From contig CAMNVW010000001.1 of assembly GCA_946563605.1 (NCBI GenBank), positions 1-48,504 of the forward strand: a DNA stretch of 48,504 nucleotides, given 5' to 3'. The notes below the pieces were generated by a model, which did not search any database, was not told the origin of the DNA, and was given only the letters and a program-made list of their open reading frames with translations. This document shows, one piece after another, positions 1 to 48,504 of this stretch; within the stretch, counting starts at the first letter, position 1; every line of letters starts with the position of its first letter. Position numbers and translations under genes: made by a program. The stretch is from an uncultured Clostridia bacterium (GTDB taxonomy: Bacteria > Bacillota > Clostridia > Oscillospirales > Ruminococcaceae).

Positions 1-168
1 ATCACCCTGACACTGGACAGACGCGGCAGAAAGCTGATTGCCAGAACCCAGTCCGTTTCGGGCGGATGCAGTGTTTATGCAGCAAGTGAGTACATCAGCA
101 ATCCCGATCCACAGCAGTATATTACGGGTGAATTTGCCAGCATCTCGGGTTACATCAAGGTTCGATAA
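1..168 (+). CDS. 3' end of an unidentified CDS (partial)
   Basis: Frame 1 is open from the window edge (ITLTLDRRGRKLIART...GYIKVR*) to TAA at 166-168 and is followed by a terminator hairpin. Confidence 0.55.
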   Translation: MTLTLDRRGRKLIARTQSVSGGCSVYAASEYISNPDPQQYITGEFASISGYIKVR

Positions 169-196
169 AAATAGATTCAGTCATCGGTCGAGTTAG

Positions 197-229
197 CAAA
201 AACGGCAGCAGACAAAGCTGCCGTTTTTG
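197..229 (+). terminator. Rho-independent terminator
   Basis: CAAAAACGGCAGC-agacaaa-GCTGCCGTTTTTG hairpin with T-run. Confidence 0.8.
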
Positions 230-503
230 TTGTCTGCAAAAGAAAACAGAAAATGCAATTTCAGCAAATTAACCATATATATAAAGTAGACAGGCAGAAA
301 AACAGGACGATTTAACGGATAAATTATTTTACAAAGGTAATCTTGACGATAGAATGATATATAAAATATACAATAAATCGGAATATAAAGGGAAATAAAA
401 CAGCGAAAACAAACAAACAAAAATGAGAAAATGTGAAATAGAAAAAAGTTTATTTTGGGGCGGTGAGCGATTAAAATAAAATACAGAAAACAAACTTGGA
501 GGA

Positions 504-1343
504 ATGAAAATGGCAGTTCCAAAGGTGGCTGCAATCCACGACCTATCCGGATTAGGAAAATGTTCGCTGACAGCGGCAATTCCAATCCTATCGATCTGCG
601 GCGTACAGGCAGTTCCAATGGCAACGGCGGTGCTGAGCAATCAGACGGGCTTTGAGAGCTATGCAGGAGCGGATCTCTCGTCCTATCTGCCAGCCATTGC
701 ACAGGAGTGGAAAAAAAGAAAGCTGGAGCTTCAGGGAATCTTTACAGGGTATCTCAGCAGCGAAAGCCAGGTCGAGTGGGTCGCGGAATTTGTTGAAAGC
801 TTTCGGAATGAAAGCACGTTGGTTTTAATTGATCCCGTGATGGGGGACAGAGGAAAATTCTACTGCGGATTTGATGATCGCATATGCCATGCGATGAAAA
901 AGCTTTGCACCAAGGCAGATGTGATTACCCCAAACATTACTGAGGCGCTGATGCTGCTGGGTAAGGATACAAATGAAGCGGAGCAAGACAAAGACCTTCC
1001 CATTGTACAAGGATATGCAAGGGAGCTTTCTAAGTTGGGTCCAAAAACGGTAATCATCACTGGTATCCACAAGGGCGAGGAAATTTGGAACATCGGTTAC
1101 GATGCAAAGAAGGACGATTTCTTTGCGGTGAGCACCCACAGAATCGGAAACGGCTACTCGGGAACAGGCGATATTTTATCGTCGGTAATCTGCGGCTGCA
1201 TGGTGCGCGGAGAAACCGCAGAGCAAGCATTGACAAAAGCAGTGCGGTTATTAGAAGTGTCCATTGAGGAAACGATGCGGGATGGCACCGACCCCAACGA
1301 GGGGATCGCGTTCGAGCATCATCTCAAACTATTGATGGAGTAG
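504..1343 (+). CDS. pdxK: Pyridoxal/pyridoxamine kinase (ribokinase fold)
   Basis: Motifs HDLSGLGKCSL, TGYL, IDPVMGD, ITPNITEA and GTGD; GGAGG RBS upstream. Confidence 0.9.
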   Translation: MKMAVPKVAAIHDLSGLGKCSLTAAIPILSICGVQAVPMATAVLSNQTGFESYAGADLSSYLPAIAQEWKKRKLELQGIFTGYLSSESQVEWVAEFVESFRNESTLVLIDPVMGDRGKFYCGFDDRICHAMKKLCTKADVITPNITEALMLLGKDTNEAEQDKDLPIVQGYARELSKLGPKTVIITGIHKGEEIWNIGYDAKKDDFFAVSTHRIGNGYSGTGDILSSVICGCMVRGETAEQALTKAVRLLEVSIEETMRDGTDPNEGIAFEHHLKLLME

Positions 1344-1442
1344 AAGCTATAAAAGCGAGACAATGATTGATATAGGAGCACAGTCGAGAAACAGGCGATT
1401 GCTCAAACGAAAATACGGTGGATTTAGGGAGGAATCTTTTAT

Positions 1443-1958
1443 ATGAAGATACATGAAAAACAAAGAAATCTGACATGGAGCGCCATGTTTGCGGCGGTAA
1501 TCATGCTGATGACCGTTTATCTTTTCCACATTCCGATTGGTTCGAACGGCGGATATCTCCACTTTGGGGATGCGTTTATTTATCTGGTGGCGTGCTTTCT
1601 GCCGATGCCATACGCCTGTGCGGCAGCTGCAATCGGCGGTGGTTTAGCAGATATGATGTCCGGTTCGATGATCTGGGTCATTCCAACGATGATCATTAAG
1701 CCACTGACAGCGTTATGGTTTACCAACAAAACCGAAAAGCTCATCAGCAAACACAATATCATTGCGGTGTTTGGTGCAGGGGTTGTGTCGAACGTTGGTT
1801 ACTATGTAGCGGAAGCTTTGATCGTAGGCAATTGGGTAACTCCTTTGGCAACACAATGGGGCAATGTGATTCAATCCGCCGGCAGCGGCGTGATCTTTGT
1901 TTTGATGGCAGCTGCAATCGACAAACTTGCTTTGAAAAAGAAACTGGTCAACATTTAA
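1443..1958 (+). CDS. ECF transporter S component (TIGR04002-like; probable B6 vitamer uptake)
   Basis: Hydrophobic 171 aa with the GYLHFGDAFIY and GGGLAD motifs typical of S components; lies next to pdxK. Confidence 0.8.
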   Translation: MKIHEKQRNLTWSAMFAAVIMLMTVYLFHIPIGSNGGYLHFGDAFIYLVACFLPMPYACAAAAIGGGLADMMSGSMIWVIPTMIIKPLTALWFTNKTEKLISKHNIIAVFGAGVVSNVGYYVAEALIVGNWVTPLATQWGNVIQSAGSGVIFVLMAAAIDKLALKKKLVNI

Positions 1959-1978
1959 TTGGGAAGAAGGAAAAGAAA

Positions 1979-2581
1979 ATGGCGGATATTTTATACACCT
2001 ACAACAATCAACTCTACATCAATCTGACCAATCAATGTCCTTGTGCCTGCACCTTTTGCATCCGCTCACAGAAAGATGCAATCGGTTCAGCTGACAGTTT
2101 ATGGCTGCAAAAGGATCCGACGGCAGAAGAAGTGGAGGCAGAATTTCAAAAGTACAATCTCGATGATTTTGACGAGGTTGTTTTCTGCGGCTACGGCGAG
2201 CCAATTTGTGCGCTGGACAATCTCATCAAGGTTGCGGATTACATTCACAGCCTGAAAAAAATGAAGGTTCGGGTGAACACGAATGGGTTAGGTGATTTAA
2301 TCCACAACAAACGTGTTGCACCGCTGCTGAAAGGACACGTTGATAGCGTTTCCATCAGCTTGAATGCGCCGACAGCGGCAGAATACAACGCAGTTACCCG
2401 TCCGAAATTCGGCATCCAGTCCTTTGACGCAATGCTGCAATTTGCAAAGGACTGCAAGGAGCAGGGCATCGAAACAAGGTTCACAATTGTAGATGTCATC
2501 GGCAAAGAAGCGGAGGAAAAATCCCGTGAAGTTGCGCAGCGCATCGGGATTCCGCTGCGAGTACGCCATTATCAGGAATAG
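1979..2581 (+). CDS. Radical SAM protein (TIGR04100 / TatD-associated-like)
   Basis: ATG at 1979; LYINLTNQCPCACTFC (CxxxCxxC), EVVFCGYGEP, RVNTNG, SISLNA. Confidence 0.85.
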   Translation: MADILYTYNNQLYINLTNQCPCACTFCIRSQKDAIGSADSLWLQKDPTAEEVEAEFQKYNLDDFDEVVFCGYGEPICALDNLIKVADYIHSLKKMKVRVNTNGLGDLIHNKRVAPLLKGHVDSVSISLNAPTAAEYNAVTRPKFGIQSFDAMLQFAKDCKEQGIETRFTIVDVIGKEAEEKSREVAQRIGIPLRVRHYQE

Positions 2582-2994
2582 CAGAAAAACAACAGGATAC
2601 AGCATAGCACCCTTTCTACAGGCAGTCTTTCTCAGGAGAGATGGTTCCTGGTACAAAGGGTGCTTTTTTGATGGGTTGCTGTATGGGGCGCGTAAATTTC
2701 GGAGGGATATTTTCGGGGAAACAGGGGTACCGAATGGGTGAGAACAGCCTTTTTACACCGAAAAATCCGTCGCTATATTTAGAAAAAATTGGTAAAATCC
2801 AGACAATTTTACGATGGATGACAGGGATGTTTTTTAGTGAAATTAGAACATTTCTCTTTGATATAAAAAATTAGGGCAATTCATACATAAAAAATCCTGT
2901 TTAACAGAATAAAAATAGAAGGTGTACACAATTTTTTACAAAATGTTTTGCCGAACGTTTGGGGAAGAATGGAATTTTAACGGGTTCGATTTCC

Positions 2995-3023
2995 TTGACA
3001 GAAAAAATATGAATGAATATAAT
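2995..3023 (+). promoter_or_regulatory. Consensus sigma-A promoter for the G5-3D gene
   Basis: TTGACA-17 nt-TATAAT, a perfect match. Confidence 0.8.
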
Positions 3024-3097
3024 GGCAACGAACTTGCTAAAATACAAAGGAAAGAGCAGGTTTTGAATTTCATAATTTATGAACAAAGGAGAACAGT

Positions 3098-4210
3098 ATG
3101 CAAAACCTCAGAAGAAAAGCCCACAGATTGATGGAGAAAGTCTCTATGAAAAAAGCTGTGGCCTATGTGTTTTCTGTTGCGATGGCAGCGGTAATCTTTT
3201 GGATGTTTGCCCCCGACGGCAATATGGGAAGCAATCAAAGTGATGATGGGCTTACAGTGGCAGAGTACATCCACAAGGCAGGGGATGTGCTGACGGCTTC
3301 GGCAGATCCGAGAAAATTTACGGGTTCCTCCATCGGGAACTCGATGCTTGCAGAAAGATTTTTGAGCATTTCCAATTCCCAGTCCTCCAAAATCAGCGAG
3401 CTGGCTGAAGAACTGGCGGATCACTATTTGAAACAGGAAGATTTGGCGCAGGAGGATTTGGAAGAGGAAGATTTAGTACATCAAATTTTGAAACAGCAGG
3501 CGCAGGTAAAAGGGGAGTTTACCGAAACAGAAGTGGAAGAAGATTCGGTTATCGAACAAGAACCGATTCCAGAAGAAGAGGAAGACTCCTCAGACGGTGC
3601 GGATAAAGAAACGGGAAAAGAAACAAAGACGGTGGTGGAACAGCAGGTCATCGAGCACGAGGTTCAAATCAGGGAGACCTCGCTTTTACCGCAGGGTCAG
3701 GAACGCATCTTACAATGGGGTGCAGACGGTTTGAAAACGGTGGTCTATGAGCAGCAGCTCGTAAAGGGAGAGGTCCGGGGTCTCAAGATCCTCTCCGAAA
3801 CCATCGACAAAGAGCCGATAACCGAAGTGAAATTGGTGGGTGTTGCCGGAGCGGCAGTATCTCCACTGGATTTTGGAATCGAACTGGATGAACAGGGGGT
3901 TCCCGTCAGTTACAGCAGGGTATTGACCAACCAGATCGCGACCGGATACAATGCCGGAGCAGGTGCTTGGGGTGCTTCCGGTCAAACCTTGTCCGCCGGA
4001 TATGTCGCAGTACATCCGCGGGAAATCCCATACGGCACGAGAATGTATATCACCAGCGCAGACAACAGCTTTGTCTACGGCTTTGCGGTTGCGGCTGACA
4101 CCGGAGTCAGCCTGCTGGGTGATGTGATTGATGTGGATTTATATTATGACACCTACCTTGAGAGCTGCTTAAACGGCAGAAAGTATGTCAACATTTATAT
4201 TTTAGATTAG
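3098..4210 (+). CDS. Membrane-anchored G5 + 3D domain cell-wall protein (YabE/Sps-like)
   Basis: N-terminal TM segment, acidic linker, G5-like repeat (LPQGQERILQWGADG...EPITEVKLVG) and 3D domain (VAVHPREIPYGT, AADTG, IDVDLY). Confidence 0.8.
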   Translation: MQNLRRKAHRLMEKVSMKKAVAYVFSVAMAAVIFWMFAPDGNMGSNQSDDGLTVAEYIHKAGDVLTASADPRKFTGSSIGNSMLAERFLSISNSQSSKISELAEELADHYLKQEDLAQEDLEEEDLVHQILKQQAQVKGEFTETEVEEDSVIEQEPIPEEEEDSSDGADKETGKETKTVVEQQVIEHEVQIRETSLLPQGQERILQWGADGLKTVVYEQQLVKGEVRGLKILSETIDKEPITEVKLVGVAGAAVSPLDFGIELDEQGVPVSYSRVLTNQIATGYNAGAGAWGASGQTLSAGYVAVHPREIPYGTRMYITSADNSFVYGFAVAADTGVSLLGDVIDVDLYYDTYLESCLNGRKYVNIYILD

Positions 4211-4213
4211 CAT

Positions 4214-4248
4214 AAAATGAGCTGTCCCTTGTTGGGACGGCTCATTTT
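4214..4248 (+). terminator. Rho-independent terminator
   Basis: AAAATGAGCTGTCCC-ttgtt-GGGACGGCTCATTTT; a second hairpin AAAAAGCGTTC/GAACGCTTTTT follows at 4262-4287. Confidence 0.8.
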
Positions 4249-4481
4249 GCTATTGTGATTGAAAAAGCGTTCCTGCGAACGCTTTTTTTATTTTTTCAGC
4301 GGATGAAGGGGATTGGGCAAATGAAAAGACAGGAAAAAAGGATATTTTTTTCAAAAAATGTGCGGTTGTTGCACGAAAGGATGCAATTTTTACCGCAAAA
4401 CGGGGTATGGGTAGAAGAGGTAATAGAGGACGACCCCGAACACAAAATCAAAGCCTCTTCAAAAAAAGGAGGTGAGCAAAA

Positions 4482-4955
4482 ATCGAGACGGAAGAAGCGA
4501 AAAGGTTTGCGTACTGGTATTTTCTGCTGCGCGACCCAAACCTTGCCGCCGCGAAAGTGGGGATGGAAGATGGAATCCTGCTGCTGAGCGAGCGTAAGGT
4601 ACAAAGCCAGCTGCGCAGGCTGCGCCGGTTATTTGCGAAGGAGTCCCCAGGGGAACTGGCAAAATGGGGATTATGCCGGATGCTGTTTTCTGTTCCTCAG
4701 GTGGATGAGGAGGGAAAGTTGACAGGCGACGGCTTCTCATTGGAAAAGTGTTGCACCGGAAAGGGAACAGAGTACAAATTCTGGGACAAGCTCAAAGCGT
4801 GCGAGCTTTTGATGAAGCTGGAAGAAATGCTCTCCTGCAAGGGAGAAAACACGTTTGAGGGAATCTTATCGGCACTTCAGCAGGGAGCAGCAGGTTTATC
4901 GGACGCAAACTTATCGCAGGAATCAGGGGAAGAGAGAGAAGGTGAGGAAGAATAA
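4482..4955 (+). CDS. Terminase small subunit (divergent Terminase_2-like), probable ATC start
   Basis: Perfect SD AAGGAGGTGA (4466-4475) 6 nt before an in-frame ATC; N-terminal AKRFAYWY...NLAAAKVG...LL HTH-like pattern and C-terminal KFWDKLKACELL; directly upstream of TerL. Confidence 0.7.
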   Translation: METEEAKRFAYWYFLLRDPNLAAAKVGMEDGILLLSERKVQSQLRRLRRLFAKESPGELAKWGLCRMLFSVPQVDEEGKLTGDGFSLEKCCTGKGTEYKFWDKLKACELLMKLEEMLSCKGENTFEGILSALQQGAAGLSDANLSQESGEEREGEEE

Positions 4956-6211
4956 AAAAATTCAGTCAAAAGCAGATGGAACTGCTGAGCTGGTGGTGTC
5001 CTGAAAGCAGGTACGCAAGCTATGACGGCATCATCTGCGACGGTGCGGTGCGAAGCGGCAAAACCATGTGCATGGCGATTTCCTTTTTTGTGTGGAGTAT
5101 GGCAAGCTTTCAGGGACAGAATTTTGCAATCTGCGGCAAAACGATCGCCTCGGTCAGAAGAAACGTCCTTCAGCCGATGCGCAGTGTTTTGAGCGAGATG
5201 GGGTTTGCGTGCAAGGAAAAGGTATCGCGCAATTACATCGAGCTCAGCCATGCGGGCAGAGTGAACCGGTATTATCTCTTTTCGGGCAAGGACGCCGGCA
5301 GTGCAGCTTTAATTCAAGGGATGACCCTCGCCGGTGTTTTGTTTGACGAGGTTGCCTTACAGGATCACAGTTTTGTGGAACAGGCAGCGGCGCGATGCTC
5401 GGTAGAGGGCAGCCGGTTTTGGTTCAACTGCAATCCAGAGCATCCGGGTCATTGGTTTTACACGGAGTGGATCTGCAAAAGGGCAGAAAAGAATTTATGC
5501 TACCTTCATTTTTTAATGGAGGACAACCCTTCTCTCTCCGCAAAGATGCGCAGGCGGTACGAGGGCTTATACAGCGGCAGCTTTTACGAGCGGTTTGTCC
5601 TTGGAAAATGGGTGAGTCCGCAGGGACTGGTCTATCCAATGTTTTCCGCCGAGCGGCATTTGATCCGGCAGGCACCTATCTGCGACAGGTTTTGGGTTTC
5701 CTGCGACTATGGGACGGTGAATCCCTGCTCAATGGGGTTATGGGGGTATTCGGGCGGAAAATACTACCGCTTAAAGGAATACTATTACGATTCCCGAAAG
5801 CAGGGTATCTGCAAAACCGATGAGGAACATTATGCCGCCTTAGAACAGCTGTGCGAAGGAAAGAAAATCGAAGCGGTCATTATAGACCCGAGTGCGGCAA
5901 GCTTTATTGCGTGTATCCGCAGGCATGGGAAATTCCATGTGATACCGGCGCAAAATCAGGTCAGCGAGGGCATCTCGCTGGTAGCTTCCCGATTACAGGA
6001 GGGCAGCCTGCTTTTTAGCGAGGGGTGCAAGGACAGCATACGGGAATTTTCACTTTACCGGTGGAATGAAAGCGCACAGAAGGATGTTCCTATCAAGGAA
6101 AACGACCACGCAATGGACGACATCCGGTACTTTGTGATGGAGGTATGCAGGCACAGGCGCAGCGGATATTTTGCGATTGTACAGCAGCGCAGGACAGGCA
6201 TACAGACTTAA
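4952..6211 (+). CDS. Terminase large subunit (PBSX-type), probable ATA start
   Basis: Walker A DGAVRSGKT, Walker B GVLFDEVA, coupling motif FNCNP, nuclease motifs SCDYG, DPSA and DHAMDDIRY. The N-terminal FSQKQ..L.WW pattern extends upstream of ATG 4976. Confidence 0.92.
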   Translation: MKKFSQKQMELLSWWCPESRYASYDGIICDGAVRSGKTMCMAISFFVWSMASFQGQNFAICGKTIASVRRNVLQPMRSVLSEMGFACKEKVSRNYIELSHAGRVNRYYLFSGKDAGSAALIQGMTLAGVLFDEVALQDHSFVEQAAARCSVEGSRFWFNCNPEHPGHWFYTEWICKRAEKNLCYLHFLMEDNPSLSAKMRRRYEGLYSGSFYERFVLGKWVSPQGLVYPMFSAERHLIRQAPICDRFWVSCDYGTVNPCSMGLWGYSGGKYYRLKEYYYDSRKQGICKTDEEHYAALEQLCEGKKIEAVIIDPSAASFIACIRRHGKFHVIPAQNQVSEGISLVASRLQEGSLLFSEGCKDSIREFSLYRWNESAQKDVPIKENDHAMDDIRYFVMEVCRHRRSGYFAIVQQRRTGIQT

Positions 6212-6225
6212 AGGAGGGAAACAGG

Positions 6226-7440
6226 TTGCAAAATCCGGTATGGAGCTGGAAAAAAAGAAGGGCGGAGAAAAAGGGTCCGCCGGTTGCATACACGGCAAGT
6301 GTGCAGACAGGACAGGTAAAAAGCCACCCATTCGACTTTTTTGAGCGAGTGGGTGCGGTGGATGAACAGGAAAACCGATTATTTGACCAGATTCGTCAGG
6401 CAGTGCCGATCGTGGACGCGTCCATCAACAAAATCATCCGTCTGGTAGGTGGATTTACAGTGAATTGTTCAAACGGGGATGGACAGCGCGAACTGGATGA
6501 GTTCTGCAAGAACATTCAGGTAGGTGCGTCCTCGGTGGGGCTGGAGCAGTTTTTATACTGTTATCTGGACAATCTGCTGACCTACGGCAATGCGGCAGGA
6601 GAGATGATCCCTCTGCGCAGCGGCGACGGAATCGGCGCGCTATACAACATTCCGCTGACCGATATTTTGGTAAAGGAAAGCGAAAATCCCACCCACATGG
6701 ATTTATTCAGCTATCCTGACGGGGTGACGCCGGCGCCGGTTGAGCACCCGGAACGCATCTTATTTAGCGCGCTCAATCCGGCGGCAGGACAGCTCAAAGG
6801 CAGGTCGCTGTTATCGGGGCTGCCGTTTGTATCGTCGGTGCTTTTGAACATCTATCAGTCAATTGGTCAAAATTTTGAACGGATGGGAAACCTGCGTTTT
6901 GCGGTGACCTACAAGCCGCAAGGCGGTGTAGACGGCACATATGCCCGTGAAATTGCGCAGGACATGGCAAATCAATGGGCAGACACGATGCGCGACAGCG
7001 GACAGGTCAAGGATTTTATTGCGGTGGGCGATGTGGACATCCGCGTGATTGGTGCGGACAATCAGGTGATCGACACACAGGTACCGGTGCGGCAGATGCT
7101 GGAACAGATCATTGCAAAGTTAGGTCTACCGCCGTTTATTCTGGGGTTAAGCTGGTCCACGACCGAAAGGATGAGCCAGCAGCAGGCGGAAATTCTGGCA
7201 AGCGAGCTGGAAAGCTACCGCGAAATCTTGACCTCGGTGATCCTGCGTGTATGCAGGTATCATCTGAATCTGAAGGGGCTGGGAGGCAAAATCTCGGTCA
7301 AATGGAAGAATATCAGCATTACCGACGAGGTAGAGCAGGCAAGAGCACAGCTTTTGTCGATGCAGGCAAAACAGATCGAAGCCGCGCTGAATGGCGGACA
7401 AATGGAAGGAGAGGGTGAAGGTGGCGATGAGCCATTATAA
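6226..7440 (+). CDS. Phage portal protein
   Basis: TTG start after AAGGAGG; 404 aa; position after TerL; LLTYGNA..E, GRSLLSGL and IIAKLGLPPFILG patterns. Confidence 0.8.
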   Translation: MQNPVWSWKKRRAEKKGPPVAYTASVQTGQVKSHPFDFFERVGAVDEQENRLFDQIRQAVPIVDASINKIIRLVGGFTVNCSNGDGQRELDEFCKNIQVGASSVGLEQFLYCYLDNLLTYGNAAGEMIPLRSGDGIGALYNIPLTDILVKESENPTHMDLFSYPDGVTPAPVEHPERILFSALNPAAGQLKGRSLLSGLPFVSSVLLNIYQSIGQNFERMGNLRFAVTYKPQGGVDGTYAREIAQDMANQWADTMRDSGQVKDFIAVGDVDIRVIGADNQVIDTQVPVRQMLEQIIAKLGLPPFILGLSWSTTERMSQQQAEILASELESYREILTSVILRVCRYHLNLKGLGGKISVKWKNISITDEVEQARAQLLSMQAKQIEAALNGGQMEGEGEGGDEPL

Positions 7441-8425
7441 AAAGGCAGGAAGTCTTATCTGCAAGGGACTGCACATCGGAGAGGATGACCTTGAGAAAAT
7501 CAACACGCTGACAAGAAGGGAATTTTCCGAGGACGAACTATACTGTTTTCGAGTCGTGCTATGCGACAACGACATCGACCGCGACATGGAGCAGTTTGAC
7601 CAGGACACGCTGGAAGAGCTGGCAAGGCTGTTTGTCGGCAAGACCGGTATCTGTGACCACGAGGCGGCAAGCAGAAACCAGCAGGCGCGAATCTATGAAG
7701 CGGCGGTAGAAAATTTCCCGGGAAAAGTGAACGCGCTGGGTGAGCCTTACTATGCTGTCGTCGCAAAGGCGTACATGGTGCGAACTGAGTCAAACAGGGA
7801 TCTGATTCTGGAAATCGAAGCGGGCATCAAGAAGGAGGTCAGCGTTGGATGCAGCGTTCGTGAAAGCATCTGCTCCATCTGCGGCAAAAACCGCAGTGTC
7901 TGCGAGTGCGGACACGTTGTGGGAGAAGTGTACGACGGGAAGATGTGCTACACGATCCTGCACGGAGCAGCAGACGCCTACGAATGGTCTTTTGTAGCGG
8001 TGCCGGCACAGCGTCAGGCAGGAATTATCAAGAGTGTAAAGTCAACCGTAGCCGCCGCTTCTGATTTTACACAGAGCACTGTGGATACGGTACAGAAGCT
8101 GTGGAAGGCGGCGGAATACAGACGGGGTCTGTGGCTGAGCGAGGCAGAGGTTTTGCAGTTACAGGGCAGGGTGAAAAATCTGATGGAGGACTGCGAACAG
8201 GTGCGCAGGATGACCAGAAAAGAGGTCATGCACGCATTTTACGACAGCGGTGAAATGAACGAAAATATCAACCGCGAGCTTTCCGCGATGCTGGATGAAC
8301 TGAGTGTGGAGCAGATGAGAACCCTCAAAAAGCTCATCCGAAAAGAGACAACAGAGCTGACACGTCCGCAGTTCACACCGCGAAGCGAAGAACAGCTCGA
8401 TTCAGACAAGAGATTTATGATTTAG
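7427..8425 (+). CDS. Prohead protease / scaffold
   Basis: DNDIDRD, ICDH, KEVSVG, CSICG Cys cluster and EWSFVAVPAQ typical of caudoviral maturation proteases; helical C-terminal scaffold-like region. Confidence 0.75.
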   Translation: MSHYKKAGSLICKGLHIGEDDLEKINTLTRREFSEDELYCFRVVLCDNDIDRDMEQFDQDTLEELARLFVGKTGICDHEAASRNQQARIYEAAVENFPGKVNALGEPYYAVVAKAYMVRTESNRDLILEIEAGIKKEVSVGCSVRESICSICGKNRSVCECGHVVGEVYDGKMCYTILHGAADAYEWSFVAVPAQRQAGIIKSVKSTVAAASDFTQSTVDTVQKLWKAAEYRRGLWLSEAEVLQLQGRVKNLMEDCEQVRRMTRKEVMHAFYDSGEMNENINRELSAMLDELSVEQMRTLKKLIRKETTELTRPQFTPRSEEQLDSDKRFMI

Positions 8426-8438
8426 GAGGAATTGTACA

Positions 8439-8783
8439 ATGAAAGACATTTGTTTACAGGGCTACAACAGCAAATACATTACCATGAAATGCGCAGGTGA
8501 GGCAGACGCCGGCGACCTGCTGGTCATGGACAGCAACAACACCGTCAAAAAGGCGGCATCCGGCAAGTTTATTGGTATCCTGCACTCCCTGCGCGGCGAA
8601 TATGCGCTGGTACAGACCGGCGGCTATGCAGTGGTGCCTTATTCGGGGGATACCGCGCCTACCCTTGGTTTTAGCACTCTGGCGGCAGACAGCAACGCGG
8701 ATGCGGTCGTCAACGCGGCAGGCAGGGAAGTTCTGGTCGTAGAAGTGGATACAACCGCAAAGAAAGCCGGCATCCTGTTTTAA
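8439..8783 (+). CDS. Putative head decoration/cement protein
   Basis: 114 aa, Gly/Ala-rich, between protease and major capsid genes. Confidence 0.55.
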   Translation: MKDICLQGYNSKYITMKCAGEADAGDLLVMDSNNTVKKAASGKFIGILHSLRGEYALVQTGGYAVVPYSGDTAPTLGFSTLAADSNADAVVNAAGREVLVVEVDTTAKKAGILF

Positions 8784-8831
8784 CAGGACGCAATTCTTAC
8801 AAGGAAAAATGTTAACATGGAGGAAAGAAAT

Positions 8832-9848
8832 ATGAAATACAATTATCAGAACATCGCGATTTCCAAGGATTATTACAAGACTGGAGAGGGATTTTCCAAC
8901 TGTCTGGAAAGACTGGATCCATCCGAACAGTACAGAGGTACAGAGCTTGCCGGTTACGATGCTTTTCAGCGACAGCTCAAACGATTTGACATCAAGGTTT
9001 CCGGTCACGACAGCGATAGATTGCAGAAATTCTTTGCAACCTCCGACAGTGCGGCACTCTTTCCGGAATATGTGTCCCGAGCAGTCAAACAGGGTGTTGA
9101 TGAAAACCATATTTTAAGTGAAATTTGTGCGGCAAACACACAGGTGGAAGGAATGGATTACAGAGCAATCGCTGCCGATCCGAACTGGGAGGAACAGGCA
9201 CCATCCGTCATTGAGGAAGGCGGTGCGATTCCGGAGACTTCCATCCATCTGAAGGACAGCCTGATCAAGCTGAGAAAACGCGGCCGTATGATGGTGGCTT
9301 CTTATGAGGCAATCAAATTCCAGCGTCTCGACCTGTTTACCGTAGCGCTCAAACAGATTGGTGCGTGCATCGGCAAAGCACAGCTGAATGACGCGGTCGA
9401 CGTTCTGATCAACGGAGACGGCAACAGTAATCCGGCGAAGGTTATTACGATTGCGGACACAGACAAGAAAACACTGGTCTACAAAGATCTGCTCAATCTC
9501 TGGGGCAGCTTTGGAGAATATCAGATGAACGTAATGCTCGCCTCCCCTGATATGATGCTCAAACTTTTGCAGGTGAAGGAACTTCAGGATCCGGAAACAG
9601 GACTCAACTTCCAGGCGACCGGCTGTCTTTCCACCCCGCTGGGTGCGAAGCTGTTTGTTTCTTCCGCGGTTCCGAAAGGTAAAATCATTGGTCTGGACAA
9701 GCGTTATGCACTGGAAATGGTGAGCGCCGGCGGCATCAATGTCGAATACGACAAGCTGATCGACTGCCAGATGGAGCGCGCTGCGGTGACTTCCATCACA
9801 GGCTTCTCCAAAATCTTCCCAGACGCAGTGAAGGTACTGAGCGAATAG
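8832..9848 (+). CDS. Major capsid protein (HK97 fold)
   Basis: 338 aa; ALFPEYV, IEEGGAIPET, KRGR...ASYEAI, INGDGN, V.KGKIIGLD; GGAGG RBS before ATG 8832. Confidence 0.85.
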   Translation: MKYNYQNIAISKDYYKTGEGFSNCLERLDPSEQYRGTELAGYDAFQRQLKRFDIKVSGHDSDRLQKFFATSDSAALFPEYVSRAVKQGVDENHILSEICAANTQVEGMDYRAIAADPNWEEQAPSVIEEGGAIPETSIHLKDSLIKLRKRGRMMVASYEAIKFQRLDLFTVALKQIGACIGKAQLNDAVDVLINGDGNSNPAKVITIADTDKKTLVYKDLLNLWGSFGEYQMNVMLASPDMMLKLLQVKELQDPETGLNFQATGCLSTPLGAKLFVSSAVPKGKIIGLDKRYALEMVSAGGINVEYDKLIDCQMERAAVTSITGFSKIFPDAVKVLSE

Positions 9849-9858
9849 AGGAAACACA

Positions 9859-10218
9859 ATGGATGAAAAACTTTTAATGCAGCATTTTTGCCTCATCAGC
9901 GGTTTGACCGCTGATGAGGCGGAACAATGGAAACCGCTGGTCGTTGCCTGCTGGGAGGACTTAAAAGGCAGGCTTCGTCCAAGTGCGGATATTCCCAAAA
10001 ATCAGGAGAGGTTAGCCTTAGCGTGTGCGGCGCTTGCCAACCACCGTTTTCAGACCATTCAAGGCACCGTCTGCGCAAGCGTGAAGGTAGGGGACATCTC
10101 TTTTGCGCAGAGCGACGGCGCTCAGGCGAGAAAGGAGCTGCTCGAAATGGTGGGGGATTTGATTGATTCCCAGGGAATCTGCCTGAAAGGGGTGGAAATA
10201 TGCACTGTGAACAGGTGA
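9859..10218 (+). CDS. Head-tail connector/adaptor
   Basis: Follows the capsid gene; L.LACAALA and SVKVGDIS patterns of gp15/gp6-like adaptors. Confidence 0.6.
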   Translation: MDEKLLMQHFCLISGLTADEAEQWKPLVVACWEDLKGRLRPSADIPKNQERLALACAALANHRFQTIQGTVCASVKVGDISFAQSDGAQARKELLEMVGDLIDSQGICLKGVEICTVNR

Positions 10219-10526
10219 TCCGCCGTTTGATCCGCCGGTGCGGCAGGGTAGTGCAGTTCCCGAGCGGAAGTTTTTTAGCATATCTCAACCCTATTCGAGA
10301 ACGGACAGACAAGCTGATTCCAACCGAATCGGGTATTTTTCACCAAGGCAAGTGGATATTGATTGCATCCTGTGACAAAGAGGATGAGGTGCGCGGCAAC
10401 ACCGTCTTTACAGCCGGAAAGGAAAAGTTTTTATTGGAACGTGTGGAGACGGTCTATTTCCAGAACAAGCCAGCGTACCTTTGGGGACTGGCGGTGAAAG
10501 CACAGGAGGAAAGAGACCATGAATGA
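10200..10526 (+). CDS. Putative head closure protein
   Basis: 108 aa; position and overlap coupling within the neck module. Confidence 0.5.
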   Translation: MHCEQVIRRLIRRCGRVVQFPSGSFLAYLNPIRERTDKLIPTESGIFHQGKWILIASCDKEDEVRGNTVFTAGKEKFLLERVETVYFQNKPAYLWGLAVKAQEERDHE

Positions 10527-11001
10527 GTTTTCACAGATCTTAACACTTTTAAAACAGGAGCTTTGTGCCTGTGACAAGGAACTGAAGGTTCTCAGCGCGT
10601 TTGCGAATCTGCCGCGGCAGAATCCACAGCACAGCAAATTTGCCGTAGTGGGTATCCAGAAGGTGGCGCTGACGCCAATCGGACTGGAAAACTATTACGG
10701 GGATGAAAAGCTGCCGTTTGGCAGAAAGGCGCAGGTGTATTTAAAGGTATCCTTTTGCTGCAAAAGCGGCGAGGAGTGTTGGAAATTATGGGAAAGCTGT
10801 GCGCAGCGGCTAATCTTTTCAAAGGAACTAAAAGTGGGGCAGATTGAATGCGGAGAGGTTTCCTGGCAGAAGGATTGGGGCGGCATGGTGCTGCCGGTCA
10901 AGCTCTGCTGCGACTTTATCATCAGCGGTGCAGCGGATGAGAGTCCGTCAGGAATCCATCCCGACAGCTTTCAGATTATCAGGAAAGGGGTTATCGGATG
11001 A
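10519..11001 (+). CDS. Putative tail terminator / neck protein
   Basis: 160 aa, immediately before the sheath gene. Confidence 0.5.
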   Translation: MNEFSQILTLLKQELCACDKELKVLSAFANLPRQNPQHSKFAVVGIQKVALTPIGLENYYGDEKLPFGRKAQVYLKVSFCCKSGEECWKLWESCAQRLIFSKELKVGQIECGEVSWQKDWGGMVLPVKLCCDFIISGAADESPSGIHPDSFQIIRKGVIG

Positions 11002-12062
11002 GAAAAACCTATCGTCCGGGAGTATATTCCCAATATGACGTCGTCAGCAGACAGAAGCGCTATGAGGGCAAATACGCGCTTTTCTGCGGCGGCGCAAAGG
11101 TAAAGGAAGAGAAAAATTTGCCGGCAGGCGGCGTGGTGCAGCTGCGTTCATTGCAGGAGCTGAACGAGTATTTTGTGCCGGAAGATGCAGGAGAGGTGTT
11201 TAACGCGGTGTGCTCCATCCTGCTTAGCAGCGGCGTATCGAGTGTGTATGTTGTGCCAATCACCATTGACGGCTCTGTGCCGACAAAACAGCAGTACACA
11301 GCGGCGATTCAAAAGCTTTGTGAAATCAAGTGCAGCGGCGTGATTTTATGCGACAGCACCGACGCGGACGTTTTGAAAGTATTGTGCGAAAAAGCGCAGG
11401 ATGCTTCCCAAAATGAACGGGAAAAGATTGCGGTTGGCGGTGCAGCAAAGCAGACAGGCGTACAGACCGCGCAGTCCATCAACCACGAAAGAATGGTTTT
11501 ATGTGCGCAGGCGGGTACGAGCGTCTTTTCCGAAAGCTCGTCGGTGCTTTTTACTGCGGCGGCGTTAGCCGGAATATTGGCGGTTGCTGAGCCGGATGCA
11601 AGCTTTCACGGGACAAGACTGGAACTGCTGACCGACATAGAGGCTTTGGAAGAAGAGGAAATCGAAGCATTTTTCGGCGGCGGTGTAACGCCTTTGGAAG
11701 AAAACGATACGGCGGTAGAGTGTATCCGCTGTGTAACGACAAGGACAAAAACAAACGGTGAAACGGACAGGACCTTTGCTTCGGTCAATGTGGTGATGAT
11801 GATCGACGATATGATTCGTTCGATGCGCGTACAGCTGAGCGGTCTGCTGAAAGGCAGCAGAGCAGGACTTTCTGAGGACAGTGTTGCTTCCCAGGCGGCG
11901 GTGGTCTTAGACGAAAAAATGCAGCGTGGAATCATCACCGCCTTTGAGCCGCCGGTGGTTTACACGCAGGAGGATGATCCGACCGTCTGCGTCGTGGAAC
12001 TGGAATTCCGTCTTGCAACGGTACTGAGTCAGATTTATCTGACCGCGCACATTTCGATTTAA
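10998..12062 (+). CDS. Contractile tail sheath protein
   Basis: N-terminal RPGVY; C-terminal GGVTPLE..., IRCVTT, V..IDDM and DDPT...V pattern of sheath proteins; 354 aa. Confidence 0.85.
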   Translation: MRKTYRPGVYSQYDVVSRQKRYEGKYALFCGGAKVKEEKNLPAGGVVQLRSLQELNEYFVPEDAGEVFNAVCSILLSSGVSSVYVVPITIDGSVPTKQQYTAAIQKLCEIKCSGVILCDSTDADVLKVLCEKAQDASQNEREKIAVGGAAKQTGVQTAQSINHERMVLCAQAGTSVFSESSSVLFTAAALAGILAVAEPDASFHGTRLELLTDIEALEEEEIEAFFGGGVTPLEENDTAVECIRCVTTRTKTNGETDRTFASVNVVMMIDDMIRSMRVQLSGLLKGSRAGLSEDSVASQAAVVLDEKMQRGIITAFEPPVVYTQEDDPTVCVVELEFRLATVLSQIYLTAHISI

Positions 12063-12073
12063 GGAGGAAGAAT

Positions 12074-12448
12074 ATGGCGTTGGTTTCGATTCCGACAAGT
12101 GCGGATATTTACATTGAGGTAAACGGAAGAAAGGTAGCCGCCGCGCAGAGCTACAAGGTGAAATCCTCACGCGAAAGCAAGTACATCGAAGCGTTTGGCA
12201 GCAAGGAGCCGGTCGGCACCGTGGGCGGCAGAGTAAAACACTGGATCGAGCTGTCGAGGGTATGCTTATGCCAGAGCGAAGGAATTGACTTTTATGATTT
12301 AAGCGGCTTCAATCTGGTGGTAGTGCGTCCAGACTGCAAGATTATCTACTCGGGGTGCGAGTGGTCGGACATTACGCAGGCGGCTTCGGTAGGCGAGGTG
12401 ATCCTGGAAAAGGTGAGCCTTGTGGCAAGCAGAAGAATCAAGATTTAG
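12074..12448 (+). CDS. Tail tube protein
   Basis: 124 aa directly after the sheath; IYIEVNG.KV, IYSGCEW. Confidence 0.7.
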   Translation: MALVSIPTSADIYIEVNGRKVAAAQSYKVKSSRESKYIEAFGSKEPVGTVGGRVKHWIELSRVCLCQSEGIDFYDLSGFNLVVVRPDCKIIYSGCEWSDITQAASVGEVILEKVSLVASRRIKI

Positions 12449-12458
12449 GAGGAAACGG

Positions 12459-12770
12459 ATGGCGGCAGTTTGGAACAGGTTATCGGCGGCAGAAGAACTT
12501 TGCTTACAGACACAGGCGGAGCAGGGTTTTGAGTATTTATGTTTCCTTTGCGGAAAAGACAGGACAAGGCAGGAAAAAGAAGGCCTATGGGCGTTAGCAA
12601 ACAACGCGGCGGTCATCTGCCTTGCGATGAAAGAGGGAAACCGGCAGGTATTTTACAGTGCGCGCGAGGTACTGGAAAGCTTGAGTCTGCAAAAAATTGC
12701 CGCCTTAGCGCGAGAATATCATCAGGAGATGGAAGGAGAGGAGGAAACCGTTTGCGCATCGAGGGATTAG
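12459..12770 (+). CDS. Putative tail assembly chaperone
   Basis: ATG 12459 after AGGAGG; 103 aa, helical; follows the tube gene. Confidence 0.55.
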   Translation: MAAVWNRLSAAEELCLQTQAEQGFEYLCFLCGKDRTRQEKEGLWALANNAAVICLAMKEGNRQVFYSAREVLESLSLQKIAALAREYHQEMEGEEETVCASRD

Positions 12771-13153
12771 AAGAAAACAAAAGCGTTTTTATGCAGAGCC
12801 GATTTTTTTCAGAGCTGCCGGAGGAGATGGGTGCAGTTCAGGAACAGAAAAATGCAGTTTTTGAGGAAATCCTGCCGGAGCAAAGGTCGCAGGAAGTAAG
12901 ATATGTGGAGATGGGCGGTGAGATTCCACGGAGCGCCGGCGTACAGCCTAAAACAAGCACAGGGTTTGAGGAAAACAGGAGCGCCGGCGTAAACACCGGC
13001 GGCACAGAAATAGAAAATGTGACAGTTCAGCAGGAAATTGCGCCGCTGGAAGGGCAAGCTGATATCCAGCAGATTTCGGACGAGCTGGAACGGCTTTCTC
13101 AGAGGTATGGCAGAAGAATGGAGGAGTGGCTGTATGACCAATCTTCGCTTTAA
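12752..13153 (+). CDS. Small acidic protein at the tape-measure position
   Basis: TTG 12752 after GAGGAGG; 133 aa, Glu/Gln-rich, with a 48-nt-spaced internal repeat (RSAGV). Confidence 0.55.
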   Translation: MRIEGLEENKSVFMQSRFFSELPEEMGAVQEQKNAVFEEILPEQRSQEVRYVEMGGEIPRSAGVQPKTSTGFEENRSAGVNTGGTEIENVTVQQEIAPLEGQADIQQISDELERLSQRYGRRMEEWLYDQSSL

Positions 13154-13487
13154 GGAATATGTTTTTCGGAACAATCCGCGCAAGCTGGTGCTGAAACATC
13201 AGCAGGAGGTCATGTCGGTCTGCTGTTACGGCTTAGGAAGAACATTGCAGCAGCTGGGAAAAGGACTGACCATAGTGGAGGGCGAAGGAGAATTATTTGG
13301 AGAGGACGCTCTTGAGCAGTTTACGGCGCTGAAAAAACTGATGCAGCAGGGCGGCAGCGGCGTCTTATGCGGTGCAGGCTTAGAGCCAATGAAGGCGGTA
13401 TTTGAAAGTTTACAGATGATTGGCAAGGGCGGCGATGAGACCATCAGTTACAGCTTTCGGTTTACACAGGACAGAGGTGAGGCGTAA
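13134..13487 (+). CDS. Putative tail tube initiator / baseplate hub N-terminal-type protein
   Basis: ATG 13134 after GGAGGAG; F..NP, QQLG, GEGELFGEDA and YSFRF pattern; position before the hub gene. Confidence 0.55.
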   Translation: MTNLRFKEYVFRNNPRKLVLKHQQEVMSVCCYGLGRTLQQLGKGLTIVEGEGELFGEDALEQFTALKKLMQQGGSGVLCGAGLEPMKAVFESLQMIGKGGDETISYSFRFTQDRGEA

Positions 13488-14402
13488 ATGGAGCTGGACT
13501 TTTTTCTGGAGACGCTGGACCAAAAGCGCAGAAAGCAAAAAAATCCTGTGGAGTTTTCCTGCGTTTCCTCGGTCGACACACCGGCGGACAGCTTAAAGGC
13601 GGTGTTTTTGATAGCCTCGCCGCAGGAATGGGAGCAGGAGATTGCACAGATCGAGGTACAGTTGGACGGCAAGAGAATCTTTCACGGGAACTGTGACCGG
13701 CAAATCGTCAGCATGGGACAAAACGGGTGCCGCCTGACGATATGGGGCAGGTCAGACGCGGCGGTCTTACTGGACAACGAAGCGATTCCACAGGAATACA
13801 GCCGCGTTTCGCTCAACGAAATGTTTTGCAGGCATCTGGAGCCCTACGGCTTTCAAAGTCAATTTCCACCTGAAGTACAGGGTGTACTGACCGATTACCG
13901 CGTGGGAAAAGGTGTGAGCGAATGGGAAGCATTTTGTACATTTTGCCAGCGTGCAGTGAAGATGACGCCATACGTCTATCTTTTGAAGGTGTCGTTTTTG
14001 ACACGAGGTCGGGGACAGCACATCATTACGCCGCAGAACAGCATGGTGAAACAAATCAGCAAAAGCACACGGCGCAGCGAGGTCATCTCGGAGACGCTGA
14101 TTCGCGACGAACTGGGAAGATACAGTTCACAGGTCACGAACGAACAGGCAAAGGAATTGAAGATCAAACGCAGAAGATGCCTGATTCCATCAGCGCAGTG
14201 GGCTCAGCCTGCGGCGGATGCGCGCATCAAGATGGAGCAGTCGATGCGCGGCAGAGTGCGATGGGAAATTGAGCTTGCTGAGGTTTTGGACTGGGAACTG
14301 GGTGAAGAAGTGGTTTTTTCGGAATATTTCCGAGGAAATATTGTTCATCGGGAAATCGGATTTTCCCAAAAGGGCGGCTTTACCCGATTGTTTATAGAAT
14401 AG
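13488..14402 (+). CDS. Baseplate hub protein (XkdQ / Mu gp44-like)
   Basis: DTPADS, IFHGNCD, GRSDAAVLLDNEA, G.SEWE; 304 aa. Confidence 0.7.
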   Translation: MELDFFLETLDQKRRKQKNPVEFSCVSSVDTPADSLKAVFLIASPQEWEQEIAQIEVQLDGKRIFHGNCDRQIVSMGQNGCRLTIWGRSDAAVLLDNEAIPQEYSRVSLNEMFCRHLEPYGFQSQFPPEVQGVLTDYRVGKGVSEWEAFCTFCQRAVKMTPYVYLLKVSFLTRGRGQHIITPQNSMVKQISKSTRRSEVISETLIRDELGRYSSQVTNEQAKELKIKRRRCLIPSAQWAQPAADARIKMEQSMRGRVRWEIELAEVLDWELGEEVVFSEYFRGNIVHREIGFSQKGGFTRLFIE

Positions 14403-14497
14403 AAAACGGATTCTGGTGATTTCCCGGGAAATAGCGGTCGTCGGGAAAATGATGTTAAGTTGAATACAGCTTTATAAAGCAGAAAGGGGAAAAAAGA

Positions 14498-14842
14498 ATG
14501 TGGCTTGCAAAGCAATCTTCTGCGAAAATGCAGGAGGAAACCAAAAACAACAGTGAAGCGCCGGCAAAAACCATCTGCGCCAAAAGCGGCGAACGGTTTG
14601 TGGTGGGTGCGAGCGAATATCGCACCCTGCCGGTCTGTGCGCCATATGGGATTTATACAAAGCCTCCGCAGGGCGAAGAACTGCTGATTTTATCTGCGCC
14701 GAGCGGGGAAATCTGTTTGGGAGCAGTTGGGAATCCAAAAGAGGAGCTGCTTGCCGGAGAGATTTTGCTTTGTTCCTCTGGCGGGGCAAGCATCCGGTTG
14801 TGCAACAACGGGAAAATCCTGCTCAACGGAAAAGAAATCTAA
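14498..14842 (+). CDS. Baseplate spike-like protein (Mu gp45-like)
   Basis: APYGI..KPP.GE, GEI.L.S.GGA.I.L...GKI..NG. Confidence 0.65.
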   Translation: MWLAKQSSAKMQEETKNNSEAPAKTICAKSGERFVVGASEYRTLPVCAPYGIYTKPPQGEELLILSAPSGEICLGAVGNPKEELLAGEILLCSSGGASIRLCNNGKILLNGKEI

Positions 14843-14863
14843 CAACGAGGGAGGTTCATTTTT

Positions 14864-15229
14864 TTGGACACTTTTTTATATCACGGCGACCACAAAAGAG
14901 ATGAACGGGGATTTGTGCAGGGTATCAGCGGTGCATCCGAAGCAATTCAGCAGGCGATGATCCGTTTATCGGTGCCAAAAGGAAATTTTGGACTGGATAA
15001 ACAGCTGGGCAGCCGATTGCACACGCTGGGCAGCGCATTGAGTAAAAATCAGGAGGAGCTGGCGCTGGAATACGCGCGGGAGGCTGTCTTGGAGGTGCCG
15101 GATATTCGCGTTATATCCGCGAAAAAGGTTTCGGGAGATGCAGAAAATCTTGTGCTGGAATTTCAGCTGGAATACAACGGCGAAGAGGTTCCGGAAAAGT
15201 TTCAGGTTATGTGGGAAATGAATTTTTAA
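14864..15229 (+). CDS. Baseplate wedge protein (gp25/gp46-like)
   Basis: QQAMIRL...KG.F..D..LGSRLH, YAREA; TTG start after GGGAGG. Confidence 0.7.
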   Translation: MDTFLYHGDHKRDERGFVQGISGASEAIQQAMIRLSVPKGNFGLDKQLGSRLHTLGSALSKNQEELALEYAREAVLEVPDIRVISAKKVSGDAENLVLEFQLEYNGEEVPEKFQVMWEMNF

Positions 15230-15247
15230 CGAAAGGGGCGAAGCAGG

Positions 15248-16321
15248 ATGGAAGAAAATTTTGAGGGTTTTTTAGCGCAGATGCAGCAAAGCTATGAAAA
15301 ACTGGCAGGGATGCAGGCAGATGATGCTTCTGACATCGGTATCCGCTTTAAGATTCTGGCGGAGCAGTTGGCGATTTTCAGCGAAGAGCTTGCACAGGTG
15401 CGCAAGCAGTCCTTTGTGCAGACAGCGGACGGGGAATATCTGGAAATGCACGCGCAGCAAAGGGGAATCTACCGCAAGGAGGCAACCTTTGCAAAAGGCA
15501 GCGTCACATTTTCGCGTTCCAGTGCGGCGGTGTCGGATATCGAGATTCCATCAGGGGTATATCTGACCTGCAGTTCCTTCGGCGGCACCGCAGGGCTGCG
15601 TTTTGTCACCACCGAAGCAGCGACGCTCAAACAGGGTCAAACCAGTGTTGCCGTGTCGGTGCAGTGTCAGACGGCAGGCAGCATCGGCAACCTTGCAGCA
15701 GGGGTATTGGATGTGATGATCACACCGGTACAAGGAATCACCGCTGTGAAGAATCCGAATCCCATCAGCTCGGGGGAGGATGCGGAAAGCGACGAATCGC
15801 TGCGTCAGCGATTGCTGGACAGCTATCACAACATTGTAAACGGAACAAACAGCGCGTTTTATTATCATATGGCGATGCAGTATCCGGGTGTTTCCTCGGT
15901 GAAGATTTTGCCGAGGGTGAATGGGGTCAATACAGTCGGAATCGTTCTTTACGGCTCGGGCGTAGACGACCAGCTGATTCAGAAGGTGAAGACGGAAATC
16001 GGACAGCTCAAGGAAATCAACGTGGATTTGACAGTAGAAAAAGCCTCTGCCAAGTCAACGGCGGTTTCGATACAGATTGCGGTTGGCGAGGGTTACAGCT
16101 ATGCCGATGTCAGCGCAATCTGCGAAGATGCAGTGGAAGAATATCTGAAAAAACAGAAGATCGGTCAGCCGCTTTATCCGGCGCTTTTGGTGAGGGAGAT
16201 TTTAAACTGCGAAGGGGTAGCCAACTGCAAGGTAGTGTCGCCGTCGGCAGACCTGTATCCGTTGGAAAAAGAAGTGTTTGTATTATCCGGTTGTACGGTG
16301 AGCCAGATGGAACGGCAGTAA
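15248..16321 (+). CDS. Baseplate J / gp47-like protein
   Basis: TADGEYLE.HA..RGI.RK.A..A.G.V.F, AGSIGN, GEDAESDESLRQR. Confidence 0.9.
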   Translation: MEENFEGFLAQMQQSYEKLAGMQADDASDIGIRFKILAEQLAIFSEELAQVRKQSFVQTADGEYLEMHAQQRGIYRKEATFAKGSVTFSRSSAAVSDIEIPSGVYLTCSSFGGTAGLRFVTTEAATLKQGQTSVAVSVQCQTAGSIGNLAAGVLDVMITPVQGITAVKNPNPISSGEDAESDESLRQRLLDSYHNIVNGTNSAFYYHMAMQYPGVSSVKILPRVNGVNTVGIVLYGSGVDDQLIQKVKTEIGQLKEINVDLTVEKASAKSTAVSIQIAVGEGYSYADVSAICEDAVEEYLKKQKIGQPLYPALLVREILNCEGVANCKVVSPSADLYPLEKEVFVLSGCTVSQMERQ

Positions 16322-16335
16322 TGGAGAGATAGCAA

Positions 16336-16941
16336 ATGGATTGTAGAAAACGAAGGTACGCCAGAATGCGCTCACTACATCTTTATCAATTCCCCAAAAA
16401 GGAAAAATCGCTGGTGGAATGTGAACTGGAAAGCTATTTAAGTGTGCTGGAGCCGTTGATGGAAGAGCTTGCGCGGCTGAAAAAGGACGTTTTTATTGCG
16501 CAGTGCGGCGAAGAACGGCTTGCGGAATTTGAAAGATTGCTGGCAATTCCGGTCAACCACGATATTCCAACCCAAAAGCGGCGGGAGATCGCCCAAAGCA
16601 AAATGGCAATCGGGGTGAATGATTTTTGCCGAGAGGGCTTAGAGCGCGCGCTAAATGCCATCGGTATCAAGGCAAAGGTGGAAGAAACGCCTGGCGGTGG
16701 AAATATCATCGTGACAGCAAAGGAAATGGCAGACAACACCATGACGCTGGATCAGGCAAAACAGGCGTTCAACGCACTGATGCCGGCGCATTTGACGGCA
16801 GAATTTGTCACCGGCGGTTTAAGCTATCAGGAATTTGACAGCCTTGACAAGACCTTTGCGGAATTGGATCAGATGGACAAAAACTGGTCACAGTTGGAAA
16901 TGATGGGAATGGAAGAATGGCAGGAGGTTCAGAATGTCTAG
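16336..16941 (+). CDS. Baseplate wedge protein (YmfQ / DUF2313 / gp48-like)
   Basis: L..FERLLAI...RR, C-terminal PAHL motif; follows the J gene. Confidence 0.75.
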   Translation: MDCRKRRYARMRSLHLYQFPKKEKSLVECELESYLSVLEPLMEELARLKKDVFIAQCGEERLAEFERLLAIPVNHDIPTQKRREIAQSKMAIGVNDFCREGLERALNAIGIKAKVEETPGGGNIIVTAKEMADNTMTLDQAKQAFNALMPAHLTAEFVTGGLSYQEFDSLDKTFAELDQMDKNWSQLEMMGMEEWQEVQNV

Positions 16942-17410
16942 TACATACAAAACAAGCCATCTGGGGCTTAACAAGTTTATTGGAACGGACAAGCCAAAGA
17001 TGGACGATTTTAATTTTGACAACGAGACGATTGATGCAAAATTTCAGGAACATATAGAATCGGATCTCCACATTACTGAGGCGGAACGTCAACTGTTGGG
17101 AAAAAGCAATTACACGATTGGAACCTATACTGGCGACGATGCCTCCAGCAGGAATATTGACGTAGGCTTCGATGTGGAGTTTGGATTGGTCTTTGCACAG
17201 GGAGAGCCGGTAATCCAGGCTGCTTCCGGCAATATAACCAATATTTATTCGGGAATCATAACACAGACGGGCAGCAGCAAGGGTGTTATTGTCCAGCCAA
17301 ACGGGTTCAAAGTCACCCAGTTAAACACGACTCCGCCGGATGGCAAAAAGATGATGCTCAATCAGAGCGGAAAAGTCTATATTTATATTGTGTTCCCGAA
17401 AAAGAATTAA
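16934..17410 (+). CDS. Short tail fibre / receptor-binding-like protein
   Basis: N-terminal KT..LGLNKF..TD.P..DDFN.DN..ID fibre-attachment pattern; GTYTGD...IDVGF; only 158 aa. Confidence 0.6.
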   Translation: MSSTYKTSHLGLNKFIGTDKPKMDDFNFDNETIDAKFQEHIESDLHITEAERQLLGKSNYTIGTYTGDDASSRNIDVGFDVEFGLVFAQGEPVIQAASGNITNIYSGIITQTGSSKGVIVQPNGFKVTQLNTTPPDGKKMMLNQSGKVYIYIVFPKKN

Positions 17411-17411
17411 A

Positions 17412-17448
17412 AAAACAGCTTTCAGGATAAAATCCTGAAAGCTGTTTT
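17412..17448. terminator. Bidirectional terminator between the phage-like cluster and ftsK
   Basis: AAAACAGCTTTCAGGAT-aaa-ATCCTGAAAGCTGTTTT perfect 17-bp stem. Confidence 0.9.
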
Positions 17449-17453
17449 AAGTG

Positions 17454-20400
17454 CTAATAATTTCGGCGGTTATCCTCCGCACGCGCCGCAGAAATCATTT
17501 TCATCTCGATCCATCGTTCTTTCGTGATGAGAACCTGCCTTGGCTTGCTGCCTTCAAACGGACCGATGACGCCTTTTTCCTCCATGGTGTCCATCAAACG
17601 GGCTGCGCGGGCGTAACCCAGTTTCAATTTGCGCTGAAGCATGGAGGTGGATGCCTGTCCGGTTTCCACGACAATTTCAATGGCGCTTGGAAGCATCTCG
17701 TCTTCGTCATCGAAGCCGCCGCCGTCGTTGTCTTTACCGCCCTTTTTCTTGTTGTCAGAAACGGCGTGACGGTCAATTTCTTCCAGGATGCGCTCGTCAT
17801 AGGTGAGCGGTTGTGTGGACTGCTTGATAAATTCGATGATACGTTCCACCTCGCCGTCGGTCACAAAACAGCCCTGAACACGGGTTGGCTTGGAAGCGCC
17901 GATAGGAGCAAACAGCATATCGCCGCGTCCCAGCAACTTTTCGGCGCCGCTGGAATCCAAAATCGTGCGCGAGTCAATCTGTGAGGAGACCGCAAAAGCG
18001 ATACGGGAAGGGATGTTTGCCTTGATGACGCCGGTGATAACGTCTACCGACGGACGCTGGGTTGCAATGACAAGGTGCATACCGGCGGCACGCGCCATCT
18101 GTGCAAGACGGCAGATGGAATCCTCAACTTCACCTGGAGCCGCCATCATCAGGTCGGCTAACTCGTCGATGATGATGACAATTTGCGGCATCGGCTTGAG
18201 CCCGTTCTTTTCGGCGGCGCGGTTGAAGCCTGCCATATCGCGCACGCTGTAATCCTTAAACAGCTGGTAGCGGTTGAGCATCTCATTGACCGCCCACGAC
18301 AGTGCGCCTGCCGCTTTTTTGGGGTCGGTGACGACCGGAATGAGCAGATGCGGAATCCCATTGTAGATGCCAAGCTCCACCATCTTTGGGTCAATCAGCA
18401 GAAGCTTTACCTCCTGCGGGGTGGAATGATACAGGAGGCTGACGATCAGAGAGTTGATGCAGACAGATTTACCGGAGCCGGTAGAACCTGCAATCAGGGT
18501 ATGCGGCATCTTTGCAAGGTCGGCAACGGTCACTTTACCGGCGATATCGCGTCCCAAAGCAACTGCCAGAGCACTTTTTGACTGCTGAAATTCAGGGGAG
18601 TCGATGATCTCACGGATGGAAACGGTGCTGACGACCTTGTTCGGGACTTCGATGCCGACAGCCGGTTTGTTTGGAATCGGCGCTTCGATGCGCACGCCGG
18701 AGGCGGCAAGATTGAGGGCGATATCGTCGGCAAGGTTGGTGATCTTGCTGATTTTAACGCCGGCAGAGGGCTGAAGCTCATAACGGGTAACAGCTGGTCC
18801 GCGCGCAATGTCAATGATTCGGGTCTGTACACCGAAGCTTTGCAGGGTGTTCACCAGTTTTTCTGCATTGGAACGCAGTTCTTCCTGCAAGTTTTCTTCG
18901 CTTGGATTTTCTGCTTCGTTTAAAATTTCGATCGGTGGCTTGATGTATTCCGGCTCCGGTGGTTCCGGTTCAGGCTGATCCATCGAATGGGACGCGCCTG
19001 CGAGGGTCATGCCTTCCTTAGCGATATCATCAGGGCAAACCTCGATGATTTCATGGGAAGGATTTTGCAACTGAATCTTTTCTGGATGAAAACCGTCGTC
19101 CACAGCTTCTTCTGAGTGCTTTTCCAAAGCGGCTGCGGCATTTTCTTCTTCTGTTGAGAGGAAATCGGGAATGTCCTGCAGCACGAAAGAATTTTCCGAA
19201 ACAGCGGTATCTTTTGGCGCGGAGAAGATATCGTCTGCCGATATTTCCGTTGCAGTTTCGGAAATGTCGGTTTCTTCCGGTAAATGGAAGTGAATCATCT
19301 CCGGTGAGATCAGTCCGTCGTCCTTATCCTCCGGCGCATCCTCCCAGGAAAGTCCGGTTTCCTGTACATCGCCAAGTTCCTCCTCGAAAATCTTCATCGC
19401 ACGCTTTGCATCGGCAGAATCGACGACCGGACGAATCTGCGGATTGACCGCGTTGGAGCGCAGGGTGTTCAGCACAGTCTGATCCTCCTTTGCAAGGTAG
19501 GGCTTGCCGCCGGTCACACGGCTGATCAAATCATCGAGATACGGGGAGCTTTCGGGCTCATCGTTCACAACAGGTTCTGTCCAAAAGCCTTCCTCGGCTG
19601 CGGCATTTTCCTGCTGTTGCTCCAGCAGTTCACGTTCCTTGCGTGGCATCGCCAGTTGCTGTGCGCGTTCCAATTCCTTTTGCTTTTGCTCCGCGTGTTC
19701 CTGTGAAAGTTTTTCTTTCCAGGACGCGCGGTTTTTCTGGGTCTGTTCCTGCGCCTGGCGCAGGCGTTCCAGTTCCTCTTCCTTTTTGCGTTTTGCATTG
19801 AAGAAGCTGTCCTCATGCAGGCTGTCCGCATCATCCGCATGATTGTCAGCAATATCGTCCGACAGCGGAATGTTGATGTTAAATGGCTTGCGCGGCTGTT
19901 GTTGCTGTTCCAACTGCTGCTGACGCAATTGCTGGCGCGCCTCAGAATGGGCAACGTAAACTTCTTCCATCTTCTTCATCGGTTTTTGTGCGGATTGATA
20001 CAGACCAATCAAAGTGCCGCCGGTGAGCACCATAATCATGACGAAGATGAGCAGCACCATGGTGACCCTTGCGCCGGTGGAGCCGAACCAGTGCATCAGC
20101 GGCAGTCCGAATAAGCCGGACACCGCGCCGCCGCCGTGCCCTTCGATGCCGTTGCGGAACAGCTCGATAAACTTTTCAATCAGGTTGCCGTTTGGGATGC
20201 CGCTGCCAAAGACCTGCGTTGCACCGCTTAATAAGCAGATGAGCAGCATCGACTGCCAGACCTTGTGACCGACTAAACCGATGGGTTTGTCAAGGGTGGT
20301 CATGATAGAGATATAAAACAGCAGCGGCGCAATCAGATACGCGCACCAGCCGAACATCCCCATAAAGAAGTTATGTATCCAGTTCCAGACGTTTTGTCCT

Positions 20401-20567
20401 TGGATGAGGGTCGTCGCCATGATAAAAACCGCGATGGCAAAGACGACGATTGCCCAAAATTGCTGGCGCGAACGCTGTTCACGGTTTTTCCTTTCTTTCG
20501 CGCTTGCCGCGGCAGATTTTGAGCCGGCAGAGCTTTTGCTGCGGGTGGATGTTTTTTTAGTCGCCAT
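17454..20567 (-). CDS. ftsK: DNA translocase FtsK/SpoIIIE
   Basis: N-terminal TM domain, long acidic linker, [25 protein letters not shown] and gamma domain ([15 protein letters not shown]); ATG 20567 after AGGAGG. Confidence 0.95.
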
Positions 20568-20630
20568 AAGGTTCCTCCTGTCTGTCAGAGTTATATGTAA
20601 TGTTTGCGGCATGAAAATGCCGCAGAGAGT

Positions 20631-20858
20631 TTACGATTTTTTCGTGTTGATATGCGTCCCTGGGGTGAGCGCAGGATTCAGATAATCCTGTAAATTGGTG
20701 GAGATGATGCGTTCTATCGTCCATTCTCCGTTTTGAAGATAGCTTTCGACAAAATGCGTATCCGAAAGCGGTTCTGTGCGCCGCGTGACGGCTTGCTGGT
20801 CAGCGAGCATCTGCTGCATCGCTTCGACAGGGACAATCGAATGAAGGATCATCTGCAT
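20631..20858 (-). CDS. ylzJ: YlzJ-like protein
   Basis: MILHSIVP.E...[17 protein letters not shown] pattern; lies between tepA and spoIIIE as in Bacillus. Confidence 0.8.
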
Positions 20859-21688
20859 GAAGCCTCCTTATCCTTATTTGCATTGTGATGTTCTTCTTTG
20901 CTGTCTGAATTTTCGGCTTCAATCATCTCATAAAGGCAGGTGATTGCTTCATTTAGACCCCCGAGATGGTCGATCAGCCCTTTTTCCACCGCTTTTTCGC
21001 CGTCGAGCACCGTTCCAACGTCCATCACAAGCTCGCCGGTGTTCATCATCAGCTGGCGGAAGTCCTCGGAGGAAATTTTGGAGTTGTCGGTCACGAACCG
21101 CACGATGCGCTCCTGCATCCGGTCAAAATAGGATAAGGTCTGCGGAACGCCCAGCACAAGCCCGTTCATGCGCACCGGATGCACCGTCATGGTTGCGGAC
21201 GGCGCGATAAAGGATTGCTGCGCACTGCACGCAAGCGGCACGCCGATGGAATGTCCGCCGCCGAGCACGAGGGAGACGGTCGGCTTTTTCATGCCGGAAA
21301 TCAGCTCCGCGATGGCAAGTCCCGCTTCCACATCGCCGCCGACGGTGTTGAGAATGATCATCAGACCTTCGATCTCGGGGTCCTGCTCGATTGCCACCAG
21401 TTGGGGGATGACGTGCTCATATTTGGTGGTTTTATTTTGTGGGGGCAGGATGTAATGTCCTTCGATCTGACCGACGATGGTGAGGCAGTGAATGACGTGC
21501 TTTGCCCGTTTTACAGTGACCGAGCCGGTTTCAATGATTTGCTCGGTCTGTTCGCTGATTTTGTTTTCGGTTTCTTCCTCGGACTGCTCTTCTTCAGCCT
21601 CGTTTTTAACAGCGTCCCTTGGCTGAGAAGGAATCTCGATGATGGTAAGCTTTTGGCGGTTCTTTTTGGATTTGCTTTTCTGACCCAA
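20849..21688 (-). CDS. tepA: ClpP-like protease TepA (spore-associated)
   Basis: [40 protein letters not shown]; TTG start after GGAGGTG. Confidence 0.88.
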
Positions 21689-21722
21689 GCGTCACACCTC
21701 CGTAAATAGTGGTTTCTGAAGC

Positions 21723-21751
21723 TAGTGTGTGCGCAAAGCCATAGAATATAC
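21723..21751 (-). promoter_or_regulatory. Putative sigma-G (forespore) promoter of tepA
   Basis: Minus strand GTATA-17 nt-CACACTA, close to the sigma-G consensus GNATA-N17/18-CATNNTA. Confidence 0.55.
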
Positions 21752-21993
21752 ACCGACCCAAAAGCCGGAAAACGTACTTTTTTATTATAGCCTGATTTGA
21801 AGAATGAATCAACCAAAGAAAATCGGATGATGTCGTTCTCACAGAAAATATATTGTAAAAATTTTTTGCCTCCAAAAATGAACAGGGTCTTTTCCAACGG
21901 AAAAGCCCTGTTATTGTCTGTTTCAAATCAATTTGGCAGCTTTCGACAGCTGACTTCGGAATTTCTGGGGTAGACTTTTAAAGAAGTTGAAGA

Positions 21994-22539
21994 TTAAAGC
22001 GCTTTCACCATAAAAAATTCCTGCAAACACGAGCCGTCCCGCAGATGGATGGCGTTAGGTCTTGTTCCGGTGCGGACAAATCCGAACTTTTGGTACAGAC
22101 CGATGGCGCGTTCGTTGCCCTCGACGACCTCCAGTTCCAGCTGTTCAATGCCATGCTCTTTGGCGATGCGGAACATTTCCTCAAACATGGCAGTCCCGAT
22201 GCCAAGTCCCCAGTATTTTTGAATCAGTGCAATCGACACATCGGCGCGGTGACGGGTTTTTGGCTTGTTGTGAAAAGAGAGCTGACAGTTGCCGGCAATC
22301 TCACCGTCTATTTCGCAGACGATCATCAGGTTGTATTCCGAGTCCAGCACCCGTTTGAGATACTCTGCCTCCTGCTCCGGCGTTTTGGTAAAGTCGTCGG
22401 GATAGTGCAGCAGGTAAGGCGTCTGGCTGTAACAGGTTTTCATATAGTGAATCATTGGGGCGGAGTCCTCTGTACTGGGACTGCGAAAAACAGCCGAAGC
22501 GCCGTTTTTCAGTTCGATGGCTTTGGTTTGGTAAAGCAT
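21994..22539 (-). CDS. GNAT family N-acetyltransferase
   Basis: YWGLGIGT, ELEVVEGNERAIGLYQKFGF. Confidence 0.85.
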   Translation of the reverse strand: MLYQTKAIELKNGASAVFRSPSTEDSAPMIHYMKTCYSQTPYLLHYPDDFTKTPEQEAEYLKRVLDSEYNLMIVCEIDGEIAGNCQLSFHNKPKTRHRADVSIALIQKYWGLGIGTAMFEEMFRIAKEHGIEQLELEVVEGNERAIGLYQKFGFVRTGTRPNAIHLRDGSCLQEFFMVKAL

Positions 22540-22571
22540 GACACACCTCCGTTTCTATTACATCAAAAAAG

Positions 22572-22599
22572 GGGGATAAGGAGCGTGCTCCTTATCCCC
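22572..22599 (-). terminator. Terminator after fba
   Basis: GGGGATAAGGAGC/GCTCCTTATCCCC stem flanked by A-runs. Confidence 0.8.
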
Positions 22600-22615
22600 A
22601 AAATATGTACAGGAA

Positions 22616-23479
22616 TTATGCTTTGTTGATGGAGCCGAACAGTTCCATTTTTTCTTTTACTTTTTCTTTGATTGCAGCAACGCCCGGTTTCAAAACTTTT
22701 CTTGGGTCGAAGCCTTTTGGCTGACGGTCTTTGTCTGCTTCAAAGTATTTGCGTACTTCAGCGGTGAATACGATCTGGCACTCGGTGTTTACGTTGATTT
22801 TGGAAACGCCCTTTGTGATAGCGTCTCTTACCATCTCGTCAGGAATGCCTGTGCCGCCATGCAGAACCAGTGGCATGGTGCCGGTCTTTTCCTGGATCTG
22901 AGCCAGCACGTCTAGGCGCAGACCTGGCCAGTTTTCAGGATATACACCGTGAATGTTGCCGATACCAGCAGCCAGCATATCAACATCCAGCTCGCAGATG
23001 CTTGCACATTCGTTTGGATCAGCGATTTCGCCGCCGCCCAGAACACCGTCTTCCTCGCCGCCGATTGCGCCTACTTCAGCTTCAACAGAAATGCCTTTGG
23101 AATGAGCCAGGGCAACGATTTCTTTGGTTTTCTCGATGTTTTCTTCGATGCCGTATTTGGAACCATCGAACATAACAGAGGAGAAGCCTTTTTCGATGCA
23201 CTCTTTTGCTGCTTCGTAGCTGCCGTGGTCAAGATGCAACGCAACAGGAACGGTGATGTTCAGCTCTTTGAGCATACCGTTTACCATGCCGACGATGGTG
23301 CTGTAACCGCCCATGTATTTGCCTGCGCCTTCAGATACACCCAGGATAACAGGGGAGTTGTTTTCCTGTGCGGTTTCGAGGATTGCCTTTGTCCACTCGA
23401 GGTTGTTGATGTTAAAGTGACCTACCGCATACTTGCCAGCCTTTGCTTTGTCCAGCATTTCTTTTGCAGAAACTAACAT
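22616..23479 (-). CDS. fba: Class II fructose-1,6-bisphosphate aldolase
   Basis: HLDHG, SSVMFDGS, GIGNIHG, LVLHGGTG, KINVNTE. Confidence 0.95.
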   Translation of the reverse strand: MLVSAKEMLDKAKAGKYAVGHFNINNLEWTKAILETAQENNSPVILGVSEGAGKYMGGYSTIVGMVNGMLKELNITVPVALHLDHGSYEAAKECIEKGFSSVMFDGSKYGIEENIEKTKEIVALAHSKGISVEAEVGAIGGEEDGVLGGGEIADPNECASICELDVDMLAAGIGNIHGVYPENWPGLRLDVLAQIQEKTGTMPLVLHGGTGIPDEMVRDAITKGVSKINVNTECQIVFTAEVRKYFEADKDRQPKGFDPRKVLKPGVAAIKEKVKEKMELFGSINKA

Positions 23480-23797
23480 ATAAAATTCCTCCTTTTATCA
23501 TGAAGCTTCCTGCCAGGAAAATCTTAGCAGGGTTCTTCCCATTTCTTCTATTATAAACAATTGCGAAAGGAAAATCAATGCAAAGGGAGATTTTTACCTC
23601 TTGCTGAAATTTTGCAAAGGTGCGTTTTGAGCGGCGGCTTTACAAAGGAAGGATAAAAATAGCCGTTCGACTGGTTTTTGTTGACTTTTCTATAAAAAGA
23701 GCATAAAATAAAAGTGGAGTATATTCAAATTGTACAGTTTTATAAAATACAAAGGAAAGCTGATAAGCGATCTATATCAACAGAAAGGATGATCCGC

Positions 23798-25510
23798 ATG
23801 AACTATCTGGATACATATAAAATCTGGCAGTCGAAGAAACTGGAGGACCCTGATCTGATTGGAGAAATGGTGGAGATCGAGGGAAATGACAGGGAGATCA
23901 AGGAGCGCTTTATCAAGATGCTGGAATTTGGAACAGCAGGACTGCGCGGCATTTTGGGCGTTGGAACCAACCGTATGAATATTTACACGGTTGCACTGGC
24001 AACACAGGGCATGGCGGATTATGTAAAACAGCAGTATGAGCATCCAAGCGTTGCGATTGCTTACGACAGCCGCATCAAGAGCGACCTGTTTGCAAATGTG
24101 ACCGCAAGGGTATTTGCGGCAAACGGCGTGAAGGCATACCTCTTCCGAGAACTGATGCCGACCCCGACCCTTTCCTTCGCAGTCAGAGAGCTGCATTGCA
24201 GCGCAGGCATCGTCATCACAGCAAGCCACAACCCATCTAAATACAATGGTTATAAGGCTTACGGCGACGACGGCTGCCAGCTGAATCCGCAGGCAGCGGC
24301 AAAGGTTTTGGAGCTTGCAGGAAAGACCGACATCTTTGACGGTGTGAAGAAGATTTCCCTTGAGGAAGGTCTGCGCACCGGCATGATCGAATATATTTCG
24401 GACGAACTGGTCGACAAATTCCTCGACCGCGTCTTTGAACTGCGTGTCAGCAAGGAACCGGTTGTAAAGAGCGACCTCAAGGTGGTCTATACACCGCTCA
24501 ACGGAACCGGAAATAAGCTGGTTCGCCGCATCTTTGCCCGCATGGGCATCGAGAATGTAACGGTCGTTCCCGAACAGGAGCATCCTGACGGAAACTTTCC
24601 AACCTGCACCTATCCGAACCCGGAGGAAAAAGCAACCTTGCAGCTCGGCATTGAGCTGTGCAAAAAGCTGGACGGCGATTTGGTGGTTGCGACCGACCCT
24701 GATGCAGACCGCGTCGGCGTTGCAGTAAAACATAAAGGCGAATACGTCCTCCCGACCGGCAATGAAATCGGCGTGCTGATGCTGGATTACATCGCAAAAC
24801 AGCGCATCGCACAAGGCACCATGCCAAAGAATCCGGTGGCGGTCAAATCCATCGTGTCCACCCCGTTGGCGGATGTGGTCGCAGAAAGCTACGGCATCCA
24901 GATGATCAATGTCCTGACTGGCTTTAAGTATATCGGCGAGCAGATCACACTGCTTCAGCAAAAAGGTGAAGAGGAACGTTTCCTGCTGGGATTTGAGGAA
25001 AGCTACGGTTATGTGACCGGAGGTCATGTCCGCGACAAGGACGCAGTCAACGGTTCAATGATCATCTGCGAGATGGCGGAATACTACAAGAAACAGGGTA
25101 AGACGCTCATCGACGCTCTGGAAGACATCTTTGCAAAATTTGGGGTCTATGCGGCAAAGGTCAAAGGCTATACCTTCGAGGGCACCGATGGCATGGAGAA
25201 GATGGCGAATATCATGAAAAACCTCCGCGAGAATCCGCCGAAGGAATTTGCAGGTTATCAGGTTTTGTCCAGCGCGGATTACCAGGTTTCCAAGAAAATT
25301 GACCTTGCAACCGGCAAAGAAAGCGCAATCGAACTGCCGAGCGCGAATGTTCTGGAATACAATCTGGAAAACAACCTCAAGGTGATCGTTCGTCCGTCCG
25401 GTACAGAGCCAAAGATCAAGGTATATTTGACCATCGTCACAAACGACCACGAGCAGATCGACACAATAGCACACAAGCTGTTTGCAGGTGCAGAAAGCTT
25501 TATGGCATAG
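23798..25510 (+). CDS. pgm: Phosphoglucomutase/phosphomannomutase
   Basis: FGTAGLRG, TASHNP, TDPDADR, FEESYG, RPSGTEPK. Confidence 0.92.
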   Translation: MNYLDTYKIWQSKKLEDPDLIGEMVEIEGNDREIKERFIKMLEFGTAGLRGILGVGTNRMNIYTVALATQGMADYVKQQYEHPSVAIAYDSRIKSDLFANVTARVFAANGVKAYLFRELMPTPTLSFAVRELHCSAGIVITASHNPSKYNGYKAYGDDGCQLNPQAAAKVLELAGKTDIFDGVKKISLEEGLRTGMIEYISDELVDKFLDRVFELRVSKEPVVKSDLKVVYTPLNGTGNKLVRRIFARMGIENVTVVPEQEHPDGNFPTCTYPNPEEKATLQLGIELCKKLDGDLVVATDPDADRVGVAVKHKGEYVLPTGNEIGVLMLDYIAKQRIAQGTMPKNPVAVKSIVSTPLADVVAESYGIQMINVLTGFKYIGEQITLLQQKGEEERFLLGFEESYGYVTGGHVRDKDAVNGSMIICEMAEYYKKQGKTLIDALEDIFAKFGVYAAKVKGYTFEGTDGMEKMANIMKNLRENPPKEFAGYQVLSSADYQVSKKIDLATGKESAIELPSANVLEYNLENNLKVIVRPSGTEPKIKVYLTIVTNDHEQIDTIAHKLFAGAESFMA

Positions 25511-25515
25511 GACAA

Positions 25516-25550
25516 AAAAGGATGAGGCATACAAGCTGCCTCATCCTTTT
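25516..25550 (+). terminator. Rho-independent terminator
   Basis: AAAAGGATGAGGCA/TGCCTCATCCTTTT. Confidence 0.8.
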
Positions 25551-25705
25551 GCTGCTTTAGGGGGAAGATGCTGGGAATAGGGTGGATTTTACCATCCTCG
25601 CTTTGCTTCAGCACAAATTATGTATTGCATTTCAACCACAGCTTGCTATAATAAAAACAAGTACACACGTTTGTGTGCAATGAGGTGTTATATTTTCAGA
25701 AGGGA

Positions 25706-27076
25706 ATGAGTGTTTTGAGAAGATCTTATGAGATGGATATGTGCAGCGGGCCGCTGCTGAGCAAGATCCTGATATTCGCAGTACCGTTGATGCTGTCAGG
25801 TATTTTGCAGCTGCTTTTTAATGCGGCGGACATCATTGTAGTCGGTCGCTTCAGCGGAAGCGAGGCGCTGGCGGCGGTCGGCTCCACCGGAGCACTGATT
25901 AACCTGATTATCAATCTGTTCATCGGTGTTTCGGTTGGTACAAACGTGGTAGCGGCGCGTTATTACGGTGCGCGTGATGCGGATGGCGTCAGCCAGACCG
26001 TACATACCGCAATGCTGTCTGCGATTGTCGGAGGAATCATTTTGATTTTTGCCGGAATCGCGCTTGCAAGACCGATGCTCGAATGGATGGGAACGCCGGC
26101 GGACGTCATCGACCAGTCGGCACTGTACATGAAGATTTATTTCGTGGGGATGCCGGCACTCATGGTCTATAACTTTGGCGCGTCGATCCTGCGTGCTATC
26201 GGTGACACCAAACGACCGCTGTACTTCTTGACAGTGGCAGGTGTTGTGAACGTAGTGTTCAACCTGTTTTTCGTTATCGTGCTGGATATGGGCGTTGCAG
26301 GCGTTGCGCTGGCGACAATTATTTCCCAGGCAATTTCAGCGGTTCTGATTCTGCTGTGTTTGATTAAAACCGAGGGTCCATGCCATCTGGAACTGAAGGA
26401 AATGAAAATCTATCCAGAGTGCTTTAAAGCAATGCTGCGAATCGGTTTGCCGGCAGGATTGCAGGGCTCGATTTTCAGCATCTCCAACGTGCTGATTCAA
26501 TCCTCGGTCAATTCCTTTGGCTCACTTGTTATGGCAGGCAATACCGCGGCAGCGAATATCGAAGGCTTTGTCTATACCGCGATGAACTCGATTTACCAGA
26601 CTTCGTTGAGCTTTACCAGCCAGAATATGGGCGCAAAACAGTTTAAGCGTGTGGATAAGGTGCTGGTAGAGTGTCTGCTGGTCGTTGCGACGGTCGGAAT
26701 CGTGCTGGGCAACGGCGCATATCTTTTGGGTGACAAACTGCTGGGCATCTATTCCTCCGACCCGCAGGTAATCGAGTACGGCTTAATGCGAATGAGCATT
26801 GTCAGCGCAAGCTATTTCCTGTGCGGCATCATGGATGTGCTGGTCGGCAGTATCCGCGGCTTGGGTTATTCCATCATGCCGATGCTGGTTTCGCTGACCG
26901 GAGCGTGTCTGTTCCGCGTCATCTGGATCTTCACCATTTTCCAGGTGGAGAGAACGCTGTTCTGTCTGTATATTTCCTATCCGATTTCCTGGATTTTGAC
27001 CGCAGGCATCCATCTGCTTTGCTACTTTATTGTCCGCAAAAAAGCGTTTAACAAGGCGATGCAGGCACAGGTGTAA
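25706..27076 (+). CDS. MATE family efflux transporter
   Basis: Multiple TM segments; LQLLFNAAD.IVVG, ALAAVG, GDTKRPL, GVAGVALAT; upstream TTGCAT-16-TATAAT (25625-25652). Start uncertain. Confidence 0.9.
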   Translation: MSVLRRSYEMDMCSGPLLSKILIFAVPLMLSGILQLLFNAADIIVVGRFSGSEALAAVGSTGALINLIINLFIGVSVGTNVVAARYYGARDADGVSQTVHTAMLSAIVGGIILIFAGIALARPMLEWMGTPADVIDQSALYMKIYFVGMPALMVYNFGASILRAIGDTKRPLYFLTVAGVVNVVFNLFFVIVLDMGVAGVALATIISQAISAVLILLCLIKTEGPCHLELKEMKIYPECFKAMLRIGLPAGLQGSIFSISNVLIQSSVNSFGSLVMAGNTAAANIEGFVYTAMNSIYQTSLSFTSQNMGAKQFKRVDKVLVECLLVVATVGIVLGNGAYLLGDKLLGIYSSDPQVIEYGLMRMSIVSASYFLCGIMDVLVGSIRGLGYSIMPMLVSLTGACLFRVIWIFTIFQVERTLFCLYISYPISWILTAGIHLLCYFIVRKKAFNKAMQAQV

Positions 27077-27113
27077 CCTGCTGTTTGTCCACAGCTTCGA
27101 TTGATGATTAAAG

Positions 27114-27149
27114 AAAGGGCAGACCTCTGCAAAAAGAGGTCTGCCCTTT
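27114..27149. terminator. Terminator between convergent genes
   Basis: AAAGGGCAGACCTCT/AGAGGTCTGCCCTTT; a second hairpin TGACGGCAGA/TCTGCCGTCA lies at about 27164-27188. Confidence 0.8.
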
Positions 27150-27202
27150 TCGGTTATAAAAAATGACGGCAGAGGGTATCTGCCGTCAGAAAGGGTTGCG
27201 TT

Positions 27203-27805
27203 TTATTGATGGGAATTTTGGAGCATATCACAGACAGCGTCAATGTTCACATTGTTGTCCTGCTCGTATTTTTCCTGTGTCAGCATTTTTTTGAACTGCG
27301 GAACGGTCATGACGATATTTTCGCCGCGCACATTGTTTAAGTACATTGGGACTTTGGATTTTGTGCTGGCAACGACGACAGCGGTATCAATTTTCAGATT
27401 GTAGATCTTGTTTTTGGAAGCAAGACGGCGGAACAGCTCCAGTTTTTTGTCCATCCCGATAACTGGATTGTCGAAGGTGATTTTCTTATCCTCCTCGGCG
27501 AAGATCCAACGGCTTTCCTTAAAATCGCCGTAGAAATCGCCCTGACCCTGCAAAGCGGTGACAAAGATCAGACCAAAAAATCCGACGAGCACAAAATCGA
27601 TGGTTTGTGTTTGTCCCTCAAATTCCAACTGCACGTTTTCAAGCACTTTAAACTTGCGGGTGCGCGCGAATCGTTTCAGGATGGAGCGAACCGTCTGTTT
27701 GCCGTAGACACCCTTGGAAAAACGGATGAGTTTGAGCAGATACAGTCCCAAAATGACGGCGATGATCAGCGCGAGGGAAAAACAAATCATAAAAAAGTAG
27801 TTCAT
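27203..27805 (-). CDS. Membrane-anchored NERD-like (nuclease-related domain) protein
   Basis: N-terminal TM segment, G..G...V, KVLENV, TIDFVLVG..G, F.NP; ATG 27805 after GAAGGAG. Confidence 0.65.
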   Translation of the reverse strand: MNYFFMICFSLALIIAVILGLYLLKLIRFSKGVYGKQTVRSILKRFARTRKFKVLENVQLEFEGQTQTIDFVLVGFFGLIFVTALQGQGDFYGDFKESRWIFAEEDKKITFDNPVIGMDKKLELFRRLASKNKIYNLKIDTAVVVASTKSKVPMYLNNVRGENIVMTVPQFKKMLTQEKYEQDNNVNIDAVCDMLQNSHQ

Positions 27806-28114
27806 ATGGCAGACTCCTTCTTCAAAAAATGATTCCCAAACAGAACTTGCTGGGCAAGATTGCCCAGCCGTTTGGAAAAATAAAGATAAAATCATTGTAT
27901 CATAAGAGTGAATTTTCGTAAATAGGACAGTGCCGCAGTTTTGGGCAAAATCAAATATTTGTGATCTTGTGAACGGCAAATGATATAGACAAAGCCAATC
28001 TGTAAACTTTGGGCAAAAGCACAGAGGAGCCCTTGACAGTTTTTTTGTTATCCATTATCATTTGAAACAGAAAAATGTTTGCAGGCTGCAAACAGAAAGG
28101 TGGAACAGAGAGCG

Positions 28115-28684
28115 ATGCTTCGTTTTTATAAAAAGTGGATCAGTCTTGTGCTGGCGGCAATTTTCTGCGTCGGAACCTTTGCAGGATGCAGCGCGCTGGA
28201 TACCTCATTGCCTCCACAGGAAACACAGCAGAAATCAAAACAAACAAAATCCAAAAAGAAAACGGATCCTCAAAAAGCCATAGAGCAGATCTATGCTTCG
28301 TTGGGTAAACGCTCTGGACTAATAGAGCCGACGCCGGAGGAGATAGAGAGAATCGGTTTTGATATGGAGAATATTTCGCAGGCGTATGTGCGCTATGTTG
28401 AGACCGATTTTGGCGCAGACGATGTGTATATCTTTTTGCCAAAGGACGGCGAGGATGAAGAGGGAACCTCCTATCGGGACAAGGTCTTGGCTGATTTGCG
28501 AGAGCGCAAAGAGGAAAGAATGAAGGAATTTGAAAATTACGATGTGTATAACTCGACCTCCATTGCGGCAAACGCGGTTATTTTTGAGCGCGGCAGCTAT
28601 GTGGTGATGCTGATGCTGGAGGACAACGATTCAGCAAGGCGCATTGTTGAGCGGTACATTCCAGAAAGATTGAATCTTTCATAA
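28115..28684 (+). CDS. Lipoprotein (DUF4358-like)
   Basis: Signal peptide with lipobox FAGC; F.NY....A....G.YV.L pattern. Confidence 0.6.
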   Translation: MLRFYKKWISLVLAAIFCVGTFAGCSALDTSLPPQETQQKSKQTKSKKKTDPQKAIEQIYASLGKRSGLIEPTPEEIERIGFDMENISQAYVRYVETDFGADDVYIFLPKDGEDEEGTSYRDKVLADLRERKEERMKEFENYDVYNSTSIAANAVIFERGSYVVMLMLEDNDSARRIVERYIPERLNLS

Positions 28685-28974
28685 AACTTTTTGGCAGAGA
28701 GTGTTTTTATCTTCGCGCAGCTTCTTTGATGAAGCGAATATTTGCACAACAAAAAACTGACCCACCGAAAGACATGGGATTTTCCCTGCTTTCGGCGGGT
28801 CAGCTTTTGTTTCGGTGGATTTGTTTTTGCTTGGACGAGAGATACACACAACGCAAAGCATGTTGTGACACAAAAGCAAAAGTGCGACTTGCACTTAACC
28901 GACAACGCGAATTGTGTCCAGATTCAAGCTGGCGCGAAACAGGGTGCAGGCTCAGCTTGCCAGATTCAAGCTGG

Positions 28975-30795
28975 CTATTCGTCAAGCTTGAGGACTGCCA
29001 TAAATGCCTCCTGCGGAACCTCCACAGAACCCAGCTGGCGCATACGCTTCTTGCCTTCCTTCTGCTTCTCCAGCAGCTTCTTTTTACGGGAGATGTCGCC
29101 GCCGTAGCACTTGGCAAGAACGTCCTTGCGGAACGCCTTGACCGTTTCGCGCGCGATGATCTTGCCGCCGACTGCCGCCTGAATCGGAACCTCAAACATC
29201 TGACGCGGAATGTTTTCCTTGAGCTTCTCTGCCATTTTTCTTGCACGGGAGTAAGCGCGGTCGGCATGAACAATGAACGAAAGCGCGTCAACAACATCGC
29301 CGCTGATCATGATGTCCAGCTTGACCAGCTTGGAAGAACGGTAGCCTGCCAATTCATAGTCGAAGGAGGCATAACCCTTGGTGCGGGATTTGAGTGCGTC
29401 AAAAAAGTCGTAGACAATTTCGTTGAGCGGCAGCTCGTAGTGCAGTTCGACGCGGTCGGTGTCCAGATATTTGGTGTCCTTGTAGGTGCCGCGGCGCTCC
29501 TGACAAAGCTCCATGATGGTGCCGATGTAGGAAGCCGGTGCAAAGATGCTTGCTTTGACGAAAGGCTCCTCCGCAGTCTCGATGTCCGATGGGTCAGGAT
29601 AGTTGGTCGGGTTGTCGATCATCATGGTGGTGCCGTCGGTCAGGTGGAGCTTGTAGATAACGCTGGGGGCTGTGGTGATCAGGTCGAGGTTAAATTCCCG
29701 TTCCAGACGCTCCTGAATAATTTCCATGTGAAGCAGTCCTAAGAATCCGCAGCGGAAACCAAAGCCTAACGCCTTGGAGGTCTCCGGTTCAAAGGAGAGG
29801 GAAGCGTCATTCAGCTGCAACTTTTCCAGAGCGTCCCGCAAATCAGGATATTTCGCACCGTCGGCAGGATAAATGCCGCAGAATACCATCGGATTGACCT
29901 GACGGTAGCCGTCAAGCGGTTTTGGCGCAGGATTGTCCACGCGGGTAACGGTGTCGCCGACAACGGTATCCCTGACGCTCTTGATGCTTGCGGTGATGTA
30001 GCCTACCTCGCCGGCGGATAAACCGTCGGACGGCACTAAGGTGGTGGCGCCCATGTAGCCTACCTCCACTGTGTGGAACTGTGCGCCGGTCGCCATCATT
30101 AAGATGTCATCGCCGGGACGGACGGTGCCCTGCATGACGCGGATATAAACGATAACGCCCTTGTAGCTGTCATAGTAAGAGTCGAAAATCAGTGCCTGCA
30201 ATGGAGCGTTTGGATCACCGGTCGGAGCTGGAATATCGGTAACGATGCGTTCCAGAACGTCCTCTACGTTGAGTCCGGTCTTTGCCGAAACACGCGGTGC
30301 ATCCAGCGCAGGAATACCGATGATGTCCTCGATTTCGTGACAGACCATGTCGGGATTTGCGCTTGGGAGGTCGATTTTGTTGACGACCGGAACGACCTCC
30401 AGATTGTGTTCGACAGCAAGATAGGTGTTTGCAAGGGTCTGTGCCTCGATGCCCTGCGAAGCGTCTACCACCAGCAGCGCGCCTTCACAGGCTGCCAGCG
30501 AACGGGAAACCTCATAGTTGAAGTCGACGTGCCCAGGGGTGTCGATGAGGTTAAAATCATAGGTGTTTCCATCCTTGGCGGTGTATTGCACTTTGACAGC
30601 ACGCGCTTTGATGGTGATACCTCTTTCACGTTCCAGATCCATGTTGTCCAGAAGCTGATTCTCCATCTCGCGCAGGGAAATCGCCTGTGTTTTTTCCAGA
30701 ATACGGTCGGCAAGGGTGGATTTGCCGTGGTCGATATGGGCGATGATGCAGAAATTGCGGATACGGCTGATATCCTTGAGCTGATTGTCTGCCAT
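28975..30795 (-). CDS. lepA: Translation elongation factor 4
   Basis: [50 protein letters not shown]. Confidence 0.97.
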
Positions 30796-30949
30796 AGGTT
30801 CTCACCTTTCTATCTGAATTGAATGGTTTATAAAGTGAATGGATAATAATTTATTATAGCATAGACAAGCGGGTTTGAGCAACGGAAAAGTTTTTGATTT
30901 GTGCGTCAAAATACTTTAGAAAAGATAGGACAAACAGCCCGTCAAACCA

Positions 30950-31807
30950 TCATACAGCGGGAAATGGGTCATTGCCGTCATCGAGCGGCATGGAGGAAAC
31001 GACGTTGTGATAAAAGCCGCCGAGAACGCCATGAAAATTTTCCTTCCATGGTTTGTTCCTGCCGTAGTAATGGATAATGGCGGTGTGCTGGCGCACCCAG
31101 TCAACATCAAGCTGCCGGTCTTTTGGAAGATGCATATTTTTCAGGTGCAGATACTTTTCGCCAAGATTGTAAATGAGGGGGTCTAAGAAGATGATGCGGT
31201 CGGTATACAAGGCGTTGAGAACATCCTGGTCGGGCAGCAGCAGGGAATTTTTGTGCTCTGCAATAAAGTCGAATACCTGCTGCGTGCTTTGTTCGGTGCG
31301 CAGAAGCGAAAGATTCATCATCATCACGCCGGAATTGATATATTTTGACTGCGCGGAAAGATTTAAACGGAGGCGGTTGAACTCCTGAAAGCTGCGGCTT
31401 TCAATGTGGGAGGCTGCTGCAAACAGATGGTCTTTAAAGTCGATGCTGTAAAGCGCACGCAGAGAATTGATAACGATGATGTCGGGGTCGAGGTAGAGGA
31501 TGCGGTCGAGATTTTTCGGGAGATACTGCGCGGCAAAGATGCGGTAGTACATTTCGGTCGGATAGCGGTCGGAAACAGGCGCATTTTCAAGAAGGTCATT
31601 GGAAAGACGCACATCCACCAGATTGGTTCGGGGAAGAAGAGAGCCAAGTGCGGCAAAATCCTCCGCGGTCAGGCTGTTGTGCGCAATATAAACGGTGAAC
31701 ACGCCGTCCATGTCCGATTGGGATAAAGAGTACAGCATGGTGCTCAGCACCTTGAGGTAGCTGCGGTTTAAGGTGACCAGAATATTGTATTGAAACATCT
31801 GTGACAT
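30950..31807 (-). CDS. Glycosyltransferase family 8
   Basis: YYR, RILYLDPD, YINSGVM, DQDVLN, IIHYYG.NKPW. Confidence 0.88.
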   Translation of the reverse strand: MSQMFQYNILVTLNRSYLKVLSTMLYSLSQSDMDGVFTVYIAHNSLTAEDFAALGSLLPRTNLVDVRLSNDLLENAPVSDRYPTEMYYRIFAAQYLPKNLDRILYLDPDIIVINSLRALYSIDFKDHLFAAASHIESRSFQEFNRLRLNLSAQSKYINSGVMMMNLSLLRTEQSTQQVFDFIAEHKNSLLLPDQDVLNALYTDRIIFLDPLIYNLGEKYLHLKNMHLPKDRQLDVDWVRQHTAIIHYYGRNKPWKENFHGVLGGFYHNVVSSMPLDDGNDPFPAV

Positions 31808-31817
31808 AAAAAGCCTC

Positions 31818-32720
31818 CTAGCTGTTTTGTGAAGCGGGTTCGCTTTCCTGAAACACCTGCAAAAAGCTCTTTGCTGAGGCGCTTAGATAACTGCCCTTTT
31901 TGCAGATGGCGGCAATGCGCGTCTTGAGCCTTTCTTCGGCGATTTCCCGAAAAATGATGTTGTGATGGGGCATGATGCGGTATGCCGACTGTGGAACGAC
32001 CGCAATACCGAGTCCTGCTTCCGCCCACATCATGGCGGTACGCGCGTCATCGGCAACACAGAAAATTTGCGGCGCAATGCCCGACTGTTGAAAAGCGTCG
32101 AGCAGCAAAGACTCAAAACGGCGGTAAAGGATCAGGGGTGCGCCGTCAAGGAAATCCAATGTCAGTTTTTCGATGGTTCGACCGCGCATATCGGCAGGAA
32201 AAAGGTTTCTCGCACCGGCGGCGATCATCGGTTCCTCATGCAGATAAAAGCAGTCAACGTGCTCGTTGTGAAACGGCGTGCGAACCACAGCAAGCTCGAT
32301 CATGCCCGATTCCAACATTTCGAGCAGTTCAAAGGTGTTGCCCTCGTGAACGGCAAAGCTGATCTGCCCAAAGCGTCGGTGAAATTCGGGGATGCGCCAG
32401 TCGAGCAGCGAAGCGCCGGAGGAGGACACCGTCCCAATGTGCAGGGTGCCGCGGAAGCCCGAAGCCATGCCGAGCAGTTCCTTTTTGGTCAGTTCCGTCA
32501 AGGCAAGGATGTTCTGCGCGCGCTTGTAGAGGGTGCGTCCGGCTTCGGTCAGGGTGATGCTGCGCGGGCCGCGCTGAACCAGTTGGATGCCCAGTTCCTC
32601 CTCCAAAAGCTTGAGCTGATAGCTCAGCGGCGGCTGCGAAAGATGGAGCTTTTTGGCAGCGGCGCTGATACTGCCTTCTTCGACGATGGTGGTGAAATAT
32701 AACAGCTGACGCACATCCAT
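31818..32720 (-). CDS. LysR family transcriptional regulator
   Basis: SISAAAKKLHLSQPPLSYQLKLLEEELG; divergent from the ABC pair. Confidence 0.92.
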   Translation of the reverse strand: MDVRQLLYFTTIVEEGSISAAAKKLHLSQPPLSYQLKLLEEELGIQLVQRGPRSITLTEAGRTLYKRAQNILALTELTKKELLGMASGFRGTLHIGTVSSSGASLLDWRIPEFHRRFGQISFAVHEGNTFELLEMLESGMIELAVVRTPFHNEHVDCFYLHEEPMIAAGARNLFPADMRGRTIEKLTLDFLDGAPLILYRRFESLLLDAFQQSGIAPQIFCVADDARTAMMWAEAGLGIAVVPQSAYRIMPHHNIIFREIAEERLKTRIAAICKKGSYLSASAKSFLQVFQESEPASQNS

Positions 32721-32857
32721 CCGAAAAACCTCCTTTTTAGAAAGTATATAAAAAAACTATGAAAACCATAGAAATAAAATATATTTTATTTGGCAGAAAA
32801 TGTGATATAATCATACCATGCGGTTATCAATGATGCAACGGAGGAAATGAGAATAGA

Positions 32858-34603
32858 ATGTTAAAGTTTATAAAGTATCTAAAACAGTTTCGCAAAGAAG
32901 TTTTTATCGGTCCGGTCTTTAAACTGACCGAGGCAATTTTTGAGCTGATCGTTCCGCTGGTTATGGCAAAAATCATCGACATAGGCATTGCCAACGGCGA
33001 CAAGGCTTATGTTCTGAAGATGGGCGGCGTCATGGTGCTGCTGGGACTGGTGGGTCTTGGCTGTGCGCTCATCTGCCAATACTGCGCGGCAAAAGCGAGC
33101 CAGGGCTTTGGAACGGTGGTCCGCTCAGAGATGTTCCGCCACATCAACAGCCTTTCCCATGGGGAAATCGACCAGATCGGCACGCCGTCGCTGATTACCC
33201 GCATCACCAACGACGTCAACCAGCTTCAGCTGGCGGTGGCAATGCTCATCCGTCTGGTCGTGCGCGCGCCGTTTTTGGTCATTGGTGCAACAGTGATGGC
33301 GGTCGCGATTGACTGGAAGCTTGCGTGTATCTTTTTTATCGCATCTCCCTTGGTGGCATTAGCATTGTATCTGGTGATGAGCCGCTCGGTACCGTTTTAC
33401 CGCATCATCCAGCGCAAGCTTGACCGCATTTCGCTGATTACAAGGGAAAATCTTTCAGGTGTGCGCGTTATCCGCGCCTTTTCCAGACAGCAGCAGGAAA
33501 AGGAACGCTTTTTAGAAGCCAGCACCGACCAGATGGAGATCTCCATCGCGGTAGGAAAGATTTCCGCCCTGCTCAATCCTTTGACGAGCACGGTGATCAA
33601 TCTGGCAATCGTTGCAGTTGTATGGTTCGGCGGTTTTCGCGTCAATGTGGGCGGCATGACGCAGGGCGAGGTCATTGCGTTTGTTAACTACCTCAACCAG
33701 ATTTTGGTTGCGATGATCGTTGTCGCAAATCTGGTGGTGATCTTTACAAAGGCGGCAGCTTCTGCGTCGCGTGTCAATGAGGTGCTGGAGATGGAGCCTT
33801 CCATCATCAGCAAGACCGTTACGCCGGTGCAGGAAAAGGAGAATGCACCGAAGCTTTCCTTTGACGCGGTGGATTTTGCTTATCCCGACGCGGGCGACTA
33901 TTCGCTGACGGGAATTTCGTTTGAAGCGGCAAAGGGACAGACGGTCGGCATCATCGGCGGTACAGGCTGCGGCAAATCCACGCTGGTCAACCTGATCCCG
34001 CGTTTTTATGAGGTTTCCAATGGCGCGGTCAAGGTAGACGGAGTGGACGTCAGGGAATATCCGCTTTCACAGCTGAGAGGAAAAATCGGAATCGTACCGC
34101 AGAAGGCAGTTTTGTTCTCGGGAACCCTGCGCAAAAATATGCAGTGGCACCATGAAGACGCAACCGATGAAGAGATCTGGGAAGCGCTCGAAGTAGCGCA
34201 GGCAGCGGAATTTGTCCGCAAGATGCCGGACGGATTGGACACCATGATTTTGCAGGGAGGAAAAAATCTTTCGGGCGGACAAAAGCAGCGTCTGACCATT
34301 GCAAGGGCGCTGGTTGGTTCACCGGAAATTTTGATTTTGGACGACAGCGCAAGCGCGCTGGACTTTGCGACCGACGCGGCACTGCGGCAGGCAATCGCAA
34401 GGTTTTGTTCAGAACGGGAAAATGGTGTTACCGTTCTGATTATTTCGCAGCGCGCGAATACGGTGCGCTATGCGGATAAAATCGTGGTTTTGGACGACGG
34501 CAAGACGGTCGGCATCGGTACGCATGAACAGCTGTTGGAAAGCTGTGAGGAGTACAGGGAGATTTACTGGTCCCAGAACGAAATGGAAGGGGCGCGCGAA
34601 TAA
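32858..34603 (+). CDS. Heterodimeric ABC exporter, subunit with degenerate site
   Basis: TM domain plus GGTGCGKST, LSGGQKQR and non-canonical Walker B ILDDS. Confidence 0.9.
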   Translation: MLKFIKYLKQFRKEVFIGPVFKLTEAIFELIVPLVMAKIIDIGIANGDKAYVLKMGGVMVLLGLVGLGCALICQYCAAKASQGFGTVVRSEMFRHINSLSHGEIDQIGTPSLITRITNDVNQLQLAVAMLIRLVVRAPFLVIGATVMAVAIDWKLACIFFIASPLVALALYLVMSRSVPFYRIIQRKLDRISLITRENLSGVRVIRAFSRQQQEKERFLEASTDQMEISIAVGKISALLNPLTSTVINLAIVAVVWFGGFRVNVGGMTQGEVIAFVNYLNQILVAMIVVANLVVIFTKAAASASRVNEVLEMEPSIISKTVTPVQEKENAPKLSFDAVDFAYPDAGDYSLTGISFEAAKGQTVGIIGGTGCGKSTLVNLIPRFYEVSNGAVKVDGVDVREYPLSQLRGKIGIVPQKAVLFSGTLRKNMQWHHEDATDEEIWEALEVAQAAEFVRKMPDGLDTMILQGGKNLSGGQKQRLTIARALVGSPEILILDDSASALDFATDAALRQAIARFCSERENGVTVLIISQRANTVRYADKIVVLDDGKTVGIGTHEQLLESCEEYREIYWSQNEMEGARE

Positions 34604-36357
34604 TGGATATGGAAAAAAGAAGCGACATTTTAAAACGAATCCTCAGCTTTGCAAAGCCGCATCTGTGGTACCTTGCGGCGGCGCTTGTAAGCGCACTGCT
34701 GAGTGTTTCGCTCACATTGTATGCACCGATTTTGATAGGCAGGGGCATCGACGAGATTTTAGAGCCTGGCAAGGTCTATTTTGACAACCTCAAACCGATT
34801 TTGATAGGGCTGATCGCTGTCGCTATTTTGGCGGCGCTGTTCCAGTGGCTGATGACGCTGTGTACCAATATGGTCACCTACAAAACCGTCCGCGACCTGC
34901 GCGTAGCGGTGTTCAATAAGGTGGAGGAAATTCCGCTTTCCCGCATTGACAGCCGTTCCCATGGCGATATCATCAGCCGTATCATCAATGACATTGATTC
35001 GGTGTCCGACGGCCTATTGCAGGGCTTTTCACAGCTGTTCACCGGCATCATTACGATTGCGATTACATTGGGATATATGCTGTCCCTCAATTTTAAAGTA
35101 GGACTGGTCGTGGTGGTTCTGACCCCGTTGTCCTTGTTTGTAGCGTCGTTCATTGCAAAACATTCCTTCGATATGTTCCGCCGTCAAAGCGCCGTCAAGG
35201 GTCAGCTCAGCGGCTATATTGAGGAATTGGTCGGCAACCAGAAGGTAGTCAAGGCTTTCGGCTATGAGGAGCGCGCACAGGGTGAGTTTGACACGATCAA
35301 CCACCAGTTGTATGAGGTGGGTGTCAAAGCGCAGTTTTATTCTTCGCTGACAAACCCGTGTACCCGTTTTGTCAACGGCGTGGTATATGCGGCGGTCGCT
35401 ATTTTTGGCGCGCTCAGCTGTATCGCAGGCGGATTCTCGGTGGGTGCGCTGTCCAGCTTTTTGACCTACGCAAACCAGTACACCAAACCGTTTAACGAAA
35501 TTTCCGGCGTTGTCACCGAATTGCAGACCGCGCTTGCAAGCGCAAAGAGGGTGTTTGCGGTGATTGACGAGCCGGCGGAAGAACCGGACGCCGCGGACGC
35601 ACAATATCCGCAGAACTGTGAGGGTCAGATCGAAATTGACCACGTTCATTTTTCCTATGATGCGGCAAAACCGCTCATTCAGGACTTTAATTTAAAGGTA
35701 CAGCCAGGTCAGCGCATTGCGCTCGTCGGTCCGACCGGCTGCGGCAAAACAACCATGATCAATCTGCTGATGCGCTTTTACGACACCGATTCCGGCGAGA
35801 TCCGCGTGGACGGACAGCCGGTAAAGCAGATTGGCAGAAACGCGCTGCGTTCGCTGTACGGCATGGTTTTGCAGGACACATGGATGTTTAAAGGCTCGGT
35901 GCGCGAAAATATCGCTTACGGCAAGCCGGACGCCACCGATGAAGAGGTCATCGCGGCGGCAAAAGCAGCATATGCACACAGTTTTATCATGCGTCTGCCG
36001 CAGGGTTATGATACGATTCTTACGGAGGACGGCGGAAATATTTCGCAGGGACAAAAGCAGCTGCTTTGCATCGCACGTGCGATGCTGACCAAGCCTTCGA
36101 TGCTGATTCTGGACGAGGCGACCTCCAACATCGACACCCGAACCGAAATCAAGATTCAAAAGGCGTTTGGCGAAATGATGAAGGGTCATACCAGCTTCGT
36201 GGTTGCACACCGCCTGTCCACCATTCGGGAATCGGACTGCATCCTTGTCATGAAAGACGGACAGATCATTGAACAGGGTACGCACGAGCAGCTGCTCAAG
36301 CAGAAAGGTTTTTACCATCAGCTGTATTACAGCCAGTTTGTACAAACGGCTTCATAA
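34603..36357 (+). CDS. Heterodimeric ABC exporter, consensus subunit
   Basis: TM domain plus GPTGCGKTT, ISQGQKQ, ILDEATS, AHRLST. Confidence 0.9.
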   Translation: MDMEKRSDILKRILSFAKPHLWYLAAALVSALLSVSLTLYAPILIGRGIDEILEPGKVYFDNLKPILIGLIAVAILAALFQWLMTLCTNMVTYKTVRDLRVAVFNKVEEIPLSRIDSRSHGDIISRIINDIDSVSDGLLQGFSQLFTGIITIAITLGYMLSLNFKVGLVVVVLTPLSLFVASFIAKHSFDMFRRQSAVKGQLSGYIEELVGNQKVVKAFGYEERAQGEFDTINHQLYEVGVKAQFYSSLTNPCTRFVNGVVYAAVAIFGALSCIAGGFSVGALSSFLTYANQYTKPFNEISGVVTELQTALASAKRVFAVIDEPAEEPDAADAQYPQNCEGQIEIDHVHFSYDAAKPLIQDFNLKVQPGQRIALVGPTGCGKTTMINLLMRFYDTDSGEIRVDGQPVKQIGRNALRSLYGMVLQDTWMFKGSVRENIAYGKPDATDEEVIAAAKAAYAHSFIMRLPQGYDTILTEDGGNISQGQKQLLCIARAMLTKPSMLILDEATSNIDTRTEIKIQKAFGEMMKGHTSFVVAHRLSTIRESDCILVMKDGQIIEQGTHEQLLKQKGFYHQLYYSQFVQTAS

Positions 36358-36375
36358 TTAAAGGAGGAACAGAAC

Positions 36376-36585
36376 ATGAATAAAAGAAGAAAAGCAGACC
36401 TTTTCGGCTGTATTGGCTGGTCTGTGATTGCAGTTATCAACGCGCTCATGTTTGTATATAATCTCATCAGCGGGGAAGAAAGCACCTTGGTGCTTGTGCT
36501 GGAACCGATCATCGTGATACTCGCCCTTGCAATCGCAGGCAAGAATCTTTGGGACTACAAAAAACATGGAGAAGAAGAGAAATAA
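36376..36585 (+). CDS. Small two-TM membrane protein
   Basis: Strong RBS AAGGAGG; two hydrophobic segments; co-oriented with the ABC genes. Confidence 0.6.
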   Translation: MNKRRKADLFGCIGWSVIAVINALMFVYNLISGEESTLVLVLEPIIVILALAIAGKNLWDYKKHGEEEK

Positions 36586-36746
36586 ATTTTTATACTGGTG
36601 AAATTTCACAGAAATTTGGTTTGTTTTTACTTTGACAAACTAAAGTCTTGTAGCGGACAGAATTTTGTGGTATAGTGGCAGGTAGAAATGATTTTCCGCG
36701 GAAAATCTGTGAGCGAATCAAGCTATGATGAGGGGAGAGGGATACT

Positions 36747-38402
36747 TTGCATTTAAACCCAGAAAAAGAAGTGATCGTAATAGGACATAAGAGTCCAGAT
36801 ACCGACTCCATCTGTTCTGCGATTGCTTATGCAAATCTCAAACAAAAAATCACCAGTAAAAAATATACGCCAAAACGTGCCGGAGATGTCAACAAGGAAA
36901 CTGCTTTTGCACTGGATTACTTCAATGTGCCGCAGCCGGAATTTTTGCAGGACGTCCGCACCAGAGTTTCCGATATGGAAATCAAGGAAGTGCCGTCGAT
37001 CGACGGCAAAATTTCCATTAAACAGGCGTACAGCATGATGAAGGAACAGGGGGCAAGCACCCTTTGCATCACCGGAGAAAGCGGCGAGCCGCAGGGCATC
37101 ATCACCATGTCCAATATCGCTGCGTCCGATATGGATGTGTACGATAATCACATCGTTTCCAAGGCAAAGACACCGTATGAAAATATTGTAAAGGTGTTGG
37201 ATGCAAAGGTTTTTTGCGGCGATATCAGCGGCTGTTTTGAACAGGGCAGAGTGACGATTGCGGCAAACACACCGGAGCTGATGGTGGATTACGTTGCCCA
37301 AAACGATATGGTCATCGTCGGCAACCGCTTTGAGTCGCAGTTCTTCTCGGTAGAGATCGGCGCTTCCTGCATCATTTTGTGCACCAATTCCGAGCCGAAC
37401 GACACCATCATCGAGCGTGCAAAGAAGAAGGGCTGTATTGTTTTGTCAAGCCCATATGATTCCTATACCGTTGCACGACTGATCAACCAGAGTATGCCGG
37501 TTGACTTCTTCATGACAGCGCACAACCTGCTGTCCTTCTCGCTGGATGATTATACAGACGACGTGAAGGAAGTTATGGCAAAAGAACGCCATCGTTATTT
37601 CCCTGTTCTGGATCAGGACGGACGTTATATCGGTCAGATTTCCAAACGTTCCTTCTTAGCGGCAGAGAAAAAACAGTTGATTCTGGTGGACCACAACGAA
37701 AAGAATCAGGCGGTAGAGGGCATTGAAAGCGCAGATATTCTGGAGGTCGTTGACCACCATCGTCTGGGCGGTCTGGAAAGTATCAATCCAGTATTTTTCC
37801 GCAATCAGCCGCTCGGCTGCACCGCGACCATCGTTTACCAGCTGTACCGTGAAAACGGCGTGGAAATTGAACGCAGTATTGCAGGCTTGCTTTGCTCGGC
37901 TATTTTGTCTGATACCCTGATGTTCCGTTCGCCAACCTGCACAGAGGTAGACTGCGAAGCCGCAAACGCTTTGGCAGAGATTGCAGGAATCGACATTCCG
38001 CAGTACGCACAGCAGATGTTTGAGGCAGGCAGCGACCTGTCCTCCCGTTCGACCGAGGAGATTTTCTATCAGGATTACAAGACCTTCTCGACAGCCGGCG
38101 CAAACTTTGGCGTAGGACAGATCACCTCCGTCAGCGAGTCGGGACTGCGTCAGCAGATTCCTGCATTGCAGGCATTTATGAAAGAAAAGGTGGAGAAAGA
38201 CCCTGATACCATGCTGTTCTTCCTGCTGACCAACATCATCGAGGAAAGCAGTATCGTACTTTGCTGCGGCGGACAGTCGGAGGAGATCCTCAAACAGTCC
38301 AACCACCTCGAACAGATTCCGGCGGACGGTCTGCTGGTTCCAGGTATGGTTTCCAGAAAGAAACAGTTCCTGCCGTCCATCATTGCGACTTTGCAGCAAT
38401 AA
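36747..38402 (+). CDS. ppaC: Mn-dependent inorganic pyrophosphatase with CBS-DRTGG domains
   Basis: GHKSPDTDS, LVDHNE, DHH, ILSDT, SRKKQ, with a central CBS/DRTGG insert. Confidence 0.9.
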   Translation: MHLNPEKEVIVIGHKSPDTDSICSAIAYANLKQKITSKKYTPKRAGDVNKETAFALDYFNVPQPEFLQDVRTRVSDMEIKEVPSIDGKISIKQAYSMMKEQGASTLCITGESGEPQGIITMSNIAASDMDVYDNHIVSKAKTPYENIVKVLDAKVFCGDISGCFEQGRVTIAANTPELMVDYVAQNDMVIVGNRFESQFFSVEIGASCIILCTNSEPNDTIIERAKKKGCIVLSSPYDSYTVARLINQSMPVDFFMTAHNLLSFSLDDYTDDVKEVMAKERHRYFPVLDQDGRYIGQISKRSFLAAEKKQLILVDHNEKNQAVEGIESADILEVVDHHRLGGLESINPVFFRNQPLGCTATIVYQLYRENGVEIERSIAGLLCSAILSDTLMFRSPTCTEVDCEAANALAEIAGIDIPQYAQQMFEAGSDLSSRSTEEIFYQDYKTFSTAGANFGVGQITSVSESGLRQQIPALQAFMKEKVEKDPDTMLFFLLTNIIEESSIVLCCGGQSEEILKQSNHLEQIPADGLLVPGMVSRKKQFLPSIIATLQQ

Positions 38403-38563
38403 AGGCTGTGATTATAGTTTCATTTGAAAATTGGTTTTGTACGGCACAGCCCTGAGAAGGAAACTCCGTTTCCTTCTCCCGAGCTTGCTACTTATAGTCT
38501 GATTTAGAAACTGGCTTTGTACTTCACCGAATGAGATGGCTTGAAAAAAGAGCTTAGTCAGGC

Positions 38564-38592
38564 TTGACAGAACCCAAACAGCCTGTTATACT
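38564..38592 (+). promoter_or_regulatory. Sigma-A promoter of the ABC-F leader
   Basis: TTGACA-17 nt-TATACT. Confidence 0.75.
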
Positions 38593-38599
38593 GACTGAG

Positions 38600-38867
38600 G
38601 ATTAAAAGACCGAAAGGTGAGTGAAAAAATATGCGCAAATTTTCCTGCTAACATTTTTGAGGGAAACGATCGAAAAAGTCACACAATCAAGGTGGCTTTG
38701 GACGGTGTTGCCCTGCGGCGGGAAAAAGAGTTTGCACATATTTTTCGGAAAATAGAAAAGCTGTGGGACAGCTGTCATTTTTTGGATGACAGTCTATGCC
38801 TTTGAGCAGTGCGTGTTCTGAAATTTGAGGTGCGGCAGGATTTCCTGCTGCACCTTATTTTATTTTT
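38600..38867 (+). promoter_or_regulatory. Attenuator leader: uORF MRKFSC (38631-38651), long hairpin, premature terminator
   Basis: 38626-38648 pairs with 38718-38745; terminator GAGGTGCGGCAGGA/TCCTGCTGCACCTT plus U-rich tail at 38827-38867, before the start codon. Confidence 0.7.
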
Positions 38868-38882
38868 CAGGGGTGAACGCTG

Positions 38883-40385
38883 ATGTCAATGATTTCTATT
38901 TCCAATCTGACCTTTTGCTATGAGGGCAGTTATGAACCTGTTTTTGAAAATATTTCTGTCAATCTGGACACCGACTGGCATCTGGGACTGACCGGACGCA
39001 ACGGCAGAGGAAAGACCACCCTGCTGCGTCTGCTGCTCGGCTCGCAGGGAAAAGCGTATGGACTAAGGGAATATCAGGGCAGCGTGCAGTCGCAGGCGGC
39101 TTTCTGTTATTTTCCGGCGCCAGTCGAGCATCCCGAATGGCTGTCGCTGGAGGTGGTGCAGCAGCTGTGCCCGCACTGCCCCGAGTGGAGGATCAAAAAA
39201 GAGCTGTCGCTGCTCGAATTGGACGAGGATGCCTTGTGGCGACCGTTTGAGACCCTTTCGGGCGGCGAACAAACGAAGCTACAGCTGGCGGCGCTGTTTT
39301 TGCAGGAGGGCTCTTTTCCGCTGATTGACGAGCCGACCAATCATCTGGATGCCCAAAGCAGACAGACGGTTGCCCAATATCTGCGCCGTCAAAAGGGTTT
39401 TCTGCTGGTATCGCACGACAGAGCGTTTCTGGACGGCTGTGTGGATCATATCATGTCGCTGGACAGAACCGAGATCCAGCTGCGAAAAGGGAATTTTACC
39501 GGCTGGTATCAGGACTATCTGACGCGTGTGCAGTCTGAAAGGGAACAGAACATGAGGCTGCGCAAGGAAATCGGCAGATTGGAGCAAGCCGCCCGTCGCA
39601 CTGCGCAGTGGTCGGACAAGGTGGAGAGCAGCAAAATTGGAGAAGGACCTTGCGACAGGGGATATGTCGGTCATATGGCAGCCAAAATGATGAAGCGCTC
39701 TAAATCCATTGAAGCCCGCCGAAACGAGGCAGCAGAGGAAAAAAAGAAGCTGCTCAAAAATGTGGAAAATGTGGGTGGATTAAAGTTCCAGCCGCTCCAG
39801 CATTTTGCCAAACGTCTGGTGGAAACGCAGGAGCTTTCGGTCTGCTATGACGGCAGGGAACTGTTTTATCCGCTGACTTTTTCGGTGGAGCAGGGGGAAA
39901 AGGTGTGCCTGCGCGGAAAAAACGGCTGCGGCAAAACCAGCCTGCTTCGTTTGCTGCAAGGGGAAGATCTTGATTATACCGGCGTTTTGCACATTGCATC
40001 CGGGATGAAAATTTCGGTGGTGTCGCAGGATACCACACACCTGCGCGGCAGCTTGCAGGAATATCTGGACAAGTGCGGAGTGGAGCAAAGCCTTTGTATG
40101 TCGATTCTGCGCAACCTCGGATTTGAGCGCCGGCAGTTTGAAATCCCGATGGAGCAGTACAGCCAGGGACAAAAGAAAAAGGTGCTGATTGCGCGCAGCC
40201 TTTCCCAGCAGGCGCATCTGTACCTTTGGGATGAGCCGCTCAACTATATTGACATTTTTTCGAGGATACAGCTTGAAAAGCTGATCAAGGAGTATGACGC
40301 GACGGTTTTGTTTGTTGAGCATGATTTGCAGTTTTGCGAGAACGTCGCTACCAAGTCGCTGGAGATTTTGCGCTGTATGGAGTAA
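38883..40385 (+). CDS. ABC-F ribosomal protection protein, Lsa/CplR-like
   Basis: No TM segments; two NBDs; NLTF.YEGSY..VFEN...DTDW.LG.TGRNGRGKTT and linker GYVGH.AAKMMKRSKSIE. Confidence 0.85.
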   Translation: MSMISISNLTFCYEGSYEPVFENISVNLDTDWHLGLTGRNGRGKTTLLRLLLGSQGKAYGLREYQGSVQSQAAFCYFPAPVEHPEWLSLEVVQQLCPHCPEWRIKKELSLLELDEDALWRPFETLSGGEQTKLQLAALFLQEGSFPLIDEPTNHLDAQSRQTVAQYLRRQKGFLLVSHDRAFLDGCVDHIMSLDRTEIQLRKGNFTGWYQDYLTRVQSEREQNMRLRKEIGRLEQAARRTAQWSDKVESSKIGEGPCDRGYVGHMAAKMMKRSKSIEARRNEAAEEKKKLLKNVENVGGLKFQPLQHFAKRLVETQELSVCYDGRELFYPLTFSVEQGEKVCLRGKNGCGKTSLLRLLQGEDLDYTGVLHIASGMKISVVSQDTTHLRGSLQEYLDKCGVEQSLCMSILRNLGFERRQFEIPMEQYSQGQKKKVLIARSLSQQAHLYLWDEPLNYIDIFSRIQLEKLIKEYDATVLFVEHDLQFCENVATKSLEILRCME

Positions 40386-40446
40386 TTTTGTCATCCGCTA
40401 TCGCAGCCTTACAGCAGTGAACAACCGAGCAGAAGCAATTTTGTAA

Positions 40447-40479
40447 AAAAGCGTCAGCAGATTCCCTGCTGACGCTTTT
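40447..40479. terminator. Bidirectional terminator
   Basis: AAAAGCGTCAGCAG/CTGCTGACGCTTTT. Confidence 0.8.
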
Positions 40480-40493
40480 GGTTTTCATTCAAT

Positions 40494-40961
40494 TTAGGAC
40501 GGTGCAGATTGATTTTTTGATTTTTCGTTTCGAATCTTGCGGCTGGAAAGGCAGACAAACAAAAGAAATCCCAAGACAGAAAAGAGTATCCGTCCTTTGG
40601 TATCAATTTTCATGATAACATAACTGAGATGGGCTGCGATATCTAGCGGCAGAAAGGAAGTAAAAACGTGAACAGTCAGCAGGATGGCTGCGGTCAGATA
40701 TACGATTAAGAAGCCGAACGCCAAAACAAACAGGATTCTTTCTGCTGCCTGATGCAGCGACACTCTGCTTTTGCAAAGAACAAGCTGTCCAAACAAATAC
40801 CCTCCGAAAAAATAAGCTGCCGGAAAGAAATAAAACCAGTAGAAGATAATCCGGTAATAGGTAAAGGTTTCTGTTACTTCCTGCTGAGCCTGCCCGTAAC
40901 CCAGCAGAAGAATCAGATCAATCACAAACAAAATCAGGAAAAGGCGGTTGCTTTTTTTCAT
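40494..40961 (-). CDS. Hypothetical membrane protein (about 4 TM)
   Basis: Hydrophobic 155 aa; GAGGGG RBS. Confidence 0.65.
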   Translation of the reverse strand: MKKSNRLFLILFVIDLILLLGYGQAQQEVTETFTYYRIIFYWFYFFPAAYFFGGYLFGQLVLCKSRVSLHQAAERILFVLAFGFLIVYLTAAILLTVHVFTSFLPLDIAAHLSYVIMKIDTKGRILFSVLGFLLFVCLSSRKIRNEKSKNQSAPS

Positions 40962-41138
40962 ACGACCCCTCTTTTCATCACAACATTCCTCTTTAACAAA
41001 AGTACTACAACATTATGAAAATGTCAATGGCGTCTGTTAGTAAAGCGGTACCTTGTTGTGCCATGACAGTGCGGCAGAAAAACCAAAGCAGGATGTAATA
41101 AAAAATTTGGAGAAGGCTGCTGGGGTCGGAACGATTTT

Positions 41139-41166
41139 CACAAAATGGCTGACTTTTCATATTCTG
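41139..41166 (+). promoter_or_regulatory. Putative sigma-K/sigma-E-type mother-cell promoter
   Basis: AC-16 nt-CATATTCTG matches AC-N16/17-CATANNNT. Confidence 0.4.
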
Positions 41167-41220
41167 AAAAAGAAGAGCTTTTTATAACCTCTCTATTTTT
41201 GGACAGAAGGTGATGCAAAG

Positions 41221-42186
41221 ATGAACAACAATCAGAACAATTCCTGTACATCCCGCAATATGTCGCGTGCGACAGCGGACACACCGCAAATTTTGCCGAG
41301 TTTCCCTGATGTGGAAGGAGGCAGCGCGGCATATCCAGACAATGACCGTCCGCAGACACTGCCAATCTTCCCCGATGTGGAGGGCGGCGAACCGGCATAT
41401 CCAGACAACGACTATCCGCAGACGCTGCCAAGTTTTCCATCCATAGAAGGCGGAATGCCTGCCACACCGACGCCGGTTCCGCCGACCAACAGCCAGCCGA
41501 GCGTCCCATCGCAGAGATGCTGCCGCGTGCGGTTTTTCCACGCAGCGCCGCAGGCAGGACCTGTCAATGTGAACGTAGGATTCCAGCGCGTGGCAAGCAA
41601 TCTGGCGTTCGGCAATTTTTCCGCATATTACTGCTTCAATGAGGGCTTTTGGACGGTGAACGTCATGAACGCCCGCACCAACCGCACCAATCTTCTGCGC
41701 ACGACCATTTCGCTCAACGCAGGGGAAACACTGACTTTCGCTATCGTCAACAACGCCTCCACCGGTGCGCTGGAACTGGTGCGCATCAGCGATACGGTCT
41801 GCTCCAATGCCCTTGGAAATTTTGCCTGCATCCGCATGGCGAACCTTCTGCTCGGCGATACCGCATTGGATATGCTGATGCAGGACGGCAGAGTGCTGTT
41901 CTCGGATGTGCGCTACAAGGAAAATACCATGTCGCGCAGACTGCGTTCCGGCAGATATAATTTCTTCATCGCCAATACCCCCAGCCGTATTCAGCCGCGC
42001 ATTGTGGATGTGGAAATGGATGGCGGCGTCTACCGCGTTAGCGACCGCTATATCCCAGGATACGGCGAGCTTGACCTTGTGACTGCGCTTTCCTTGCAGG
42101 TGTGCCGCGGCATGATGTATACCGTTTATATCATCGGACAGCAAAACACCGACGAGATACAGGTCGTTGTGACAGAGAACCGATAA
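41221..42186 (+). CDS. DUF4397-like protein with N-terminal Pro-rich repeats
   Basis: RVRFFHAAPQAGPVNV domain start, tandem domains, no signal peptide. Confidence 0.7.
   Translation: MNNNQNNSCTSRNMSRATADTPQILPSFPDVEGGSAAYPDNDRPQTLPIFPDVEGGEPAYPDNDYPQTLPSFPSIEGGMPATPTPVPPTNSQPSVPSQRCCRVRFFHAAPQAGPVNVNVGFQRVASNLAFGNFSAYYCFNEGFWTVNVMNARTNRTNLLRTTISLNAGETLTFAIVNNASTGALELVRISDTVCSNALGNFACIRMANLLLGDTALDMLMQDGRVLFSDVRYKENTMSRRLRSGRYNFFIANTPSRIQPRIVDVEMDGGVYRVSDRYIPGYGELDLVTALSLQVCRGMMYTVYIIGQQNTDEIQVVVTENR
41284..41454 (+). repeat. 66-bp (22-aa) coding tandem repeat, about 2.6 copies
   Basis: PQ.LP.FP..EGG(..AYPDND.) units start at 41284, 41350 and 41416; the third is partial. Confidence 0.85.
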
Positions 42187-42190
42187 CATT

Positions 42191-42220
42191 AAAAAAGAGA
42201 GGCTTTGCCTCTCTTTTTTT
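42191..42220 (+). terminator. Rho-independent terminator
   Basis: AAAAAAGAGAGGC-ttt-GCCTCTCTTTTTT. Confidence 0.85.
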
Positions 42221-42376
42221 GATGGGCGCTAAAACATAAGTATCATAGGATGCACAGGAAAAATACGTTTCACCCCCCACGTTTACGGCGCGGACAAAAG
42301 ATTCTGCTTATTGACAGATTGCTTTTTTTATGTCAATCTAAACAGGAATCAATTTTTTATAAAAGGAGGTAGCAAT

Positions 42377-43675
42377 GTGCCTGTAAAAACCAAAGACGTT
42401 GTTGAACAGGGGATGAAGCAGGTGTTTTTGCCGGCAATCATCATGATTTTTGCGGCGCAGCTCAATCTCAACCTGCTCATCAATGGCTTTAAGATTTCTC
42501 TGGCGGTGATCTGCCTGCCGATTTTTATGTTTTTGTTTGAGGATTTTTTGGCGGTTCCGGTTACCTTGATAACAGCTCCTGGTATTTTGGTGATGCGGTG
42601 TTTGATCGAATGGCTGACCACCGGTACTTCGTTTGTGTCAGCAGCAGAAAACTATGCGCCGGAAATGGTGTTTTATCTGTGCTACGGCGGCTTGTTCGCA
42701 CTGTACACCCATTTTATAAAGCTCGACCATTTCAGCGGGGTGCGCCTGCTGCCGCTGGTTGCGGTGGATATGATATCCAATATTGCGGAACTATTGGTGC
42801 GCACCGGCGGAGGAGCATTTCATCGGGAGGTTTTGCTGCGGCTGCTGATTGTCGGCGTGGGCAGGACAGCGCTTGCCGCAGTTTGTTTAGCGGCATTTGA
42901 CGCATACGGACTGTTTATCCTGCGAAAGGATGAGCGTCTGCGTTACCGCAGACTGCTGCTGCTGACCTCGCAGCTGAAAAGCGAGATGATTTGGATGAAC
43001 AAAAACACCTCCCACATTGAGGAAACGATGGCAGTTTCGTATAGCCTGTACAATGATTTAAACGGGATAGACCATCCGCTCGCAAAAGAAGCGGCGCAAA
43101 AGGCTCTGACGGTGGCAAAGGATATTCACGAGGTCAAAAAAGAATACTATCTGATTATGAACGGCATTTCGGATGCGCTCAGCACCGATCAGGAAGAAAA
43201 CGGGATGTGGATGAAAAACGTTTTTGAAATGATGCAGGAAAGTGCGCGCCATCTTTTTGGAAATAACGGACAGAACATCAAAATCGACATTCAGCTGGAA
43301 AAAAACTTTTATACGGACAAGCATTATTATCTGATGTCGGTGCTGCGCAACCTCATCAATAATGCGGCGGAAGCCGCAGGAGAGCATCATGCGCGCATTG
43401 TGCTTTCGGAAAGGGAAGAGGACGGAAACTGTGTGATCCGCGTGCACGATGACTGCGGCGGAATCGACGAGGAATATCTGCCGACCATCTTTGAACCGGG
43501 TTTTTCTACGAAAATCAATTTTGAAACGGGTCAGGTCAGCCGAGGTTTGGGACTGAGCTTGGTGAAGGATATTGTGGAATCGCAGCTGGGCGGCAGCATT
43601 GCAGTTGCATCGGAAAACGGCTGCACCGATTTTGTGATTCGAATTCCAAAGAAAAATCTGGAAGCGGCGGCATAA
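42377..43675 (+). CDS. Sensor histidine kinase (GlnK/YcbA-like)
   Basis: TM N-terminus, H-box DIHEVKK, NLINNA, D.CGGI, FEPGFSTK, GLGLS; GTG start after AGGAGG. Confidence 0.88.
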   Translation: MPVKTKDVVEQGMKQVFLPAIIMIFAAQLNLNLLINGFKISLAVICLPIFMFLFEDFLAVPVTLITAPGILVMRCLIEWLTTGTSFVSAAENYAPEMVFYLCYGGLFALYTHFIKLDHFSGVRLLPLVAVDMISNIAELLVRTGGGAFHREVLLRLLIVGVGRTALAAVCLAAFDAYGLFILRKDERLRYRRLLLLTSQLKSEMIWMNKNTSHIEETMAVSYSLYNDLNGIDHPLAKEAAQKALTVAKDIHEVKKEYYLIMNGISDALSTDQEENGMWMKNVFEMMQESARHLFGNNGQNIKIDIQLEKNFYTDKHYYLMSVLRNLINNAAEAAGEHHARIVLSEREEDGNCVIRVHDDCGGIDEEYLPTIFEPGFSTKINFETGQVSRGLGLSLVKDIVESQLGGSIAVASENGCTDFVIRIPKKNLEAAA

Positions 43676-43703
43676 GATTTTGCACAGAGAAACGGAGGTT
43701 AAC

Positions 43704-44591
43704 ATGAAGATTTATTTGATTGATGATGATGCAAACATCTGCAACATTTTAAAGATTATCATTCAGCAGAAAAAATTGGGCGAGGTCTGCGGAACAGCCT
43801 CCAACGGAGTGGATGCGATGGAGGATCTGGAGTATGTGAAGCCAGACATTGTCATCGTCGATCTGCTTATGCCGATTATGGACGGCATCAACTTTGTGAA
43901 AAAGGCAAAGGAGCAGTATCCTGACATCAGCTATGTCATGCTCTCGCAGGTCAGCAGCAAAGAAATGATCAGTCAGGCGTACGAGTGCGGCGTGACCTTT
44001 TTTATCCAAAAACCGGTCAACAGTGTGGAGGTGGTTCGTGTACTGACGAATATGATAGATTCCATTCAGATGCGCCGCACCTTTAACCAGATGCAGTCGC
44101 TCTTTTTAAAAGATTCACCTGCCGGAACACAGCCGTCTGCGGCAGTTCCCCAGTTGTACCCGACGGGGGAGAGAGCCGCACAGCCGGAAGAAAAACAGCA
44201 TATCAAGCGGCTGCGGGCAATTTTGCAGCGCTTGGGAATCCTTGGTGAAAGCGGAAGCGCCGACATTATCACACTGGTGGATTATATGGTGGAGCATGGC
44301 GCAGAATCCGGTAAGTTTACCGTTTCGGAGTTGTGCAACCGTTTTAGTCCAAATAATGCAAAGTCGATGGAACAGCGCATCCGCCGTGCAGTTAACGCAG
44401 GGCTGAGCAATCTTGCCAACATGGGAATCGAGGATTACTCCAACAGCACCTTCCACGATTTTGCAGGCTCGGTATACAGCTTTGAGCAGATACGAAAGGA
44501 AATGGACTACATCAGGGGAAAATCCGACAACCATGGAAAGGTTTCGCTGAAAAACTTTTTGAATACACTGGTTTTCCTTTGTACAAACTAA
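43704..44591 (+). CDS. Response regulator with YcbB-type output domain (GlnL-like)
   Basis: IDDD, DLLMPIMDG, LSQVSSKEM, KP, LGI.GESGS.D, EQRIRRA. Confidence 0.88.
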   Translation: MKIYLIDDDANICNILKIIIQQKKLGEVCGTASNGVDAMEDLEYVKPDIVIVDLLMPIMDGINFVKKAKEQYPDISYVMLSQVSSKEMISQAYECGVTFFIQKPVNSVEVVRVLTNMIDSIQMRRTFNQMQSLFLKDSPAGTQPSAAVPQLYPTGERAAQPEEKQHIKRLRAILQRLGILGESGSADIITLVDYMVEHGAESGKFTVSELCNRFSPNNAKSMEQRIRRAVNAGLSNLANMGIEDYSNSTFHDFAGSVYSFEQIRKEMDYIRGKSDNHGKVSLKNFLNTLVFLCTN

Positions 44592-44698
44592 CCGGATTGA
44601 ATCTGGACACAATTCGCGTTGTCGGTTAAGTGCGAATTTGTAACCCTCGCTCTCGCGTAGGTCGCTCAGCTTCCGGCTTCGCTCGTTGGAGCAAAAAT

Positions 44699-45505
44699 AA
44701 AGTTTTACTCAATTTTTTTCAAAAAATTGTCCAGTCCAGAGTGAAACTCTGGTCGCTCATCGCAATGAGCGAAACACTTTTATCGTCAGGCGCTCCTTGG
44801 GAGAGCTCGATAGGAGATTTGCCGTTTTGGCTACGCCAAATGCCGCCAATCCGATATGGCGGCAAGGCAAACTCCAGAAGTAAATGCGAAGCATTTACTT
44901 CCCACTTTCTTGCAAGAGAAAAGGTTCTCGAAAACTGACAGTAATATCAATCTACCCTTCAAAAATTATCCAGTGGATGATTTTGGACAGTATAGACTTT
45001 TTCTTATATAAACAAGCTGCCTGCGGATGCAGGCAGGGTACTGCCGTACCACAGCAACGAAACGGCTATTGAGCCCCGCACGATTTTTTTATTTTATATT
45101 TTGGGTTGAGGGGTGTTTCGCTCGTTGCAAAGATCAAATCAAGGCAGAACAGATTTTTCAGATATAAGCAAGCTGCCTGCGGATGCAGGCAGGGTACTGC
45201 CGTACCCCAGCAACGAAACGGCTTTTGAGCCTCGCACGATTTTTTTATTTTATATTTTGGGTTGAAAGGCATTTCGCTCGTTGCAAAGATCAAATCAAGG
45301 CAGAACAGAGTTTTTTGATACAAGCAAGCTGCCTGCGGACGCAGGCAGGGTACTACCGTACCACAGCATCGAAACGGCTTTTGAGCCTCGCACGATTTTT
45401 TTATTTTATATTTTTGTTTGAGGGGTGTTTCGCTCGTTGCGACGAGCGAGCAGGCGCTCTGCTCCTGCACCTCGCAATTTTTTGAAAAAAATTGAGTAAA
45501 ACTTT
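44699..45505. repeat. REP/MITE-like composite bounded by perfect 31-bp inverted repeats
   Basis: 44699-44729 (AAAGTTTTACTCAATTTTTTTCAAAAAATTG) is the exact reverse complement of 45475-45505. Confidence 0.8.
45013..45440. repeat. 156-bp tandem repeat (~2.7 copies) with internal palindromes
   Basis: CAAGCTGCCTGCGGAYGCAGGCAGGGTACT units start at 45013, 45169 and 45325. Confidence 0.9.
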
Positions 45506-45827
45506 TGGTTTTGAAACAAGCAAGAATCATAAGCGTAGACAAATGTTGAATATTTTTAGACAAAACACTGAAATTGATATTTGAACAAGACAAGAAAAAT
45601 AAGGTTTTCTTTGTACATACCGCACTGTATCGAAAGCTGTAAGTCAACAAGTTTCACAAAGTTACAGTTTTTTGAATTTTTCCAAAGAAAAAAATTGTAA
45701 CTTTTTGTAGTTTTGTAAATCCAGTCAATATAATGAAAACATAATCTGTTGCAGAATTCACAAAATAAAAATGTCCCCAACTTTGTTGTCGGGGAAGTCA
45801 AAAAGTTTGTTACGGAGGTTTTCGTTT

Positions 45828-46886
45828 ATGATGACAATTTTTTCAGGGGTAGGTTTGCTGCTTCTGACACTTGCAGTATTTTCCTTGTTCAGCATCAAAT
45901 TCCCAAAGGGCAGCCAAGCGATGTCCGGTCTTGCGAATGCAGCGGTCGCATCCTTTTTGGTGGAGGCGGTTCACAAGTATATCACCGGCGACCTGCTGGG
46001 CATTGCTTTCTTAGGGGAAGTCGGCGCGACAGCAGGCAGCTTGAGCGGTGTAGCGGCAGGTATCATGGTTCCGTTGAGCATGGGTGTAAATCCGGTGTTT
46101 GCGGTTGTAGCAGGTCTTGCCTGCGGCGGCTATGGAATCCTGCCAGGCTTTATCGCCGGTTATCTCATCGGTTTGGTTGCTCCTTATGTTGAAAAATATC
46201 TGCCGGTGGGTCTTGATATCATCCTCGGCGCACTGACACTCGCACCGCTTGCAAGAGTGATTGCTTTTGCAGTTGACCCTGCGGTCAATTCGGTGCTTGG
46301 CGTAATCGGCAATACCATTTCCGCCGCAGCTGCACAGTCTCCGCTGGTGATGGGCTTCCTGCTCGGCGGTATTATGAAGATGATCTGTACTTCTCCGCTC
46401 AGCTCGATGGCGCTGACCGCAATGCTGGGGCTCACCGGTCTGCCGATGGGTATTGCGGCGATTGCGTGCTTTGGCGGTTCCTTTACCAATGGAATGGTCT
46501 TTTACAAAATGGGCTACGGAGACAGAAGCAACATCATCGCAGTGATGCTCGAACCATTGACACAGGCACATATTGTTACCAAGCATCCAATCCCGATTTT
46601 TGCGTCCAACTTCTTTGGCGGCGGTCTTGCAGGACTTGCGGCTGCGGCACTCGGCATTGTCAATAACGCGCCTGGCACAGCCTCCCCCATCCCTGGTCTG
46701 ATTGCACCGTTTGGCTTTAATCCGGCAGGCAAAGTGATACTGGCGCTGGTTCTTGCGGCGGCAGGAGGTCTGTTTGCAGGTTTTGTCGGCGGCGAAGTAT
46801 TCAGCCGCCTGGGGGGACGCAAAAAAGCGCAGACCGTTTACGGCGACCCGCTTGCGGATGACGACGAAGAAGCATTTAACATATAG
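45828..46886 (+). CDS. PTS EIIC-like (EIIC_2-type) membrane permease
   Basis: Very hydrophobic, Gly/Ala-rich; GILPGFIAGY, TSPLSSMALTA, EPLTQA, GTASPIPG. Confidence 0.75.
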   Translation: MMTIFSGVGLLLLTLAVFSLFSIKFPKGSQAMSGLANAAVASFLVEAVHKYITGDLLGIAFLGEVGATAGSLSGVAAGIMVPLSMGVNPVFAVVAGLACGGYGILPGFIAGYLIGLVAPYVEKYLPVGLDIILGALTLAPLARVIAFAVDPAVNSVLGVIGNTISAAAAQSPLVMGFLLGGIMKMICTSPLSSMALTAMLGLTGLPMGIAAIACFGGSFTNGMVFYKMGYGDRSNIIAVMLEPLTQAHIVTKHPIPIFASNFFGGGLAGLAAAALGIVNNAPGTASPIPGLIAPFGFNPAGKVILALVLAAAGGLFAGFVGGEVFSRLGGRKKAQTVYGDPLADDDEEAFNI

Positions 46887-46953
46887 TTCGGGAGAATTTT
46901 CATTGGAAGTTACCCAGTCACATATTGTTGTTTGTAAGACCGTAAAATAATGA

Positions 46954-46982
46954 AAAGGCGTGACCTTCATGGTCACGCCTTT
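46954..46982. terminator. Bidirectional terminator
   Basis: AAAGGCGTGACC/GGTCACGCCTTT. Confidence 0.8.
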
Positions 46983-47010
46983 AGTATTCGTTTGAGAAAG
47001 TAAAATTGAT

Positions 47011-47478
47011 CTAAACATTTCTGATAGGAAAAAACATATAGTTTTTTCCCGTTTTAGGGCAAGTAAAATCATGTACTGCACCAACTAATGGGATATTATT
47101 TTCGTGCATGTATCCAAGTACCTGTGAAAAAGTATTTTCATTTTCACATTCAACATAAATATATTCATAGCTTGGAATGATCCATTTTGTCCATCCTTTC
47201 GGTGCTTCAGCATTATCATCACACTCAACACCTGCAAGATATAAACCTTTACTAAAGTTATCTTCCCACGGCTGAAATGAGCGAGATAAATCAGACATTG
47301 CTCCCCAAATTCCAATGATATTTCCGTGTTCATCTTTTTTGGATAATGGTTGTACCTCGCTAAAATGAGTATTTGCATCTGCCCATAATCTCTGAATAAA
47401 GTCAGCTCCATCCAAAGTAGAACCTTCCTTACCGATTACTGCAAATGATTTCTTTACGCATTTTTCTATTTTCATCAT
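47011..47478 (-). CDS. GyrI-like small-molecule-binding domain protein
   Basis: F.VIGKEGST, LW..AN.HF, YLAGVE, P.GWTKW.IP, MFFPI; ATG after GGAGAGGTG. Confidence 0.8.
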   Translation of the reverse strand: MMKIEKCVKKSFAVIGKEGSTLDGADFIQRLWADANTHFSEVQPLSKKDEHGNIIGIWGAMSDLSRSFQPWEDNFSKGLYLAGVECDDNAEAPKGWTKWIIPSYEYIYVECENENTFSQVLGYMHENNIPLVGAVHDFTCPKTGKNYMFFPIRNV

Positions 47479-47631
47479 AACACCTCTCCAAATCCCGATT
47501 AGTCGTTTTATTTGCTTCATATTATCACATGACAGGATCAAATACAAGCACAGCCCCAGCAGTGAAAACTGTTGGAGCTGTTAACTGTCGTCTGAACACC
47601 GCGCTTTTTATGCGGCAAAATTTGCGTATGG

Positions 47632-48459
47632 TTATGATGGGTCCTGCAAAAGCGCAAGGGTAAGCGAATTTTGGTCGGTGCGGTCGCACAGCAGATGATA
47701 AAGCATCACGCCGCCAAGGTGGTTTTCCTTTGCGTAAGCGGATTTCTGCGCCGCAAGGGATGGCGAATTAAAGGAAAAATCCTCGAAAATATTGGGGTCG
47801 TCCGGCGAAACGGCGCTGAGGTCGATGTCCCGATACAGCAGCCACTGTGCCGAAGCATCAAAGGGACGACCATAAGCAGGCACGCCGAGCATCAGCTGAT
47901 TCGGCTGAAATCCCATCGACAGGAAGAAGTCAACGGCATCCTGCGCGGTCTGCATGGTGCTGTGAAAACCCTGTTCGTCAAACTGGTCGTAAGCCATGAC
48001 GTTGACAAAATCGAGTGCAGAGACAGCCTCACGGGAAAGGTTCACCTGCTGCGGATAGAGCGCGACAGACAGTTTGATTTTCTCTCTGAAGCGGTCTTGC
48101 AGCACCGTGAGCCACGCGGAAAAATCCTCCCATTCATCTGCAAGCGGAAATTCCCAGTCGATATCGATGCCGGAAAGGTGGTATTCACAGGCAAAATCAT
48201 AGAGCGTCTGCGCAAGTGCGGTGCGCTTTTCGGCGGTATCGATGGTATTTCCTGCGGTTTCACTGCGGATGAGCGCACCTTTGGGATTGACCGTACACCA
48301 CAAATCGATTTTTCCGTCCAATGCCTTTGCAGTGCGGACAAAGTCCTCCGAAATTTCCAGCGCACCCGATTCGTTCCAATAAACACCGGTGTTGAGGATG
48401 AGATAATCGAGGGCGTTCAGATTCCGGCGGTATTCCGTTAAAAAGGCTCCGGCAAATAA
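47632..48459 (-). pseudogene. Glycoside hydrolase family 18, 5' end apparently disrupted
   Basis: Catalytic GIDIDWEFP, NVMAYD, LGVPAYGR, LGGVM.Y. The frame is open to 48459 with no RBS-supported start, and stops lie immediately upstream. Confidence 0.6.
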
Positions 48460-48504
48460 TTAAAGCTATGAAACTCAACCTATTGCGCCGCACAGCTCTT
48501 CTGA

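Follow-up and report, generated by a model that had tools for sequence, protein, structure and literature searches.

Does a block of phage head and tail genes that stands apart from the rest of a phage serve its bacterial host, and in what capacity? The question is raised by a locus in contig CAMNVW010000001.1 of assembly GCA_946563605.1, from an uncultured Clostridia bacterium of the Ruminococcaceae (genome G000, completeness 87%). The window, i.e. the whole stretch of 48,504 nt that was analysed, contains at positions 4482-17410 a run of 20 intact head, neck, and contractile-tail ORFs in the same orientation, abutting or overlapping, which cover 97.9% of the interval with zero internal stops (Table 1). 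This agrees with the first-pass annotation, which had described about 20 intact, coupled morphogenesis genes. We read the block as a domesticated, host-inherited phage morphogenesis operon, likely a gene transfer agent (GTA) that would fill small heads, each on a stub contractile tail, with randomly chosen 4-6 kb fragments of the producer's chromosome, and place the probability of this reading at roughly 0.6.

The locus was said to carry no integrase, tRNA, att site, replication gene or lysis gene, and the searches bear this out. Family profiles detected no integrase among the 46 window proteins, no tRNA genes were found in the window, and family searches of the window proteins placed no replication, lysis or regulator genes in the cluster. 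No hydrophobic small ORF on the plus strand offered a holin-like candidate at the locus. The flanks contain no att-like repeat, their longest common word being 12 nt compared with up to 14 nt in shuffles. The integrase, att sites and replication module of an intact temperate prophage or capsid-forming satellite are thus missing from the cluster. A second terminase in the genome (contig C131) belongs to an unrelated prophage fragment. Host-like composition was also confirmed, with a GC content of 51.1% for the cluster and 48.2% for the genome, and GC3 of 0.594 versus 0.572 ± 0.061 over 1004 host ORFs. The terminators reported to bound the cluster correspond to hairpins on both sides (Table 1), and complete copies in IMG/VR are either the bare 12.8-kb cluster or extend into ftsK.

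Table 1. Features of the morphogenesis locus and its flanks (window coordinates).
Position	Strand	Feature	Basis
4214-4248 and 4261-4288	+	Two terminator-like hairpins closing the transcript of the upstream G5/3D gene	
4368..4387	+	Dyad GTTGCA-N8-TGCAA(C/T), likely activator site overlapping the -35 region	Conservation
4405..4421	+	Downstream element GTATG-GGTAGAAG (consensus GTATA-GGTGAAAGG), likely -10/+1 region	Alignment of 24 sites; role inferred
4482..4955	+	Small terminase, 157 aa, ATC start behind AGGAGGTGA	Profile links 39/42 loci
4952..6211	+	Large terminase (TerL), 419 aa from likely ATA start (first ATG 4976), PBSX/D6E type	
6226..7440	+	Portal, 404 aa, TTG start	phrog_30703, 9e-125
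7427..8425	+	Predicted prohead protease, helical scaffold-like C-terminus	phrog_16951 (function unknown)
8439..8783	+	Head decoration/structural protein	phrog_4588, 1.5e-17
8832..9848	+	Major capsid protein, HK97 fold	phrog_3922, 5e-95
9859..10218	+	Predicted head-tail adaptor	Position; kept in 37/42 loci
10200..10526	+	Predicted head closure protein	Position; homologue in G710 prophage-type locus
10519..11001	+	Predicted tail terminator	Position; homologue in G710
10998..12062	+	Contractile tail sheath, 354 aa	phrog_279, 1e-21; in 22/42 loci
12074..12448	+	Tail tube	phrog_27038/phrog_985; 44% to post-sheath gene of G710
12459..12770	+	Predicted tail assembly chaperone, 103 aa	Position
12752..13153	+	Predicted minimal tape measure, 133 aa	Position only
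13134..13487	+	Predicted tube initiator without LysM	G710 and G527 homologues match phrog_184/phrog_16855 and have LysM
13488..14402	+	Baseplate hub	phrog_177, 1e-9
14498..14842	+	Predicted spike	phrog_25991 (function unknown); position
14864..15229	+	gp25-like baseplate protein	phrog_975
15248..16321	+	Baseplate J wedge	PF04865, 6e-50
16336..16941	+	Mu gp48-like wedge protein	PF10076, 1e-6 (below cut-off); phrog_521
16934..17410	+	Baseplate-attached protein, 158 aa, candidate short receptor binder	N-terminal 53 aa match phrog_33092; function inferred
17412..17448	.	17-bp hairpin between cluster and convergent ftsK/spoIIIE	Hairpin search

The packaging motor appears intact. TerL matches Pfam Terminase_6N and TIGR01547 (200 bits, cut-off 105), a PBSX-family model that takes in ordinary phages too. 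Its residues 2-390 align with the terminase of phage D6E (PDB 5OE8, E 3e-129), and the Walker A, Walker B and coupling motifs and the nuclease aspartates are all in place, as the first reading of the ATPase and nuclease motifs had it. The small terminase of the source locus has no direct Pfam match; its orthologue in locus L045 matches Terminase_2 (1e-15). Because that orthologue covers the entire model, the protein could retain a sequence preference, unlike its counterparts in RcGTA and FpGTA. The capsid protein is predicted to adopt the HK97 fold (pLDDT 88.8); fold searches gave generic HK97/encapsulin matches only, and a head size was not obtained from them. An EWSFVAVPAQ motif in the protease product is presumably of prohead-protease type, and the single-sequence fold of this protein was unusable (pLDDT 38.5). 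No named family match backs the labels given to the neck genes, chaperone, spike, tape measure, protease and last gene, which derive from position, homologous loci or a motif.

A complete head plus contractile tail had been proposed. The head genes support the first part; the tail is not complete, having a 133-aa predicted tape measure, a tube initiator without LysM, and no long tail fibre gene in the cluster. The 133-aa ORF combines a low-complexity, variable middle with a conserved C-terminal ISDELERLSQRY helix. At its position the prophage-type locus of genome G710 encodes an 822-aa tape measure, and the two show no sequence similarity. A tape measure of 133 aa is likely too short to cross a thick wall, and the ORF may alternatively be a frameshifted extension of the chaperone.

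The capsid gene is present in 183 of 400 family genomes, in single copy in 179 of these, and many genera are all-or-none. The expected synteny was found in Negativibacillus, where the loci share a site bordered by the G5/3D gene, ftsK or both, and the five non-carriers form one clade (support 1.0). Distances in the head tree follow those in a tree of one host gene, LepA (Mantel r 0.80; 0 of 2000 permutations as high), and the main clades are the same, yet only 10 of 28 splits are common to both and 5 of 15 strong head splits conflict. Co-divergence extends over three families. Together with the single copy number, the correlation favours the vertical inheritance suggested at first pass. Purifying selection is evident from cluster dN/dS values of 0.097, 0.114 and 0.078 in three close pairs, with ≤0.02 for the capsid and ≤0.08 for the 158-aa last gene, and the 3' end shows no diversity in fibres. 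The sequence-level signs named beforehand as contrary to a GTA, patchy distribution with full prophages as nearest relatives, frequent pseudogenisation and dN/dS near 1, were not seen.

Not all parts of the operon are equally constant. Protease and capsid genes occur in 42 of 42 loci and terminase and portal genes in 39; the sheath, as tabulated, is far more variable, with at least three changes forced on the tree. A sheath profile found the gene nowhere in the genomes of 19 carriers lacking it at the locus, with 2 of 2 controls detected, and genome G426 carries a head-only version. For the family as a whole, the contractile tail is an optional addition and does not belong to the core. Head and terminase persist where the sheath is often lost; therefore, selection is maintaining the head that takes up DNA rather than the contractile tail. 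Terminase, portal and capsid, which R-type tailocins were correctly said to lack, are all present and the most constant components. A capsid-only nanocompartment in the tiny genomes was ruled out, as genome G097 has terL and tail genes elsewhere. ComEC was found in 20 of 20 genomes, carriers and non-carriers alike. Spo0A was found in 19 of 20, equally in carriers and non-carriers, so a link to sporulation is unsupported.

The operon is headed by a dyad that reads GTTGCA-N8-TGCAAC in the source copy. The dyad lies 350-900 nt upstream of terL in 25 of 37 loci versus 52 of 1350 control stretches; it was not found in the other 12, which include all four loci from other families. A matrix scan of the source genome returned two sites, the second of which faces off the end of contig C239. 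In relatives the same dyad heads unlinked holin-endolysin cassettes. Holin, GH25 and Amidase_2 genes were not found in the 87% complete source genome by tblastn and three Pfam families, nor were these families found in G007. The 0.7-0.8 Mb genomes G097 and G207 retain the operon broken into pieces, with a dyad before each. The predicted dyad regulon spans several loci. In one RNA run (X9), a single contig spans 4411-14917 at depth 29.9, versus ∼1-8 upstream, and starts 24 nt after the dyad; this run spans all 30 bins, run X19 of the same study lacks that start, and the comparison has no control stretch, so we give this signal no weight.

The likely activator of the operon is a 98-aa protein consisting of sigma region 4 only, encoded apart from the operon on contig C28 beside a divergent Xre gene. 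Across the 400 family genomes, 160 have both this gene and the capsid gene, 208 have neither, and 32 are discordant (18 + 14), the 18 being capsid carriers in which the activator was not found at E 1e-9. An Xre gene lies within 1.5 kb at just 6 of 20 further activator loci. A homodimer prediction for the activator scored 0.01 against a mark of 0.42, which speaks neither for nor against a dimer. Because the activator and the operon sit on different contigs, a single fragment would probably not contain every part of the system. The earlier statement that nothing else of a phage is present holds for the locus alone and fails for the system, because the lysis cassettes of relatives have the same dyad and the candidate activator lies elsewhere. 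The best reading of these sequences is a multi-locus, gene-transfer-agent-like system whose gene content differs from that of FpGTA.

Such a system might operate as follows. A few cells would escape Xre repression and make the activator, whose binding to the dyad would switch on the operon and the lysis genes. A headful-type terminase, whose supply the ATC/ATA starts would keep low, would cut and pack chromosomal DNA without a specific site. Producer cells would then lyse, the ∼20-nm tail would dock on kin cells, and the delivered DNA would enter with the aid of host ComEC before recombining.

The same particle could be built for other ends. It is unlikely, in our estimate, that it resembles PBSX in packing random host DNA that is not delivered, with the benefit lying in killing or inhibiting related strains via the contractile tail. 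The sheath-to-baseplate gene order matches PBSX-type myovirus modules, and TerL passes the PBSX family model. The combination of Xre and a sigma-like activator matches PBSX control logic in the available part of PMC8347963, and PBSX behaves as a tailocin, with no DNA injection, according to the accessible text of PMC12946183. This account sits poorly with the 19 tested carriers that are sheath-less genome-wide and retain head and terminase, with a tape measure likely short of the thick-wall span, and with a cluster in which neither a long fibre gene nor diversity at the constrained 3' end was found. An operon for some other cell-level purpose, whether programmed lysis that releases protected DNA, phage decoys, or interference with phage capsid assembly, we consider somewhat less probable again. 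Retention in very small genomes, head-only versions and regulation common with lysis genes would suit it, but a complete baseplate and a motor with its ATPase and nuclease intact would be costly without delivery, and no defence context was seen among the window proteins.

There is a slim chance that the operon acts as a permanent helper and that its particles chiefly carry mobile elements of the same cell, or regions amplified from replication initiators under dyad control. In G004, G426 and G156 the dyad lies ahead of RepA_N or DUF6291 initiator genes, and in G009 and G426 ahead of short initiator-like genes that have no Pfam match; run-off-like peaks are reported for an Oscillospiraceae MAG in the part of 10.64898/2026.07.08.737213 available to us. 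The initiator types vary across genomes, however, none was found behind a dyad in the source genome, and reported Ruminococcaceae packaging is even over scaffolds. Decay into a functionless prophage remnant is very improbable. An in-frame stop near the end of terS in G014, repeated loss of tail genes and absence of the capsid gene from the remaining 217 family genomes are what it would predict, whereas dN/dS of ∼0.1, which largely rules out a dead prophage, single copy, co-divergence over three families and a conserved promoter speak for maintenance. The domesticated operon, likely a GTA, remains the preferred reading.

The abundant anaerobes of the gut include the Ruminococcaceae, Oscillospiraceae and their relatives, several of which yield particles filled with host DNA for which no gene cluster had provided an explanation. 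Host fragments of 4.6 kb from Ruminococcus_C callidus, 4.4 kb from CAG-115 and 5.9 kb from Onthomonas have been recovered from faecal particles, with no cluster identified in the accessible text (PMC12946183). The operon family is a candidate source of this 4-6 kb packaging in gut Ruminococcaceae/Oscillospiraceae. A protein that bears the label R. callidus shares a 90% cluster with the family's R. champanellensis capsid, a match that is one MAG name, represents a sheath-less variant and may differ in strain from that of PMC12946183. More tentatively, and with somewhat less than even odds, we propose an independent GTA family in gut Oscillospirales, carried by nearly half of Ruminococcaceae species, of which the Negativibacillus form would be the first contractile-tailed GTA (its tail spanning only a few rings), one 98-residue activator would read an inverted pair of -35-like boxes, and the 4-6 kb particles of human and animal faeces would be the product. 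No description of the cluster was found in the literature searched, mostly without subscription papers. The present analysis offers a candidate cluster, a promoter signature by which its dispersed parts can be found and one candidate switch gene, and the cultured carriers N. massiliensis, R. champanellensis and Clostridium facile make the question directly testable. The system could provide genetic access to gut bacteria that are hard to manipulate. Virome catalogues meanwhile book a host locus as phage, and the gradation found in nature, from a full stub tail down to a head alone, would reveal how domesticated phages shed their tails.

Among known systems, the first-pass annotation knew of no characterised GTA in this lineage; this is superseded by FpGTA of Faecalibacterium, in the same family. 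According to the available part of its description (PMC12946183), FpGTA resembles the cluster in that its structural operon lacks integrase and replication genes, its lysis genes lie at a separate, second locus and it is near-ubiquitous in its host genus. Naming the non-carrier genera identified no Faecalibacterium among them, so a distribution complementary to that of FpGTA is unsupported. The text of PMC12946183 gives FpGTA I ten ORFs in 10.5 kb, a podovirus-like form and packaging of 8.4-8.9 kb, and on that description the cluster is set apart by its 20 genes, myovirus-type baseplate and sheath; the FpGTA TerS is said there to lack a DNA-binding domain, whereas that of the cluster is of Terminase_2 type. 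Three of the GTA traits named in PMC9662315 are recognisable here. Caudoviricete-derived virion-like proteins are recognised here by similarity and known from genes alone; full endogenisation, often over multiple loci, is matched by a dyad regulon and by the lack of att site, integrase and replication gene; and vertical inheritance with host co-diversification is indicated with one host gene and 5 of 15 strong splits conflicting. The definition also names a load of mostly random host DNA, for which the 4.4-5.9 kb packaging in related taxa is circumstantial evidence, an inability to package all of the element's own genes, and delivery of the DNA to other cells. The RcGTA, BaGTA and BhGTA viriforms described there share a ∼13-15 kb head-tail cluster, multi-locus organisation, vertical inheritance and purifying selection, and RcGTA packs ∼4 kb; they differ in non-contractile tails and Gram-negative hosts (PMC9662315, in the part seen). 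No sign of common ancestry with them emerged, all capsid fold matches being ≤19% identical.

PBSX, of Bacillus subtilis and relatives, as far as PMC8347963 is available, is likewise a chromosome-fixed head and contractile tail with a PBSX-family TerL, an Xre repressor and a sigma-like positive regulator. There, regulators (xre, xpf), structural genes and lysis genes share one ∼28 kb locus, with a long transglycosylase tape measure and the 170-aa sigma-like Xpf; in the cluster, by contrast, the parts are scattered, the activator has 98 aa and region 4 only, and a 133-aa ORF with a frequently lost sheath replaces the long tape measure and full-length contractile tail. Candidate clusters of 14 kb in Coprocola, with a separate lysis cluster, and 12.7 kb in Butyricicoccaceae combine terminase and structural genes without integrase; they belong to other families and were compared by the accessible description (10.64898/2026.07.08.737213). 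Locus L198 of G710, from another order of the class, carries homologues of the portal, protease, decoration, capsid (41%), neck, sheath, tube and baseplate genes, arranged as they are in the cluster. It additionally has the 822-aa tape measure, a portal fused to a MuF-type domain, a gene for tail completion, a LysM tube initiator and inserted cargo genes, and it illustrates the kind of myovirus that the cluster likely derives from.

The cluster, 20 plus-strand genes filling 97.9% of its DNA with zero internal stops, is intact, as the first-pass annotation had claimed. Its accounts of preserved TerL motifs, host-like composition and missing prophage functions were likewise borne out: all motor and nuclease motifs align to the phage D6E terminase, codon composition resembles that of host genes, and searches of the cluster and the window found neither tRNA nor integrase, nor any att-like repeat or holin-like ORF. 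Family matches exist for the TerL, portal, capsid, sheath, hub and baseplate genes, and structure prediction with fold comparison gave a confident HK97-fold capsid model. terS and, likely, TerL begin with near-cognate start codons (see table), and relatives use CTG, ATA, ATC or TTG at the same two genes, a pattern suggesting that translation of the terminase is held low. The source genome (1.73 Mb, 87% complete; the window is its contig C1) has Negativibacillus records as the closest named relatives of the window, and the stretch is present in sequencing runs including rat gut metagenomes. A family of REP-like intergenic repeats at many contig ends likely explains the broken assembly. Another prophage, of ordinary type, is present in pieces on contigs C131 and C123, with terS, terL, portal, an Xre/Cro pair and what we take to be a VRR-NUC-like gene.

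Coordinates of the cluster and associated features
Feature	Sequence	Positions	Remark
Head, neck and contractile-tail cluster	window	4482-17410	plus strand
Promoter dyad	window	4368-4387	GTTGCA-N8-TGCAAC
terS start	window	4482	ATC
TerL start (likely)	window	4952	ATA
REP-like repeat	window	44673-44724	
REP-like repeat	C239	1-330	contig end
Separate prophage fragment	C131	1198-3371	
Candidate activator gene	C28	4783-5079	98 aa
Cys-rich repeat genes	L113 (genome G013)	2120-3946	
Low-divergence segment	L021, against L022	9000-15000	

Within the genus, 11 of 16 genomes have the capsid gene; within the family it is found in 183 of 400, as a single match in 179, and at E 1e-35 in 178 genomes from 65 genera. 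At order level 35 of 300 genomes have it, with 31 falling into three families; at class level it was detected in 7 of the 299 genomes scored, and two of these lie beyond the order. Among the named carriers are R. champanellensis, Ruminococcus sp. NK3A76, C. facile, Massiliimalia, Paludicola, Youxingia, Dysosmobacter, Oscillibacter and one Acutalibacteraceae MAG. The capsid matched ten of 50,697 phage records: five faecal contigs that lack annotation, at 47-58%, and five records from cultured phages, at 21-27%. One faecal phage record examined was host chromosome with ribosomal-protein genes, and those IMG/VR copies that are complete consist of the cluster alone or continue into ftsK. Although titled 'Bacteriophage sp.', locus L054 (GenBank MT835508.1) is a segment of host chromosome carrying a head-only version beside Rnf and ribosomal-protein genes. 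The capsid gene, the candidate activator gene, ComEC and a divergent Spo0A are all kept in G097, G124, G207 and G225 (L056-L058, L119, L120, L123), four Ruminococcaceae genomes that are 0.7-0.9 Mb in size and score 92-97% for completeness. In Ruminococcus-type genomes (L060, L066, L067, L068) the cluster adjoins a presumably glycogen phosphorylase-like gene.

Vertical inheritance, proposed from the window, was upheld by synteny and in part by phylogeny. Negativibacillus loci have a fixed gene order, most flanked by a G5/3D gene and/or ftsK, and the five Negativibacillus non-carriers form one clade (FtsK tree, ten genomes). Across 31 genomes, terL-portal-protease-capsid distances follow LepA distances (r 0.80; 0 of 2000 permutations as high) and both trees recover the same main clades, but just 10 of 28 splits are common to the LepA tree, and 5 of the 15 strong splits contradict it. 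Purifying selection on the cluster was supported in three close pairs (dN/dS 0.097, 0.114 and 0.078), the capsid reaching at most 0.02; terS has a stop near its end in one genome (G014). Between species G006 and G010, ~6 kb mid-cluster show 1-12 changes per 500 nt, against 17-83 on both sides, a pattern that fits a recent homologous exchange whose length is close to that suggested for particle cargo.

The dyad, followed by a T-tract and, 17-22 nt on, a conserved element, lies 350-900 nt upstream of terL at 25 of 37 loci versus 52 of 1350 control stretches; it was not found at the four loci from other families among the 37. Scanning the source genome with a matrix from 23 relatives returned two sites, the window dyad (49.2) and one on C239 (48.1), the target of which is cut off where the contig stops. 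In relatives the dyad heads lysis cassettes (holin-GH25 in G013, holin-amidase in G426) and RepA_N or DUF6291 initiator genes (G004, G426, G156), and where the cluster is split (G097, G207) each piece has its own dyad. The holin-GH25 cassette of G009 has no dyad within the 12 kb examined. Genes with long Cys-rich CxxxC repeats lie directly upstream of the G013 cassette. In G014 the dyad with ~60-100 nt of context is repeated dozens of times over many contigs (49 matches forward and 41 reverse, versus 1 and 0 in the control), often as paired copies in tandem ahead of host genes, murA among them (e.g. L079, L084, L089, L091, L093, L048), and looks like a promoter-derived repeat.

A sigma-region-4-only protein encoded near the cluster in G064 has an orthologue in the source genome. 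Its gene and an Xre gene face apart there, the spacer bearing palindromic repeats over sigma-70-like promoters, and Xre lies within 1.5 kb of the activator gene in this genome, G009, G097 and 6 of 20 further loci. Among the same 400 family genomes, whose kin are not independent, activator (E 1e-9) and capsid (E 1e-35) are both present in 160, both missing in 208, and found alone in 14 and 18, respectively. We infer that this candidate activator binds the dyad and switches on its targets.

The cluster is an intact, selected and vertically inherited set of packaging and particle genes under a common promoter signature. Relief from Xre in a subpopulation would allow the activator to be made and, through it, the operon and the lysis genes to be expressed. 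Chromosomal DNA would be packed by a headful-type terminase, and particles would dock on kin via the baseplate and a 158-aa protein. Delivered DNA would enter the recipient, perhaps through ComEC (which all 20 genomes tested have, whether they carry the cluster or not), and recombine. No lysis cassette was found in the 87%-complete source genome, so lysis is the weakest link here.

The claim of a complete tail did not survive: where the homologous prophage-type locus of G710, from another order, has an 822-aa tape measure, the cluster has a 133-aa ORF, and the tail is a stub. Tape measures correspond to ~0.15 nm of tail per residue, which would give at most ~20 nm. The ORF is relaxed (dN/dS 0.65-0.69 in two close pairs), the query frame lying partly upstream of the true start. 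Across 42 cluster loci, protease and capsid are universal (42/42), and terS, terL and portal occur in 39, each absence falling at a split locus or a contig end. The sheath is present in 22. Searched genome-wide with a sheath profile, 19 of 19 sheath-less carriers gave no hit, single-contig genomes included, and both positive controls were matched; on a quickly computed maximum-likelihood tree of 39 rows, the sheath must have changed at least three times. In some Ruminococcus-type genomes the capsid and protease genes are swapped in order (L059, L065, L066, L073). The constant part is a DNA-filling head rather than the sheath, a finding that speaks against a main role in killing. The main rival, a non-delivering particle like PBSX, seems unlikely to us; as far as the sources consulted describe it, PBSX shares a terminase family and an Xre plus sigma-like control logic with the cluster but is one long-tailed locus.

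That the system is domesticated we regard as real, and we favour, at a probability of roughly 0.6, a GTA-like viriform of a distinct lineage. Three of six GTA criteria are borne out by the sequence data. Published papers searched by topic yielded no description of the cluster. The first-pass annotation knew of no characterised GTA in this lineage, but PMC12946183 characterises FpGTA of Faecalibacterium, a podovirus-like system of ten ORFs that packs 8.4-8.9 kb. It also reports GTA-like packaging without an assigned cluster in Ruminococcus_C callidus (4.6 kb), CAG-115 (4.4 kb) and Onthomonas (5.9 kb). One protein labelled R. callidus shares a 90% cluster with the R. champanellensis capsid of the family described here, a possible lead to that packaging rather than a match to the strain of PMC12946183.
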